Origin: Candidatus Nomurabacteria bacterium
GTDB lineage: Bacteria > Patescibacteriota > Minisyncoccia > Phycocordibacterales > UBA918
Assembly (NCBI GenBank): GCA_020632095.1
Contig: JACKGF010000001.1
Span: forward strand, 605,366 to 669,365
DNA: 64,000 bases
Direction: 5' to 3'
The translations under genes were made by a program, and so were the position numbers. Positions 1-64,000 of this stretch are shown piece by piece. The notes below the pieces were generated by a model that was given only the letters and a program-made list of their open reading frames with translations, did not search any database and was not told the DNA's origin. Every line of letters starts with the position of its first letter. Position 1 is the stretch's first letter.

Positions 1-305
1 CCTGCCACGCACTGTCTCGATGTGGTTTTACCACACCGGTTAGAGACTACCAAAATGAAGGGAAGTATTTCACTGGCGACTCCACGGTACCCGAAAGCCC
101 GCTTCAAAGTCTTCTTCCTATGCTACGCATCAAATCAATAGCCCCAATACGAAGCTACAGTAAAGCTCCTGGGGTCTTTTCGTCTAACTGCAGGTACCCG
201 GCATCTTTACCGGGATTGTATTTTCACCGAGCAGGTCCTCGAGACAGTTTCCCACTCATTACGCCATTCGTGCACGTCGGAACTTACCCGACAAGGAAAT
301 ACGCT

Positions 306-525
306 CTATATTTCCTTCTCCTACAACTTATTTGTAGACATTTCACAATAGGACTCTATCTTAACCCGTTATTCCGAAGAACACTTGGGTCTGCAACATT
401 TGGTCTCTTGTTGGTTGCATTTGGATTATGTTTACATTTCTGCAAACAAGGTAACTATGGCTAGGCTGTTTAACCTATAACCGTTCCAATCCGTCGAGCG
501 CACTATTTATTGGATAATGTGCTCG
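306..525 (-). other. 220-nt insertion in 23S exactly after the U equivalent to E. coli U1931. Candidate small ORF-less group I intron or intervening sequence.
   Basis: rRNA-sense flanks read TAATCGTTCTAAGGT | insert | AGCGTATTTCCTTGTCGGG, against E. coli ...CGGUCCUAAGGU AGCGAAAUUCCUUGUCGGG. The upstream exon ends in U and the insert ends in G (...GGAAATATAG), as a group I intron would. L1931 is a known rRNA intron site. Confidence 0.5.
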
Positions 526-731
526 ACCTTAGAACGATTATAGTTATCGCTGACATTTACCGGGGCTTATACAGTCCAGCATAACAATCCGAAGATCATT
601 ACACCCCCCGTATTTAACCTTCCGGCATAGGTCAGGCGTCACCCCCTATACTTCCACTTTCGTGTTTGCAGGGAGCTGTGTTTTTGTTAAACAGTTGGCA
701 GGAAATCTTTCGCTGCGGCCCAATACACCAC

Positions 732-1029
732 TTTAGTCTCAACCAGGTTTGATTTTTAACTAAAGTACAAATCGTTGCCTCAAACTAAAACCTTGATTCA
801 AATTTCAGTGTGACAACATCAATAGTTCCGCCGGATTCAATATGCTTTCCAGTCAAATCTCCCAAGGGAGAGATATCTGCAGTAAAGCGAAACTCACAAC
901 TATCGCCATTGGCATCTACGCCACTAACGATGAATGTTCCGTTCGGATTGTCGAGACTTCCTTGCAATAAAGTTATCTCGACTGACCCTATTATTTTCAA
1001 TTTCATTCCACTTTCTCCTTTGTTGAGAA
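732..1029 (-). other. Expansion/insertion of about 300 nt in the 23S domain IV region (E. coli ~1700-1760, helix 63 area), closed by a long-range stem.
   Basis: Flanks 713-731 (ctgcggcccaatacaccac) and 1030-1048 (gtggtgtattgggcagacc) are inverted complements. Conserved 23S sequence resumes on both sides. E. coli has about 80 nt here against about 350. Confidence 0.55.
785..1006 (-). CDS. 73-aa ORF inside the 23S insertion, preceded by a canonical Shine-Dalgarno sequence. Function unknown; coding status uncertain.
   Basis: Minus-strand sequence upstream of the ATG reads aaaGGAGaaagtggaATG. The ORF lies fully within the insertion and on the same strand as the rRNA. No homing-endonuclease motif recognised. 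Confidence 0.3.
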   Translation of the reverse strand: MKLKIIGSVEITLLQGSLDNPNGTFIVSGVDANGDSCEFRFTADISPLGDLTGKHIESGGTIDVVTLKFESRF

Positions 1030-1573
1030 CAAAGTGGTGTATTGGGCAGACCTTATCCCTAAGTTACGGTCGCTTTTTTGCCGAGTTCCTTGAGGACCTC
1101 TCACTCGTTCGCCTTAGTCTTCTCGACTCTACCACCTGTGTCGGTTTGCGGTACGGAACCATTATGCTTAACCCAAACGAAGTTTTTCTCGGAAGCGTGC
1201 TCCCCACATCGGATCGGCCGTAGCCTCACCTTCAGACCCTACTCGGACTTGTGCCTCCCGGATTTACCAAAAAGACATCCTCATAGTTCCAACTCCAATC
1301 CAATAAGGAGCTGCGGGTACAACGCTCCGTCCCTCCATAGGAACATAACAGTGTGCAGGAATATTAACCTACTATCCATCGGGTCCCCCATTCGGGATTC
1401 CCTTAGGACCGACTAACCCTTCGCTGATCAACATCGCGAAGGAAACCTTGGTATTTCGGCGGGCAGGGTTCTCACCTGCCTTGCGGTTACTTGTGCCGGC
1501 ATTCTCACTCCTCCTCGCTCCACCGCGGCTCTCGCCTTGGATTCATCGCAGAGAAGGACGCTCTCCTACCACT

Positions 1574-1737
1574 CGTAGGCTTCATTGAGGATTCAAGCAT
1601 TGCTTGAATCAAGAAAATATTGATGAGGTAGATGGAATCGAACCAACGACCTTTACCTTTACAGGGTAACGCTCTACCGTCTGAGCTATACCTCGTCTAA
1701 TATTTTCTCAAAGAACTTTTCCTCAATGAAGCCTACG
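1574..1737 (-). other. Helix-45-type intervening sequence in 23S. An 18-bp stem encloses about 130 nt and replaces the short E. coli hairpin at ~1170-1190.
   Basis: Arms 1574-1591 (cgtaggcttcattgagga) and 1720-1737 (tcctcaatgaagcctacg) are perfect inverted repeats. Flanks align to E. coli CTGCGG / GGTAGGGGAGCG. Helix 45 is a classic site for RNase III-excised intervening sequences. Confidence 0.6.
1623..1695 (-). ncRNA. tRNA-like cloverleaf (anticodon GUA, class I-like with a 5-nt variable loop) inside the helix-45 intervening sequence. No encoded CCA.
   Basis: Sense CGAGGTA-TA-GCTC-AGACGGTA-GAGC-G-TTACC-CTGTAAA-GGTAA-AGGTC-GTTGG-TTCGATT-CCATC-TACCTCA-T. Canonical D-arm (A14, G18 G19). U33 and purine 37 present. 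Perfect T-loop TTCGATT. Acceptor 6/7 bp and T-stem 4/5 bp. Confidence 0.4.
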
Positions 1738-1821
1738 AATCCGCAGTTTCGGTAATATACTTGAGCCCCGATCATTTTCGGCGCAAGGACTCTCGACCAG
1801 TGAGCTATTACGCTATCTTTA

Positions 1822-1856
<35 letters not shown>

Positions 1857-2417
1857 TGAGGAATCCTCACCTCCTCATTTTGCACTGAGTATATATTTTG
1901 GGACCTTAACTGGCGATCTGGGCTGTTTCCCTTTCGACCAATGGAGCTTCGCCCCCATAGTCTAACTGCCGCGTTCTTGACCTGCTGGTATTCGGAGTTT
2001 GATAAGAAAGACGAGATTTCTCCCTGTTCTTTCTTTCCAGTGCTCTACCCCCAGAGGGAACACGCGACGCCAACCCAAAAGCTGTTTCGGAGAGAACCAG
2101 CTATTACGGAATTCGATAAGCTTTTCACTCCTTACCACAAGTCATCCGATGATTTTGTACGGTCAACCGGTTCGGGCCTCCACGACCTATTACAGTCGCT
2201 TCACCCTGCTCATGGCAAGCTCATCCCGCTTCGGGTCGTACCCCTACCCTATATTCGCGCTATTCACGCTCGCTTTCACTACGCCTCCGTGGGTTGCCAC
2301 TTAGACAAAGGATAAAGGTACACTCGCCGGCTCATTCTTCAATAGGCACGCCGTCGCCCCGCAGGGCTTCGACTCCTTGTAGATGTATGGTTTCAGATCT
2401 ATTTCACTCCCCTCTCC

Positions 2418-2463
<46 letters not shown>

Positions 2464-3013
2464 TTCAAGAATATTTAGCCTTACCAGTTAGTACTGGCAG
2501 ATTCACCCGAGCTATTCATGTCTCGGGCTACTCAGGAGTAGAACCAAAAGAGTCAGATACATTTCGAATACAGGGCTATTACCTACTGGGGCCACGCTTC
2601 CCAACGTGTTTTCCTATATATCTGTTTTGTAACTCTCCGCAACTAAATGCAGATTCTATCCTACAACCCCATACATATAAATACGTATGGTTTGGGCTTC
2701 TCCCGTTTCGCTCGCCGCTACTTAGGGAATCGCAAGAACCTTCTTCCTGATTATAATGGCACAACCGAAGTTGTATCTAATCAGAAAGAAAATTCCGTTT
2801 ATTGCTTTCTATTCCTACAGGTACTGAGATGTTTCACTTCCCTGCGTACGCTCCCTCATACAAGGGTCACTGCCGATGACAGTGGGGTTTCCCCATTCGG
2901 ACATATCCGGGTCAAAGGTTATTTGGCACCTCACCGAATCTTATCGCAGCCATATCACGTCCTTCATCGCTTCTTGAAGCCTAGGCATCCACCATACACC
3001 CTTTGTTCCTGTA

Positions 3014-3057
3014 AGGAACGTTGAACACCATCGCTACAGCGATGGTGTTCAACGTTC
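3014..3057 (-). other. Perfect 20-bp hairpin immediately 5' of mature 23S (leader / processing element).
   Basis: ggaacgttgaacaccatcgc-tac-agcgatggtgttcaacgttcc. Confidence 0.5.
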
Positions 3058-3792
3058 CTTGCTTTGTTCGCTCGCTCGATCATGGAAGAGTAAACTCTTC
3101 CGCGATTCTCGCTCGCTCCAAAGTAAGGAACAACACCATCGACTGTAATAAGGTTATTACGTTCCAAACAAAAACGCTGTGCACCGCTGCACAATTTTTG
3201 AGTGTCGTCCGGAGACTATCGCGTTACAAACATAGTCGGCTGACGCCTTCTTGTTTGTGTAACGCTCCGCATAAGTAAATCATAGTCGAGCAAAGCTCTC
3301 CTTGATTTTCTAATATATACTCCGGACTCATTCGTACTGCACTAGACGCTTTTGAAAATCTAGGGCAGTACTGTGTTTTGTTTTGATGTGTGTCGGGGAC
3401 GAAAAGACCTGTCCGAAGACAAACTCTAACCCGACACACTACCTACTCTGTACATCACTCACTTGCGTGCGTGATGTACAGAATTTGCCTACCGGGCGTC
3501 GATTCCACGGTAGGACTTTGCGAAGTGGGTCTTATCAACCCCACCTCAGTCCGAAGACTGAAGTGCTTTACTTCTGAATATGCGATTGTATGGTCAAGCC
3601 ATACAACCCCCATTCGTTCGGTCATACGAAAGTAAACTTTCGTGCGACGCTCACTCATGGGAATTGTCAAATATCGCGTACCTCCTTGAGTCTGAATAAA
3701 AAAGCCGCAATCTCGCGGCAAGTCACATCGCTAATGCGAATCTCTTGCTACGAAGCTTTCTTTTTTCTCAAACTCATAAATACGTGATGGCC

Positions 3793-3820
3793 ATAATATA
3801 GAATTTGAAATAAAAGTCAA
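3793..3820 (-). promoter_or_regulatory. Candidate sigma70-like promoter (TTGACT-N16-TATTAT) facing the 23S leader. A hairpin plus T6 about 95 nt downstream (3697-3720) could make a short leader or small transcript.
   Basis: Minus strand reads cTTGACTtttatttcaaattctaTATTATgg. Minus-strand hairpin gccgcgagattgcggc followed by tttttt at 3697-3720. Confidence 0.2.
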
Positions 3821-3872
3821 GCATTATCTCTGGATAATTATCAATGATTTTGTCCACAGTTTTTCCACAGAA

Positions 3873-3903
3873 AAAACCGGCGCTAGAAGCACCGGTTTTA
3901 AGG
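3873..3903 (-). terminator. Rho-independent terminator after the L,D-transpeptidase-like gene.
   Basis: accggcgctagaagcaccggt hairpin. The minus strand is followed by ttttttctg. Confidence 0.55.
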
Positions 3904-3930
3904 TCAAAATCGACCAGCTGTGGACAATCA

Positions 3931-4722
3931 TCATTCGTAAGGAAGAACGATAAACACTGGACTCAATTCCTGCTGTTCTTGAGTTAACCACCCAAATTCT
4001 TTCTTCCCTACCACTCTTCGAATGTGTTCACTCAATCTCTTTGCGTCTCTGGAAAACATTCCAACACAACCATGACTAGCATTTTTACCCGGCGCAGGGC
4101 GGTCATGAAAACCTAGTCCACCCTCAGTTAGGCGTGTAAAGTAGGGCATCTTCGCACACCTGCCGCGACTTATAATATTGCCAGCACTATCTTTCTGAGC
4201 ACAGCCAACTGGATACGCACTGGAACGTCGATTCGGACCAGCCACTTCAATGAAATGATATATGCCTTCCGTGGTTCGACACCTTCGACCGATATCTGGA
4301 CACCAATCTTTACCACCTACTGCCGGCCCCCAGGCCACTAGCTTGCCTTGCAAGTAATGTCCCCACGCTAATTCTCGGGGAGAAAAAACTATCACGTCGC
4401 TTGAGTCTACTGTGTACCCCAGAAAAACTAAGTACTCAGGCAGTGGCGATAGATCCATCCAGTTAGTCTCTGTCGGAGGCAACACCAGATGCTGCCTTCT
4501 CCTAAGTGGTGTGTTCTGGCGGTTATATCGTTGTACGAAGTATCTATAGGACTCGTCGTCGGCCAAGTCAGGGATATTATTCCAACTCTGCCCTTTTTTG
4601 ATAACCAGACACCGCCAACCTACCCCCAATTTTCCCTCGCAAACCTTCTTAGCAAACTCATTGGCTGAAGCAGGGGATGTGAAAAAACAAAACGAAAGAA
4701 CAACCACCAACAATCTAAACAT
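3931..4722 (-). CDS. Secreted L,D-transpeptidase (YkuD-like) domain protein.
   Basis: N-terminal signal peptide. H-x14-SHGC catalytic-type motif (FHDRPAPGKNASHGCVGM). Confidence 0.5.
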   Translation of the reverse strand: MFRLLVVVLSFCFFTSPASANEFAKKVCEGKLGVGWRCLVIKKGQSWNNIPDLADDESYRYFVQRYNRQNTPLRRRQHLVLPPTETNWMDLSPLPEYLVFLGYTVDSSDVIVFSPRELAWGHYLQGKLVAWGPAVGGKDWCPDIGRRCRTTEGIYHFIEVAGPNRRSSAYPVGCAQKDSAGNIISRGRCAKMPYFTRLTEGGLGFHDRPAPGKNASHGCVGMFSRDAKRLSEHIRRVVGKKEFGWLTQEQQELSPVFIVLPYE

Positions 4723-4871
4723 TTCCTTCTCCTAATGTTTATGTTTATTGAACCTACTTAGAGATTAACTAAAAAAATATAAATTGCAATCAACTTACCC
4801 AACGTCATTTATACAAATCAAAAATCTTCCCGCTGGAAGATTTTTGATTAACAAATCATTAATAAATTAAA

Positions 4872-5546
4872 TTAATGTTTCTTAGTAACATCATCTATGT
4901 ACCGTGCCGCCGCGTCTTTCCCTCCCAAACCAAACGCCAGTCCAGTCGCCAAAGCTAAAGCAAATACGATACCAGTAAATAATGTGTTAACTAGTTCATC
5001 AGCAATCTCCAACTGATTTAAAGCAGCCATAATCGCGAAAGCAATCACCAGGTAGTACGCAATCCGGCCAAACAATTCTGGCTTCTTACCACCACTTGCC
5101 CGCAATGAAGCTTCGAGAGTCGTACGAGCCAAACTTGCAATCACAACTGCTGCAAACAAAATCAATACTGCAGCGAACACCTTTGGTAAGTAGCCAAAGA
5201 CTACGTCGTGCATAAAGACATTAACTTGTGACAAGCCGAGAATATCAAATGCCACCATCGCGAATGCCAAAATAACAAACCACTTAACCAACGCTCCCAC
5301 AAAATTACCAGGCAAAAACTGATGACCAGCCTTCTTTGATAATTCATCCACTCCTGCCTTGTCTAAAGCTTCATTAATCTTAAATGTCCGAAATAGTTTT
5401 CGAACTGCACCTCCAGCAATTCCGCCAATAATCCAACCTACAATTAATACCAGTACGGCCACGGCAATCTGAGGTAAAAATTGGTTTGCTCCACCCCAAA
5501 GGTTTCCCATCGATTCACCTAAGGGGCCATATATGTTATATCCCAT
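4872..5546 (-). CDS. Integral membrane protein, hypothetical.
   Basis: Multiple hydrophobic helices with repeated GxxxG-rich segments. Confidence 0.5.
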   Translation of the reverse strand: MGYNIYGPLGESMGNLWGGANQFLPQIAVAVLVLIVGWIIGGIAGGAVRKLFRTFKINEALDKAGVDELSKKAGHQFLPGNFVGALVKWFVILAFAMVAFDILGLSQVNVFMHDVVFGYLPKVFAAVLILFAAVVIASLARTTLEASLRASGGKKPELFGRIAYYLVIAFAIMAALNQLEIADELVNTLFTGIVFALALATGLAFGLGGKDAAARYIDDVTKKH

Positions 5547-5737
5547 AATATTATTTACTTAGTTTATCTACTAATAATATAAGTTTACTATTACTTGAAG
5601 GTTTGTCACCCTGTATTTAATAAGAACAAGGACATTTAGGGTGGTGTAAAATCATTTACATTATGTTAATCATAAGGCACTATGCTGGTTGCAAAAAATA
5701 AAGTTTTTTCTAACTGTGTTTTTTAGGGAGGGGTTAA

Positions 5738-5920
5738 ATGAGCAAATTTATGATATACAGCCTGACGGTTTTGGGAGGGTTCGCAATCGTTTCACTAATT
5801 GCGATCCTGATAATGTACCTCTTCGGAGCTGACATCCCCAAGATGTTCAGCTGGGCTTGGCTGACCCGTGACTACGGGCTGTGTGCGATGCCCACGAATA
5901 TGATTTGTCGATTGCACTAA
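5738..5920 (+). CDS. Small (60 aa) membrane protein.
   Basis: Strong SD (tagGGAGGggttaaATG). Single TM helix. Followed by a hairpin plus T7 terminator at 5949-5981. Confidence 0.45.
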   Translation: MSKFMIYSLTVLGGFAIVSLIAILIMYLFGADIPKMFSWAWLTRDYGLCAMPTNMICRLH

Positions 5921-5948
5921 TTTAGACAACAAGGGTCTAAAAATCACG

Positions 5949-5981
5949 GGCTAGTCTACCAAGACTGCCCGTTTTTTTATA
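5949..5981 (+). terminator. Rho-independent terminator.
   Basis: cgggctagtct-acca-agactgcccg followed by ttttttt. Confidence 0.55.
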
Positions 5982-5994
5982 TTTAAACTGGGGT

Positions 5995-6466
5995 GCATTC
6001 ACCCCAAGAGTACTTCCATTTTTATAGTCGACTGACGTCTCCTTAAAAATTAGGGCGCGCATAGGCCCTGCTGAAGTTGGTTTTTGTTGGAGATGGTTGG
6101 TGGTGCGCCGATATTTTGCCCTAGGAAAGGGGCAAAATACTGGCGATGCATTCACCCCAAGGGTACTTCCATTTTTATAGTCGACTGACGTCTCCTTAAA
6201 AATTAGGGCGCGCATAGGCCCTGCTGAAGTTGGTTTTTGTTGGAGATGGTTGGTGGTGCGCCGATATTTTGCCCTAGGAAAGGGGCAAAATACTGGCGAT
6301 GCATTCACCCCAAGGGTACTTCCATTTTTATAGTCGACTGACGTCTCCTTAAAAATTAGGGCGCGCATAGGCCCTGCTGAAGTTGGTTTTTGTTGGAGAT
6401 GGTTGGTGGTGCGCCGATATTTTGCCCTAGGAAAGGGGCAAAATACTGGCGATGCATTCGCAATAG
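5995..6466. repeat. 153-bp tandem repeat, three near-identical copies plus a partial fourth start.
   Basis: Copies start at 5995, 6148 and 6301 with one mismatch in total. Each unit holds hairpins ttttgccc-tagg-aaa-ggggcaaaa and agggc-gcgcatag-gccct. The minus-strand ORF 5937..6368 simply reads a 51-aa peptide three times. Confidence 0.9.
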
Positions 6467-6488
6467 GCCCTTTGGGCCTTTGCTCATG

Positions 6489-7124
6489 CTACATTCTATA
6501 GCTGTTGGAGGTGACTTCGTCTTTTGCTCCGATTTTATCGATTAGGACTTGGTGATTGTAGTCAAAGAAATCGCGAGTTAGTTTGTCGTACATACCAATC
6601 CGATACATTAAATCTTCGGAAGACATCGCGGCAAAGCGAATTTCCATGCCGATTTCAGCTTCGAGTGAACGGATAGCTTTATCTACATGCGACTGAGAAA
6701 ATTTCTTCATCGCCAAAAGGACATCAAGCCTTTGTTCAAAATCGCGCACAAACACTCCCGCTATCCCAACGAAGTCCAACACCCCCGCTTGGCGTAGGTG
6801 CTTCAGTAGATTCTTGCCGTCTATCGGTGCGGTTTCAAACAAGAAAGTCTGGAGCGCTTGAAGCTCCGGAAAGTCTTTATTAACGCTGTAGCCGAGCGCT
6901 TTGAGCTTCTTGTCACTATCTGGAACATCTAAATAGATAGTCTTCTGCTTTATTACCCCGGCTTTTTCAAGCGAAGTAATTTCGGTCCGAGCAGTGCGTC
7001 GCACCAACTTGGCCCGCTTGCTAATATCATCAAAAGAAAACTCCTTAGAAGGATTAAATAGGAAAAAACGTAGTAATTTTACTCTCGCTTGACTACCAAA
7101 CAGAATTGAAAGTGGGTCAGACAT
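6489..7124 (-). CDS. Hypothetical protein with an N-terminal winged-helix-like segment (putative regulator).
   Basis: ORF with no overlaps. N-terminal RVKLLRFFLFNP...FDDISKRAKLVRRTARTEITSLEKAGVI resembles a wHTH. Confidence 0.45.
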   Translation of the reverse strand: MSDPLSILFGSQARVKLLRFFLFNPSKEFSFDDISKRAKLVRRTARTEITSLEKAGVIKQKTIYLDVPDSDKKLKALGYSVNKDFPELQALQTFLFETAPIDGKNLLKHLRQAGVLDFVGIAGVFVRDFEQRLDVLLAMKKFSQSHVDKAIRSLEAEIGMEIRFAAMSSEDLMYRIGMYDKLTRDFFDYNHQVLIDKIGAKDEVTSNSYRM

Positions 7125-7206
7125 ACCTGTGTGCGCCGATTATATCACAGATATTGAATAGACAGCTAAGTCTAGAAATGTTGTAAATTGTGCAATATAT
7201 AAAGCC

Positions 7207-7241
7207 AAAACCGGCGCGGACCAAAGGTCCGCGCCGGTTTT
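7207..7241. terminator. Strong GC hairpin, bidirectional terminator-like.
   Basis: aaaaccggcgcggacc-aaa-ggtccgcgccggtttt followed by gtcttttt. Confidence 0.5.
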
Positions 7242-7257
7242 GTCTTTTTATTGAGAT

Positions 7258-7281
7258 TACTTAAGGGTAACCTTAGCTCCG
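7258..7281. repeat. Duplicated copy of the rplL 3' end (24 bp).
   Basis: ttacttaagggtaaccttagctcc at 7258, against ttacttaagagttaccttagctcc at 7466-7489 (stop codon region of rplL). Confidence 0.6.
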
Positions 7282-7435
7282 TCACGAATCACTAAGCTGA
7301 TTCGCTCGCTTCACTCGCGAATCGGCTAAGTGTTCTCTACCCCGCCTCACCGCTCGCGAAAAAACAGTCTCCCAGACTATTTTTTCTGATACGCGCTTCC
7401 GGCCCTGAAGCTAAGGTAATTCTTTTTTGTAATTA

Positions 7436-7463
7436 AAAAGACCGTCTAGGCGACGGTCTTTTT
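7436..7463 (-). terminator. Rho-independent terminator of rplL.
   Basis: aaaaagaccgtc-tagg-cgacggtcttttt. The minus strand is followed by tttttaatt. Confidence 0.6.
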
Positions 7464-7465
7464 AA

Positions 7466-7954
7466 TTACTTAAGAGTTACCTTAGCTCCAGCTCCTTCGA
7501 GCTTGGCTTTTAGTTCTTCAGCGTCTTCCTTCTTTAGACCAGCCTTCACTTCTGCTGGCGCTCCGTCTACCATTTCCTTAGCTTCCTTAAGACCTAGTCC
7601 GAGCACTTCCTTAACCACCTTGATAACAGCAATCTTCTGCGCTCCAGCTTCTGTTAGTTCAACAGTGAACTCTGACTGCTCTTCAGCAGCGTCACCGCCA
7701 GCAGCTGGACCAGCTACTGCAACAGCAGAAGCAGATACACCAAATCGCTTTTCTAACACCTTCACAAGTGAATGTAGTTCCAGTACTGACATGTTTTCAA
7801 CTTGCTCGATAAGCTTCTTGAATTCTTCAGGCACTTCTACTGATTCATCAACGTCTGATACAGCTTCTTCTTTTGCAGCTTCTACTACTGGAGCCGCTTC
7901 TTCTACTACTGGAGCAGTCTCTTCGACTACTACTGTTTCTTTTTCATCACTCAT
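7466..7954 (-). CDS. rplL: 50S ribosomal protein L7/L12.
   Basis: C-terminal [27 protein letters not shown]...[11 protein letters not shown] is the canonical L7/L12 CTD. Acidic/Ala-rich N-terminal extension. Confidence 0.9.
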
Positions 7955-8215
7955 AGTAATTTTGTTTAAGTTTTGCCAGAGTGTTCTAGCAATTTCCTCT
8001 AGGAAACGAGGAAATTGAGAACTAAATTCAGAATAGTCGCTCGCGCTCCTTTCTTTATTTATCGTCTGACATATTAATATTATTAGTTTAATCCTGAGTC
8101 TTTTAGAAAGTGGAATTTTGCTTTAGACACGCGAAGCACAAGGAAATTTTTGTGAGCCGTACAAGTGTACGGTGAATAAAAATTTCTGCAGTGCGCCAAA
8201 GTGAATGAAGTGAAA

Positions 8216-8701
8216 TTACGCTTTCTTATCGGCGATAGCGTTTAGCCCGATAACTAGACCCTGAATCGGAGAATTGATAACGTTTACAAACATACCTCGT
8301 AGTACTTGTAGTGGTGGGATTGAAGCAATCTCAGTCATTTCACTAGCGTTCTTGTATACGCCTTGGAAGATTCCTCCAGCGATAGCAAGATTGTTCTTGT
8401 ACTTAGTGGTAAATTCTTTAATTTGTTGCGCTGGAGCAATTGCGTCTGCACTGTATGCAACCGCGATTTCTCCGTCTAGAGCGGGCATTTCGCCTTCGTA
8501 GGCACCATCAAACGCTCGCTTCATCAATGTCTTCTTGGCCACAAAGTAACCAACATTTTCACTTCGCAACTTAGTTCGCATCGCAGTTGTATCAGCCACG
8601 GTCATCCCGTTAAACTTAACAAACACGATTGATTCAGAGTCATTTTTAACTCCAGCGAGTTTATTTAGAATCGTTTCTTTTTTTGCTTTTGTAATTGCCA
8701 T
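8216..8701 (-). CDS. rplJ: 50S ribosomal protein L10.
   Basis: L10-like sequence immediately upstream of rplL. About 270-nt leader upstream (8702-8970). Confidence 0.88.
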   Translation of the reverse strand: MAITKAKKETILNKLAGVKNDSESIVFVKFNGMTVADTTAMRTKLRSENVGYFVAKKTLMKRAFDGAYEGEMPALDGEIAVAYSADAIAPAQQIKEFTTKYKNNLAIAGGIFQGVYKNASEMTEIASIPPLQVLRGMFVNVINSPIQGLVIGLNAIADKKA

Positions 8702-8924
8702 GATTGTATAAAATCATTGGATAAAAACAGGCCCATCATATATATGAGGGGCTCGACCACGTATCCAAAGAGGAGTACGACCTCGGCCGGCGAAGCTTTT
8801 GCTTCATTACCGCACTTAACCGTGCGACCGACTGTCATGAGCCTGTTGCTGGATACTTTAGCAGAAATACTTAAAAATACAACTGTTTGTCTAAGTAGGT
8901 GATAAAAATGCTGTTTAATCCGAA

Positions 8925-8958
8925 CAAAGGCCGGCTTCCTACGGAAGCCGGCCTTTGT
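8925..8958. terminator. Strong hairpin terminator after the 8971..9447 gene.
   Basis: caaaggccggcttcc-tac-ggaagccggcctttg followed by ttc. Confidence 0.6.
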
Positions 8959-8970
8959 TCTAAGTTCCTT

Positions 8971-9447
8971 CTACCCTACCTCATTTTTCGCCTGCTCTGC
9001 CTTATGTCCAATCAAATTGGCAATAATCTGCATAAAAGTCGCCACACTAGACAAAGCCAAGAAAACCACCGGATAAATCGCATACGGCGTTATCAAATAG
9101 AAAAACATCACCATCGCTGTCGCCCAAATACCAAAACACCAAGGACAAGACATCAAGTCAGCAATAGTCCGGCGCGGCCCAGTCACAGGCTTTTCTAGCT
9201 TATAGCCCCGCCCTACTTTAACCAAATCCCAAAACTGCTCCCGAATAAACTTTGTAATCGCGTCATACAGAAACAAACGCACCACCCGCCACGAAGCCAG
9301 TGTTATCAGTACATAATCAACTAATTCAAGTTGTTCCAAAGGAATCCGAGCTTCAGTCTCAAGGATAATCGCCCCCATAATCACCAGCACAATGAAAAAC
9401 ACCGAAAAAACAAAATTCCAAAAATACTGGTCCGTAATCCGAATCAT
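8971..9447 (-). CDS. Membrane protein with a conserved SCPWCFGIW motif (possibly DUF1360-like).
   Basis: 3-4 TM helices. CxWC motif. Confidence 0.45.
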   Translation of the reverse strand: MIRITDQYFWNFVFSVFFIVLVIMGAIILETEARIPLEQLELVDYVLITLASWRVVRLFLYDAITKFIREQFWDLVKVGRGYKLEKPVTGPRRTIADLMSCPWCFGIWATAMVMFFYLITPYAIYPVVFLALSSVATFMQIIANLIGHKAEQAKNEVG

Positions 9448-9509
9448 AGTAAAACTATTATACCACCCCCACCAATCTCACCAACCCTAAGCAAATCGAA
9501 CAATCACTC

Positions 9510-9580
9510 TCCCTATTTAGAGACTCCCTAAGCCGGTCTTAGGGAGAGTAGTTACTTTCCCTAGGAAGGACCTAGGGAAC
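9510..9580. repeat. Two adjacent hairpins built on CCCTAGG / CTTAGGGAG motifs.
   Basis: ctccctaag-ccggt-cttagggag and tccctagg-aagga-cctaggga. Confidence 0.5.
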
Positions 9581-9992
9581 CCCCTTTATGCCCCCTATAA
9601 ATCTGAATTGTCGAACCAATTACAAACACTGAATATAAAATCACAAGCTCAATCAAACTAACTTGATCTTCTATACTAAACCAACCTCCACCATTAGGGT
9701 TGGATTTTAGATTTATGTAAAGTGAAATTAAAAAAATAACTGGAATAGCAACCCTTGCAAACTTCCACCAAGCATTAAAAACACTGTCTTTTAGTTTAAA
9801 TGTGAGCAGAGAGAAGAATAAGATGAAGGGGAAGAAAATAGAAAAATTAAAAATAACCTCAGAAGTTAAACTACACGCTATCGCATCAGAATTCTCATAA
9901 CAAATTTTAGGAATAGGAATTATTCTTAAAATAAACAAGTAAACCGTCCCTAACAACGAACCCCATATGACTATTCTTTTTAATTTATACAT
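9561..9992 (-). CDS. Membrane protein, hypothetical.
   Basis: 4 predicted TM helices. Directly downstream of the large secreted protein gene. Confidence 0.45.
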   Translation of the reverse strand: MYKLKRIVIWGSLLGTVYLFILRIIPIPKICYENSDAIACSLTSEVIFNFSIFFPFILFFSLLTFKLKDSVFNAWWKFARVAIPVIFLISLYINLKSNPNGGGWFSIEDQVSLIELVILYSVFVIGSTIQIYRGHKGGSLGPS

Positions 9993-9996
9993 ACAA

Positions 9997-12561
9997 TTAC
10001 TTATTATCTAATAATACACCGACAACTTCTTCCAACTCTAAATTTTCTTGAGCTGAAATAAATCTCAAACGCTCAAATATACTAGCTTGTCTTAATAAAA
10101 GTTTAAGAGCAATTCTTTCCCTTAAAACAAATTTTTCATTCTTTAGAGATTTTTTATAAGCTTTTTCAGCAGACTTAACCAATTTATGCATTAGTAAGTT
10201 AGGTAACTTATCAAGTTCAAAACCTTCAACTATTTGATACAAATCTTCATAGGTTATCTTTTTAGATTCTTTTATAGCCCCTTCAGTATCATAAGACACG
10301 TCTTCAGCTCCATCATTATCATAATCAACTACCAACACAGTATCCGAAATTGGTACTTCATTGCTTATTTCTAAAGTAACTTTTGTCCCTTTTGTAGACG
10401 GTATAGCTGAATAGGTATGCCTGGTAAATGACTCCCCTCTGTTTTCTTCCTCAACATCTAGAGTAAATGAGCCAGTTGCCTGACCATCAAGCATGAGGGT
10501 GAATTCCTCATTACTAGAAATAGAAATATATTGCAGTTCCCCATAACGTCGGTAGGTGGCAGAATCTACTTCGTTGGTAGAACTACTAACTTTTTTACCA
10601 GACGAGGTAACTAGTGACATATCCAGAGGAGAGTGTAGCTGAAAAACTAAACGCTCACCCTTAACGAGTACTGGTTCATTATCAGTCAAATAATCATAAG
10701 ATTTGTCTGACCCAGAATCAATAGTGTTAGCAACAAAATTTACTACATCAGGAACTTCTAAAATATTGTTATGTTTTCTGTCTATGTTGAATCTATTGTA
10801 AGCAGATAAATTCAACCACCACCGCTCCACCTTATCACCTGTCGCCAAAGTCAAGGCACTTGGTACTGTCACCGTCTCATCTCCATCAATAGTCATGTTT
10901 ATTCGGTAACTAATCTTAGGCTGGTATTCATTGCAGATAAATAGAGTCCTAGAAACACACTCTCGGTCAGAAAAGTAAGTTAGACTAGAAATGGTCTCTA
11001 ATCCAGTACCCCCTATTTGATAAACTTTCATCCCCTCACTTGGTGCAAAATTTTTCTGTACTATCTCTGTAGTTTCTGCATAATCAAACAGAAAATTATC
11101 TACTGTTTCAGGAGCTTCTAAATCTTCAAAATCTGGTTTAACACGCCCACTGTCTTTACTCAAAAATTGATAGAGTTCATCACGACTAGAAATATTTTCT
11201 CCATAAGTTTCAATCCATCCATTTGTAGCTTCTCCTGCCTCAAAAATTATTAACGGTGTTTCCACTGAATCAAAATAACTGGTAACTGGTAACAAATGAC
11301 GTGAAAAAGGCATAGTATTCATCAAACGTCTAACAACAGACTGTGGCATTACAGGATCTAAATCATCACCATGTAAAATCCCCAGAGCCGCCTTAGGTGA
11401 ACCTATTTGCGGCACAGCTACCAATATAACGTTGTCTATCTTATTCAAAAGCGGATCATTTGAATATTGTAGATTACTTATCAGTTGTTTTATTACTAAA
11501 CCGCCATTTGAATGAGCAACCACTGTCACCTTACCATTATCTGACCTCTCTGCTAAATCACTTAAAGTTTTGTAAAGAAGACCATCCTTTATGGTTTCCG
11601 ATTCCCCTAAAAATATATCGTCTGTACCGATTCTATAATTAGACTTGATTATGTCATCAAGCCTACCGCGCCAATCATAAGAAAATGCCACATAATCATC
11701 AATTAACTCGTTGTCTTTCATCTCTTTCAATTTTTTGATAAAAGATTTGTAAAGATTTAAACCTACCGCCTCATCTAATATACCCTCCGCGCCAAACTTT
11801 GTATAAACCTGATTAGTGCTTTGTCCGATAAAATTTGTTGTGAGACGAAGTTGTTGGCATTTATTGAAAGAAAACCAGAGTTGTCTTTCAGAATTAGATT
11901 TTTCACAAAATTCTCCCTCTTCATACAACCTAGAACCCATAATCCCCGGTAAAAACAAAACGCTCGAAGCTCCAGTTGGAACCGGACTTTCATATTCAAC
12001 AGTGAAGGGAATGGCCACTACTTCAGTGTAATCTGGATAGAAAGCATAAGCTGTTAGGGGTAGAAAAACGGCTTTAATCCACTGCTTCCAGAGCGGTTCG
12101 GCAGATGACTGTAAAATGGGTAATTCATACAATAAAACAGCCACGTACTCCCCTTCGGATAGAGGTGCTAGCTCAAAGTTATTCGCGTGGACAGTTGCCA
12201 CCTGTCGGTAGTCATCTCCTTCATGTTTAAATATTTGTAAAGGGTTAAAAGTAAAGTTATTAGGCTTATCTATAGAAAAAGAACCAGATACTAGCTCAGC
12301 TTCTGGCACCGATATAATTGAATTTGCAGTTACAGTTTGTCCATTGATAGTTACCGCATAGGTAAATGGAACGGGATCATCAGCATTAAAAGGGTTATTG
12401 CAGTCTACTATCGGATCTCTTTCTTCGACTAGACCTTCCCCGTAATCATATTCAGTAATAAAGTCACCGCAGCTGGCGTGAGTGTATAAAACGAAACTTA
12501 AGAAGAAGAATGTTATTGGTACTAAATATTTTATAAATGAAAGAGCTGATACAAATCTCAT
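9997..12561 (-). CDS. Large secreted protein with an alpha/beta-hydrolase (lipase/esterase, PGAP1-like) domain.
   Basis: N-terminal signal/TM. Nucleophile elbow VTVVAHSNGGLV. Confidence 0.55.
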   Translation of the reverse strand: MRFVSALSFIKYLVPITFFFLSFVLYTHASCGDFITEYDYGEGLVEERDPIVDCNNPFNADDPVPFTYAVTINGQTVTANSIISVPEAELVSGSFSIDKPNNFTFNPLQIFKHEGDDYRQVATVHANNFELAPLSEGEYVAVLLYELPILQSSAEPLWKQWIKAVFLPLTAYAFYPDYTEVVAIPFTVEYESPVPTGASSVLFLPGIMGSRLYEEGEFCEKSNSERQLWFSFNKCQQLRLTTNFIGQSTNQVYTKFGAEGILDEAVGLNLYKSFIKKLKEMKDNELIDDYVAFSYDWRGRLDDIIKSNYRIGTDDIFLGESETIKDGLLYKTLSDLAERSDNGKVTVVAHSNGGLVIKQLISNLQYSNDPLLNKIDNVILVAVPQIGSPKAALGILHGDDLDPVMPQSVVRRLMNTMPFSRHLLPVTSYFDSVETPLIIFEAGEATNGWIETYGENISSRDELYQFLSKDSGRVKPDFEDLEAPETVDNFLFDYAETTEIVQKNFAPSEGMKVYQIGGTGLETISSLTYFSDRECVSRTLFICNEYQPKISYRINMTIDGDETVTVPSALTLATGDKVERWWLNLSAYNRFNIDRKHNNILEVPDVVNFVANTIDSGSDKSYDYLTDNEPVLVKGERLVFQLHSPLDMSLVTSSGKKVSSSTNEVDSATYRRYGELQYISISSNEEFTLMLDGQATGSFTLDVEEENRGESFTRHTYSAIPSTKGTKVTLEISNEVPISDTVLVVDYDNDGAEDVSYDTEGAIKESKKITYEDLYQIVEGFELDKLPNLLMHKLVKSAEKAYKKSLKNEKFVLRERIALKLLLRQASIFERLRFISAQENLELEEVVGVLLDNK

Positions 12562-12571
12562 AAATTAGACA

Positions 12572-12724
12572 TTAAGTTGTGGTGATACCAGCGATTAGAA
12601 TCACTACCAAAACAGTAGCCACCACTGCCACAAAACTAAAAAGGAATTTATAAAAAGTCTTGTTAAGGAGCTTGGAATTAGCATCACTTGGACGTGGAGG
12701 GATTTGAGGTGACCATTGACTCAT
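12572..12724 (-). CDS. Small (50 aa) membrane protein ORF upstream of the large secreted protein.
   Basis: ATG...TAA. C-terminal TM helix FVAVVATVLVVILIAGI. Below the ORF-track size cutoff. Confidence 0.25.
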   Translation of the reverse strand: MSQWSPQIPPRPSDANSKLLNKTFYKFLFSFVAVVATVLVVILIAGITTT

Positions 12725-12792
12725 ACTGGTCAGTATAGCAGGTGATTAAAGAGGGTTTGGGAAAGTATTAACAGGTAACATGTCTCTGAGGC

Positions 12793-12835
12793 GGAGGTCG
12801 GTCCTCCGGAAAATTAAAGTGTGGTGTAATTTCAC
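12793..12835. repeat. Left terminal inverted repeat of the transposase unit, containing a REP-like hairpin.
   Basis: Its reverse complement attacaccacactttaattttccggaggaccgacctccgc nearly equals the right-end unit 13526-13567. Confidence 0.75.
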
Positions 12836-12849
12836 ACTTTCGAGCCTAA

Positions 12850-13527
12850 TCAATCTTCCACTTCTGTATAAGAAAGCCATTCTTCCATTTCGTCGTCGTA
12901 ATCTTTCTTATCTAGAAAATACTCTGGGAAGTTTTCAGTATTTAGAATTTTGGATTCTGGTCGCACAATACTATGGTCTAAATAACTAGAGTGGCTGTAA
13001 TTTCTAAGGTATTCTAATACTTCTGCCTTATCTTTTATCCCCTTCTCTCGCCAATCACTTTGAATCAATTTCACTGGATTCAAGTGAATATAGGAAAATA
13101 AATATTTAAGATACCCATCATCGTCAACGTGCTCCGACTTATACCTTCCTTCAAACAATGATCCAGTACGAAAGTTCTTCTTGTTAAAATACATCGAGTA
13201 ACCAGTTGATAATTTCTTCAAAAAGGCAGTCACTCCCCCATCAACTAGTGGTGTGAGCAGTATATGGAAATGATTTGGCATTAAGCAATACGCGCCGATC
13301 GCGACTTGCTGTTGACCTCTGTTAAAATCAAAAACTTTATCTTTATCAATATCTCGAAACTCAAACGAGGTAGTTCCATTCGAAATATATAATAACGCAC
13401 TAAATCTAGCGTAATCATCACTTGTGAGGAAAATTGCTTGTCGGGAGTTTCCTCTATTATATATATGATAGTACTCTCCTTCAGCAAACGGAATTTTTCT
13501 TCCTGACATCACTGGATTATACCACAC
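12850..13527 (-). CDS. Y1 HUH tyrosine transposase (IS200/IS605 TnpA-like / REP-associated tyrosine transposase).
   Basis: HUH motif CLMPNHFHILL. Tyrosine-containing YIHLNPVK motif. N-terminal YHIYNRGN. Flanked by inverted REP-like units. Confidence 0.75.
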   Translation of the reverse strand: MWYNPVMSGRKIPFAEGEYYHIYNRGNSRQAIFLTSDDYARFSALLYISNGTTSFEFRDIDKDKVFDFNRGQQQVAIGAYCLMPNHFHILLTPLVDGGVTAFLKKLSTGYSMYFNKKNFRTGSLFEGRYKSEHVDDDGYLKYLFSYIHLNPVKLIQSDWREKGIKDKAEVLEYLRNYSHSSYLDHSIVRPESKILNTENFPEYFLDKKDYDDEMEEWLSYTEVED

Positions 13528-13567
13528 ATTATTTTTCCGGAGGACCGACCTCCGGAGTTAGAGTACC
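13526..13567. repeat. Right terminal inverted repeat of the transposase unit, with a REP-like hairpin (ccggagg-accga-cctccgg).
   Basis: attataccacacattatttttccggaggaccgacctccggag. Confidence 0.75.
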
Positions 13568-13753
13568 TGGAGAGGGTTATTGGGATTCGGGGGTGATTTT
13601 CATGCGATTGCCCTGGTTATAGGGGACATTAGGGATTGGAGAAGACTCGAAGTTGCACTTTTTAAAAAAGACTGTACTATTATAAATACAAAGTGCCGCA
13701 AGGCTCCGAGAAACCCCGCGAAAGCGGGGTTTCGACTTTTCTACCCAATTCTT

Positions 13754-14158
13754 TTACGGACTCAGAAAACTTCTTAACTTCTCTTTAATCTGATTGAGCG
13801 TTGCCTGTGGTATTTCATACAACTTTCTATTGAACCGACGCACACTCACTAATTTCATCTGCGCTAGAATTACCGATACTTTCTGCTCGTGTATATCCAT
13901 GAAGTTAAAATAGAAATCTAAATTTTTTTGCTTTGACGATAAGGGAACACACCAGAACATATGATTGTTGAATTTTTTAATGACAAGCAGTGGTCTTGAA
14001 AAATTGCTTCCACCTCCATTTTGTTCATATCCAATATTCTTACCAACGGCAGACATCCAAACCTCTCTTTCCTTAGGAAAGAAGCCCACTTCAGCAGTGT
14101 CTGATTGGATCTTCTTTTTTAATGAATTCCAACCATCAAACTCTTTCAAATCGTCCAT
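13754..14158 (-). CDS. PemK/MazF-family toxin-like endoribonuclease with no obvious cognate antitoxin ORF.
   Basis: EVWMSAVGKNIGYEQNGGGSNFSRPLLVIKKFNNHMFWCVPLSSKQK matches the MazF/PemK core pattern (GxEQxGxRPxLVxS...VIxxPxTS). Confidence 0.55.
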   Translation of the reverse strand: MDDLKEFDGWNSLKKKIQSDTAEVGFFPKEREVWMSAVGKNIGYEQNGGGSNFSRPLLVIKKFNNHMFWCVPLSSKQKNLDFYFNFMDIHEQKVSVILAQMKLVSVRRFNRKLYEIPQATLNQIKEKLRSFLSP

Positions 14159-14189
14159 ATAATTAATAATAATATTGTATCACGCAAGA

Positions 14190-14470
14190 AAAACTACACA
14201 GACCTGTCTTTTGTAGACGTTATTACACCACACATTATTTTTCCGGAGGACCGACCTCCGGAGTTGATCTTTGTAGACGTTATTACACCACACATTATTT
14301 TTCCGGAGGACCGACCTCCGGAGTTGAAAACTACACAGACCTGTCTTTTTGTAGACGTTATTACACCACACATTATTTTCCGGAGGACCGACCTCCGGAG
14401 TTGATTTTTTCGGAGGACCGACCTCCGGAGTTGTTATTTTTTTCCGGAGGACCGACCTCCGGAGTTGTTT
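14190..14470. repeat. Array of REP-like palindromic units: five copies of the 19-nt hairpin ccggaggaccgacctccgg and three copies of a ~60-bp composite unit.
   Basis: Hairpin copies at 14243, 14303, 14380, 14410 and 14444. The longer unit gtagacgttattacaccacacattatttttccggaggaccgacctccggagttga occurs three times. ORF 14180..14371 is a translation of the repeats. Confidence 0.85.
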
Positions 14471-14483
14471 GTTTGGGACACCA

Positions 14484-14510
14484 AAAAGCCCCGCGGAGGC
14501 GGGGCTTTTT
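14484..14510. terminator. Bidirectional rho-independent terminator.
   Basis: aaaaagccccgc-ggag-gcggggcttttt. Confidence 0.6.
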
Positions 14511-14629
14511 GTGGCTTGGGCTTGCGCTTTGGCCGTTAGGTCTACAGTTTAGACAAGAATCTTAGCTGTATGAAATCTAAATGGATTAGATTTCAAGAGC
14601 GTCAGTTTCGAAGTCTTCAACTGGTCGAG

Positions 14630-16620
14630 CTACTTGTTGAGCTGTTGATTTCCAGCAGTAGTCTTGTAGTTCAAGCCATATACTCGAACTCCGTAGAATC
14701 CAGCTGTGGTTGGGTCTAGACTTACAGTAAGAGTGAAAGTCTTAGTCTCACCTTCTGAAACCTTGTATTGTGTACACAGTCTTAGCGTCTGAAGACAGTG
14801 ATTGTGTTGGAGTACCAGCATTTACTACTGTTCCTGAGCCATCTGTTACTTGGTAGTTAACACCAACAGTTCCCATTGCAGTTCCTGAAGCAGCTGTCTT
14901 GTTGATGAACAAGTCAGTATCAAACGCTGTTACATCAAACTTAAGAACGAATGTTCCTGAATCGTCTGTAGTGGTAGCGTCACTGTTTAGCTTCAATGTT
15001 TCAGTTGAGCTAACGAATTCGATTACAGCACCTTCAGTTCGAAGAGTGTGTTCGTCTCCTGTAGCTGTACCAGTTGAGGTAACATCATCAGCACCTTCAC
15101 CGTCGATATCACCGTCAGCATTAACGTAAGCTTGAACAGTTGTACCTTCGTTTCCAGCAGCTAATGACTTGAAGGTTAGAACCAATTCAACCTCAACTCG
15201 ATCTCCTGCGTCGATAACCACGTCACCATCTACGTTGAAAGTAAGAATTGCAGTAGAAGAAGCATTTCCTTCAACATCAACATCACTTATTTTAACGCCG
15301 TCGATAACAAGTTCTGCATCGTCAACGATGTTACCGTAAGTTGATGAAGAGACGTCAACGTATACAACAACTTCTGTAAGTTCGATGTCATTTGTACTGT
15401 CATCTGTATCGATATCAAATGCGAATACAGTGAAGTCATCTGATTTCTTGTTTGTTTCAACCTTTAGAGTAGTAGCGTCTGGGTCGTTTGATGAAGTCTT
15501 TACAATAATTTCATCATCAGCACCAGCTTCTTCTAGTGTGAATTCTGCAGTTTCGTTGTCTACAGTAGTATCTGTAGTTGCAACGCCATCAGCATCGAAG
15601 AATCGCATTGATTCTGTAGTTACAGTCCAAGTTGAAAGTTCTTCAGCATCAAGGTTTCCTTTGTACAGAAACTGCTACTGTGATTTCCACAGCTTCATCT
15701 TCCATAGCGATGATGTCTAGACCTGAGAATCGGATGATTCCGTCATCTTCGTCACCTAGGTAATCCTTCTTTGAATTTGCATCCTTTTCAGCCACTTTGT
15801 CACCGTCTACCCATAGAGAGACAGAATCAAAAGCGTCCCAAGCGTGTGCATTTGCATCATCACTTACGAAAGCAACGTCAAGTCGTGAGATTGAAGCGTC
15901 ACCACTAGCAAATTCAGCGGTGAAAACAGCAGCTTCTGCATCTTCAGCTCCTTCACTGATAGTGTCGTCTGAAGCGTCATCTGCTTCGTATGAATCTAGA
16001 TCAGCTTCTCCTGAAAGAGTAACTGTTTCTGAATCTTCTTCGTCCATGTCTTCATCTGTTGTGTCTTCTGGTGTCTCTACAACTGGGGCTGTTACACAAA
16101 GTGAGTTAGCCTTAGCTCGTGAAGATGGACCAAAGTATCCAGTTGGATTTACAAGTGCAGCTGGAGACAGGATGTCTGCTCGGTACTTAACTTGTAGCTT
16201 TGAAACAGCAGCTGCAGTCGCAGGACCGTAGAATTCTGTTTCCATTCCAGCTGAACCAGCGCCTTCAACTGCCACTCGTGTGTCAGCGTCAGCGTTTAGG
16301 AATTGCTGTAGCTTCATTACGTCTGCTCCCTTTGCGCCTGAAGACAGGTCACGTGTCCATGTGTATGGACATACTGATGCTGCAGAAGTACCACCTTGTC
16401 CAACTTGTGATTGAAGTGAGGCTACTTGTGCAAGCAGGTCATTGATCATTTTTTGTAGATCTTCGCTTGATTGTGCTCGCGCTGCTGGAGCGTAAGCTGC
16501 GAAAATCATTGAAGTTGCCACCGCAGCTACTGCTAGCTTTGAGACAACTGATTTTGTGATAGTAGTCATAACTATAATTATCTGTAATTTTGTTGTGCGT
16601 TTATTAATACGCATGCTCAC
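14630..16620 (-). pseudogene. Secreted peptidoglycan-binding acidic surface protein, interrupted by two frameshifts (three ORF pieces).
   Basis: Signal peptide plus PG_binding_1-like segment (DVMKLQQFLNADADTRVAVEGAGSAGMETEFYGPATAAAVSKLQ). D/T/V-rich low-complexity remainder continues through 15649/15608 and 14821/14748 in shifted frames. Confidence 0.45.
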
Positions 16621-17282
16621 TTACGTGAGCTTTATTTTGATAAGTCTAATAATATGAATTAATTCATATTCGTAAACGGCTTATCAGGCTACTTACGTAA
16701 TATCACTAACTCCATACCCGAGAGCATGAAGGTTAGCTGCGAAATGAGTCTGTGTGTCTGTGGGGCAGTCAGGACGGAAAAAGGTAAAGCGGGACACAAC
16801 CAAAAGAAATTGGGTGTGGATTTGTTTTGTTTTATATATATGGAGAGACTTAACATAAGAAAGCGTTAACTTATCCTGCGAAAGTAGGTCCAGCGATTCT
16901 CCCTAGGAAAGGTCGAATCGGGACATAAATTCGTAGTAGTCGCTACGCTCGTCTACTCATTTATCAAAGAACGTTACAACACCCTGTGCTTAATCTAGGT
17001 AGATGGAGCTTGCAGGTACTGCCTGTTTGCGTCCGCTCGACTTAGAAAAAAAGCGCACATGCGCGTATCTAGATAATAACACAAATTAAAGAATTCGTAG
17101 AGTTCACAGACTGTGGATACATGTTGTTATAAGATAACTAAATGTAAACGTAAAGACCGTAAACCTCTCATTTATACTTTAAAAAATATCATCTCTATCT
17201 GCTGTTTATGACGATACATCCTGCCAGTTCTTACCGAGTAAAATATTACAATACAATTTTTTAAGGTGGCAAGTTTTGTTTG

Positions 17283-17325
17283 GGCAGGGGTTTGGTGGGA
17301 CAAAGTCCCCACCAAACCCCTGCCC
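17283..17325. other. 17-bp perfect-stem hairpin.
   Basis: ggcaggggtttggtggg-acaaagt-ccccaccaaacccctgcc. Confidence 0.5.
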
Positions 17326-17470
17326 TGTCTCAGAGAAGTATCAGCCACTTTGAAGATGTAACAATGTCTCATATGAATGACAGCTCGTCTGTGTCAAAGT
17401 ACTTTATCTCTAAAATCTTGTCTGCATTATTTTTGTCTTATATTTAAAAGACGACAAACAGTATCAGACA

Positions 17471-18208
17471 TTACCTACTAACCGAATACCTAGACCAACG
17501 TCTTTCTCCTTCCCTAACAACTTGTCCTTTTTCTATGAGACTATTAAGCTCCCTTTGAATTGTCTTTTCGGAAACATCAGTGATAATTTCTGAAATGTCT
17601 TTAATCGTGGCTTGCGGTTTGGCTTCAAGGACTGTCTTTATTCGCTCCGATCTATCGGTCAATTGGCTATGGACCAGATAGGCATCAGTACTAATGTCCC
17701 CAGCTGGGACATTTACTCGGCGGCGACGCACTTGGCTTGATGTTCTCGTCTTGTCTCCAGCCAAATGTTGCGATGAGGTATACGGAGTTTCAACCAACTC
17801 TTCGACAGCAATACCTTTGTTCTGAAGATAGTGATGATTCAAATACCGCAGGACGGAGTCGAGTTGGTCAGCCAACAAGAGGAAAATATCTTGCGGAATG
17901 ACCCCCGCCATCTGGGCGACTCTGAGTGTACTCTCAAGGGCAACTAGTCCGTATTGGAATTGTAAAAGACCCTCACTTTGTTCGTGTGGTTGCAATGCTA
18001 GTGTCCTTAATGACAACTCATGAGTCTTTAATGCTCTGTCCTTTATTATCTGAATATGTGTCTCTATGTTGGCGTTATTTCTTGTCTCAGACAAAATGTA
18101 GAAAGTAACAGACACAATCTTCTCTGTCTTCTTAAAGACATTGTTATAGTAGTCTGTATCGTCTGAGAGTCTTTTAATTTTTATTGTTTTGTCTTTTTCG
18201 GTTTCCAT
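17471..18208 (-). CDS. Hypothetical protein with a C-terminal HTH/winged-helix DNA-binding region.
   Basis: C-terminal ATIKDISEIITDVSEKTIQRELNSLIEKGQVVREG. Confidence 0.45.
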   Translation of the reverse strand: METEKDKTIKIKRLSDDTDYYNNVFKKTEKIVSVTFYILSETRNNANIETHIQIIKDRALKTHELSLRTLALQPHEQSEGLLQFQYGLVALESTLRVAQMAGVIPQDIFLLLADQLDSVLRYLNHHYLQNKGIAVEELVETPYTSSQHLAGDKTRTSSQVRRRRVNVPAGDISTDAYLVHSQLTDRSERIKTVLEAKPQATIKDISEIITDVSEKTIQRELNSLIEKGQVVREGERRWSRYSVSR

Positions 18209-18346
18209 ATCTTGACTGTTCTTTAGAATGTATTAAAGACTAATTCTTAGTTGTACTTAATACCACTATAAAGACATCTGGACAACTTTGCAAGGGGTGT
18301 CTTTTTAGGATTTTAACCTTGTCTTTTCTGAACTAAACCTTGTATC

Positions 18347-20626
18347 GTGATATTATGTTGGTACCGATTACTGAATATATGTACGTACGAATTAGCTATT
18401 ATGGCCCGTAAGAAATTAAAAAATAAAATTGATAAAAAACCGATGTTTGACGATTTGTCGCCCCACGCCAAGCAGGCTATTTGGGCGGTCGTGATGGGGG
18501 TGTTAGCGATGTTCTTTTTGCTGTCACTACTCGACTACGCTGGTCCAGTGGGTGGCTACGCTGAAGTGACTTTAAGGATACTATTTGGGACAGGTGCTTG
18601 GCTGGCTCCCTTGGTGTGTTGCATCTATATATATGTACTACTAAATCCAAAAGAAGATGATAATGAAGTTAGTCTCTCTAAAATAATTGGGACTGTTCTT
18701 TTGTTCATTTCTCTTCTCGGAGGTCTGGAGTTATACAAGGAGGACTTAGGTGGATTTATTGGATTAATGTTGGCCTGGCCACTGTCTAGCCTCCTTGGTA
18801 ATGCACTAGCCGGAATTTTAATTTTTGGCTTAGTACTGATTTCGATTTTTCTACTATTCAATACTGGCCTACGGATGCCGTTCAAAAAATCTGACTTGAC
18901 TCCAGCTGACGACGATAGTGACTTAGAGACTCTGGAGCTACCAGAAGAATCAGGTCAGGAAGCCGAGGAGGAAGAGACAGAGGAAGAGGAAAGTAGCCCG
19001 ACCGGATTTGCCGCTGTGACCAAAAAGATGGCCGGACTGACCAAAATTGCTCCCAACAGCATCATCGTTAAAAACTTCAGCGGTACATATATTGCTCCGG
19101 CTATATCACTTCTTAATAAGGAAAAAGGTAAAGCGCAGATTGGCGATGTTAAAGCCAACGCCAACATGATCAAACGAACACTGCGGGAATTTGGTATTAG
19201 TGTCGAAATGGACGCAGTTGAAAGTGGTCCAACTATCACCCGCTATTCACTCAAGCCAGCGCAAGGGGTTAAAATTTCAAGGATTGTGGGACTGCAACAA
19301 GAACTCCAACTCGCTCTTAAAGCCAGCTCAATTCGAATCGAAGCACCGATTCCGGGTAAGTCACTGGTCGGTATCGAAGTACCAAACCAAATTCGAGCAA
19401 CTGTCGGACTAGCCTCTATGCTCGCTACCCCAGAGTACACAGACTCACCTCATCCACTGATTGTTGCTCTTGGAAAGGATGTGACCGGACACGTGCATTT
19501 TGCCAACATCGCACGTATGCCACACGGCTTGATTGCGGGTACTACTGGCTCTGGTAAGTCAGTGGCTATCCAAAATATCATTATCTCTCTCCTCTACCGC
19601 AACTCACCCGACCAGCTCCGCTTCATCCTAGTCGACCCAAAACGAGTTGAACTCACTCTATACAACAAAATTCCTCACCTCCTCACCCCAGTTATCACCG
19701 ACGCCAAAAAAGCGATCCGTGCCTTATCTTGGGCAGTGAAAGAAATGGAACGCCGGTACGACATTCTAGAATCAGAACAAGTACAAAACATCACTTCCTA
19801 CCACAAGAATGTCTACCAAACCGCCAAGAAAGCTTGGGAAGACGCTGGCTCACTGGAAGAAGAACAGGCCAGCCTGCCGGAAGCATTACCATACATAGTA
19901 ATCATCCTCGATGAGCTCAACGATCTCATGCAAGCCTACCCACGCGAGCTAGAAGCCTGTATCGTCCGACTAGCTCAAATGAGTCGTGCGGTTGGTATTC
20001 ACCTCATACTAGCCACCCAGCGTCCGTCGGTAAACGTTATTACGGGTACCATCAAGGCCAACGTACCGACCAGAATCGCCATGGCGGTAGCTTCCCAAAT
20101 CGATTCGAGAACCATTATCGACACCGTCGGGGCCGAAAAGCTACTGGGTGCAGGAGATATGCTTTACTTGTCTTCCGATAGTCCAAAGCCAGTCCGACTC
20201 CAGTCTGCCTACGTGTCAGAGGAAGAAATCAAGAAAGTAGTTGAGTACTTGAAGCAACAAGACGCTCAGCTAGACACGCTAGACCTCGACACCGTTCATG
20301 AAGGTAGTAACGACGCTATCTACAGCTCCCTAACTGGCGACAAGGATGAAGCGGAGGATGAACTCTATCAAGACGCCAAAGCAGCTGTGATGGACGCTGG
20401 TAAAGCCTCCACCTCGTATATCCAACGAAAGCTACGAGTTGGTTATTCACGAGCGGCCAGACTGATGGATCTACTGGAAGAAAATGGAGTGATTGGACCA
20501 GCCGACGGCTCCAAAGCCAGAGAGATTCTATCGCATGGCAAGGTCCCGGATTCAGAATCATACGATGACGACTCTGATGAAGATTTTGAGGAAAATGAAG
20601 AAGATGACGACACAAGACGATACTAA
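18347..20626 (+). CDS. ftsK: DNA translocase FtsK/SpoIIIE. An alternative start at 18401 is possible.
   Basis: N-terminal TM helices. Walker A GTTGSGKSV. HLILATQRPSV. C-terminal gamma (winged-helix) domain. Confidence 0.9.
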   Translation: MILCWYRLLNICTYELAIMARKKLKNKIDKKPMFDDLSPHAKQAIWAVVMGVLAMFFLLSLLDYAGPVGGYAEVTLRILFGTGAWLAPLVCCIYIYVLLNPKEDDNEVSLSKIIGTVLLFISLLGGLELYKEDLGGFIGLMLAWPLSSLLGNALAGILIFGLVLISIFLLFNTGLRMPFKKSDLTPADDDSDLETLELPEESGQEAEEEETEEEESSPTGFAAVTKKMAGLTKIAPNSIIVKNFSGTYIAPAISLLNKEKGKAQIGDVKANANMIKRTLREFGISVEMDAVESGPTITRYSLKPAQGVKISRIVGLQQELQLALKASSIRIEAPIPGKSLVGIEVPNQIRATVGLASMLATPEYTDSPHPLIVALGKDVTGHVHFANIARMPHGLIAGTTGSGKSVAIQNIIISLLYRNSPDQLRFILVDPKRVELTLYNKIPHLLTPVITDAKKAIRALSWAVKEMERRYDILESEQVQNITSYHKNVYQTAKKAWEDAGSLEEEQASLPEALPYIVIILDELNDLMQAYPRELEACIVRLAQMSRAVGIHLILATQRPSVNVITGTIKANVPTRIAMAVASQIDSRTIIDTVGAEKLLGAGDMLYLSSDSPKPVRLQSAYVSEEEIKKVVEYLKQQDAQLDTLDLDTVHEGSNDAIYSSLTGDKDEAEDELYQDAKAAVMDAGKASTSYIQRKLRVGYSRAARLMDLLEENGVIGPADGSKAREILSHGKVPDSESYDDDSDEDFEENEEDDDTRRY

Positions 20627-20628
20627 AC

Positions 20629-20997
20629 ATGTCTGAAAACATTTCTTTCCGCACCATCATTAAGTTTGTTTCAGGTTTAGTCTTATCATTATTAGTATTA
20701 ACTTACGTCACTTTTCAAGCCAGATATTTAATTATTGGCCCCCAAATTATCCTCACTGAAGACCAAGAAGTTACGCAAAACCAAAGACAGATATTTCTAG
20801 TCGGACACGCCTACAATATCTCTCACTTGTGGTTAAATGACCGGTCTATATACACCAATGCACAAGGGGATTTTAAGGAAGCATTAGTCCTCGAAAACGG
20901 CTATACTGTAGCTACCCTCCGAGCAGAAGACCGGTATGGACGCGAAACCAAAATAATCAGATCATTCGTCTACACCCCAGCGTGTTTTATTAAATGA
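20629..20997 (+). CDS. Small membrane-anchored hypothetical protein.
   Basis: Starts 3 nt after the ftsK stop. N-terminal TM. Confidence 0.4.
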   Translation: MSENISFRTIIKFVSGLVLSLLVLTYVTFQARYLIIGPQIILTEDQEVTQNQRQIFLVGHAYNISHLWLNDRSIYTNAQGDFKEALVLENGYTVATLRAEDRYGRETKIIRSFVYTPACFIK

Positions 20998-21073
20998 AAA
21001 AACGAGCGTAGCGACTATTTTGAATTTACATCTTTTCTCAGCCTTTCCAAGCTGAAAAAATATGTCAGGGCTC

Positions 21074-21159
21074 AAACGCTGCAGGTTGTCTCTCTTCCAG
21101 AAATAACCTAGCGAGCTGCTAAGTACCCTAAACGCCACAGGTTATCTCTATTCCAGAGA
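21074..21159. promoter_or_regulatory. Two ~31-bp imperfect direct repeats upstream of recA (candidate regulator binding sites).
   Basis: caaacgctgcaggttgtctctcttccagaaa (21074-21104) and taaacgccacaggttatctctattccagaga (21129-21159). Confidence 0.3.
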
Positions 21160-21216
21160 AAGCACGTAGCAATCACTAATAGTCCACCCGCTCATTAATA
21201 CCCCCAACATTCACCT

Positions 21217-22299
21217 ATGGCAGCAAAACCAAAGAAAAAAGCAGAAGTAGTTGACATTGATACTACTGAAACAACTAACACAAATGAATCAAAAGAAATC
21301 CTCGAGACTATAAGAAGTATCAAAACCAAGTTCGGTAACGAGTCTATTATGACTCTCGACCAAACTAAAAAAGTCGATGTGGAAGCCATCCCAACTGGCT
21401 CTATTGGTCTGGATGACGCACTCGGTATTGGCGGTTATCCTCGGGGTCGAATTATTGAAATCTATGGTCCTGAGTCTTCTGGTAAAACCACCCTATCTCT
21501 ACATGCCATTGCCGAAGCACAAAAGGCTGGCGGAATCTGTGCTTTTATTGATGCTGAACACGCCATGGACCCAGTCTACGCGGGAAATTTGGGAGTGAAA
21601 CTAGACGAACTCCTTTTCTCACAACCAGACAACGGGGAGCAAGCTTTGGAAATCGTTGAATCCCTAGTGCGGTCAGGCAAAATTGACGTGATAGTGATTG
21701 ACTCTGTCGCAGCCCTTACCCCGCGTGACGAAATCGAAGGCGAAATGGGAGCACACCATGTAGGTAAGCAAGCTCGTTTAATGAGTCAAGCCCTACGTAA
21801 ATTGACTGGTATCGTATCAAAATCTAAAACAGTAGTTATCTTCATTAACCAAATCCGCATGCAGATTGGCGTCATGTTCGGTAACCCCGAAACCACCCCT
21901 GGTGGAAAAGCTCTAAAATTCTACACTTCTGTCCGACTAGACATCCGCCGCATCGCCCAAATCAAGAAGGGTGATGAAGTGGTTGGTGGGCGTCACCGAG
22001 TGAAAGTAGTGAAGAACAAAATCGCTTCCCCTTTCCGTACCACCGAATTCGATCTTATATATGGAGAAGGTATTAGTAGTGAGGGTGAATTGTTGGCGCT
22101 AGGTGAAAAGTATAAGCTAATTGCCAAGGCCGGCTCTTCCTACTCTTATACCCCACCTGGAGGAGACGAATCTTCTATCGTGAAGCTTGGTCGTGGTTAT
22201 GACGCTGCGCGCAAGGCTTTGAAGGCTGACAAAAAGCTAATTACTGAGCTGCTCAAGCATATTCGTAAAGCAATGAAAGTCGAAGCTGAGAAAGCTTAG
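21217..22299 (+). CDS. recA: Recombinase RecA.
   Basis: GPESSGKTT Walker [29 protein letters not shown]. Confidence 0.95.
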
Positions 22300-22336
22300 G
22301 TTATTTCATTGAAGTACCTACTCGGTGTACCGGGTC

Positions 22337-22372
22337 ACAAAAAGGTGCGGACTGCGTCCGCACCTTTTTGTG
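22337..22372. terminator. Bidirectional terminator between recA and the convergent gene.
   Basis: aaaaaggtgcggac-tgc-gtccgcaccttttt. Confidence 0.65.
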
Positions 22373-22403
22373 ACCACCCTCTTTCCAAAACAAACCCCCT
22401 CCT

Positions 22404-22751
22404 CTACGCGTGAGCTGAAAATCGATGTTGAGATAAAGCCAACTGAGCCAGTCTAGCCAATCGGTACCCGCAAGAAACAGCCACACCCACCGCTAAAACA
22501 AAGACCAGCACGGTCATAAATTCACCATGAGTAGCCGCCCCTACGAAAGCATTGGCCACATAGCTCGGGGCTCCCCCTACCGGTACTGCCAGCAAGTTAT
22601 TTACAATACTAGCCACAAACAACCACTTAGCTAACAGATAAGCTGAGATACTAAGAAAGGCCCCTTGCCAAAATATAGGCATCGAAACAAGGCTAATAAA
22701 ATAGCTGTAGTAGACACGGCGCATAATAGCTTTTTGTATACTTGGATTCAT
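22404..22751 (-). CDS. Membrane protein downstream of the ECF sigma factor (possible anti-sigma partner, unverified).
   Basis: 4 TM helices. Co-directional 60 nt downstream of the sigma gene. No zinc anti-sigma motif seen. Confidence 0.4.
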   Translation of the reverse strand: MNPSIQKAIMRRVYYSYFISLVSMPIFWQGAFLSISAYLLAKWLFVASIVNNLLAVPVGGAPSYVANAFVGAATHGEFMTVLVFVLAVGVAVSCGYRLARLAQLALSQHRFSAHA

Positions 22752-22813
22752 ATACCTACTTATACAAAACTATTCCTAAAAAAGTTACATCCCCACCATC
22801 AAATCCAAAACTC

Positions 22814-23404
22814 CTACAAAAGCGCTTCCGCTTCACCATCTTTCCCTTCCTTACGAAAAGCGGCTTTGGCACGGTGGATTCTGGCTTTGACGGTGCCGAC
22901 ATTTTCACCAGTTTCTTCCGCAATAGCTTGGTGGGACCAGTGTTCTAGGTAATGTAGTCTGAGTACGTAAGCAAAATGCCCCGGTAATCGCGCCAAAATC
23001 CGCTCGATACCATCTTTCCTTTCTTCAAAACCACTATGCTCTTTCATCTCACCAAACATTTGCTCGTATTCTGGATCAATAGCCGTGTAGCGTTGACCAT
23101 CTTTAATTAATTTCTGATACCGTGTAAAAGCCGTATTTAAAAGAATTCGATACGCCCAAGAAGAAAATTTAGCGCCAGCTTGTGGTTCGTATTTCTCCGC
23201 ATTAACGTAGATTTTGGTAAAAGCATCTTGGACCACCTCTTCGGCATCCAGTGGATCCCGTATGATTCCTCGTGTCTTACGCATAAAAGGTTCTTGGTAA
23301 CGCTTGACCAAAATCGCAAACAGCCAAGGTGAAGACTTCGAACGCAACAAAACATCTTCATCAGTCCAGTCTTCTGCCTCATTATTGGTGGTAATTCCCA
23401 GCAT
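22814..23404 (-). CDS. RNA polymerase sigma-70 factor, ECF subfamily.
   Basis: Region 2 and region 4 (ETGENVGTVKARIHRAKAAFRKE) recognisable. Confidence 0.8.
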   Translation of the reverse strand: MLGITTNNEAEDWTDEDVLLRSKSSPWLFAILVKRYQEPFMRKTRGIIRDPLDAEEVVQDAFTKIYVNAEKYEPQAGAKFSSWAYRILLNTAFTRYQKLIKDGQRYTAIDPEYEQMFGEMKEHSGFEERKDGIERILARLPGHFAYVLRLHYLEHWSHQAIAEETGENVGTVKARIHRAKAAFRKEGKDGEAEALL

Positions 23405-23616
23405 ATCTTAGTTGCCATCCTACCACTTTTACAACGCTACGAAAGTTGCCCTTTGGTCATTTTTGAGGTGAATTACTCCCACAACAACCTGGAATAACTA
23501 TTACTTCTTAGCATCCTATTCCCAATAGATAATTTCATTCAATATTTAAATAATTGCAATTAATCAAAGATAAACCTATAATCACAGCGCAAATTTACCA
23601 CTAACGAAAAAATAAA

Positions 23617-24192
23617 ATGGCAAAAGTAGAATATAGTCAGGTATTACCAAAAAAGACCGTCGAAATGGACGGTGATCCTTACTTGGTCCTCTCATCTAAT
23701 ATTTCTAAAAAAGACCGCCAAAAAGCTAGTAATAACGTGCGGATGAAAAATCTGCGTACCGGAAATGTCATTGAGCGCACCCTTCACCAATCTGATGTCC
23801 TCCAAGACGCTGATATCGTCAAACAGGAAGTTAAGTTTTTGTATGAAAATCGTGGTGAGTTTTGGTTTTGTGAGGTTGAAAATCCTAGCCAGCGATTTAA
23901 TCTAAGCGCCGAAATAGTTGGCGACCTAGGTAAATTCGTGATGAGCAATAGTGTGGTTGAAGCACTATTGTTTGATGACGTGATTATGAGCATTTTGACT
24001 CCGATTAAGGTTGAGCTGAAGGTCAAAGAAGCGCCAGATGCGGTCAAAGGCAATACTTCCAGCGGTGCCACCAAGGAGGTAATGTTAGAAACTGGGTTAT
24101 TAATACAAGTACCGCAGTTTATCAACCAAGGCGACATAGTCGCGGTTAATACCGATACTGTTACCTACTCGGAACGGATAAGTAAGGCGTAA
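23617..24192 (+). CDS. efp: Translation elongation factor P.
   Basis: 191 aa with three OB-like segments. KNLRTGNVIERT and LETGLLIQVPQFINQGDIVAVNTDTVTY patterns. Confidence 0.8.
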   Translation: MAKVEYSQVLPKKTVEMDGDPYLVLSSNISKKDRQKASNNVRMKNLRTGNVIERTLHQSDVLQDADIVKQEVKFLYENRGEFWFCEVENPSQRFNLSAEIVGDLGKFVMSNSVVEALLFDDVIMSILTPIKVELKVKEAPDAVKGNTSSGATKEVMLETGLLIQVPQFINQGDIVAVNTDTVTYSERISKA

Positions 24193-24456
24193 GTAGATTA
24201 CAAACATAAGAAAAGCCCGGCGATGATACATGCCGGACTGTGGTGGCACGAGGCCCATCAAGTATAGTTGTGAGCAAGGTACATCAGTACCATACCGAGC
24301 CCAAAACCGAGAATATCCATCCTCAATTCTTTGAACATATGCCGCAAGTATGTAAACGGCTTCTGTCCCAGAACCAAACGAACATTTTGCATCTTTTCCA
24401 CCTTTTAGTGTACTTAAGATATGTGTATTATGGCACGAAATTATAATAAAAGCAAG

Positions 24457-24489
24457 AAAAGGGGTGGGTGCAAAGCACCCACCCCTTTT
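24457..24489 (-). terminator. Rho-independent terminator of the rpsF-ssb-rpsR operon.
   Basis: aaaaggggtgggtgc-aaa-gcacccacccctttt. Confidence 0.65.
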
Positions 24490-24508
24490 CTCTGTCCCCT
24501 TTATCAAC

Positions 24509-24760
24509 CTATCGATTGATATAAGGTAGCAAAGCCATAAATCTTGCTCGCTTGATCGCTTGTGCGAAGTTTCGCTGTCCCTTGGCAGTAAAGCCGGTTC
24601 GCTTGCGACTCATCATTCTAGCGTGTGGATTCACATGATTTTTAAGTCTAGTGATATCCTTGTAGTCGATGTGATGCAATGGTGCATTGACTGTCTGTTG
24701 TGTTTCCATTGAGTGAAAATTAGTGTAGCAAAGTTTGAATCTGATTCTAAAACCGCTCAA
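24509..24760 (-). CDS. rpsR: 30S ribosomal protein S18.
   Basis: FRIRFKLCY...IDYKDITRLKN...AKGQRNFAQAIKRARFMALLPY aligns with E. coli S18. Confidence 0.88.
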   Translation of the reverse strand: MSGFRIRFKLCYTNFHSMETQQTVNAPLHHIDYKDITRLKNHVNPHARMMSRKRTGFTAKGQRNFAQAIKRARFMALLPYINR

Positions 24761-24797
24761 CCTCTATACTACTGGGTTAATAATTAATTATTCAAGA

Positions 24798-25244
24798 TTA
24801 GAAAGGAATGTCTTCCGGATTGATTTCTTCTTCTGGGTAAGCCGGTACTGAAGGGGCTTTATTATCGTCGGCTGGAGCTGCTTGCTCATTAGCCGGTGCT
24901 CCACCACCGCTAGTACTACCTCCCTTGGGACCAAATTGCACTCTGTCAGCGATAATTTCTGTCCGATAGTGCTTCACCCCATCCTTCTCCCAACTATTAG
25001 TTCTTAGGCTACCTTCTACATAAGCACTGTTACCCTTCACTAGATACTTGGCGCAGTTTTCTGCTTGCTTGCCAAACACAGTAACATTGTGATAATCAAC
25101 TGCTTCCTGACGCTTGCCGTCTCGGTCGTTATAGACACGATTAGTAGCTAACGACATTGAGCAAACTTGCATACCGCTTGGTAACGCTTTCATTTCTGGA
25201 TTACGAGTTAGATTCCCGTAAATCATTGCCTTGTTAAGATACAT
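24798..25244 (-). CDS. ssb: Single-stranded DNA-binding protein.
   Basis: OB-fold SSB pattern. Gly-rich linker. C-terminal acidic tail ending DIPF. Confidence 0.9.
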   Translation of the reverse strand: MYLNKAMIYGNLTRNPEMKALPSGMQVCSMSLATNRVYNDRDGKRQEAVDYHNVTVFGKQAENCAKYLVKGNSAYVEGSLRTNSWEKDGVKHYRTEIIADRVQFGPKGGSTSGGGAPANEQAAPADDNKAPSVPAYPEEEINPEDIPF

Positions 25245-25276
25245 AATTAGTTAAATCTTTAGACGGATATTCAATA

Positions 25277-25819
25277 TTATACCTTGTCTTCTGATTCTTC
25301 TCCATCCTCATCCAACTTTTCATCTGATTCGTCAATATCTTCAGAATCAACTTCTTCCTCTCCTTCCACCTCAACCTCTTCATCCAAATCAATAGTCTTA
25401 ACCTTTTGGTCAACTAATGCTTCGTGGAAATTGAAAGGATTAGCTTCTTCGACTTTAGTTAACTTAACTAAAATATGTCGGAGTAATTCAGGCATTGCTT
25501 CCACAGCCTCACTCAGATGAGCCACAGCTGAAGGTTCAGCTGTAAATCGCACCCAACCAAAGTAGGCACTCGTGAACTTGCGGTTACGACCTTCAAGATA
25601 CTTGATGATTTCGTAAGCAAGGTCAAATCGAGAGGGAGCTTCTTCGACAGTGATGACAGCACCAACTTTAGTAATTTTGTCTTTCAAACTTTGAAAAACA
25701 GTTGCAACTTCCCCTTCAGCAACCGTTGGAAGTACGTGGAAAGCTAGTTCGTAACTTACTCGCTCTGGAGCATCAGTTACTACTTCAGCTTCGGCTGCTG
25801 GCATTTGTGTTTCTGACAT
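25277..25819 (-). CDS. rpsF: 30S ribosomal protein S6 with an acidic C-terminal tail.
   Basis: Position in the rpsF-ssb-rpsR operon. S6-like N-terminal domain (YELAFHVLPTV). Confidence 0.8.
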   Translation of the reverse strand: MSETQMPAAEAEVVTDAPERVSYELAFHVLPTVAEGEVATVFQSLKDKITKVGAVITVEEAPSRFDLAYEIIKYLEGRNRKFTSAYFGWVRFTAEPSAVAHLSEAVEAMPELLRHILVKLTKVEEANPFNFHEALVDQKVKTIDLDEEVEVEGEEEVDSEDIDESDEKLDEDGEESEDKV

Positions 25820-25940
25820 TGTATTTTTTTCTTATGAACTAAAACCTAGGCTTTTCGTCCACACTGATAACGCGTGAACATTACCACAACTTTTAACACT
25901 ATTCAATACAGCATTAGTAGGCTCGTGCTAGAATACAGCC

Positions 25941-26867
25941 ATGAAATGGTCGTCTACCGTCGCAACATACATTCTGGGAGCTATTGCTGTGCTTGGCATT
26001 ATTGCCTCAAGCTACTACGTAATAAAATCTGAAGACCAGCAAGCTAAAATCGAGATGTTGTTGCAAGAAAGAAATACTTTCTCTAACGAAAGTAAGGCTC
26101 GTGGTAATGCTTTGAAGGTAGCCAGCACGACCATAGAAGGATTGGAAATCGAACTAGAAAACATAAAAAGTGACCTTAATGATTTAGCCGATGATTATCG
26201 CGACGAAAAAAACCGTAACGAAGACTTCGAAAAACAAATCCGCGGTTTGTCAGGTACCTTGGGCGACTTAGATAAGTTGGCCAAGACAGATAAAGAACTA
26301 TTACAGAAATATTCAAAAGTATACTTTTTAAACGAAAACTATACCCCGACTAAACTTAAAGAAATTGACAGTAAATACATTTTGAAAGGTAAAAAAGACC
26401 AATACTTCCATGCGGAAGCGATTGATCACCTTGATGACATGCTCAAGGCCGCTGCTAAGGATGATATCGATTTGAAAGTAGTCTCAGCTTACCGCTCATT
26501 TGATGAGCAGACTGATCTAAAAGGACAGTACACGCAAGTGTACGGTAGTGGAGCTAACACTTTTTCAGCCGACCAAGGCTACTCCGAACACCAGCTCGGC
26601 ACTGCTCTAGACCTGACCGTCGAAAGCGTTGGCGGTACTTACCTCAGTTTTTCTGAAACAGAAGCCTATAAATGGTTACAGAAGAACGCCTACCGCTACG
26701 GATTTATTATTTCCTACCCCGAAGGTAATAATTTTTACATCTTCGAACCTTGGCACTGGCGCTTCGTCGGCATTGATTTGGCTCGCGACTTAGACCGCAA
26801 AAACAAAACCTTCTACGAAATGGACCAACGTGATATCAACGAATATCTACTTGGATTGTTTGATTAA
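25941..26867 (+). CDS. Membrane-anchored D-alanyl-D-alanine carboxypeptidase (peptidase M15B / VanY family).
   Basis: N-terminal TM, coiled coil, SEHQLGTALDL and EPWHWRF motifs. Confidence 0.7.
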   Translation: MKWSSTVATYILGAIAVLGIIASSYYVIKSEDQQAKIEMLLQERNTFSNESKARGNALKVASTTIEGLEIELENIKSDLNDLADDYRDEKNRNEDFEKQIRGLSGTLGDLDKLAKTDKELLQKYSKVYFLNENYTPTKLKEIDSKYILKGKKDQYFHAEAIDHLDDMLKAAAKDDIDLKVVSAYRSFDEQTDLKGQYTQVYGSGANTFSADQGYSEHQLGTALDLTVESVGGTYLSFSETEAYKWLQKNAYRYGFIISYPEGNNFYIFEPWHWRFVGIDLARDLDRKNKTFYEMDQRDINEYLLGLFD

Positions 26868-26893
26868 CTCCCCGTCCCCAAAGACCCCAAAAA

Positions 26894-26930
26894 AACCTTT
26901 CGGTTAACCGAAAGGTTTTTTAGTTTTTTC
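26894..26930. terminator. Bidirectional terminator.
   Basis: aacctttcgg-ttaa-ccgaaaggtt followed by ttttagtttttt. Confidence 0.65.
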
Positions 26931-26939
26931 GACTTCTCA

Positions 26940-27932
26940 CTAAGCCATTTCTTTCAATACTCCTTCGATATCTATCTCCAGAATATCTACTCCCAACTTC
27001 TCAACCACTTTGGCAGACAATGATGAGCCTAGTCTTCCGGATTTTTCAGCGCTCCAACCGTGAGTTAGTCCATACAAGAACCCAGCCGCGTAAGTATCAC
27101 CAGCACCAGTAGTATCAACCGCTACGGTTTTAACCGCATCAATTTGTATTACTTCACCCATCATTGATACTAAGGAACCTTTTTCTCCTAGTTTCAATAC
27201 TGCAATATCCACCATCTTAGCCATTTCTTGCAAGGCTTCCATTCCCTTCTTACCGGTAAAAGTCTTAGCCTCAGTCTCATTGGCAAACAAGATATCTATA
27301 TCGCGACTGACCACCTCTTTAAACAAAGCTAAATTACGCTCAATTAAGAAAGCTTCAGCCAAATCAATTGAGATTAAGGTCTGATGTTTTTTTGCCAAGT
27401 CAATCGCATGCAGTACCACATCCTGAGTTGGACCCTCTAACTGAAAGGCTTCTAAATGCAATATCTTACTCAACCTAATATCTTCCTCGATAATATCCTC
27501 CTTCCCAAGTGTCAGTGCCGCTCCGAGATGAACCGAAAAAGTCCGTTCTGCGTCGGGAGTAATAAATGTAAGGGCGTGTCCAGTAGTGGAAGTATGCTTT
27601 CCGATTCTAGACTTTACACCATGCATCTCTATTGCTTCAATATACGCATTTCCATGGCCATCTTCACCCACCTTAGCAAACAAGACTGATTCACCGCCGA
27701 GTGCAGCTACTCCTTTAATTGTGTTAGCAACCGCTCCGCCTGGTGAAGTCTTCAACTTGGTGTCTTTCAGACCAACCAAAATCTTCTTAGCACTCTCTTC
27801 ATCAACCAAACACATACTGCCCTTGGTTAGTTGAGTTGCAGTCAGCAATTCTTCATCCACTTCCACCAACAAATCCATTAGGGCATTACCTAACCCTGTT
27901 ACATCAATAGTTTTTTCAATTTTAAAATCCAT
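26940..27932 (-). CDS. PfkB-family (ribokinase-like) sugar/nucleoside kinase, possibly adenosine kinase.
   Basis: DTTGAGDTYAAGFLYG signature. Adjacent to ahcY. Confidence 0.75.
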   Translation of the reverse strand: MDFKIEKTIDVTGLGNALMDLLVEVDEELLTATQLTKGSMCLVDEESAKKILVGLKDTKLKTSPGGAVANTIKGVAALGGESVLFAKVGEDGHGNAYIEAIEMHGVKSRIGKHTSTTGHALTFITPDAERTFSVHLGAALTLGKEDIIEEDIRLSKILHLEAFQLEGPTQDVVLHAIDLAKKHQTLISIDLAEAFLIERNLALFKEVVSRDIDILFANETEAKTFTGKKGMEALQEMAKMVDIAVLKLGEKGSLVSMMGEVIQIDAVKTVAVDTTGAGDTYAAGFLYGLTHGWSAEKSGRLGSSLSAKVVEKLGVDILEIDIEGVLKEMA

Positions 27933-27934
27933 TC

Positions 27935-29329
27935 TTAGTATCGGTAATGATTTGGCTTGTAAGGACCTTCTTTAGGAATACCTAGGTATTTTGCCTGACT
28001 GTCAGTCAACTCTTCAAGCACTACCCCCAGCTTAGCCAAGTGCAGTCTAGCTACTTCTTCATCAAGCTTCTTAGAGAGAACATGCACACCCACTTCGTAA
28101 TCTTCATTCCATAAGTCTAGCTGTGCCAACACCTGATTTGTAAAGCTACTACTCATCACAAAACTCGGATGTCCAGTACCACAACCTAGGTTCACTAAGC
28201 GACCTTCAGCCAAAACAAAGATTTCCCGACCATCAGCAAAGGTATACTTGTCATACTGTGGCTTAATTTCTTCCTTAACCGCACCCGACTTAGTATCAAG
28301 CCATGCCATATCAATCTCGTTATCGAAGTGACCGATATTAGACACAATCGCTTGATTTTTCATGGCTTTAAAGTGTCGGTCGACAATAATGTCTTTGTTT
28401 CCAGTGGTAGTGACAAAAATATCCCCGATTTTTACCGCCTCATCCATTTTCATTACAGTATAACCTTCCATTGCAGCCTGCAGGGCGTTAATTGGGTCAA
28501 TTTCGGTCACAATCACGCGACAACCGTAACCTTTAAGTGACTGAGCTGATCCCTTACCAACATCACCGTAGCCGGCCACGACCGCTGTCTTTCCAGCCAG
28601 CATCACATCCGTTGCTCGCTTAATACCGTCCACCAACGACTCGCGACAACCATACAAGTTATCAAACTTAGACTTGGTCACTGAGTCATTAACATTGATA
28701 GCAGGAATCAGCAATTCTCCCCGCTCCATCATTTGGTATAGACGATGCACTCCAGTAGTCGTCTCCTCTGATACTCCCCTCATTTCCTTCACTGTGTTTT
28801 GCCAAAATGACTTATCTTCAATTTCGGTCAACATCTCATTCACAATCCGTAAATCTTCGTTACCTCCGTCGTCTTTTAGTATAGAAGCGTCCTTTTCTGC
28901 GGCCACGCCACGGTGGACCAACAATGTTGCATCTCCGCCATCATCCACAATCATGTTTGGACCCTTCCCTTCAGGGAATTTGAGTGCCTGCATCGTGCAC
29001 CACCAATACTCTTCCAAGGTCTCACCCTTCCAAGCAAACACCGGCACTCCAGATTCTGCAATTGCCGCTGCGGCGTGATCTTGAGTTGAGAAAATATTAC
29101 AAGATGCCCAGCGTACATCGGCTCCCAAATCTACTAAAGTCTCAATCAAAACCGCTGTTTGAATGGTCATGTGTAATGAGCCAGTAATACGTACATCTTT
29201 CAGCGGTTTTTGACCAAGGTATTTTTCCCGCAGTGCCATTAAACCTGGCATTTCTTCTTCAGCGATTTTAATCTCTTTTCTCCCCCATTCAGCTAATTTT
29301 ACATCTTTAATTTTATAGTCGTTTGTCAT
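27935..29329 (-). CDS. ahcY: Adenosylhomocysteinase (S-adenosyl-L-homocysteine hydrolase).
   Basis: NAD-binding [13 protein letters not shown]. Conserved [25 protein letters not shown]. Confidence 0.9.
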
Positions 29330-29791
29330 AATTTTATGGAACCTATTGTCTCGTTCCTAGCCAGAAAAGTCAATTTCAAAATGTTGTTTAATTGACCAAA
29401 AATTACGCCAAGTACTAGGAAGTCCGGCGCAAACGCCGGACTTTTTCAATTCAATTTGACTTCACTAAGCCCTACTGTATGATCAATTTCAGGACATTAA
29501 AGGGAGAAACTAGAGGTGAAATATACTCTCAAAAGTTTTTTAGTTGAATTTGCAAATTCAGGCACGGTGATATTTCTTTTATCACTAAATATTATTTTTG
29601 TGATACTGATGTGTTTTGCTACTTTTATAGTCACAGAAGCTTTATGTGACTGGTGGTTAAACTCAACGCTATCACTTGCTACAAGCTTAAAACTCAGTAA
29701 TATTTTGAGTTTACCCCAATAACATCATACTGAACATTCTCACCAACTCCAAAAACTTCACCCTCGCTAGCCTTACAAGCCGGCGAGATTT

Positions 29792-30655
29792 TTATATTGA
29801 AATTCCGTAAAACTTTTGGGCATTTTTAAGAAGCTGTAGCCTAACTTCTTCTTCGTCCAAACCCTTAATATTAGCGATGGTTTTATAAACTTCTTGGACC
29901 ATCCAGGGCTCGCAGCGCCGGCCCCGGTACGGGGCCGGCGCCACAAACGGACAATCTGTCTCTCCGTGGATGAGTTCGAGTGGCGCGTTTTTTACCAACT
30001 CGACGTAATCTTTAGCAAAGGTAATTACACCCGTAAACGAAATTGTCCCGCCGAGCTCAAAAAAACGCGCCGCTTCCTCCATCGTCCCAGCATAAAAATG
30101 CACGTTAAACGGCACTTTGGCGTATTGTTTAAGAGTTTCGTAGACATCGGTGTAAACACTCCGCCCCGTCGGACTAGCTATCCCAGGCTTGGGACCACGA
30201 GTATGGATCATCAACGGTAAATTCAACTCATTTGCCAGCTTAATCTGCGCCACAAAAGCTTCCTCTTGCACTGCATAGCTATCGGCCTCCGTATGCCAAT
30301 AATCAAAGCCACACTCACCTATTCCCACCACTTTAGCATTCTTTGCTAACTCACGATAAAATTCCAGATTAAACAATTCCCCGCGACTCTTAAAAGGCTC
30401 ACCGCCTTCCCCAATCTCATCCTCGTCATGCATCCCTGGCACCGTCTGAATCGGGTGCAATCCAATAATGGCATAAAGATTTTCGTACTGTTCCGCTAGC
30501 TCAACCGCTTTAGCACTAGTAGTTTCCTTAGTCCCCACATTAATCACCGCCACCCCATCAGCGACACATTTTTCCACCACCTCACCCACATCCTCCCGAA
30601 AAGCCGCCAGATTTAAGTGCGAGTGAGTATCTATATATTTATATTTCATTTCCAT
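29792..30655 (-). CDS. TatD-family metal-dependent hydrolase.
   Basis: IDTHSHL N-terminal motif. GECGFDY. Confidence 0.7.
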   Translation of the reverse strand: MEMKYKYIDTHSHLNLAAFREDVGEVVEKCVADGVAVINVGTKETTSAKAVELAEQYENLYAIIGLHPIQTVPGMHDEDEIGEGGEPFKSRGELFNLEFYRELAKNAKVVGIGECGFDYWHTEADSYAVQEEAFVAQIKLANELNLPLMIHTRGPKPGIASPTGRSVYTDVYETLKQYAKVPFNVHFYAGTMEEAARFFELGGTISFTGVITFAKDYVELVKNAPLELIHGETDCPFVAPAPYRGRRCEPWMVQEVYKTIANIKGLDEEEVRLQLLKNAQKFYGISI

Positions 30656-30792
30656 ACTTATAGTAGTGTTAAGACGAAGCTAAAAATTAACCGAGTGCTC
30701 TAGTGCTCTGTTGCGAAATGTATTCATCACTCTGTCTTTCATTCCAAAATCCTACCATATATCAAAATTTCCACACCACCAAACTTCCCCTA

Positions 30793-30812
30793 TAGTACGA
30801 TTAATCGTACTA
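30793..30812. promoter_or_regulatory. Perfect 20-bp palindromic operator overlapping the TATAAT -10 element immediately upstream of the TrpR-like gene.
   Basis: tagtacgatt|aatcgtacta, then TATAAT at 30811-30816 and ATG at 30820. Confidence 0.55.
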
Positions 30813-30819
30813 TAATCCT

Positions 30820-31227
30820 ATGACTCATGTTTCAAAACAACAACTTGAACCGGAACACCTGGACCAATTATTCATTCAGTTGAGTAGTTCCGCATCTTTG
30901 CTGACCAAAAAAACTGCATCTGGTTTCTTAGATGATTTACTTGGCCATGAAGAGAAGATTATGCTAGCGAAGCGCCTTGCCGCTATTGTAATGCTGATTG
31001 AGGGAAATTCTTCATACCGTATTTGGCAACTACTTAAAATGAGTCCCTCCACCACTGACAAGATTCGCCTGAACTACGAAATTGGTAAATATAAAAATAT
31101 TGAAAGAATAATTAAGTCCAACAAAACCTCTTATGAACAATTCTGGAAAACTTTGGAGATAATCCTCCAAGCCAACATGCCGCCCATAGGCCGCGGAAGA
31201 TGGAAATCAGTGTTAAAGAGAATTTAA
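30820..31227 (+). CDS. TrpR/YerC-family DNA-binding protein (putative repressor).
   Basis: LLGHEEKIMLAKRLAAIVMLIEGNSSYRIWQLLKMSPSTTDKIRLNY resembles the Trp-repressor-like fold (YerC/YecD). Confidence 0.5.
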   Translation: MTHVSKQQLEPEHLDQLFIQLSSSASLLTKKTASGFLDDLLGHEEKIMLAKRLAAIVMLIEGNSSYRIWQLLKMSPSTTDKIRLNYEIGKYKNIERIIKSNKTSYEQFWKTLEIILQANMPPIGRGRWKSVLKRI

Positions 31228-31228
31228 A

Positions 31229-31248
31229 TAGTACGATTAATCGTACTA
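31229..31248. promoter_or_regulatory. Second identical copy of the 20-bp palindrome, immediately after the stop codon of the TrpR-like gene.
   Basis: tagtacgattaatcgtacta. Confidence 0.55.
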
Positions 31249-31309
31249 TTTAGATTTTGTGGGAGTTGCTGTGTGAGGTTGGGCGTGAGTTTCAATACAT
31301 TTGTAGTTC

Positions 31310-32755
31310 CTAATAATTAAGACCTAAGCGTCCAAACAAATTTTCGGGTTTTTGGTTGGCTAGGATGGCTTCTTTTATGATTAAATTTGTTTCAGGCATG
31401 AGTGGGTAGAGCATGCGGGCGATTAAGTATAAATCGTGTACTAGTTCCTTAATGATTACTACGCCAGCCTCCTTATCATTTTTTACCAATTTAAAAGGCT
31501 CGGTAGCAGTAATTTTTTCATCAAGTTCACCTACTTTACTCCACACAAAATCACTAGCCCCTTGAAAATCATATCGATCAAGAGCGCTGATGTACTTTTC
31601 ATCGAAACCACTCACTGCTGGTTTTTCGATTGGACCGTCTAAGTGAGTTTCCGCCATCTTCATGATTCTAGCTGTCAGATTACCTAAGCCATTCACCAGG
31701 TTAGCGGTATACCACTCATCCATTTTTTCCCAGGTTAAATCGGAGTCATCGGTGGGATGAACGTGACGGAGCATGATGTAGCGGGTGGCATCGGTACCGT
31801 AACGCTCTACCAGTGCGTAAGGGTCGATCACATTGCCGAGCGACTTGCTCATTTTGAGTCCACCACTATTGATAAAGCCGTGGTAGAAAATTTTGTCTGT
31901 TGCTTTTATTCCAGCACTCTTAAGCATCGCTTGCCAGATAATAGACTGGAAACGCACCTGGTCTTTACCTGCCAACTGCAAAGTTTCTCCCTGCTCCCAA
32001 AATTTAGCAAATTGACCGCTCTTATCCTCTGGCCAACCAAGGGTGGAAATATAATTGGTCAAAGCGTCAAACCAGACATACATGACGTGATTGTTGTCTC
32101 CCGGCACCGGCACTCCCCAATCCATGCGGGTTTTTTCGCGCGAAATACTCAAATCCTCCAAGCCACCAGCGACAAAATTGAGCGCCTCTTTTCTACGCCA
32201 TTCCGGCAAAACCGAACCTTCCTTACTTAAATATTCCTCTAGGTAAATTTGGTAATTGGACAGTCGAAAAAAATAATTTTCTTCTTCCACTTCTTCTGGA
32301 GCCACTTGATGGTCTGGGCACTTGCCGTCTACCAAATCAGACTCAACCTTGAAAGATTCACAGCCCACACAATACAAGCCGGTATATTTCTTTTTATAAA
32401 TATCCCCCGCCTCATCACACAGTCGCCACATTTCTTGAGCGGCAAATTTGTGTTCGGGGCTAGTAGTACGGATGAAGTTATCATACGAGAGATTGAGGGC
32501 GGTTTTTAGATTATCAAATTCAGCCGCGTATTTATCGACGTACGCTTGCCTATCAACACCAGTTTCATCGGCCTTACGCGAGACTTTTTGCCCATGCTCA
32601 TCAACCCCAGTATTAAAAAACACCTCTTCTCCCAAGAGTCGCCAATACCGCGCCAAAGTATCCGCCTGCACAAATTCCAACGCATGCCCCATATGCGGCG
32701 ACGCGTTTACATAAGGCAAAGTGGTGGTGATGTATTTTGGGGATTTTTCAGTCAT
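31310..32755 (-). CDS. metG: Methionyl-tRNA synthetase.
   Basis: HMGH motif (PYVNASPHMGHALE). KMSKS. Zn-knuckle CPDH. Confidence 0.9.
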   Translation of the reverse strand: MTEKSPKYITTTLPYVNASPHMGHALEFVQADTLARYWRLLGEEVFFNTGVDEHGQKVSRKADETGVDRQAYVDKYAAEFDNLKTALNLSYDNFIRTTSPEHKFAAQEMWRLCDEAGDIYKKKYTGLYCVGCESFKVESDLVDGKCPDHQVAPEEVEEENYFFRLSNYQIYLEEYLSKEGSVLPEWRRKEALNFVAGGLEDLSISREKTRMDWGVPVPGDNNHVMYVWFDALTNYISTLGWPEDKSGQFAKFWEQGETLQLAGKDQVRFQSIIWQAMLKSAGIKATDKIFYHGFINSGGLKMSKSLGNVIDPYALVERYGTDATRYIMLRHVHPTDDSDLTWEKMDEWYTANLVNGLGNLTARIMKMAETHLDGPIEKPAVSGFDEKYISALDRYDFQGASDFVWSKVGELDEKITATEPFKLVKNDKEAGVVIIKELVHDLYLIARMLYPLMPETNLIIKEAILANQKPENLFGRLGLNY

Positions 32756-32853
32756 AGTTAAAATACTGTATCATAAATACGCTGGAATAAAATAAGGTGG
32801 CAATGTTTTAAAAACTTGATTAAACCTTAATCCCAAGAATTATAATTTTTAGA

Positions 32854-33363
32854 TTAATTAGCACCTGCATTATATGCCGCTTCTTCAGCGTCAGCATCAG
32901 CCTTAGTAAAAAATGACATCCCATCCTTAAGAGTAAAGGATATTCCATCACCATTGGCAAATCTATAAGAGAAGGAGCCATTTCTCAGACTTCTTTTTTT
33001 AGCAATTTCCTGTACCTCTCCATTTATTGTCACCGTGTCACCATATGTGTTTCCTGGAGTAATTTCACCCCTTCTATCATTATAGATAGCTATCTCTAAC
33101 GTACCGAGCTTTGCATGTTCTACAGTAACTACAATTCTTGGTTGTCTAGATTCTTCTATTGAATGTGTAGTTCCACTATCAATATGTTGAGCCTGGTCAG
33201 CTGCCATACTATCCGTAGGAGAAACAGCTGCCATAGAAGCCGCAAAAATAGCGGCTGCATGCAATGGAGTTTTTTTGTTTGGTCCTAAATTATCATTACT
33301 CGGCTCTGATTCTTGAGAACTAAATTTAAATGATTCAAATTTCATATCCTTAAAGTTTAGCAC
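32854..33363 (-). CDS. Hypothetical secreted protein.
   Basis: Ala-rich signal-like segment. No recognised domain. Confidence 0.4.
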   Translation of the reverse strand: MLNFKDMKFESFKFSSQESEPSNDNLGPNKKTPLHAAAIFAASMAAVSPTDSMAADQAQHIDSGTTHSIEESRQPRIVVTVEHAKLGTLEIAIYNDRRGEITPGNTYGDTVTINGEVQEIAKKRSLRNGSFSYRFANGDGISFTLKDGMSFFTKADADAEEAAYNAGAN

Positions 33364-33381
33364 GACTATGTCCCCTGAGAC

Positions 33382-34779
33382 TTAATTTGCTGACAAATAC
33401 CCAACCAATTCAGTAATCGCTACTCTCTCCTGCTCGCCTGTGTCGCGATTACGGACAGTCACAGTGTCAGCCAACTCTGGCTTTTCTTGACCGAGGGTTT
33501 CAAAGTCGATAGTGACACAGTGCGGTGTTCCAATTTCATCTTGACGACGGTACCGCTTGCCAACATTACCATTATCATCAAATTCTGCCCGCATCTCAGC
33601 CGACAACAAAGCAAAAACTTCTTCTGCCTTAGCTACTAACTGTGGTTTATTTTTGAGCAACGGGAAAACGGCGACTTTTATCGGAGCTAGTTTCTTTGGG
33701 AAACGCATCACTACTCGAGTCTCACCACCCAGTTCATCCTCGTCATAAAATTCAGTCATGACCGCTAGGAAAGTTCGATCAACTCCCACCGACGTCTCAA
33801 CTACATGAGGAACATACTTTTCGTTTGTATAAGGATCTAAATACTCCATAGAAACACCAGAGAATTTTTGGTGTTGTGAAAGGTCATAATCACCACGAGC
33901 ATGTACTCCTTCCATTTCTTTAAAACCAAATGGGAAATTGTATTCAATATCGAAGGCTGCTTTAGCATAAAAAACCAAGTTCTCATGTTCATGCCAACGC
34001 AAGTTTTCAGCTTTGAAACCAAGATCTAGATAATATTGCATCCGCTTCTCTTTCCAAACTTCATAAACTTCCATCTCCGCTTCAGGCGCCACAAACATCT
34101 GCATTTCCATTTGTTCAAATTCGCGCTTGCGGAAGATGTATTGTCGTGGAGCAATTTCGTTACGAAAAGCCTTACCAATCTGAGCAATTCCAAAGGGCAC
34201 CTTCACTCGAGTACTATCTAAAACATTCTTAAAGTTGATATAAATTCCCTGACAAGTTTCACCGCGCAAATAAGTTGGTTCTTTGGTCCAGTCTTCAGAA
34301 AAATTACCAAGGTTGGTTTGGGCTAACAGATTAAATTGTCTAACTGACCCGAAGTTTTGCTTACCACACTGAGGACACTTGAGCTTAGATCTATTTTCAT
34401 CAAAAACACCATTTATTTCCTCTACTGTCATTTTTTCGTCAGCAAATACTTCAATTGCCTCCAAAAGATGATCAGCTCGAGAACGAGTATTACAGTCTTT
34501 ACACTCTACCAATGGATCAGAAAAACCACCAACATGACCAGAGGCTTCCCATACGCGCGGATGAGTAACAATAGCTGAATCTAGACCAACAATATCCTTC
34601 TCTCGATTCACCATTGCCTGCCACCAAGCAGACTTGATATTCTGGGCTAATTCAACACCATAAGGACCGTAATCAAACGCACCAACAAATCCCCCATAAA
34701 TCTCACTACCTTGAAATACAAAACCGCGGCGCTTAGCCAGCGAAACAATCTTCTCCATTTTGTCTGTTGATTTTTCCAT
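33382..34779 (-). CDS. glyQS: Glycyl-tRNA synthetase (class II, alpha2 type).
   Basis: FQGSEIYGGFVGAFDYGPYG N-terminal signature. Class II motifs. Confidence 0.85.
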   Translation of the reverse strand: MEKSTDKMEKIVSLAKRRGFVFQGSEIYGGFVGAFDYGPYGVELAQNIKSAWWQAMVNREKDIVGLDSAIVTHPRVWEASGHVGGFSDPLVECKDCNTRSRADHLLEAIEVFADEKMTVEEINGVFDENRSKLKCPQCGKQNFGSVRQFNLLAQTNLGNFSEDWTKEPTYLRGETCQGIYINFKNVLDSTRVKVPFGIAQIGKAFRNEIAPRQYIFRKREFEQMEMQMFVAPEAEMEVYEVWKEKRMQYYLDLGFKAENLRWHEHENLVFYAKAAFDIEYNFPFGFKEMEGVHARGDYDLSQHQKFSGVSMEYLDPYTNEKYVPHVVETSVGVDRTFLAVMTEFYDEDELGGETRVVMRFPKKLAPIKVAVFPLLKNKPQLVAKAEEVFALLSAEMRAEFDDNGNVGKRYRRQDEIGTPHCVTIDFETLGQEKPELADTVTVRNRDTGEQERVAITELVGYLSAN

Positions 34780-34799
34780 AATTTAGATAACTTTAACTT

Positions 34800-36755
34800 C
34801 TATTGCTCAACCGTACCATTACCCTTACTGAAGCCCATTTCGGTTGAGAGTTCATTTGTAACAGCTGACGCTCTATCTTGCAAGAGTTCGCCGGTAAACC
34901 GATCATTTGCCCGGATTGTTTGACCATTTACCAAAACTGGGATTTGTCCTACTTGTGAAATACTTGGCTGAATACTTATTTGAAAAGTCAGTTCTTTCTT
35001 ACCTCCAGTAGGAATATCTCCCACTGCCCATTGAATTTTCTTGGCAACAGAATTATAGGTTACAGAACCTTCAGCTTCATATCTATCAAGCCATTCTACA
35101 TATAAAGGTAAAGATGTCTCAACCACAGCACTAGTCATATCATTAGCTCCAGCTTCAGCAATTAGGGTCACAGAGTAAGTAGTAGTTTCTCCAACCTTAG
35201 GTGGAATTGGTCCTGTATCAGTAAATTTACCAACATTTCTACCGGCTTGTCTACCTAGCGACACACTGGATGAATATTTACCTTCTGACCTTGCTGTACC
35301 AATCAGAGTTTCTGCGGCACTACTTTCTGCTACTCGTCTTGCATAGACATTGACCACTAAGTCAAAAGATGAAGTTGTTTTGTCTGAATTTGGCTCAACG
35401 CTAAATGATAAGGAACGAGAGTCTCCCGGAATAACTTGACTGAAGGTTTTATTATTGGACACCTCCCATCTAATAGTTCCAGTGTTTGAATCATAAAATC
35501 CACTACCGCCTCCTATAGAATCTCCATCTAGAGCATTTCCTCCTGGCACCACTTCCACCACCATATCGTAAATAGTTTCATCAAGCGTATTCTTTATATC
35601 AACCGTAATATTTGGCTTGGTAGACTCAGGCAGAACAACCACTTTATCTTTCTTTCCGTTGATAGCGACTGAAACATCAAGGAAAGGCTTTTCGATTGTA
35701 AAGTTTGCACTAGCTTCTGCTAAGACCGAGCCGACTATATATTGATTATCTGGTTCAGCCGGACCAGCGCTGAAATTGATTCTAAATGTCTCTTCATTTT
35801 GACCACTAATGACTCCCTTTAATTTAATAGTTTCAGAAGAATCTGGTTTTAATTCTTTAATCTTCCAGACATTTTTACCAAACACTGGTTCTGGTTCTGA
35901 TTTCTCAAAAGTGAAACCATTTGGATACGAAGCACTAATTAAAACATCATTAAGAACTGATGGTGCGTTTGAAACTATTTTAAGATCCACATCAATTATC
36001 TGACCAGAAGCAACTTTATTTACACTTTCAACTTGTATTACTAACGGCGATGAACTAATTCTAAACACTAATGGGTCTGACTCTTTGTAGAAAGTTCCAT
36101 TTGAGCCTTGAATACGATACTCGATAGTAGCTGTTATATTTTTCTCAGTGTTTTCTTCCCCAAATATGACAGCCTGGAACGACATATTTTCAACCCCACC
36201 CGGCTGAATATCATCAATCGGTATTCTTTCTTCAAATAAATTCTTCGGAGAATCTCCAACAGAACGTGTCCCCGGTGGATATTTAACAATTAAGGTAGCT
36301 GACTCTATCGGAACGGTATTTTGATTGGTGACTCCTACTTGTAATGACATCACTTCACCACCACCAATCGAAAAAGGTCCTTGAACAGCAACCTTAATAT
36401 TTTCACTGGAAATTTGATTCCCACCGAAATACAAGAATAATGATGAGATACCAGCTACTAAAACGAAAATTATTATACTTCCAATCAAAACAAAACTTCG
36501 ATAACGACGTTTTTTAGGCTTTTTCTCCTCCGCCTTTGGCTCTACCACTAATACTTCAGGCACAGACTCAGCAACCACTCCCTCTCTTAAATCAGAAACT
36601 TTAGTTGTTGTTTTGGTGTTTGCAGCCCAATCTCTTGAAACATCAATCTTAACATCAGTCAATTTATGCCTGACACTTTCACCAAGATTAGCTCCACGGT
36701 CATATAGTCGCTTGCGCATTTCATCTATTTGCTCCTGCGAATACCCGTCTTTCAT
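34800..36755 (-). CDS. Large membrane-anchored extracytoplasmic protein, hypothetical.
   Basis: Cytoplasmic N-terminus, single TM (SFVLIGSIIIFVLVAGISSLFLYF), about 540-aa beta-rich ectodomain. Confidence 0.5.
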   Translation of the reverse strand: MKDGYSQEQIDEMRKRLYDRGANLGESVRHKLTDVKIDVSRDWAANTKTTTKVSDLREGVVAESVPEVLVVEPKAEEKKPKKRRYRSFVLIGSIIIFVLVAGISSLFLYFGGNQISSENIKVAVQGPFSIGGGEVMSLQVGVTNQNTVPIESATLIVKYPPGTRSVGDSPKNLFEERIPIDDIQPGGVENMSFQAVIFGEENTEKNITATIEYRIQGSNGTFYKESDPLVFRISSSPLVIQVESVNKVASGQIIDVDLKIVSNAPSVLNDVLISASYPNGFTFEKSEPEPVFGKNVWKIKELKPDSSETIKLKGVISGQNEETFRINFSAGPAEPDNQYIVGSVLAEASANFTIEKPFLDVSVAINGKKDKVVVLPESTKPNITVDIKNTLDETIYDMVVEVVPGGNALDGDSIGGGSGFYDSNTGTIRWEVSNNKTFSQVIPGDSRSLSFSVEPNSDKTTSSFDLVVNVYARRVAESSAAETLIGTARSEGKYSSSVSLGRQAGRNVGKFTDTGPIPPKVGETTTYSVTLIAEAGANDMTSAVVETSLPLYVEWLDRYEAEGSVTYNSVAKKIQWAVGDIPTGGKKELTFQISIQPSISQVGQIPVLVNGQTIRANDRFTGELLQDRASAVTNELSTEMGFSKGNGTVEQ

Positions 36756-36785
36756 AAAACTAGTATACCACTGTATTACATAAGC

Positions 36786-37364
36786 TTATAAATGACTAAC
36801 TGTAACTGCCTGTGTATAGAGTTTTTCAATTTGTCTATATATATCATCAGAATATTGTTTAGACACATCATCTGGATCAACACTCTGTAAGTTAGCAGGG
36901 ATATTATTTATATCAACATAACCTAACTTAGCTAAGATATGCACTTGCAGTGCCATTTCTAAAAAATTTCTTTCTGTATGAACTTTGATTAATTCTTCTA
37001 AACTAGCCAAAGTGTAGTTAAATAATTCTTGAGCTTGCTCTTCTCCTTTTAGAAAGCGTCTCAGTAGTCGAAACAAACTTACCACGCTACCGCGGGATTC
37101 TTTGTCTCTGGCTTCATGATAGTAGTTTTTCTGCGCTTCGATACTACCAATTTTCCAACTATTCTTACCCTTAACCAAAGACACCCGAACTAGAGAGAAT
37201 TCCTGTAGCGCGTAACGCTGACGCGAACGCTCTTCGCGCACACTGCGGGCGTCTGCATAAAGCATGCCAGCTTCGCGGGTGAAAAGTAGGTACGAACGGT
37301 CAGCAGTGTTGCGATTGAAGACACCGCACACCAACGCCTTGGTTGTGTACGTCAGGTAAGCCAT
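36786..37364 (-). CDS. recO: DNA repair protein RecO-like (short form).
   Basis: N-terminal OB-fold pattern ADARSVREERSRQRYALQEFSLVRVSLVKGK. Confidence 0.5.
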   Translation of the reverse strand: MAYLTYTTKALVCGVFNRNTADRSYLLFTREAGMLYADARSVREERSRQRYALQEFSLVRVSLVKGKNSWKIGSIEAQKNYYHEARDKESRGSVVSLFRLLRRFLKGEEQAQELFNYTLASLEELIKVHTERNFLEMALQVHILAKLGYVDINNIPANLQSVDPDDVSKQYSDDIYRQIEKLYTQAVTVSHL

Positions 37365-40300
37365 TATTGCTTAGCGATAGTGAAGCTAAATTGGAAGTCA
37401 CCGGCCGTTAATTCTTCCCCTTCGGTAACCTCGGCAAAAGTGACAATTGGAGCACCGACGGTTTTGGTCAACATTTCTTTATAATCATTGACCGCTTTTT
37501 CTCCGGCTTCATTAGTACTAATAGTGAGAGTTATTTTATCCTGCGGTTCCAGACCGGCAGTTTTGCGCTGCCCCTGCACCGCCCGCATCAGTTCACGTAC
37601 GGCGCCTTCGGTTATTAATTCTGACGTAAGAACAGTATCAATCGCTATTAACTCAGATACTTTATAGGACTTTGCGTTCAACTCATCGAGCACAACTTCC
37701 TGTAAATCTGGAGACAATTCAGGACCAGACACACTAGCAATTGGTTGTCGGACTTTAATATTAGCTTTAGTACGAGCTTCGAGTGCAGTCGTCACTAATT
37801 CCCTGACCACCTGCATTTCTTCGGTTATTACCCCGTCAACTTCCTTATTCTCTGGCCACGCTGCCAAATGTACGCTTTCAGCATCACCCTCTTCCTTCAC
37901 CGCTCGCCACAAATAATCAGCGTAAAAAGGCATCACCGGTGCCATCACTAGCGCGAGTGTCTTCAGTGTATAGCGAAGAGTCGACAAAGCTAAAGCTTTA
38001 TCAGCCACATCATCTCCTTTCACTCGGTCACGCGAACGACGCAAATACCACACTGACAAATCATCTATGAAGTCGGTAATTGGTCGAGTTGCTTTGTCGA
38101 GTTCGTAGTTTTTATAACCAGCAGTTGTTTCATTGATCAGCTCGTTAAGGCGCGCGACAATCCATCTATCAAGTACATGACTGGAATTGTCGCGCGCCTT
38201 TGTCCCATCCGCAAACATCTCATACATCGCCAACACATTGTGTAGCCGACCGAGGTTTTTACGCTGCTGTTCAATTACTTCCTTTTCAGTAAAGTTAAAA
38301 TCCTCACCTTTTACTGCTGTCGACGACAATAAGTAAAAGCGCATAGCATCAGCTCCAGCTGTATGTGCCACGTCCATTGGGTCAGGATAATTCTGCAATG
38401 ACTTACTCATTTTACGACCATCCTCTGCAAGAACAGTTCCGTTTACTACTACGTTCTCAAAAGGTGACTTACCGAACAACGCAACACCCAATACAATCAG
38501 CGAATAAAACCAACCGCGGGTTTGGTCGAGTCCTTCGGCAATGAATTTGGCTGGAAAATTTTGCTTAGTAAACTCGGCTTCATTTTCACCCATGTAATGA
38601 TGTTGTCCATAAGGCATCGAGCCACTCTCAAACCAGCAATCAAACACATCTGGCACTCGCTCCAACTTCACCCCTCCTTCAAACAGTTTAACCTCATCAA
38701 TGTACGGCCGATGAAAATCAAGCTCGAAGTTATCGTTGCGGGGATACGGCGTATACCCGAGTGGACGCACTTCTGCGTTACCTAGGTAAGCATTCCGACC
38801 GTCAAAGTATTTTTCGGCTTGCTCAGCATCAAAGCCCCAAGCTGCACACTCAAGGGCAAACATCGGCCCAGCATGACTCACAATCAATATTTTCTTCCCT
38901 TGGTAAGTCCTTTCTAAATCCAGCAAGAATTCTCCCATCCGCTTTTGCACATCACGCCGATTTTCCGAACCAGGTAGATTCTTAGTAAACCGCTCGGCCC
39001 AATCAGCAAACTGATCGTTGTATTCCGGCCACTTCTTCCCTTCCAAATCGTCTGCCAAATCTAATTCTCTAATCCGGTCATCCTCAATTATTTCAGCTTG
39101 TGGTAACTTTGTCGCCACTACTTCGGCTGTTTGTTTGGTACGCTTAAAGCCAGAATGGATGATGATGTCGATGTCTTTAGTGATAGCTTCAGTCGCCAAC
39201 AAGGCTTGCTCTTGCCCCAACTCAGTCAAATTATCGTCATTGTCCTTATTGCAACTAATCACATCAGCGATGTTACTTTCACTTTGTCCGTGACGCATCA
39301 TTAAGTAGGTATTGCCACCTTTGGGTACAAATTTTTGCAAATCAGCGAGCGAACCAATCACTTTGTATTCTTTGGTTTCCGGATTACGCCAAATCGGTAA
39401 CGGTGCGCCCCAGTAGCGCTGACGACTTATCGCCCAATCGCGTGCGCCCTCCAACCACTTACCAAAGCGATTGGTTCCGACGTGATCCGGCACCCAGTTC
39501 ACTTTATTGTTGGCCGCCACCAAATCCGCTTTAATTTTGGTCACCTCCACAAACCAAGACGTGGTGGCGTAGTTCAAAAGCGGAGTATCACACCGCCAAC
39601 AGTGCGGGTAGCTGTGCGTGATATTTTCTTTCTTGAGAATTTTTCCAGCCGTTTGGAGGGCTTTAAGGATTTCAATATCAGCATCTTTATGATTGACTCC
39701 AGATTCCTCATCGTCTTTTGGCTTTACCAACTGCCCAGCAAAGTCAGTCACAAAATCCATAAAATGCCCCGCTTCGTCAACGTGATGAATTATCGGCACA
39801 TTGTGTGCTTGCGCCAACTTCATGTCGTCATCACCGTAAGCAGGAGCAATATGGACCGCCCCCGTTCCTTCTTCGCCCAGCTCAACATAGTCAGCATGGT
39901 AAATAGTCCAAGCGTTTTCTTTGCCTTCGAAGTCTTGGTTCTGCAGGTATGCAAACGGCGGTTGGTACTTTTTGCCAACTAATTCGGAGCCTTTGAAAAT
40001 TATTCTTTCATCTTCTTTCGGTAATCCAGCTATTTGAACCATTCTGTCTCTTGCTATGACAAAACTTTCTCCAGCATTAGCATTAATTTGAGATATGACA
40101 TTTCCATTTTCAATAGTCCCAGATTCATAACCAGTAGCTACATCTTTTACAGTCACCTTTACATAATCAATTTCATTATGAACCGCAGCAGCCATGTTGC
40201 CAGGTAGTGTCCATGGTGTTGTTGTCCATACAAGCAAAAAGGTGTTGTTATCAGTTACAAAATCACTAATCTGTTGACCAGCATCAAGCTTCAACTTCAC

Positions 40301-40966
40301 CGTCACCGCAATATCTTTGATATCCCTGTACCCTTGATTAACCTCAAAGTTTGACAAAGTCGTCCCACAACGTGGACAAAGGTGCATACTTTTGAAACCT
40401 TCATACACCAAACCTTTTTCGTGTAGCGACTTAAAAACCCACCAGACACTTTCGGTGTAGGTGCTATCCATGGTTTTGTAATCGTTCTCCATGTCGGCAA
40501 AGCGGCCCATCCGCGGGATGATACGCTTCCAGTCGTCGGCGTATTCCATCACGGCGTCACGTGCTTGTTCATTAAAATTCTTGATACCGTACTCTTCGAT
40601 ATCGCGCTTAGTCGCCAAACCAAGCTTTTTCTCAATCAGGTTCTCGAGGGGCAACCCATGACAATCCCACCCCCACTTCCGCCGCACACGGTAGCCATTC
40701 ATCGTCCAAAAACGCGGAATCGCGTCCTTGATAGTTCCTGCTAAAATATGCCCGTAGTGTGGCAAGCCAGTCGCAAACGGTGGCCCGTCATAAAATACAA
40801 AATCTCCCTTCGGCTCCACTCCCGCTGGAGCCGCCAAACTTTTATTAAAAATATCCGCCTCTTCCCAAAAAGCCTGCACCGCTTCCTCGCGCAAAGCGAC
40901 GTCGGACTTCGGTGTCTCAGCTACTACTTCGACGCTATCATTTTCTCGATGGTGTTGTTTTTTCAT
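37364..40966 (-). CDS. ileS: Isoleucyl-tRNA synthetase with an inserted histidine-phosphatase (PGAM-like) domain.
   Basis: HYGH class I motif. WGWDCHGLPLE. WAISRQRYWGAPLPIW. KMSKS. A ~170-aa domain with LMMRHGQSESN ... IVSHAGP lies between the Rossmann core and the VFDCWFESGSMPY segment. Confidence 0.85.
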   Translation of the reverse strand: MKKQHHRENDSVEVVAETPKSDVALREEAVQAFWEEADIFNKSLAAPAGVEPKGDFVFYDGPPFATGLPHYGHILAGTIKDAIPRFWTMNGYRVRRKWGWDCHGLPLENLIEKKLGLATKRDIEEYGIKNFNEQARDAVMEYADDWKRIIPRMGRFADMENDYKTMDSTYTESVWWVFKSLHEKGLVYEGFKSMHLCPRCGTTLSNFEVNQGYRDIKDIAVTVKLKLDAGQQISDFVTDNNTFLLVWTTTPWTLPGNMAAAVHNEIDYVKVTVKDVATGYESGTIENGNVISQINANAGESFVIARDRMVQIAGLPKEDERIIFKGSELVGKKYQPPFAYLQNQDFEGKENAWTIYHADYVELGEEGTGAVHIAPAYGDDDMKLAQAHNVPIIHHVDEAGHFMDFVTDFAGQLVKPKDDEESGVNHKDADIEILKALQTAGKILKKENITHSYPHCWRCDTPLLNYATTSWFVEVTKIKADLVAANNKVNWVPDHVGTNRFGKWLEGARDWAISRQRYWGAPLPIWRNPETKEYKVIGSLADLQKFVPKGGNTYLMMRHGQSESNIADVISCNKDNDDNLTELGQEQALLATEAITKDIDIIIHSGFKRTKQTAEVVATKLPQAEIIEDDRIRELDLADDLEGKKWPEYNDQFADWAERFTKNLPGSENRRDVQKRMGEFLLDLERTYQGKKILIVSHAGPMFALECAAWGFDAEQAEKYFDGRNAYLGNAEVRPLGYTPYPRNDNFELDFHRPYIDEVKLFEGGVKLERVPDVFDCWFESGSMPYGQHHYMGENEAEFTKQNFPAKFIAEGLDQTRGWFYSLIVLGVALFGKSPFENVVVNGTVLAEDGRKMSKSLQNYPDPMDVAHTAGADAMRFYLLSSTAVKGEDFNFTEKEVIEQQRKNLGRLHNVLAMYEMFADGTKARDNSSHVLDRWIVARLNELINETTAGYKNYELDKATRPITDFIDDLSVWYLRRSRDRVKGDDVADKALALSTLRYTLKTLALVMAPVMPFYADYLWRAVKEEGDAESVHLAAWPENKEVDGVITEEMQVVRELVTTALEARTKANIKVRQPIASVSGPELSPDLQEVVLDELNAKSYKVSELIAIDTVLTSELITEGAVRELMRAVQGQRKTAGLEPQDKITLTISTNEAGEKAVNDYKEMLTKTVGAPIVTFAEVTEGEELTAGDFQFSFTIAKQ
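38807..39310 (-). other. Histidine-phosphatase superfamily (phosphoglycerate-mutase-like) domain embedded within IleS (aa ~553-720).
   Basis: RHG catalytic motif (RHGQSESN) near aa 558. Downstream SH(A) motif (VSHAGPMFA) near aa 697. Confidence 0.6.
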
Positions 40967-41044
40967 ATGAATTAACTATGTATATCAGACATAAATAAAG
41001 CATGTATATCAGACATGCAAGGCCATAATAGCATAAAAAGAGTT

Positions 41045-41085
41045 ATGGCCCACAATCAAGGATTGTGGGCCATATATTTTTTACC
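41045..41085. terminator. Hairpin plus T-run.
   Basis: ggcccacaatc-aagg-attgtgggcc followed by atatatttttt. Confidence 0.45.
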
Positions 41086-41284
41086 TAAGAAAGCCTTTCC
41101 AGAGCTTTCCTCTCATGAACCACAGCGGCTTGGTCAAGCAGAGCTGCAAGCTCACACGCAGCGAGGTAAGGCATCCTTGTTTCCTGCAAAGCCGCGAGAA
41201 TCCGTGCTCCAAACGGACCAAGTCCGGAAAGGCTCATCTGTGCCACAATGGCATCTGATTTCATTTTTTGACCCTCCGCGAAAG

Positions 41285-41930
41285 TTAAAATCTTAGACAA
41301 TTCAAACTCGAAGTAAACAAATTGAGTTTTCCTTTGATGTAACCTTCTTTGTCGGCCGATTCTGCCAAGCCCTTCTCAAAAGCATCAAGCTCACTTAAAG
41401 GGATTAGCGCGATGATGGTATCAGCTTCTCCACCATCGCAGACGAGCGCCTCTACAATCAAAGACCTGATAGCAGCTTTTTGTAGCTCTCGACTATCTAT
41501 CGACAAAGCACCATTTTTTCTTCCCACCTTAACTCCTTCTTCGAAAGACAAAATGTTATCTTTTCCAGTAACCACCCCGTCCCTTGCGACCTTGCCTATT
41601 ATTCTGATAAGCCCGCTCCCTACTATTATCAAGCTTGGGCTTGGGATATTGTCGAGCAGCACTAGCTTGAGCTTCGCTAAATTTATAGTCAGCAATCATG
41701 AGACGAAAATCTTCCACCTGTCTTTCTAGGGCCCGCAAAGCAAAACCCTTTTCTACACAAGGTAACCGGTTATCCGCCAGTAAATAATACATATAGATTA
41801 CTTTCCCACCGTCAGAGAAGAATACTCGAGTTGCACTACGCAGGCTACGTAGCAAAGCAAGACGAGCATCTCCAAACGAGCAACCAAGGCCCACCAGCAC
41901 AACCCTTGTTTCATTTTCAGGTTCACTCAT
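41285..41930 (-). CDS. Two overlapping minus-strand ORFs (41556..41930 and 41285..41695). Possibly one frameshifted gene; hypothetical.
   Basis: 140-nt overlap in different frames. No domain recognised. Confidence 0.3.
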
Positions 41931-42021
41931 TGATACCCTCCATCGAACAATTTTACCCAGCGGTCAACCGCGAGTTTCTGAGCAAAAGATTACATAATAA
42001 ATACTAAAAAAGCAAAGTGAC

Positions 42022-43098
42022 TTAATCAATCCTTACTTGAAACGGTTGGGGCTGGCCTTTAGTGTCAATTTCTACGATTTCTCTGCCTAAAACTTGCCCG
42101 CGCTTTGTTTCTACTGTACAGCGCCACAATCCACTACGGTAATTCTCTAAACTGGTGTATCCACGGTAACCACCTTCGTTAGCTCCAGAAATTTTATAAC
42201 CAAAGCGAAATTGTTGTTCCCAATCACCATTAGCGTTCTTATATTCCCAACGATGGAAAATTTCGGTCGACAATCTGGTGGGAGCGTAAACGCGGGCAAA
42301 ACAATCCACCGTATCGTATTTAGGATGTATGACCGGCCACAGAAATGGAATTTGTCGGTACCAAGGTTGAGTTTCAAATTCGACTCGATAATTACCATTA
42401 GCTTGTCTATCGACCGACTGCACAATTTCTAGCTCCGTGAGAGACAAAGGAATCGGAGGGATAATATTGGTAAAATAAAGAAAGTTAAGGGTAACAAAAA
42501 TACTACCAATTGAAATAATTATTCTCGTGGTGTTAAGTTGCATGAAATTAGGAATAATTTTATACAAAGTCTGCACCACAAAAGTAACTATCATCAAGGA
42601 AATAAGACTACTTAAAACAAAAATCTCATCCCCCATCCGACCCAGTAACACTGGTAGGACCAATACCACATAAGAAAATAAACCAACGAAGTATAAAGCA
42701 ATATGAAATAAGAGTTTGTCTGAACGCTTAGCTACCAGCTCATTACCCAACACCACCGCCACTATCATTAAAAGAAATGGTGCGCTAGCCAACCAATCGC
42801 CACTCCGACCATAGAAAATCAACATCCCTGATAACAATCCCCCAAAAGCGTACTGCATCAAAATTGGGGCGTAACGCTTTAAAAACCTAGCCAGAAATTC
42901 CGGTCCTCGATCAGCTACCCCAACATATAGAAGTAAAATAGAAACGGTTGCCAATATAGCGTAAAAAAGTAGAACTAAGTTGTCAAACAAATTATCAATC
43001 CGGTTTAGCAGAATGTTGTCAGTAATAAAACCAAGAACAAAACCAAAGGTTAACCAATGATTTTTTATATGTTTATAAATAGTTTTAACTATAGACAT
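42022..43098 (-). CDS. Polytopic membrane protein with a C-terminal soluble domain, hypothetical.
   Basis: About 7 TM helices followed by a ~150-aa hydrophilic domain. Confidence 0.5.
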   Translation of the reverse strand: MSIVKTIYKHIKNHWLTFGFVLGFITDNILLNRIDNLFDNLVLLFYAILATVSILLLYVGVADRGPEFLARFLKRYAPILMQYAFGGLLSGMLIFYGRSGDWLASAPFLLMIVAVVLGNELVAKRSDKLLFHIALYFVGLFSYVVLVLPVLLGRMGDEIFVLSSLISLMIVTFVVQTLYKIIPNFMQLNTTRIIISIGSIFVTLNFLYFTNIIPPIPLSLTELEIVQSVDRQANGNYRVEFETQPWYRQIPFLWPVIHPKYDTVDCFARVYAPTRLSTEIFHRWEYKNANGDWEQQFRFGYKISGANEGGYRGYTSLENYRSGLWRCTVETKRGQVLGREIVEIDTKGQPQPFQVRID

Positions 43099-43186
43099 AT
43101 AGTAATCATAACAAAGTCTAATTATTTAGATACCAAATACCCACCTTAGCTTGAAGCTAAGGTGGGTATTTGCAAGTTCTATATGT

Positions 43187-44455
43187 TTAATTAAATTTAT
43201 CTGGTACCGGAAAAGCTTCACACAAAGCCTGTACTTCTTGTTGGATAATTTTCTTCTCAGTCTCATCGTCCTTAGCTTTGAGTGTCCGAATCATTAGTTC
43301 AGCTAGCTTAGTTGCTTCAGCTTCTTTCATGCCACGAGTGGTCATAGCGGGTGTACCAAATCGAATTCCAGATGGGTCGAGCGCGGTGCGAGTTTCGCCA
43401 GCAATCATGTTTTTATTCAAGGTAATACCCACTTCATCGAGTACTGTTTCCGCTTCCTGTCCAGTGATTCCAAGCGAACCATAAACATCGGCCAGCAACA
43501 AGTGATTGTCAGTTCCACCGCACAACAAGCGAACGTTATGTGCTTTGAAAACTACTTCCATCGCTTTAGCATTTTTTAATATTTGAGCGGCGTATAGTTT
43601 GAAAGAAGGCTGGAGAGCTTCGCCAAAGGCGACTGCTTTAGCAGCGATATTATTCATGTGTGGTCCACCTTGTATACCCGGAAAAACAGTCTTATTGATT
43701 CGTTTCGCAATATCCGCATCCTCTCTTACCAAAATCATTCCCCCGCGTGGACCACGCAGAGTCTTGTGAGTGGTAGTGGTAATAACATCAAACCCATAAT
43801 CAAAAGGGTTTTTAACGGCTCCACCCGCTATCAAGCCGGCAATGTGAGCCATGTCCGCCACAGTGTACGCCCCCACTTCTTTAGCGATGGCAACGAATTT
43901 TGTGTAATCGAGTTCCCGACTATATGCCGAAAAGCCAGCGAGAATAACTTTTGGTTTTTCGCGTAGTGCTACCTCTCGTAATTCTTCGTAATCAATCTCA
44001 CCAGTATCAACGTCCTTCATCTTGTAGCGGACAAAATTGAAGACTTTGTTGATACTGGTAGTTGGGTGACCGTGAGTTAAGTGTCCGCCGTGGGATAAGT
44101 CCATACCGAGTACAGTGTCGCCTGACTCCATCAGAGCGAAGTACATCGCGACGTTAGCGGCTGCACCACCGAGTGGTTGGACATTGGCATAACCAGCCTT
44201 AAAAAGCTTCTTGGCTCGCTCGATAGCTAAAGTCTCAATTTGGTCGGTAAACTCTTGCCCTCCATAGTAGCGCCGGCCGGGGTAACCTTCGGCGTATTTG
44301 TTGGTCAGGACCGAGCCGTTCGCTTCGCGAACGGCTCGCGATACGTAATTTTCACTCGGTATTAATTCCACTCCCCTTTTTTCTCTCTCCTCCTCTCCTA
44401 TCAAAGCTTTGTATACTTCAGTATCTTGGTCTTTAATATATTTATATTCATTCAT
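43187..44455 (-). CDS. glyA: Serine hydroxymethyltransferase.
   Basis: PLP-lysine motif TTTTHKTLRGPRGGMIL. SENYVSRAVREANGSVLTNKYAEGYPGRRYYGG. Confidence 0.95.
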   Translation of the reverse strand: MNEYKYIKDQDTEVYKALIGEEEREKRGVELIPSENYVSRAVREANGSVLTNKYAEGYPGRRYYGGQEFTDQIETLAIERAKKLFKAGYANVQPLGGAAANVAMYFALMESGDTVLGMDLSHGGHLTHGHPTTSINKVFNFVRYKMKDVDTGEIDYEELREVALREKPKVILAGFSAYSRELDYTKFVAIAKEVGAYTVADMAHIAGLIAGGAVKNPFDYGFDVITTTTHKTLRGPRGGMILVREDADIAKRINKTVFPGIQGGPHMNNIAAKAVAFGEALQPSFKLYAAQILKNAKAMEVVFKAHNVRLLCGGTDNHLLLADVYGSLGITGQEAETVLDEVGITLNKNMIAGETRTALDPSGIRFGTPAMTTRGMKEAEATKLAELMIRTLKAKDDETEKKIIQQEVQALCEAFPVPDKFN

Positions 44456-44553
44456 AAAATAGCATTAAATCAGTAATAATTGACCCTCTAGAAACTTGAA
44501 ATATAACCTTAAATCATATAGAAAAATATTTATGAGGTGATTATATCACGCTA

Positions 44554-44585
44554 AAAGGCTGGGCGCGAAGCGCCCAGCCTTTTAG
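44554..44585 (-). terminator. Terminator downstream of dut.
   Basis: aaaaggctgggcgc-gaa-gcgcccagcctttta. Confidence 0.6.
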
Positions 44586-44605
44586 CTCCCACCAGAAAAC
44601 TACAA

Positions 44606-45004
44606 CTAATCTTCCTCCGGACCTCCACTTAAGTCAGCTGCTTCAATCAATTGCATTTTATGAATCTTCTGTACCATTAGTTGCGCCACCTTTTCTCCAG
44701 CCGTAAATGTCACTGCTTCTGAACCTTTATTTTCAATCTCAACTGAAATCTCATCACGATAACCAGAAACCACCATGCTATCAGATACTTTAATTGGGTC
44801 AGTAATTGAAAAGCTATTCCTGCTCCAAACCAATCCTACGTATCCAACCGGTATTGCCATTGCCACTCCAGTTGAAACCACTACTTTCGCCCCCGGTTCA
44901 ACTACCACTTCATTAAGTGAATAGAGATCAATACCTGGGCCAGCCTCACTACTATAAGCAGGTAACTTAGCTTGGTCGTTTAATCGTTTTATTAAAATTT
45001 CCAT
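44606..45004 (-). CDS. dut: dUTP diphosphatase-like (dUTPase family).
   Basis: 132 aa. AGPGIDLY, GYVGLVWSRNS and VSGYRDEISVEIENKG resemble dUTPase motifs 1-4. Confidence 0.7.
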   Translation of the reverse strand: MEILIKRLNDQAKLPAYSSEAGPGIDLYSLNEVVVEPGAKVVVSTGVAMAIPVGYVGLVWSRNSFSITDPIKVSDSMVVSGYRDEISVEIENKGSEAVTFTAGEKVAQLMVQKIHKMQLIEAADLSGGPEED

Positions 45005-45008
45005 AAGA

Positions 45009-45674
45009 TTAATTTGTTATTAAAGGCTTAATAATATCGTGTAGCTCTGCACTAATATCTTCCTTACTACGTAATTTATCATCAACCACACAAGAAACTG
45101 TCAGCCACTTCTCTAACGCAGCAATATGCTTAGCTCCATCCTGCACGGCTCGCTGATACTCTTCATCAGTTTCAGTGTGACCAAGATTTGGTTTTTTTTC
45201 ATCGGTTGTTAGAAGAGCGTGTCTCATCTCAGCTGGCATATCTAAGTAAATAGTTAGGTCTGGACGAGGCATCTTGAAGACATCATATTCGAGTCGCCCC
45301 AACCAAAGCAGAAATGCTCCTCGCTTCTCTGTGTCATTTATCTTAGCTCCTTGATGAAGCATACTGGCGCTAGCATAACGATCTAAAATCACATTTTTGC
45401 CTTCCTTAAGATAACCAGAAATAGTGTCTCTGGTTTCAAACCGATCACCAGCAAACAAGATCGAAGCCAGTCTTGGATCCAGATCAACGAAATTGCCATG
45501 AACTTCATCAATCCATTCTTTAATATAAGAGCCAAAAAATGTATTTTCATAACGCGGAAACTCCATAGTTTCGACCGGAACTCCTTCAGCTTTAAAACGC
45601 TCCCCCAATAACTTAACCTGCGTCGCTTTACCAGCCCCATCCGCCCCTTCAATAACGATTAGTTTTCCTGACAT
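45009..45674 (-). CDS. tmk: Thymidylate kinase.
   Basis: LIVIEGADGAGKATQ P-loop. DRY motif (ILDRYASAS). Confidence 0.85.
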   Translation of the reverse strand: MSGKLIVIEGADGAGKATQVKLLGERFKAEGVPVETMEFPRYENTFFGSYIKEWIDEVHGNFVDLDPRLASILFAGDRFETRDTISGYLKEGKNVILDRYASASMLHQGAKINDTEKRGAFLLWLGRLEYDVFKMPRPDLTIYLDMPAEMRHALLTTDEKKPNLGHTETDEEYQRAVQDGAKHIAALEKWLTVSCVVDDKLRSKEDISAELHDIIKPLITN

Positions 45675-45739
45675 ATTAATTTTTGTTTATTGCGACAATG
45701 TTAACACACTAGTCATTCTTTCTACTCAGTCACGAACAG

Positions 45740-46756
45740 CTAACTTTTTTTGTTTTCGCTGAATCCTCCTATGTTTGCTATGTCTGCCTTTAGTGACGAA
45801 TGAGCTTGATAATTCTCTAAGGTTATATCATCTATTGTAAAACTATCGATATCTTTTATTTCTGGATTTAGCTTTACTTCAGGAAATGGCATTGGTTCTC
45901 GCAACATCTGTTCTTTAACTTGATCAAAGTGATTGGAGTAAATGTGCACATCACCAAAACTGTGAACAAATTCTCCAGGTGGAATATCCACCACTTGAGC
46001 TACCATTTTAAGTAGTAAAGCGTAACTAGCGATGTTAAACGGCACTCCTAAAAACAAATCGGCGGAACGTTGATAAAGTCCCAAATTCAGCTTTCCGTTA
46101 GCTACCTGGAATTGGAACATAGTGTGGCAAAACGGAGGAACATGTGACTTCTGACCTTCACTGGCCATCTCATATATAAAGTCTGGATTCCAAGCACTGA
46201 CCAAGTACGACTTACGATCTGGCTTATTTTTCAACCCTTCAATTACCCAAGCCAGTTGATCAATCTCCCTACCATCTTTAGCTGGCCACTTACGCCACAT
46301 GCGACCATAAATAGTAATAAGATCGCCCCATTTAACCACAAAAGGGTCAGTCGCTGGTAAGTCGGTTAATTTTTTTATAAATGACTCCTGTGTCAGGGTA
46401 CTTTTTTCTTCACCTTCTTCCGCCCACATTTGGTAATGTTTCCAAGCCCATTCGTCCCAAATATGATTATTTACATCGATCAAAGGTTTAATATTTGAGC
46501 TACCAGATAAAAACCACAACAACTCAGTAGTGATCCCCCTCCAAAAAGTTTTTTTGGTGGTAAGGAGAGGAAAACCTTCACTTAAGTCAAACCGAATTTG
46601 TCGACCAAAAACTGAACGAATGAAAGACGGTTCTTCACCTTTATTCTTATATTCCTCCAAAACTACATCATTAAAAAAAAGTTGTTTATCGGCACCGTTA
46701 TCAAGAATATCCTGACATAAATCTAAATATTGATACTCTGGGTGTTTTTTTGACAT
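45740..46756 (-). CDS. thyA: Thymidylate synthase (ThyA type, with insertions).
   Basis: LPPCHTMFQFQV. LYQRSADLFLGVPFNIASYALL. N-terminal FGRQIRFDLSEGFPLLTTKK. Confidence 0.9.
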   Translation of the reverse strand: MSKKHPEYQYLDLCQDILDNGADKQLFFNDVVLEEYKNKGEEPSFIRSVFGRQIRFDLSEGFPLLTTKKTFWRGITTELLWFLSGSSNIKPLIDVNNHIWDEWAWKHYQMWAEEGEEKSTLTQESFIKKLTDLPATDPFVVKWGDLITIYGRMWRKWPAKDGREIDQLAWVIEGLKNKPDRKSYLVSAWNPDFIYEMASEGQKSHVPPFCHTMFQFQVANGKLNLGLYQRSADLFLGVPFNIASYALLLKMVAQVVDIPPGEFVHSFGDVHIYSNHFDQVKEQMLREPMPFPEVKLNPEIKDIDSFTIDDITLENYQAHSSLKADIANIGGFSENKKS

Positions 46757-46768
46757 AATATATTTTGA

Positions 46769-47326
46769 TTATTTTTTCTTAGCTTCACTAAAGTGGTTGG
46801 AATTTTCGCTGTCGTATCGCCCTACCCCATCTTTCCCTAGGTACTTCTTGCTTGACTCACTGGTTAGCTGTGCAAACAATAACTGCGCTACTTCCATCCC
46901 AGGTCGGAGAATAATCGGCACGCAGTTGGTGTTTAACAATTCAAAAGTCGGATAAAAATGATGTCCTGGGTTAAATAGCATCGCGGTATTATGGACCACC
47001 AAACCAGCCCTCGCTAAAGAACTCTTACCCGACAAAAGCATCAGATGCTTGTGGTCAACACCAATAAATTCCTTTTGTTTACCCAGTACCGTCTCCCCCG
47101 GATGCAACACAAACTCCTCTCCATCAGCAATTTCTATCCGCCGAGTCTTCGGAAAAATTTTATTAACTGGATCAATCGCAGTGGTATTGTACCGATCTGT
47201 TACCTCAAATTCATTACCTAATGTAACATCATAGCTAGCCAACTGTAGCTTTTTTTCATCAAACGGTTTAATAATAATTGAACCATCTTCTACACATTTT
47301 TTAATATCAATATCGGAAAGAAACAT
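46769..47326 (-). CDS. dcd: dCTP deaminase.
   Basis: MFLSDIDIKKCVEDGSIIIKPF...LASYDVTLG. dUTPase-like fold. Confidence 0.8.
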   Translation of the reverse strand: MFLSDIDIKKCVEDGSIIIKPFDEKKLQLASYDVTLGNEFEVTDRYNTTAIDPVNKIFPKTRRIEIADGEEFVLHPGETVLGKQKEFIGVDHKHLMLLSGKSSLARAGLVVHNTAMLFNPGHHFYPTFELLNTNCVPIILRPGMEVAQLLFAQLTSESSKKYLGKDGVGRYDSENSNHFSEAKKK

Positions 47327-47336
47327 AGTTAGGGTA

Positions 47337-47918
47337 TTACACCTTCTTTATTAAAGCCTCTAATAAATCCTCTGAAAACAAATAGGATTCGATTCCTGCT
47401 GCTCTGGCTGCTGCTAGATTTTTTTCTTCATTGTCCACAAAACAAACTTCTTCACCCGGAAGATTTAACTCTTGCAAAACCGCCTCAAAGAATTTTGGGT
47501 CAGACTTACTAACCCCTAATCGACTGGAAAAGAAAAAGCCATCTAGTACATCTTTCTCTTCTAAAACTTTTTGGATATATTCGGCTCGGTATTGCTCGTT
47601 ATTGGATGCCATAAAACACTCGACTCCTTTCTGTCTCAATTCTTTAACTTGCAACGAAAGTGTTTCATTTATGGTGAAGTCTAGCTCAAACCAATATGAC
47701 AACAACTCTTCAACACCACTCTCCCAATTCCACTTTTCAAGATAAGGCTCAATGACTTCTTTTAAATCGGCTTTTCCTGCCTGACATAAAAGGTACTCTT
47801 TCCGAAAAAATTCAGTAACAGTCTCTTCTGGCACCCCTTGTACTCTAGCCAAATGAATACTGAAGTACTCACCTTTCCCGAGAACCACACCGTCTGCATC
47901 CAGTAGTAAAGCTTTCAT
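47337..47918 (-). CDS. HAD-superfamily hydrolase.
   Basis: N-terminal DxDG motif (LLDADGVV). C-terminal VDNEEKN. Confidence 0.7.
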   Translation of the reverse strand: MKALLLDADGVVLGKGEYFSIHLARVQGVPEETVTEFFRKEYLLCQAGKADLKEVIEPYLEKWNWESGVEELLSYWFELDFTINETLSLQVKELRQKGVECFMASNNEQYRAEYIQKVLEEKDVLDGFFFSSRLGVSKSDPKFFEAVLQELNLPGEEVCFVDNEEKNLAAARAAGIESYLFSEDLLEALIKKV

Positions 47919-47924
47919 AATTTA

Positions 47925-48599
47925 TTACTCAATATTAAAAGTTTTCTCTGTCCCATAATACTCTGGCCAGTTTTCGTTGTAGTGGGCGAACATACGTTCT
48001 AGTCTGTCTTGTGGTAGCTCCACTACTCCAAGCTCCGCCATCAATTCCTCAATTTCTTGTCTGACCCCATCTAGCTGACTTTCATCAGCCACAATCTTTT
48101 CAAATTCAGCTAAATATCCATAACCGGCATTTTTGTCGAAGCAGACATTCGCTCCCTTGTATTCATACTCCTCACGTTCGCGTGACCATTTAGCTTGATA
48201 GGTAAAACCAGACTCCAGCACCAGAGCATCTAATTCATCCAGAGTAATTGACACTGCTTCCTCAAACTCCAAGCGAGAGACCGTGTTGGCACTCGTACCG
48301 CTATCAATCGAAGCTTTCACCACCAACAGCACTTCTTCGTCTCTCTGCCTAGTTCGCACCGAAAAACTAGACCCTTTCTCCGCTATGTGCAAAAACTTGG
48401 CTTGGTTTTCTTCCGAAAAAAGCTGGCTGGTTTTTTTATACAATTCCATCACCTCACCATCCTTAAAATAATGATTGAGTTGTTTGTTGGTCGAAACACA
48501 AGCGCAGTTCGGATCTAGTTCGTTCATTTTAGCTTTTACCTCATCGGCTCGGTCTTTAGCGCCAAGCAAGCTTTTAATTTCAATTTCATAGTGAGCCAT
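47925..48599 (-). CDS. CYTH-domain protein (CyaB-like class IV adenylyl cyclase / triphosphatase family).
   Basis: N-terminal EIEIKSLL (ExExK signature). Acidic residues arranged as in a triphosphate tunnel. Confidence 0.55.
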   Translation of the reverse strand: MAHYEIEIKSLLGAKDRADEVKAKMNELDPNCACVSTNKQLNHYFKDGEVMELYKKTSQLFSEENQAKFLHIAEKGSSFSVRTRQRDEEVLLVVKASIDSGTSANTVSRLEFEEAVSITLDELDALVLESGFTYQAKWSREREEYEYKGANVCFDKNAGYGYLAEFEKIVADESQLDGVRQEIEELMAELGVVELPQDRLERMFAHYNENWPEYYGTEKTFNIE

Positions 48600-48671
48600 A
48601 TATTCACATTATACTATCCCAATTATTAACCACAAAAAGACATAAATAATTCCTTATGTCATAATGTACTG

Positions 48672-49157
48672 ATGAATCACCCACGCATCAGTATCATCGC
48701 CGCTATTGGCCAAAACCGCGAATTAGGTAAGAAAAATGACCTGATTTGGCGTATTCCAGAGGATCTCAAACGCGTCAAAGAACTCACTACAGGCCACACC
48801 ATAATCATGGGCTTAAACACCTATAATTCTATCGGCCGACCCTTACCCAACCGAGTCAATATAGTTATTTCAGATAAAAATAAAGAAATTGACGGATGTA
48901 TAGTGGCCAGTTCTCTAGACGAAGCTTTGGACCTAGCCAAACAAAATGAAGCTGAAGAAATATTTATTTTTGGTGGCGCGCGGGTTTACCACGACGCTAT
49001 ACCGCTTGTGACTAGGCTCTACCTTACTCTAATCAAAGGAACCGACACTGAAGCCGATGTCTTCTTCCCTGATTATTCAAACTTCACCACCACCCTAAAA
49101 TCTGAAGATTTCCCCGATGCAGAAATCCCATTTACCTGGGTGACTTTAGAAAAATAA
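48672..49157 (+). CDS. folA: Dihydrofolate reductase.
   Basis: ISIIAAIGQNRELGKKNDLIWRIPEDLKRVKELTTGHTIIMG. GGARVY. Confidence 0.85.
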   Translation: MNHPRISIIAAIGQNRELGKKNDLIWRIPEDLKRVKELTTGHTIIMGLNTYNSIGRPLPNRVNIVISDKNKEIDGCIVASSLDEALDLAKQNEAEEIFIFGGARVYHDAIPLVTRLYLTLIKGTDTEADVFFPDYSNFTTTLKSEDFPDAEIPFTWVTLEK

Positions 49158-49158
49158 A

Positions 49159-49947
49159 TTAATCCTTCTGGTCGTAAAACGGCTTAAGTAGTGGGTAGAA
49201 AATATCCTCTTTCGGTGCTCGGAAAACTTCGTGCCTAGTATCATTTTTAGTAAATTCCAACTTCGGGACACCACGAACAATAATCAACGGCGTACATTCG
49301 TCGGTCTCTCCGCTGACCGCTCCACTTCCGGCGGCGATACAATCTACAATGTTAGTAGACGCATACACGATTGAACGGCCAAACAAATCTTGCTTGCCTT
49401 TATGGCTTTCTATTGGATGAAAACCCCACCACCCAATTGACACCCCAATCGCTCCAGAACGCATTGGTTGAGAGTGACTATCAGTAATTATGACACCTAC
49501 ATTTTTCAACTTATGAACGCCGGTTAAGTACTGCCAAATACGTTCAGCCTCATCAAACGGTTTATCGGGTAACAAAATACTATGCCCATCTGCGTTCGAT
49601 TCGTCTATCCCCGCCGCATAGAATAGGGCGTGGTGCTTAATCGCCAAAGGCGACATTTGATAGCGCGAATGACCTTCAAGTAAATAATCCGCTTCTTGTT
49701 CAACCAATTCCCGCTTACTCACTTCTCCAATCGGCACACACCGCCCCTGATGAATAGAGACAATCTTCGAAGTAACTAGGAGAATATCGCCGTCTTGCAT
49801 ACCAGACACTGACTCAGCGAGTAGTGAAAATAAATCATCCTGCGGCGGCTGCATAACTCGGGTTTTGATTGGGATATATTGCATCGACACAGTATAGCGA
49901 TTTTTGGGAAAATATAAATAAGGCCGTGGTCTCCTGCGGGAGACCAC
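49159..49947 (-). CDS. CofE-like gamma-glutamyl ligase family protein (F420-0:gamma-glutamyl ligase fold). Candidate alternative folylpolyglutamate synthase.
   Basis: GDILLVTSKIVSIHQGR matches the CofE N-terminal motif. Gene abuts folA convergently. Confidence 0.55.
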   Translation of the reverse strand: MVSRRRPRPYLYFPKNRYTVSMQYIPIKTRVMQPPQDDLFSLLAESVSGMQDGDILLVTSKIVSIHQGRCVPIGEVSKRELVEQEADYLLEGHSRYQMSPLAIKHHALFYAAGIDESNADGHSILLPDKPFDEAERIWQYLTGVHKLKNVGVIITDSHSQPMRSGAIGVSIGWWGFHPIESHKGKQDLFGRSIVYASTNIVDCIAAGSGAVSGETDECTPLIIVRGVPKLEFTKNDTRHEVFRAPKEDIFYPLLKPFYDQKD

Positions 49948-49971
49948 GGCCTTATTTATATTTTCCTCTAA

Positions 49972-50397
49972 CTACCCCTCCACCTTTACCCCCATAGTGA
50001 AACAAGTTCCTTCGACAATCTTCATCGCTGCTTCGATTGAAGCGGCGTTTAGGTCAGGCATTTTTTCTTCGGCGATTTCACGCACTTGAGCTTTAGTAAG
50101 TGTACCAATGAAAGAAGTTCGATTCTTTGAAGAACCCTTATCCTTACCTAGCTTTTGTAGTACCAAACGTGACATTGGAGACACTTTAACCACAAAGTCA
50201 AAACTGCGGTCATCGTAAACATTGATGATAACAGGCACAATTTGTCCCATTCGTTCCCGAGTTTGCTCGTTAAATTGGTTAACGAATTCACCAATATTAA
50301 TACCAGCCTGTCCCAATACTGGACCCAGTGGTGGAGCTGGCGTAGCCTTACCACCCTTAGCTTGTACCTTGATTTGTTTTAATAGTTTTTTAGCCAT
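49972..50397 (-). CDS. rplK: 50S ribosomal protein L11.
   Basis: KGGKATPAPPLGPVLGQAGINIGEFVNQFNEQT. Confidence 0.92.
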   Translation of the reverse strand: MAKKLLKQIKVQAKGGKATPAPPLGPVLGQAGINIGEFVNQFNEQTRERMGQIVPVIINVYDDRSFDFVVKVSPMSRLVLQKLGKDKGSSKNRTSFIGTLTKAQVREIAEEKMPDLNAASIEAAMKIVEGTCFTMGVKVEG

Positions 50398-50500
50398 GTT
50401 TCTTTAGTTAATTTTTTGTGACAAATGCGTTCCATAACCACACCCATCTGAAGCCCGCGTATCGTACAAGAGAAACCGTTGTTTTGCAAGAGTCCGCAAA

Positions 50501-51130
50501 TTAGACCGTAATTCCCAACTTGCCCAAATCAGACCAAAGTTGTTCATTATTTTTATACAAAACTGGAGTGTAACCCAAAACATCTGCACTTTCTAAACTC
50601 TTGGGTGTATCGTCAATAAATACCACCTCGCTTGCCTCTAATTCCAATACAGAAAACAGGGCGTCGAAAGCTTCTTTGCTCGGTTTTTGAAAACCAATTT
50701 CACCAGAAATAACTACCTTATCAAACTTATCCAGCAACCCATTAGCATTTAGAATCTCGCGTAATTGTTTTGTGTAGTTACTAAATACTGCGACCAGATA
50801 ACCTTTTTCCCGCAAAAGAGAAATATTACTAACTAATTCTTGATTAATTACATTGCACTTGTCTCTTTCTTCACTAATTCTTAACACAAAATCCCTTGCC
50901 TCTTGAGAGGCATCGAATACAGCAACCACCTTGAGAAACATCTCGTCCCAGGAATCACTACCTACATTAGCTAAATGATTGTATTTGAAATACTCACTCT
51001 TAAATTCCTCTAGAGGCACATTCAAATAGTCAGCCACAACACCAAGTATACTGCCGTAAGTATTTGTCTCTAAAACTCCACCGTAATCAAAGACAACTGC
51101 TTTGTATTTATTATTGTTTGTAGGGTTCAT
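50501..51130 (-). CDS. HAD-superfamily hydrolase.
   Basis: VVFDYGGVL N-terminal motif. C-terminal FIDDTPKS. Confidence 0.7.
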   Translation of the reverse strand: MNPTNNNKYKAVVFDYGGVLETNTYGSILGVVADYLNVPLEEFKSEYFKYNHLANVGSDSWDEMFLKVVAVFDASQEARDFVLRISEERDKCNVINQELVSNISLLREKGYLVAVFSNYTKQLREILNANGLLDKFDKVVISGEIGFQKPSKEAFDALFSVLELEASEVVFIDDTPKSLESADVLGYTPVLYKNNEQLWSDLGKLGITV

Positions 51131-51149
51131 AGAGATATTTTATCAGTTC

Positions 51150-52225
51150 AATACTTTTCCAAAAAGTGGAGTAAAGAAACTTTTCGGGGCCTATTTAATC
51201 CCCATCTCCTTTAAGTAACTGACTGATAAGCTTATACCTGCGATCTCTTCGCAATCCATGGTGGGCAGCGATTTTCTTTTTAACGGAAGCAAAGTACCCA
51301 TCTATGGTGTTGGTAGTATTTGGAATATTGAGACTAGGATATCTCTGATAAGTGAATAGATTGTATAAATTTGTCTTCAACGAACGAAGCGCTGAACGCA
51401 CTTTTTTATGTGTGTATTGAGGACGATTAAGACCAAGTATAATGGTCTTCTCTTCCAGAAAAGATTTCCATTTATTCTCATAATCCACTAGTGCTTTAGA
51501 GAATGTTGTTTCATTAGTTTTGGTGAGAGTGAGAGCTAATACTCGCAACTCTTTACCGGCCTCTGTCCTTGGTCTCTTGGTGAGGTATTTGGTAACAGTA
51601 TGTAGTTGGTGAAAGTGGCAGACTTGAACTGGTATATCCTTGAAAACATTGGCTAAACCCCGCCTACCATCGATTACTGCAGCCGAGAAAGTCCAACCCT
51701 TGTCTTCCAAGATTTTACAACCGTAGTGATAGTGAGCTACCCGCTCAGAAGCTACTTCACCCCACCATAAGTTTTGTTTTAGATCCCAAGAGCGAAAGAC
51801 ACAAACTCCATAGGAACGACCCCAGAAGGTAGTGTCGGCCACAATAATTGTCGCTTGTGGCGCGAGTTCTCTTGGTAGTGGTACGTTTGTCCTTTCTAGT
51901 AGCTTGCGTACCCACACGTGACTCTTTCCATATGATTCACTCAACTCCTTAAGTGTTTGTTTACCGCTAGAATATTCTTTCCACAGCACAGCTTCTCGTT
52001 TTTTAGTGTTTCTCTTCGCTCTGAATTTCTTTCTACATTCATTACATTGATATCTTTGCACACCATCTTGTTTACCTTTCTTTTTAGTCCGTAGCGACAT
52101 ACAATGCGGACATCTAACCTGTTTTCTAGACATTGGGTTAGATAATCACAAAACCACCGCTCTGTTGAGCGGTGGTTTTGGTGTTTTAGGCCCCGAAAAG
52201 TTTCTTTAGCCCCAAAAAGTAGATA
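51150..52225 (-). mobile_element. IS1-family insertion sequence (~1.07 kb) with ~22-bp terminal inverted repeats and a single fused transposase.
   Basis: IRs taaagaaacttttcggggccta at 51168-51190 and inverted at 52187-52209. Internal hairpin terminator at 52149-52179. Confidence 0.65.
51195..52133 (-). CDS. IS1-family transposase (InsA-like zinc finger fused to a DDE domain).
   Basis: CPHCMSLRTKKKGKQDGVQRYQCNECRKKF closely parallels the IS1 InsA zinc finger (CPSC...RYLCSHCRKTW). Confidence 0.65.
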   Translation of the reverse strand: MSRKQVRCPHCMSLRTKKKGKQDGVQRYQCNECRKKFRAKRNTKKREAVLWKEYSSGKQTLKELSESYGKSHVWVRKLLERTNVPLPRELAPQATIIVADTTFWGRSYGVCVFRSWDLKQNLWWGEVASERVAHYHYGCKILEDKGWTFSAAVIDGRRGLANVFKDIPVQVCHFHQLHTVTKYLTKRPRTEAGKELRVLALTLTKTNETTFSKALVDYENKWKSFLEEKTIILGLNRPQYTHKKVRSALRSLKTNLYNLFTYQRYPSLNIPNTTNTIDGYFASVKKKIAAHHGLRRDRRYKLISQLLKGDGD

Positions 52226-52464
52226 AAGTAAGGTTTGTTGTCGCTACAAAGTAAAAGTGCCACCCTCCTTAGCAACCCGCTACAGCAGATTCTCCCCTTG
52301 GCAGGCCTGAGCCATGCATACAGAGTTTATTGTCCCTGTCCCCTTTTTTTCTGGGGCATTTTTGGGCAAGGCTAGTTACCAACACCTTGTCTACTTAGCA
52401 AAAGCTGTTTGCGGCGATATAGTCTAAATACCTAGGTAATTAAAAACTAGTCCGTAACGATGCT

Positions 52465-53046
52465 TTAGAAGTTATCGTGTGTTGCGGGTGTTCTTTTGAA
52501 TTCGGATAGTTCATTGACATTCTTAATAATCAATTCTTCGTATTGAGGATCAAACGTTGCAAACGGTAATTTTTCTTTCAAATCAGTCATGAATCGTTTG
52601 ATGGTTTCTAGGGAATAGTTAGCTTCACGAACTTGCATGAGTGGGCCGTCGTCTCCGTAGAAGGCCATAAATGAACCAAAGTTAGAAATTAGAATATTCT
52701 GTCTCACCCTCCTAACTTCCTTAACGTTGTGAATTGGTACTTTTTCAGATCCTCTGAAATCAAACTGTCCAGAACTAATCAATTCACTACCCGTGATTTT
52801 AAGCCATGTTTTCTGATCAAGCCACCAAGCTAATAGTAATGGCGCAACTAACAAACTAACAGTTAATGAATCTAGTTCTATATCAAATCCGCCCCGTTCA
52901 AGATAACTAATTAATAGTATTGCTACATGAGCACAGATAATAGTAATTAGAGAAGAATAGTTTGATGAATATTTTTTAGTCATGGTCATCATTCTTTTCC
53001 TCTTCACTACCTCTAACAAATGCTTCAAAGGCTGCCACTTTCGCAC
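52465..53046 (-). CDS. Membrane protein with two TM helices and a bacterial PH-like domain (cargo between IS elements).
   Basis: Two TM helices then a ~110-aa domain with the bPH_2/YdbS-like pattern. Confidence 0.4.
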   Translation of the reverse strand: MRKWQPLKHLLEVVKRKRMMTMTKKYSSNYSSLITIICAHVAILLISYLERGGFDIELDSLTVSLLVAPLLLAWWLDQKTWLKITGSELISSGQFDFRGSEKVPIHNVKEVRRVRQNILISNFGSFMAFYGDDGPLMQVREANYSLETIKRFMTDLKEKLPFATFDPQYEELIIKNVNELSEFKRTPATHDNF

Positions 53047-53110
53047 TTGACTCTGTTATGAGCTGTCCAAGTTTCCCCTCCGAAGGTCCGTCCTTCGGAG
53101 TTATTAACTG

Positions 53111-54259
53111 CTATATATTCTGATTGTCATCACACAAAATATGATCTGGATAGTTGCCTCTGGTATTTGCCTTAGGGAAATACTGAACCATTGATCCAGG
53201 CTCCAAACGTACTACAGTTTCTCTTTCTGAAATTCGAACATCAGGATATACCCCGTCATAGTTCCAACTCTCACTATCACTAATCACATGCATCTTACCT
53301 TTAACAAGTTGCCAGGACCATCCAGTGCTATTTCTCAAATTTGCACTACTTAGAGTGATTAAATCATCAGGTTTCACTCTGACTATCGGGCCACGAGGTT
53401 TTATATTATATTCATAATCAGGTGATGCAACTAGAATATTGCCTGGCTCCAGAAGTCTTTTGTTGTTTAACTCTGCGCTGTCAGTGTATATCTCTCTTTC
53501 ATCTAAAGTTCTACCAACATACTCAGTAAGTGCTTGTAATCTAGCGGGTAATGAATCACCTTGTTTAAAATTGGCTAGATATTCACTTTCTATCCCCTCT
53601 CTATTGACATGACTACTAATTTTGTTAAAAAACTCAACTGAATCTTCCTTGTTAATAATCCGACTAATCACATGATGACATTTCCAGTAGGTATATTTAG
53701 GATTGTTTTCTTCATCAACTTCAGCTGACTCCACTTCATCATACATCTCTTTTACTAAATATCCATCAATTACATAAGTCCCCGTATCGTGATCAGCACT
53801 GTTAGCCGGAGTACTGTCCATAAAAATTGGCACGTCTAGAACTACCCCCTCATAATCTATATCATCAGAGTCCTCACTCAGCTTATCTTTTAGCTGAGAA
53901 ATCGTATTCAATACAGAATCTGGAATAGTATAACCATACATCACACCTTCTTTTGAAGCCAGGTCAGGATTAATTGTCTGATAAAATGATCCCGGACTTA
54001 TCTCCCTTCCAATATCTCTCAAGAAATAACTATCATTATTTGAAACATACTCCCCTGTAGCAATTTTATTTCTTAGTTTTTCTAATGAATAATTTCTTGA
54101 AGACTTTTCTTCTTCAACCATATTATGTAATTCTTTTAAGCCGAGAGACGCAACAGCCTCTTTTCTCTTATCAATCAAATCTATAGAGTCATCAGGGGTA
54201 GATGTAGGTGATGTTTGAGGAATATTTTCTAAACTCATATATAATGGCCCTGTTGCCAA
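53111..54259 (-). CDS. Hypothetical protein (cargo between IS elements). The likely true start is the ATG at 54238.
   Basis: Long ORF. The annotated start is TTG, with an in-frame ATG 21 nt downstream. No recognisable motif. Confidence 0.45.
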   Translation of the reverse strand: MATGPLYMSLENIPQTSPTSTPDDSIDLIDKRKEAVASLGLKELHNMVEEEKSSRNYSLEKLRNKIATGEYVSNNDSYFLRDIGREISPGSFYQTINPDLASKEGVMYGYTIPDSVLNTISQLKDKLSEDSDDIDYEGVVLDVPIFMDSTPANSADHDTGTYVIDGYLVKEMYDEVESAEVDEENNPKYTYWKCHHVISRIINKEDSVEFFNKISSHVNREGIESEYLANFKQGDSLPARLQALTEYVGRTLDEREIYTDSAELNNKRLLEPGNILVASPDYEYNIKPRGPIVRVKPDDLITLSSANLRNSTGWSWQLVKGKMHVISDSESWNYDGVYPDVRISERETVVRLEPGSMVQYFPKANTRGNYPDHILCDDNQNI

Positions 54260-54338
54260 TCATCCCCACCCTCTAACCAATAATCCCCCTCAAAAAATGT
54301 TATAATATGGTCAATTAACCCTTAATCCTAGCCATATT

Positions 54339-55325
54339 ATGCAGACTCCAGCCGACCCAACCACTAAGTTAAACCTTTCCACCGAAGCTGAAGTCTTCGC
54401 TCTCATCATTACTCCGAACCACCCCTTCAAACGCATCAACGACATCATTGATTTCAATACGCTAGCTGAACCAATGCGCGCTACCTATTCCACTATGGGA
54501 GCAGCTGGCATTGACGTTGAGAAAGGCATCAAAGCTTTGTTAATCCAGTTCTGGGAAGACTATAGTGACCGTAACATGGAGAAAGCTCTCCGCGAGAACC
54601 TGGCCGTCCGCTGGTTCTGTGGTTTTGGTCTAACTGACCCCACTCCAGACTTTTCATACTTCTCTAAACTCAGAAAGCGGATTGGCACCAAACGCATCGC
54701 TACCATGTTTCAAGATATTAACGCTACCCTAGAAACCCACGGTCTCTTTGGTAACGTCTTCACCTTCATTGATGCTTCTACCATCATCACTAAAGCCGCC
54801 CTGTGGGAAGAGCGAGATAAAGCGTTAGCTGATGGAGAAAAGAAGCTGAACAACAGCAATGTGCAGAAGTACGCAGCTGACAGTGATGCTAAGTGGGGAG
54901 CAAAGTCTAAGAATAAGATTTGGTTTGGTCACAAGCGACATCTGTCTGTCGACATGCGTCATGGGTTAATCGTCAAGTCAGCGGTCACCAATGCCAGTGT
55001 GCCTGATTTCAAGACTGTGAGAAGTATCCTACCGAAACAAGGAGCGGTCTTTATGGATAAGCTCTATGATACCAACTTCACTAATCAGGTGGTGACCGCT
55101 CAGGGTTGTCACGTCGCTACCATTCAGAAAGATAATCGAAAAGACCGAGACAGGGACCTTAACTCCTGGCGGTCAAAAACTCGCATGCCGTTTGAGAATG
55201 TATTTTCCAAGTTAAACAAACGTGCTCGCTACCGCGGACACGCTAAAGTGACGATGCAAGGGTTTATGCAGGCGATGGTTCATAATTTGAAGAAAGCTTT
55301 GGTTCATATACCACAAACTACTTGA
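54339..55325 (+). CDS. IS5/IS1182-family DDE transposase.
   Basis: InsH-N-like segment (LLIQFWEDYSDRNMEKALRENLAVRWFCGF). FIDASTI. FGHKRHLSVD. C-terminal RMPFENVFSKLNKRARYRGHAK (IS5 YREK-like region). Confidence 0.75.
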   Translation: MQTPADPTTKLNLSTEAEVFALIITPNHPFKRINDIIDFNTLAEPMRATYSTMGAAGIDVEKGIKALLIQFWEDYSDRNMEKALRENLAVRWFCGFGLTDPTPDFSYFSKLRKRIGTKRIATMFQDINATLETHGLFGNVFTFIDASTIITKAALWEERDKALADGEKKLNNSNVQKYAADSDAKWGAKSKNKIWFGHKRHLSVDMRHGLIVKSAVTNASVPDFKTVRSILPKQGAVFMDKLYDTNFTNQVVTAQGCHVATIQKDNRKDRDRDLNSWRSKTRMPFENVFSKLNKRARYRGHAKVTMQGFMQAMVHNLKKALVHIPQTT

Positions 55326-55368
55326 ACGAGGGAGTCCTGGGTCTGGACAAAGAAAAAGAGACATAATT

Positions 55369-55418
55369 ATAACCAAAACACTCTCCACTGAATTAAAATT
55401 CAGTGGAGAGTGTTTTGG
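55369..55418. repeat. Perfect 24-bp-arm palindrome inside the right end of the IS5-like element.
   Basis: aaccaaaacactctccactgaatt-aa-aattcagtggagagtgttttggtt. Confidence 0.8.
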
Positions 55419-55499
55419 TTGAGAGGGCTAGAGTGGAAAGTGGAGTTTGGCAACGGGGCCATAATATCATTAAACTTTTATATGATATTATTATCTCAA

Positions 55500-56050
55500 A
55501 TAATATTGTATTAATCTAGGGCGTAGTGAGTCGCTACGCTCCTTAAACCTTCTTGTCAACCCGCTGCAGCTAGATTCTCACCTTGGCAGGCCTGAGCCCT
55601 GCATACAGAAAATATTGTGTAAATCAAGGAGAGTAGCGACTATGATTTTCATACGACGTAGTGAGTCGATAAGCTCATTATTTTCCAGCAATCTAGCTAA
55701 GCGTCTGCATAAGAAGTTTATTGTGTAAATTAAGGAGAGTAGCGACTATGATTTTCATACGACGTAGTGAGTCGATAAGCTCATTATTTTCCAGCAAAAT
55801 CCTAAGCTTCTCAGGGAAAAAGAAAATTAATTGCGTTCGAGTTTACGTTCCATCAATTTGGCCTAGGACAGGGCCAAATTGGGAACTAAGAAGTTTATTG
55901 TGTAAATCAAGGAGAGTAGCGACTATGATTTTCATACGACGCAGTGAGTCGCTACGCTCGTTAAACCTTCTTGTCAGCCCGCTGCAGGCTTTTTCTCCCT
56001 TGGAGGTCGAAAAATCCTAAGCGTCTGCATAAGAAATCTATAGTCGTAGC
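55500..56050. repeat. Complex repeat field. Three copies of a ~105-bp unit (tattgtgtaaatcaaggagagtagcgactatgattttcatacgacgtagtgagtcg...) plus members of a dispersed ~70-100-bp family (gtcgctacgctc..ccttcttgtcaacccgctgcagc..agattctc.ccttggcaggcctgagcc.tgcatacag).
   Basis: Unit starts ~55609, 55715 and 55895. Family members at 55510-55615 and 55940-56000, also 52258-52330 and 16930-16960. ORF 55721..56020 merely reads through the repeats. Confidence 0.8.
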
Positions 56051-56061
56051 AAAGCTACTCG

Positions 56062-56607
56062 TTAGATCTTCTTAATTTGCAAGAAATCCAATTCTACTGG
56101 GGTTTCGCGGCCGAACATGGAGACTAGGACTTTGACCTTTCCGCTCTCTTCATCTACTCCACCCACCTTTCCTTCAAGGTCTTTAAATGGACCGTCGGCG
56201 ATAATAACCATGTCTCCAGCTGAGAAATCAACCTTATGCTTAACAGTTTCATTAGACATTCGCTTCATCAAAGAGTTGTATTCTGCTTCGGTTAGTGGCA
56301 CTGGCTGTGTTCCACTGCCAACGAATCCTGTCACTCTTGGAGTATTTCTAACCACAAACCATGATTCATCATCAACTACCATTTCCACCAAAACGTAACC
56401 CGGATAAATTCGTTCTTCTTCAACAATTCTTTTACCACCCTTAACCCGGATCTTCTTTTCAGTTGGAACTACGACATCAAAAATCTTATCGTTCATGTTT
56501 AATGAAGCAATACGTTGCTTTAGGTTACGAGTCACAGCGTTTTCGTATCCAGAATAAGTGTGAATAGCGTACCAATGTCTTTCACCTGTACTATGTTGTT
56601 TTGCCAT
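56062..56607 (-). CDS. nusG: Transcription termination/antitermination factor NusG.
   Basis: NGN domain WYAIHTYSGYENAV. C-terminal KOW (GDMVIIADGPFKDLEGKV). Confidence 0.9.
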   Translation of the reverse strand: MAKQHSTGERHWYAIHTYSGYENAVTRNLKQRIASLNMNDKIFDVVVPTEKKIRVKGGKRIVEEERIYPGYVLVEMVVDDESWFVVRNTPRVTGFVGSGTQPVPLTEAEYNSLMKRMSNETVKHKVDFSAGDMVIIADGPFKDLEGKVGGVDEESGKVKVLVSMFGRETPVELDFLQIKKI

Positions 56608-56611
56608 ATAT

Positions 56612-56800
56612 TTAGAAAGTATCGACTACAAATTTGATAACTTGAGAGAAAAGGAAGTCAAATGCGCCCACGTAGAGGGCCACCACAGTAGAAATACCAA
56701 TTACCAATACTGTGTAAAGCATTGCTTGGTGTTGGGTTGGCCATGAAACTTGCTTGAGTTCATTGGCGGTGTCACGAAAATATTTTGTTAGATTGTCCAT
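56612..56800 (-). CDS. secE: Preprotein translocase subunit SecE.
   Basis: 62 aa. ELKQVSWPT motif plus a single TM. Immediately upstream of nusG. Confidence 0.75.
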   Translation of the reverse strand: MDNLTKYFRDTANELKQVSWPTQHQAMLYTVLVIGISTVVALYVGAFDFLFSQVIKFVVDTF

Positions 56801-56934
56801 AATTATATAAATTAGTTGTTTGTGGGTTGTTTGAAGTTGTTTTACTTAGGTTAGAATACCTAAATCTGTCATTTTGCAGCCGGTTTTTGCAGCGGAATTC
56901 GTCCGTCTAGCAATTTGTGGCAGGCTAAAGCCAC

Positions 56935-57055
56935 AAATTGAGACATAAATTCGTAATATGTCCGGTAGACATTTACTCATTTGGTCAGAATTTGCCCAAG
57001 GCAGGACAAATTCTGACATAAATTCGTAATATGCCCTGCGGGCATTTACTCATTT
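56935..57055. repeat. Two tandem copies of a structured repeat (gacataaattcgtaatat-hairpin-catttactcattt) plus flanking 11-bp-stem hairpins. A third copy is at 16926-16970.
   Basis: 56943 gagacataaattcgtaatatgtccggtagacatttactcattt. 57017 ctgacataaattcgtaatatgccctgcgggcatttactcattt. Hairpins caatttgtggc...gccacaaattg and gtcagaatttg...caaattctgac. Confidence 0.7.
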
Positions 57056-57164
57056 AAAAAACGCCTTCGGCGGCGGATTCATATATAATACGCCAAATAA
57101 AACAAAAGTAAAGGGTTTTACGCCTAAGTTCAAGAAATAACCGCAACATATACTACACCACGAA

Positions 57165-57197
57165 AAAAGTCGGGAAAGTTTATCTTTCCGACTTTTT
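57165..57197. terminator. Bidirectional terminator.
   Basis: aaaaagtcgggaaag-tttat-ctttccgacttttt. Confidence 0.6.
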
Positions 57198-57215
57198 GTT
57201 TTAAATTTCACTCCC

Positions 57216-58007
57216 TTACCGCACCTCAAACGTCACATTCACCTGCGCGGTCACGCTCTGTTCTCCGACTGGTAGCTCTGGACCGCTAAATTCTCCTCCA
57301 GCAGAGTCCATGGCCATTACTTTAGATTCGGCGTATTGTGCATAAACTGGTCCAGTTTCCTCATAGTAACTAACCAACCGTACTACTCGTACTCCCAAAT
57401 CACCAGCCAAAACCTTAGCTTTTGTTTGAGCATCTTTAATCGCTTCCGCCAATGACTCAGCCTTTACCGCATCAACATCGTCGACGGTAAACTCTAAACT
57501 ATCTATATTAGTCGCACCCTTATCCCCTACTCCAGAAATAATTTCTCCCGCTTTATCGATATCGCGTACCTTAACGGACACTGTCTGATTCACAGAAAAT
57601 CCGTCTTCCACTCTCTCGCCTGGCGGACAGTATGAGTTAAACCCACAAACTCTTTCTTCATAGCGATATTTTGGGTTCAAACTATAATTTTGTGTCTTAA
57701 TATCTTTTTCATCTATTCCTTGAGCTTTTAAATAGGTAATGATGTCGTTCATCTTAGTTCCTGATTGTTCCTTGGCCACCTTAGCAGTTTCACCATCAGC
57801 GTTGACTGAAAATGAGAACCGTCCAATATCTGGCACCGCCAAAACCTCCCCCTTACCCGTCACTGAGATAGTAGCAGGCATTGGATCCACAAATTCAGCT
57901 TGCTTGAAATTTAATGAAGCGTATGACCCTAGGGCAATAATCACCATCAAAAGTGTTAAAGCGCCCAGGATTCGCATTTGTATGGTATTAAAAAATCCTC
58001 CTTCCAT
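57216..58007 (-). CDS. SIMPL/DUF541-family secreted protein.
   Basis: N-terminal TM/signal then ATISVTGKGEVLAVPDIGRFSFSV pattern. Confidence 0.55.
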   Translation of the reverse strand: MEGGFFNTIQMRILGALTLLMVIIALGSYASLNFKQAEFVDPMPATISVTGKGEVLAVPDIGRFSFSVNADGETAKVAKEQSGTKMNDIITYLKAQGIDEKDIKTQNYSLNPKYRYEERVCGFNSYCPPGERVEDGFSVNQTVSVKVRDIDKAGEIISGVGDKGATNIDSLEFTVDDVDAVKAESLAEAIKDAQTKAKVLAGDLGVRVVRLVSYYEETGPVYAQYAESKVMAMDSAGGEFSGPELPVGEQSVTAQVNVTFEVR

Positions 58008-58019
58008 ATTTATTTTGTC

Positions 58020-58967
58020 TTAAAATTTTGATAAAAATTCGCGAATTATTCGCCGTACTTTTTGACCAGACGACTCTGCCACACCGCAAACTTCATAGTA
58101 GGCTAAAACATCTTCAGTCGATAATAAAGGCTTGTTACTCGTGTCTTCCATTAAATAATACATGACAGATGAGTTACCATCAACGTGTTCGATACCGAGG
58201 GCATGTCCAAACTCATGAGCCAACACCCTCACCAATTCATTATCATTAGAAAACTTATAGACATGAATTGAACCATCTGACTGATAATCACCCTGAGTAA
58301 ATTCATGTTCAAAGCCAAATTCAGCGTTATACTGATTTACCTCACGATTATATGAATCTACCAATTGATTACCCTTTTCACCCAAACGATTAATTTCCTT
58401 AGCTAACTCGTTCAAGTCATTGGCGGCTTTTGTCAAAGCTTCAGCTTCGGCATTTAAATTTAAACGTTTTTTATCAAGCTCAGCAAAGACATCGGAAGGA
58501 GCGCCGCCTCTATCGTTATATTTGTTAACCTCAGCGTTATATTTTGATAAATTTGACTCATACTGACTGGACTTGGTTTGGTAGGCCCTGCTTAAAGCTT
58601 GGTATTCTCGCTGCGCTTTTTCGACCGCGCTCAACACTTGTTCGTTTTGTTCACTTTGTTTATCCAAAGCTTGCCGTTTTTCTTCTTCTAAATTAGCGGT
58701 AGCTTGACGTTCATCAAACACAAAATCAATCACAAAATCTGCCGTTTCATCGTAGACAAACAAATCACGCTTAACATTATCCTCCCAAACAGCTTCGGCT
58801 TCAGTAATCCTATCCTTAGCTACTTCCAGAGATAAATTAAAGGACGGGTCAATATCACCTACTTTGTAGTGTAGCGGAACCGGACAGACACGCTCTCCCG
58901 ACTGATACCAATAAGTACCAGCTATCACCAGTGTTATCCATAAAGCAAAAAAATAAGACTTCCCCAT
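58020..58967 (-). CDS. Membrane-anchored zinc metalloprotease (metzincin, HExxHxxGxxH).
   Basis: LAHEFGHALGIEH. N-terminal TM. Coiled-coil middle region. Confidence 0.7.
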   Translation of the reverse strand: MGKSYFFALWITLVIAGTYWYQSGERVCPVPLHYKVGDIDPSFNLSLEVAKDRITEAEAVWEDNVKRDLFVYDETADFVIDFVFDERQATANLEEEKRQALDKQSEQNEQVLSAVEKAQREYQALSRAYQTKSSQYESNLSKYNAEVNKYNDRGGAPSDVFAELDKKRLNLNAEAEALTKAANDLNELAKEINRLGEKGNQLVDSYNREVNQYNAEFGFEHEFTQGDYQSDGSIHVYKFSNDNELVRVLAHEFGHALGIEHVDGNSSVMYYLMEDTSNKPLLSTEDVLAYYEVCGVAESSGQKVRRIIREFLSKF

Positions 58968-58994
58968 AACTATCAGCTAATCATACCAGAACCA

Positions 58995-59058
58995 AAAACA
59001 CAAAGGGCGCCCAGCGGGGACTGCGTAGTCGCGATACGTAGTCCCTGGTGGGCGCCTG
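58995..59058 (-). terminator. Long imperfect GC hairpin followed by a T-rich tract, after the 59121..59537 gene.
   Basis: gggcgcccagcggggactgcgtag...tacgtagtccctggtgggcgcc. The minus strand is followed by tttgtgtttttggtt. Confidence 0.45.
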
Positions 59059-59120
59059 TGTGAGGCAAGCCTCATATAAAAAAATATGTCCGCAAGAGCC
59101 GAGACTCTTACTTGCCTACA

Positions 59121-59537
59121 TTATACATCACTAGCCAAAAAGTCAGCTGGAGATTTCAACAGTCGACCAGCCTCAGAACCAGCACTTACATCATATAAAT
59201 AAGATGGTTTGATAGTAATTATTCCGTGCAAAGTTCTTTCAGGGAAACGTTCTTTCATTTCTTTGGTATAAGAATCAAACATCTCTCCTGACTCTACATA
59301 ATCTGCTTCACCCTTTATTTGGATACCAGCCAATCCAGACCAAGCGATCAGAGCCACAGTTTTATTTTCCTTTAAATTTTCCACTGTCTTACTCATAAAA
59401 AAATTAAACAGATGAATTTCTGTTTCTGAAACATCAATTACCGAAAAAGGCACCACATTGATACCGTGTGGACCAGTAGTAGCAAGAGCTCTCGCCTCGG
59501 CGTTTTGCAAGGCATCAATTATATCTTTAGTTAACAT
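59121..59537 (-). CDS. Pyridoxamine-5'-phosphate-oxidase-like (FMN-binding split barrel) family protein.
   Basis: 138 aa. GINVVPFSVI...TVALIAWSG pattern. Confidence 0.45.
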   Translation of the reverse strand: MLTKDIIDALQNAEARALATTGPHGINVVPFSVIDVSETEIHLFNFFMSKTVENLKENKTVALIAWSGLAGIQIKGEADYVESGEMFDSYTKEMKERFPERTLHGIITIKPSYLYDVSAGSEAGRLLKSPADFLASDV

Positions 59538-59639
59538 ACCCTCATATTATAACTCTGCTTAAACCATCATTTCAACTAAATAACATGGTGATCTGCTACG
59601 ATATTACGCCTTGGTAATCCCAAACCAACACTATGGCAC

Positions 59640-60098
59640 TTGATCATATTGACCTATAATCTATCTATGGAAAGTTTTTTGACTAACGTAGATCCAAACC
59701 TTATTTTTATACTTAATATCTTCCTCTCCCTGCTAGCCGGACTAGCCATTGGTATCGAACGAGAAACCAAAGGAAAAGACGCTGGAATCAGCACCCATTC
59801 CTTAGTAATCTTGGGGGCAATGTTATTTACCTTCCTCTCTGCTCAAGTTGACCCCGACTCAACCTCTCGCATTGCCTCACAAGTAGTGACCGGAATTGGC
59901 TTTCTCGGTGCTGGATTAATCCTTAAAGAAGGCACTTCCGTCCGCAACCTAACCACCGCCGCCAGCCTGTGGTTCTCCGCCGCCATCGGTATGGCCATCG
60001 GCTTCGGTTACTATGTCCCCGGGATCTTATCGGTACTGGTAGCCCTCCTAGTCCTCCGCATCCCCCGCATCATGAAGAAGAGTCAAAGTCACGATTAG
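59640..60098 (+). CDS. MgtC/SapB-family membrane protein.
   Basis: LLAGLAIGIERETKGKDAGISTHSLVILGAMLF and GIGFLGAGLIL motifs. Confidence 0.8.
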   Translation: MIILTYNLSMESFLTNVDPNLIFILNIFLSLLAGLAIGIERETKGKDAGISTHSLVILGAMLFTFLSAQVDPDSTSRIASQVVTGIGFLGAGLILKEGTSVRNLTTAASLWFSAAIGMAIGFGYYVPGILSVLVALLVLRIPRIMKKSQSHD

Positions 60099-60147
60099 TC
60101 ACGTATCCCAACCAAACATTTCCAATAGGTAACCCTCGGGCAGGATT

Positions 60148-60984
60148 TTACAAAAATTGAAAATATTTTTTTAACTTTTGTTCCATTTTTTTAGCCTTTT
60201 CTTCGGATTTTTCTATTGTTAATTTAAAGATGCCTTTTGTTTGCACGATCTGCTCAATTTCTTTTTGAGCTTCAATTTGCAGTGGCAAACGAGAATGCGT
60301 AGCCACAAACCTATCAAGTTTACTTGCTACTACAGAATCAAATTCGGCTTTAAATATGTATGGACCGAGAAGGTTGTAGTAGGTTGTAGATTTTTGTTTT
60401 AAAGGGTTCTCTCCCATTGTGTATTCAATAAGTTTTCCCAGTTCCTTCTTTCTTGATTTCAACACAACCATATCAAGCACGCCACAGTGAGTTAACAAGA
60501 TTCGCGATAGGCGTTTCGTCTCAAGGTGTTTTTGTATCCAGTATGCGTCTGTTTCCGGACGAACATAAGGATACCAATCGTGAGGTTGAATAGAGTACGA
60601 TGGCGCGGAAATATCAACCTGTTCAGCACACTGGAAATACGAATGGGTCCAAAATAAGTCTATTTCATTGAGAGTATTGAAACTAGTAACCATTTTCTTA
60701 CTCTTCTTTACTTTTGTCAGCTCATCAAAATCAACCGCCGACTTGTAGGCCTGTTCGGCAAAAAGGAGTTTTTCTTTTTCCTGTGCAATCCATATTCCTG
60801 ATAGGGCGATAAACTTTCCATAAACAAACACAACCTCTTCGGCTTTAAGTTTTCGAACTGCTTTATACACTCCTTGCACCGAAACATTTGTCACCGCAGA
60901 AATATACTCGACCAAATCTGCTACCCGCCACGAACCGGTGTATAGTTGATTCAATATTGCTTGTTCAATAATCCCTGTCCGCAT
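60148..60984 (-). CDS. Hypothetical protein with an N-terminal winged-helix-like region.
   Basis: RVADLVEYISAVTNVSVQGVYKAVRKLKAEEVV. Confidence 0.45.
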   Translation of the reverse strand: MRTGIIEQAILNQLYTGSWRVADLVEYISAVTNVSVQGVYKAVRKLKAEEVVFVYGKFIALSGIWIAQEKEKLLFAEQAYKSAVDFDELTKVKKSKKMVTSFNTLNEIDLFWTHSYFQCAEQVDISAPSYSIQPHDWYPYVRPETDAYWIQKHLETKRLSRILLTHCGVLDMVVLKSRKKELGKLIEYTMGENPLKQKSTTYYNLLGPYIFKAEFDSVVASKLDRFVATHSRLPLQIEAQKEIEQIVQTKGIFKLTIEKSEEKAKKMEQKLKKYFQFL

Positions 60985-61086
60985 ATTTAAACTTATGGTT
61001 TAATTTTACCCAATATAATGCCTTTCATTTGCCAATAAGTCAACTTTTGACCTAAACTCCTCTCTAAAACATCTGTTCCCCGTTCA

Positions 61087-61539
61087 TTGACAGGAGGTTA
61101 TATGAAAAATAGTAAACTCAAAACTTTTCTCAAGTGTTTAAAAGTTTTTCTCTTCAAGTACTTTCTGCCCGAATATTTTCTCGTACCTTGGAAAGTTACC
61201 CGAGTACAGGTGGCCGATAAGTACAGTACTATTAACAAACACAAGACGACATACTGTTTGGTTGTTTCCTTAAAAAGAATGAACCAAACAATAGAAGCTG
61301 ATGAAGAATATTGGAGGCAAACCGAAATTGCAGACAACTCTTACATCATCTTCCGGGAAAGTCGAATCCATAACGATGTTATTGGGGGAAGAAAATTCCA
61401 ATTCTATACTAAAAAACAGAATTTTCCCGTAGCATTTATGCACGTAAAATTCTTTATGGAGTTGTATGTATGGCTAGTATTGTTCCGCTATCCCTTATTG
61501 CTTTTGTTTATCCTGTCTTTCCCGTTTATTTTTGGTTAA
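61087..61539 (+). CDS. Hypothetical membrane-associated protein, paralogous to the next gene.
   Basis: Shared N-terminal block EYFLVPWKVTRVQV vs EYFLMPRKIEKVKV. C-terminal TM. Confidence 0.4.
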   Translation: MTGGYMKNSKLKTFLKCLKVFLFKYFLPEYFLVPWKVTRVQVADKYSTINKHKTTYCLVVSLKRMNQTIEADEEYWRQTEIADNSYIIFRESRIHNDVIGGRKFQFYTKKQNFPVAFMHVKFFMELYVWLVLFRYPLLLLFILSFPFIFG

Positions 61540-61581
61540 AACTAAACTCAACTCACTGCCACTGGCAAAAGGAAATTCAAC

Positions 61582-62343
61582 ATGATGTTTAAAAACATAT
61601 TACAACACTGCTTCAATCTGCTGAAAATTGTTCTACTAATGATTCTAAATCTCTGCCGATACTTGGGCTTTATAGACGAATATTTTCTCATGCCGCGTAA
61701 AATTGAAAAAGTGAAGGTAAAAGGTAAAAGTTACCAAGATTGGTCATTTCGGGCAGCCAGTGGACGGAGTCATTTTCTGATTGTTATTGTCGACAATCAT
61801 GTTGCCAAACTATGGCTGACCGAAGAAGATTGGCAAACCTACCAATCGGGTAATGAAATCACTATCAATTATCGATTAAGTCGAGTTAACGACCTTCGTA
61901 AAAACGGTAGGTATTTAGACGGTGAAATCGTCCCAAGTGACACCAAATTGAATCCGGAAGAAGTAGCTAGCGAGATAAAAAAAGACTGGTATACGCAACT
62001 AGAAACCGCGACAATGTATATCCTCCCTATCATTTTTGCTTACACAATTATCACAACTGATTCTGAGTCATCCTCGCAAAATACCAGGTGGAGTTATAGC
62101 GAAACAGAAAGCTCACTCTATACCTGTCTAGAAAGTAAAGAAGAGAGGTGTACAGCGGTTGTATTAAGAGACGACACAACTGCCCCAATAACACCGGAGT
62201 TAAGGGAGGAAATGTTATTATTCTGGAATAATAAAGTGGATTGTGGAAAAGTATTCAAGTGCTCGTACCTGAGGAATGATTTAATCATTCAAATCAAAAG
62301 AATTGAGTTTAAAGAGGTTTCCGATGGAATAAAGAAGGAGTAG
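61582..62343 (+). CDS. Hypothetical membrane protein (paralog of the preceding gene).
   Basis: N-terminal TM. Shared motif with 61087..61539. Internal TM (MYILPIIFAYTIITT). Confidence 0.45.
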   Translation: MMFKNILQHCFNLLKIVLLMILNLCRYLGFIDEYFLMPRKIEKVKVKGKSYQDWSFRAASGRSHFLIVIVDNHVAKLWLTEEDWQTYQSGNEITINYRLSRVNDLRKNGRYLDGEIVPSDTKLNPEEVASEIKKDWYTQLETATMYILPIIFAYTIITTDSESSSQNTRWSYSETESSLYTCLESKEERCTAVVLRDDTTAPITPELREEMLLFWNNKVDCGKVFKCSYLRNDLIIQIKRIEFKEVSDGIKKE

Positions 62344-62347
62344 TGAA

Positions 62348-62500
62348 ATGATACGGAAAATTATATTTTGGTGCTTGAGAAACTTTGGTGTACTTTTAAG
62401 TTTTTCTATGTTGCTTTTTGCTTTTTGGACTGTATACGATTTTTATGTAACAGACCCAGAAAGATTCTGGATTAGCCTATGTAGTTTTCAATCAAAGTAA
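62348..62500 (+). CDS. Small (50 aa) hydrophobic ORF.
   Basis: ATG...TAA. FGVLLSFSMLLFAFWTVY TM segment. Below the ORF-track cutoff. Confidence 0.25.
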   Translation: MIRKIIFWCLRNFGVLLSFSMLLFAFWTVYDFYVTDPERFWISLCSFQSK

Positions 62501-62520
62501 CCCTGAAGACAACCAAAATC

Positions 62521-62560
62521 GCTCGGAGCCTAGGCTCCGAGCAATTTTTATTTTTTTATA
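62521..62560. terminator. Bidirectional terminator between convergent genes.
   Basis: gctcggagcc-tag-gctccgagc followed by aatttttattttttt. Confidence 0.6.
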
Positions 62561-62566
62561 TTCTTT

Positions 62567-64000
62567 CTACACCCCACCATTCTCTTTTTCCTTCTCGGCT
62601 AGACGCTTACGCATCATTTGTTGGGCGGCGTTCATGCTGTGTTGGTAGTAGAGAGACTTTACACCCTGCTTCCACGCTTGGATGTAAAGTTGGTTAATAT
62701 CTTTGACCGGTGTGTCTGGTGCTACCATTACATTGAGTGACTGTCCTTGGTCGATGTATTGTTGTCGCTCCCCAGCCTGCGCCAACACTTTACTCTGATC
62801 TATTTCAGAGAAAGTTCGGTACACTGCTTTCTCATCATCAGACAGGAAGTCTAGATGTTGCACTGAACCATCATTATCACGAATACTATTCCAGACCACT
62901 TTCGTATCCTTCTTCTTTTCTTTCAAAAGTTTAAGCAGCATTTGGTTCTTGATTGGCACCTTCATTTTGGCCACGTCTTTTATGTAGCAGTTGGACCAAA
63001 TCGGTTCAATCCCTTGTGATACCTGACCAAGGATGAAGGCTGATGAGGTGGTTGGAGCAATCGCCATCGTGGTAGTGTTTCGTCGGCCGTAACCCTTGAG
63101 CACTTCTGGCTCGCCCAATTCTTTAGCTAACTTCTTAGATTCAGCATCAGCTTTTTCTTGAATATATTTGAATACCTCACGGTTGATTTCCGCCGCTTCA
63201 TCACTTTCAAACGCCAAACCTTTTGCTTGTAGCAGTGAGTGATAGCCAAGCACACCAAGTCCCAGCGCTCGGTTCGCCTTAGCGAAGTTGTAGGCTCGTT
63301 CCATAAAATCAAAAGCGCGACGCTTTTCTGGACTTTCCGAATCACGCATCACTTCCAACTTCACAATAAAGTCTTCCATTACTGCATCCAAGAAAGCAAT
63401 CATCGTTTCTACCAAATCTGTATCCTTCCAAGCATCGTAATGGAGCAGGTTGATGGAAGACAGACAACAAACAAACGACCAATCGTCCTTGCTCGGTAAC
63501 ATAATCTCACTACACATGTTACTAGCGTAAATCTTTAAATCTTTATCCTTGTAGACATCAACGGTGTTTTTGTTGGCAGTGTCGTTGAAGAGAATATAGG
63601 GATAGCCCATTTCGCCTCTCCGTTGAATAATCCGCGCCCAAATCTTTCTTTTCCCGTCGTCACCAGCAATCATTTCTTCCATCCACTTGTCTCCCACAGT
63701 TACTCCGTGAGTTAACTTTTGGATTGGGTTTCCTTCGGTTCCGATATCGAGAAATTCCATAATATCTGGATGTTCTACTGGCAGATATGGTGAGAAATTA
63801 CCTCGTCTGACTGAACCTTGACTAACTACGTCTACCAAAGTTTCAAACAACTGCATGAAATGAACCGCGCCAGAAGAACTTCCATTATCTCCAGAAATAT
63901 TTGCCCCCCGCTCGCGCACGGCGCCAAAGTAGCCTGAACATCCACCGCCGTACTTACTCATCATCCCCACTTCAGCATTCGTAAATAGAATACTACCCAT
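62567..64000 (-). CDS. Ribonucleotide reductase large (alpha) subunit, C-terminal 477 aa. The N-terminus lies beyond the window end.
   Basis: Active-site SNMCSEIMLP and CCLSSINLL motifs. The ORF runs off the window edge. Confidence 0.8.
   Translation of the reverse strand: MGSILFTNAEVGMMSKYGGGCSGYFGAVRERGANISGDNGSSSGAVHFMQLFETLVDVVSQGSVRRGNFSPYLPVEHPDIMEFLDIGTEGNPIQKLTHGVTVGDKWMEEMIAGDDGKRKIWARIIQRRGEMGYPYILFNDTANKNTVDVYKDKDLKIYASNMCSEIMLPSKDDWSFVCCLSSINLLHYDAWKDTDLVETMIAFLDAVMEDFIVKLEVMRDSESPEKRRAFDFMERAYNFAKANRALGLGVLGYHSLLQAKGLAFESDEAAEINREVFKYIQEKADAESKKLAKELGEPEVLKGYGRRNTTTMAIAPTTSSAFILGQVSQGIEPIWSNCYIKDVAKMKVPIKNQMLLKLLKEKKKDTKVVWNSIRDNDGSVQHLDFLSDDEKAVYRTFSEIDQSKVLAQAGERQQYIDQGQSLNVMVAPDTPVKDINQLYIQAWKQGVKSLYYQHSMNAAQQMMRKRLAEKEKENGGV

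Follow-up and report, generated by a model that had tools for sequence, protein, structure and literature searches.

The 5.66-kb spacer between nusG and rplK most probably arose by layered accretion at the boundary of separate transcription units, rather than through a single element that broke an operon. The stretch analyzed, hereafter the window, comprises 64 kb of a ~1-Mb Parcubacteria/Paceibacteria genome whose records are named Ca. Nomurabacteria or Ca. Kaiserbacteria. A sequence-only reading of the window had proposed that a mobile-element insertion of about 5.6 kb splits a conserved secE-nusG-rplK cluster. Instead, we propose four layers. The first, ancestral to the clade, would comprise the absence of rplA, the location of rplJ-rplL elsewhere, and a stand-alone rplK that has a promoter-like sequence, a structured leader, and a terminator-like hairpin to itself. 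The second, also old, would be a HAD-IA phosphatase gene in the spacer and a structured repeat over the nusG stop codon. In a third, lineage-specific layer, a two-gene orphan cassette would have come to lie between direct repeat copies while the repeats multiplied by nesting. The most recent layer would consist of independent transpositions of a 1,044-bp IS256-family element and a 1,215-bp IS5-family element.

Gene order at the secE-nusG-rplK locus

Pfam matches confirmed that secE, nusG, and rplK are co-oriented (Table 1) and that the next gene past rplK, in the place of rplA, is CofE/F420-ligase-like, both as the sequence-only reading had it. In E. coli and most bacteria, the genes are organized as secE-nusG and rplKAJL-rpoBC. 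The canonical secE-nusG-rplKAJL arrangement, with rplA straight after rplK and rplJ-rplL following, was found neither in the window nor in 80 relatives. Searches of the 64-kb window using Pfam and tblastn with E. coli L1 bore out the reported absence of rplA from this stretch: the single tblastn match (E = 0.5) fell inside an ORF that is an IS200-like Y1 transposase according to Pfam. The remote position of rplJ-rplL, ~41 kb from rplK, was likewise verified using the Pfam L10 and L12 models. The leader that had been ascribed to rplJ was not confirmed: Rfam yielded no L10-leader match upstream of the gene, where some 220 untranslated nt and a terminator-like hairpin were all that we saw.

Table 1. 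Features of the nusG-rplK region and of rplJ-rplL, in window coordinates.
Feature	Position	Strand	Basis
secE	56612-56800	-	Pfam SecE, 59 bits
nusG	56062-56607	-	Pfam NusG + KOW
Repeat copy 1	55976-56076	-	model R1
Further nested and inverted repeat copies	55517-55975	both	model matches; repeat families D1-D5
IS5-family target-site duplication ATAAT, 5 bp, right	55461-55465		read from sequence
IS5-family IS, 1,215 bp	54246-55460	+	NCBIfam NF033581 and identical copies elsewhere
IS5-family transposase ORF	54339-55325	+	Pfam DUF772 + DDE_Tnp_1
IS5-family target-site duplication ATAAT, 5 bp, left	54241-54245		read from sequence
Orphan ORF, 375 aa (cargo)	53111-54238	-	open reading frame without family
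Lineage-restricted ORF, 172 aa (cargo)	52465-52983 (wider ORF range 52465-53046)	-	without family
Partial repeat copy	52264-52333	-	direct repeat with 55548-55618
IS256-family target-site duplication CCAAAAAGT, 9 bp, right	52212-52220		read from sequence
IS256-family IS, Zn-ribbon variant, 1,044 bp	51168-52211	-	NCBIfam NF048019 and inverted repeats
IS256-family transposase ORF	51195-52133	-	NCBIfam NF048019
IS256-family target-site duplication CCAAAAAGT, 9 bp, left	51159-51167		read from sequence
HAD-IA phosphatase gene	50501-51130	-	Pfam Hydrolase/HAD_2
rplK promoter-like sequence (TTGCAA-17-TACGAT) and structured 5' leader	50398-50497	-	nucleotide conservation
rplK (L11)	49972-50397	-	Pfam Ribosomal_L11_N + Ribosomal_L11
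Terminator-like hairpin, 20-bp stem	49915-49958		directly after rplK
rplJ	8216-8701	-	Pfam L10
Structured repeat copy between rplJ and rplL	8023-8061		model R1 match
rplL	7466-7954	-	Pfam L12

The order secE-nusG ... rplK-(cofE)-dhfr is common to the 80 relatives, whose NusG proteins are 74-94.5% identical to that of the window. None has rplA beside rplK, and rplJ-rplL occurred in none of the fetched flanks (up to 10 kb). The sequence-only reading had itself noted that its interpretation would fall if relatives shared the arrangement without IS elements, which would then be ancestral. This is largely the case for the flanks and the missing rplA. Its reference to L1-less Parcubacteria also proved correct, the loss of L1 in a subgroup having already been published. 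The distance from nusG to rplK varies: in 74 relatives it ranged from 17 to 4,677 bp (median 298), with unrelated ORFs inside, and in the closest relatives lacking the insert it was 113-190 bp.

rplK as a probable transcription unit of its own

The 100 nt upstream of rplK are 74-95% identical at the same position in >35 relatives; the remainder of the nusG-rplK spacer gave no nucleotide match in the same comparison. The promoter-like sequence agrees with the consensus at 8/12 positions and was not listed by a simple consensus promoter scan; its conservation points to promoter function. The leader has the layout GCUUC, stem, loop UAUGGAA, stem, and its inner stem contains four covarying pairs. 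Based on the terminator-like hairpin directly after the gene, rplK looks monocistronic. In several relatives, a terminator-like hairpin and a T run stand straight after nusG. Given the conserved promoter-like sequence, the leader, and the hairpins, the claim that a working operon was disrupted was not supported. If L1 is indeed missing, the leader cannot serve for L1 binding in the way known from E. coli. In these L1-less organisms, the conserved leader may be a ribosomal-protein leader of a new kind, for which L11 itself is a conceivable sensor.

Genes within the spacer

The HAD gene, which had been counted among the inserted genes, adjoins nusG in other lineages. Specifically, it lies directly 3' of nusG in L216 (NusG 94.5% identical) and straight after nusG, followed by rplK, in L219/L220 (89.5%) and L052 (81%). 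Since secE-nusG-HAD(-rplK) thus recurs, we consider the gene an old resident of the spacer and not cargo.

The two cargo ORFs are present as described, and both are lineage-restricted orphans without a family: neither had a match in Pfam, NCBIfam, PHROG, or PADLOC. The 375-aa ORF matched only itself among 5.8 billion clustered proteins (k-mer search) and 1.84 billion representatives (exhaustive phmmer), and AlphaFold2, run on the single sequence, gave no usable model (pLDDT 32). The 172-aa ORF has only two homologs (72% and 62% identity), on short contigs with an unrelated ORF upstream. No integrase-like ORF was found between 50.4 and 56.1 kb. Integron arrays consist of IntI and attC sites with RYYYAAC / GTTRRRY cores; a cassette array of this type was rejected, there being no IntI and the repeat arms TAAAC/GTTTAA misfitting attC cores.

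Two unrelated insertion sequences

The element that had been labeled IS1-like is an IS256-family element. Its transposase scored 315.4 bits against NF048019 (cut-off 150; residues 10-308). The IS1 model, NF033558, gave 31.9 bits against a cut-off of 100 and covered the N-terminal zinc ribbon only, and Pfam DDE_Tnp_IS1 had no match in the transposase ORF. Elements of the IS256 family end in inverted repeats and duplicate 8-9 bp of their target site. Indeed, the 1,044-bp element combines its DDE transposase with perfect 22-nt inverted repeats (51172-51193 / 52187-52208) and a 9-bp duplication. Its insertion point lies 28 nt ahead of the start codon of the HAD gene. Since we observed no second copy, activity of the element is deduced only from the intact ends and the duplication.

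The label IS5/IS1182-like stood in its first half only. The transposase scored 146.8 bits against NF033581 (IS5_4; cut-off 140) and 74 bits against Pfam DUF772. The IS1182 model, NF033551, reached 149.6 bits in three partial stretches, below its cut-off of 270, and was rejected. As in the IS5 family, a DDE transposase is accompanied by inverted repeats (GGCCCTGTTGCCAA / TTGGCAACGGGGCC; 13 of 14 nt matching) and a short duplication. The ends of the element are known from 100% identical copies of 1,216-1,217 bp in other contexts (L091, L093, L094, and L097-L099). One of these provides a second case of duplication (ATCAA/ATCAA in L094); the copy in L091 has none. Chimerism across copies disqualifies several metagenome contigs with the IS5 element as evidence for alternative alleles. 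Upstream of the 375-aa ORF, the left ATAAT begins 3 nt from the ATG; the insertion has probably uncoupled this ORF from its upstream signals.

Target-site duplications, which the sequence-only reading had recommended looking for, were thus found at both elements, and IS activity between nusG and rplK was borne out by these duplications together with the inverted repeats. Exact-protein look-ups returned only the same arrangement or IS-broken contigs, and for neither IS did we obtain an empty-site allele. The recency of the insertions accordingly rests on the duplications and the 100% identity of the copies.

A structured repeat family

The "dense repeats" noted earlier are present. They consist of copies, nested in one another, of a two-hairpin element of roughly 85 nt that covaries and occurs throughout the clade. 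Copies were sought using nhmmer and then a covariance model. In hairpin 1, a GAGC-loop-GCGAC core is framed by two conserved tandem G.A motifs, and the 5' arm often comprises the final codons of the preceding gene together with its stop; the loop of hairpin 2 is of the CCUAGG type. In copy 1 (56023-56076 versus model R1: 57 bits, E = 2e-10), the 5' arm of hairpin 1 is formed by the last codons and stop of nusG, and the second hairpin follows. In 10 relatives, orthologous copies with compensatory changes lie at the 3' end of nusG, for example AAGCGGGTTTA/TAAACCGCTT in L013.

In the spacer, repeats span 55517-56044, with model matches at (-)55880-55975, which has a 56-nt apical insertion, (+)55897-55943, (+)55612-55660, and (+)55720-55766. 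One further copy, at 52264-52333, is 86% identical to 55548-55618 over 71 nt and 92% over 53 nt. These two direct repeats enclose the cargo ORFs and the IS5-family element. Beyond the spacer, the repeats are multi-copy and widespread in these genomes. In Rfam, neither the repeats nor the rplK leader matched a family at gathering level, the matches at permissive E-values being at chance level; within the window, only a 23S rRNA and a tRNA matched at gathering level.

Three identities were considered and rejected. Intrinsic terminators do not fit, as no T run follows and one copy lies between rplJ and rplL. Integrase-made tandem duplications of the nusG 3' end do not account for the same architecture behind many other genes, and the G.A motifs, if read as a kink-turn or C/D box, lack the 3-nt bulge. 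REP/REPIN sequences are high-copy palindromes that flank an associated Y1 (HUH) transposase gene (RAYT); the repeats here are multi-copy, and the window contains a weak Y1_Tnp ORF (12850-13527) that no repeat-model match flanks. MITEs have target-site duplications and terminal inverted repeats that match a parent IS; the repeats showed no consistent duplication or parent IS. The nesting of copies in the loops of others (L016, L032, and window 55880-55975) suggests mobility; copies also lie in the apical loop of the rplK leader. We tentatively propose, at somewhat less than even confidence, that the repeats are an undescribed family abundant in Paceibacteria, maybe mobile or a recombination substrate, and that the rplK leader is maybe a new ribosomal-protein leader.

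The repeats also bear on how the cargo arrived. From the copies that flank it, we infer that the orphan cassette may have come in by recombination at repeats. A stronger version holds that the repeat at the nusG 3' end is an attachment-like site and cassette hotspot, at which site-specific or homology-driven recombination delivered the orphan cassette and the variable cargo of relatives; as a cargo route, it competes solely with illegitimate recombination. The enclosing direct repeats, the nested copies, and the very diverse cargo at the site are in its favor, as are repeat copies with a nusG-type 5' arm (ATTAAGAAGGTTTAA) that in L004, L008, and L010 sit ~60 nt away, inside the hairpin of the rplK leader. 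However, no recombinase is linked to the site, the repeats occur genome-wide, the large-insert relatives L009, L035, and L049 lack bracketing copies, and no relative has cargo bracketed as in the window. We regard this version as rather unlikely.

Origin of the spacer

A single composite transposon or island of ~5.6 kb that recently split a functional secE-nusG-rplK(-rplA) operon would explain why two transposase genes flank the two unassigned ORFs and would fit the gaps of 113-190 bp in the closest relatives that lack the insert. Nevertheless, the two ISs amount to 2.26 kb, belong to different families, and are each flanked by their own duplication, which the whole segment is not; a composite transposon was rejected on these grounds. 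Moreover, the HAD gene is kept at the site in other lineages, rplK has its own conserved signals, and rplA is absent clade-wide. Thus, one insertion of this size is very improbable. Least probable of all is a chimeric join at repeated IS copies: the IS5 copy and the repeats do interrupt short-read metagenome contigs or make them chimeric, but the independently deposited contig JAGQMI010000055.1 (GCA_020428725.1) runs from secE to rplK with all junctions collinear at 99.985% identity (1 mismatch in 6,700 bp), L081 spans both IS256 junctions (also present in L082), L087 and L095 each span one IS5 junction, and the matching duplications either side of each IS fit true insertions. The sequence-only reading had asked for mis-assembly to be ruled out, and this collinearity speaks strongly against it.

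Under layered accretion, the ISs leave nusG, the rplK promoter-like sequence and leader, and rplK untouched, so normal expression of these ribosomal and transcription genes is expected. As the gap is variable clade-wide and lies between separate transcription units, the event is ordinary. IS insertions in intergenic spacers are routine, and with L1 loss in Parcubacteria already described, the insertions themselves add little. The secE-nusG-rplKAJL cluster of this clade fell apart earlier, rplK is self-contained, and accessory genes have repeatedly settled in the spacer; breaks of synteny at this place should not be taken for operon damage or mis-assembly. The more novel by-products, the widespread, strongly covarying repeat family and the conserved rplK leader, are absent from Rfam and could each be relevant to gene expression and genome plasticity in ultra-small bacteria. 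If the repeat is a functional RNA or ssDNA structure that moves or serves as a substrate for recombination, it would drive changes of gene order in ultra-small genomes.

Comparison with known systems

As in E. coli, secE, nusG, and rplK are co-oriented in canonical order, and the nusG/rplK boundary divides transcription units, rplK having its own promoter-like sequence and leader. Unlike in E. coli, the window lacks rplA, rplJ-rplL lie 41 kb off and are not followed by rpoBC, rplK is apparently monocistronic, and the nusG-rplK spacer contains a HAD gene, orphan genes, two ISs, and repeats.

The IS256-family element resembles its family in transposase, inverted repeats, and 9-bp duplication, and at 1,044 bp is short for it. 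The IS5-family element shares DUF772 and DDE_Tnp_1, terminal inverted repeats, and identical multi-site copies with its family. The 5-bp duplication, seen here in two cases, is not known to be typical of the best-known IS5 subgroups, and the transposase also matches IS1182 below cut-off.

Like REP/BIME, REPIN, and MITE-type repeats, those of the window are short, palindromic, multi-copy, intergenic, and mosaic or nested, and they are gene-oriented and tolerated within operons (rplJ-rplL). They differ from these types in having two hairpins, two conserved tandem G.A motifs, a CCUAGG-type loop, and a 5' arm that often bears the upstream gene's stop codon, and in that no terminal inverted repeats, duplication signature, linked transposase, or Rfam match was found.

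Finally, integration hotspots between core genes are a concept from comparative genomics. The spacer is unlike typical hotspots in that it is small (0-4.7 kb), has no integrase or tRNA, and holds mostly single housekeeping-like or orphan genes. It is like them in that conserved core genes flank a region that varies in length and gene content from one relative to the next.

Gene content and integrity of the nusG-rplK interval

The 5.66-kb spacer between nusG and rplK (50398-56061) was annotated using Pfam and NCBIfam profiles, which bore out the layout and coordinates of the sequence-only reading with one family name corrected. As had been described, rplJ and rplL lay apart from rplK, and rplA was missing: a tblastn search of the 64-kb window with E. 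coli L1 returned nothing credible, its sole match (E = 0.5) falling inside an ORF assigned by Pfam to the IS200-like Y1 transposases.

Features of the interval, the distant rplJ-rplL genes and copies of the structured repeat (window positions)
Feature	Position	Strand	Basis or remark
secE	56612-56800	minus	Pfam/NCBIfam
nusG	56062-56607	minus	Pfam/NCBIfam
Repeats (~0.55 kb), then short AT-rich stretch	55517-56061		3' of nusG
Repeat copy	56023-56076	minus	nusG end
Repeat copy	55880-55975	minus	56-nt apical insertion, itself a (+) copy, 55897-55943
Repeat copies	55612-55660, 55720-55766	plus	
Transposase gene (IS5-family)	54339-55325	opposite to nusG	Pfam/NCBIfam
375-aa ORF	53111-54238	minus	without family match
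172-aa ORF	52465-52983/53046	minus	without family match
Further repeat piece	52264-52333		
Transposase gene (IS256-family)	51195-52133	minus	Pfam/NCBIfam
HAD-IA hydrolase gene	50501-51130	minus	Pfam/NCBIfam; 103-nt spacer to rplK
rplK	49972-50397	minus	Pfam/NCBIfam
Terminator-like hairpin	49915-49958		20-bp stem; 3' of rplK
CofE/folate-glutamate-ligase-like gene	after rplK hairpin, adjoining dhfr		profile match
rplJ	8216-8701		profile match
rplL	7466-7954		profile match
Stronger repeat copies	57012-57059(-), 20988-21035(+), 16919-16966(-), 8023-8061(-), 3265-3316(-)		covariance model

Mis-assembly is contradicted by JAGQMI010000055.1, a contig of a MAG from a different deposition (GCA_020428725.1): all 6,700 bp of it aligned to 50037-56736 with one mismatch and spanned every junction of the interval. 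Among the other metagenome contigs, L081 spanned both junctions of the IS256-family element, and L087 and L095 one IS5 junction each. Others ended at IS ends or within repeats, as expected for repeated DNA.

Insertion sequences

The 328-aa transposase of the element called IS5/IS1182-like passed the IS5_4 model (146.8 vs a cut-off of 140) and failed as IS1182 (149.6 vs 270), so only the IS5 part of that name was kept. The identical protein was found on 15 contigs by exact-protein look-up. Contigs aligned to the window were 100% identical to it over 54245/6-55461/2 while representing at least six further flanking contexts, which fixes the ends of the element at GGCCC...GGGGCC (54246-55460; 1,215 bp). 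Target-site duplications, which the sequence-only reading had proposed looking for at the ends of both elements, were present: ATAAT on either side of the window copy and ATCAA around the copy in contig L094. The element has a higher G+C content (0.46-0.48) and lies 3 nt upstream of the ATG of the 375-aa ORF. Several short metagenome contigs bearing it join one window flank to one foreign flank; we interpret such contigs as chimeric assemblies of a multi-copy element rather than as alleles.

The second element had been considered IS1-like. Its 312-aa transposase scored 315 bits against NF048019 (IS256 family, Zn-binding variant; cut-off 150) vs 31.9 against the IS1 model (cut-off 100), the latter through the N-terminal zinc-ribbon alone, and the IS1 assignment was dropped. 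Perfect 22-nt inverted repeats (51172-51193 and 52187-52208) and the 9-mer CCAAAAAGT, located 3-4 bases beyond them on both sides (51159-51167 and 52212-52220), define a 1,044-bp element (51168-52211) with a 9-bp target-site duplication, the typical product of IS256 elements. It lies 28 nt upstream of the HAD gene. A homologous transposase (33% identity) occurs in L219 (5373-6296) and L220 (258-1181), otherwise near-identical contigs bearing secE-nusG-HAD-rplK. Its differing positions there suggest that the family may also be active in related genomes.

Comparison with related loci

A scan at one genome per species yielded 80 loci with NusG 74-93% identical to that of the window, all from Parcubacteria/Paceibacteria MAGs under various candidate names. 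Using window proteins in tblastn (E ≤ 1e-5, at least 50% query coverage), we found a conserved backbone of M10 peptidase, SIMPL, secE, nusG, rplK, (cofE), dhfr on the opposite strand, and a CYTH-domain gene. None of the 80 loci, with up to 10 kb of flank to either side, matched E. coli L1 or the window's L10 or L12. Thus, the lack of rplA beside rplK and the separation of rplJ-rplL are clade traits rather than results of the insertion. That a Parcubacteria subgroup lacks L1 was first described by Brown et al. 2015 and has been re-confirmed using complete genomes (bioRxiv 10.1101/2022.01.07.475337).

In the 74 loci with both genes, the nusG-rplK distance was 17-4,677 bp (median 298). Gaps larger than 0.55 kb contained mutually unrelated ORFs, which, judged by eye from their N-terminal portions, might be a glycosyltransferase, a large enzyme of the PEP-utilising type, LysE-type exporters, a HicA/HicB-like pair and a guanylate-kinase-like protein. 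Neither the window's two ORFs of the cargo nor its transposases recurred in these gaps (tblastn).

The HAD protein has many homologues in Parcubacteria (44-62% identical). The gene follows nusG by 41 nt in L216, the closest relative seen (NusG 94.5% identical), and the order secE-nusG-HAD-rplK occurs in L219/L220 (NusG 89.5%) and L052 (NusG 81%); one homologue is located elsewhere, behind hisS. HAD identity (45-62%) resembles that of the remaining non-ribosomal neighbours at equal divergence. The simplest reading would be an old nusG-HAD-rplK arrangement, since lost by many lineages. Counting HAD as an old resident, and not as part of the insertion, leaves 51131-56061 as the lineage-specific material.

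Promoter-like sequence and leader of rplK

The 100 nt directly upstream of rplK were 74-95% identical in more than 35 loci; the rest of the 5.66-kb interval had no nucleotide matches in the relatives. The aligned regions share CTTGCAAAA, ~13 nt and TTCTTGTACGATAC, which we read as a putative -35 (TTGCAA) and -10 (TACGAT) separated by 17 nt. Conservation points to promoter function; a simple promoter scan requiring at least 9/12 matches did not list the site. The leader comprises an invariant GCUUC, two stems of species-differing sequence and a conserved UAUGGAA loop, and matched no Rfam family. RNAalifold recovered the inner stem, with compensatory changes in 4/4 pairs, and not the outer stem, whose covariation was seen by eye only. 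L1 usually represses the L11 operon; this conserved promoter-like sequence and structured leader (50398-50497, minus strand; >35 relatives) occur in organisms without L1.

Since the HAD stop codon abuts the promoter-like sequence, all inserted material lies upstream of the latter. Several close relatives carry a terminator-like hairpin and T run right after nusG. Together with the conserved promoter-like sequence and leader, these hairpins place the IS insertions between transcription units, which argues against the proposed disruption of a functional operon. Distant relatives with nusG-rplK gaps of 17-25 bp lack both the promoter-like sequence and the leader, and presumably co-transcribe rplK with nusG. 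Nothing points to harm to nusG or rplK expression.

A structured repeat family

The "dense repeats" of the sequence-only reading were present; comparison with relatives identified them as nested copies of a predicted two-hairpin element, not simple duplications. The element occurs 3' of nusG in the window and in L003, L007, L013, L017, L019, L024, L035 and L041, in the order last codons and stop, (A/C)GGAG, short stem-loop, CGACUAU, reverse complement of the nusG end, and second hairpin. Arm complementarity follows the coding sequence: AAGCGGGTTTA is paired with TAAACCGCTT in L013 and AAAAGAATTTA with TAAATTCTTT in L024. The same architecture occurs with other arms behind SIMPL (L004, L041, L075, L050), and also behind a ~565-aa reading frame in L002 and a 122-aa ORF at window 20629-20997.

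Covariation was evaluated in a hand-picked alignment of 20 copies: 84% of cells were paired, vs 67% after shuffling and 31-49% when the partners were slid, and double changes occurred in 11/15 pairs. A covariance model gave 54 matches (E ≤ 1) in the window and relatives, 11 of them in the window; the copy at 8023-8061 sits between rplJ and rplL. Density in these genomes is ~1 copy per 5-10 kb. An exact 25-nt pattern that constrained just the core and some of the 3' arm matched 115 metagenome stretches, in which the model found 91 copies. The three free 5'-arm positions paired with the 3' arm in essentially all 77 distinct sequences, using four pair types. Using 45 full-length copies, RNAalifold returned two hairpins with compensatory changes in 14/25 pairs. 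Conserved unpaired features were two tandem G.A motifs (UGA(R)...(Y)GAA; GAGC...GCGAC) and a CCUAGG-type loop. Among copies near nusG loci, about half had the upstream stop codon within the 5' arm, vs only 16/80 metagenome copies (upstream frame of at least 60 codons required); this overlap is thus frequent, not obligatory.

In L016 and L032, copies sit inside the apical loops of other copies. The rplK leader hairpin of L004, L008 and L010 has, in place of its apical part, a copy whose arm is of the nusG type. In the window, 52264-52333 and 55548-55618 are mutual best matches (86-92% identity), direct repeats with both cargo ORFs and the IS5 element between them. The family had no Rfam match, no description in a brief literature search, and neither terminal inverted repeats with duplications, a linked transposase nor a T run after the hairpins. 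The element may act as RNA or single-stranded DNA, or may just be selfish DNA.

Other features of the window

The 23S rRNA gene (1-3015, minus) is interrupted: 3015-1696 corresponds to Rfam LSU positions 1-1225 and 1621-1 to positions 1167-2265. Exactly at the junction, which we take to be near the helix-45 intervening-sequence site, lies tRNA-Tyr(GTA) on the same strand (1622-1695, minus; Rfam 65.6 bits; ARAGORN agrees). Such an embedded tRNA would imply rRNA fragmentation through tRNA processing. Some 520 extra nt occur further along the gene.

At 5987-6459, a 153-bp unit is repeated 3.1 times (99% identity) and includes a repeat-core variant (TTTTTAAGGAGACGTCAGTCGACTATAAAAATGGAAGTACCC, minus strand), and the 143-aa ORF predicted in this stretch is probably not a real gene. 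A second, distinct family of long intergenic hairpins (...CTTTGTCG.TACG-AAAATTT-CTCA-CCGTAC...GTACGG-CTCAC-AAAATTT...) occupies the rplJ-rplL spacer (8110-8200, minus) and the nusG 3' flank in L014-L016, L020-L023, L025, L027, L029, L033 and others. A weak IS200-like Y1 transposase ORF (12850-13527) adjoins a PemK/MazF toxin gene (13754-14158), which is followed by arrays of the CCGGAGGACCGACCTCCGGAG hairpin repeat (14210-14478); 12850-14480 could be a REP/RAYT-like or IS200/IS605-like arrangement.

Probable history of the interval and its orphan cassette

The ancestral clade state would have been a stand-alone rplK, without rplA and with rplJL elsewhere, followed by the old nusG-repeat-HAD-rplK arrangement. 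The orphan cassette (375-aa and 172-aa ORFs) may then have arrived between repeat copies, by a mechanism that we infer, and the repeats multiplied. Two recent, independent IS insertions at intergenic positions would have come last; that of the IS5-family element may separate the 375-aa ORF from its upstream signals. The interval thus records IS activity in a clade-wide variable spacer, atop ancestral dispersal of the L11/L1/L10/L12 genes. This dispersal was already known for the group, and the original interpretation was an overstatement. Both the rplK leader and the repeat family merit separate study.

The cassette itself (G+C 0.35-0.38, slightly below its surroundings) has few relatives. The 375-aa protein matched only itself in a 5.8-billion-cluster search and an exhaustive phmmer search of 1.84 billion representatives, and its single-sequence structure model was unusable. 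For the 172-aa protein, two homologues (72% and 62% identity) turned up on short contigs of other organisms. There they directly follow a different, unrelated ORF, so closely that start and stop codons overlap or almost touch (8-nt overlap in L221/L222; 4-nt gap in L223/L224). This upstream ORF is Gly/Ala-rich near its C-terminus. The arrangement in L221-L224 is like a toxin/immunity layout, with a partner that differs from the window's 375-aa ORF.
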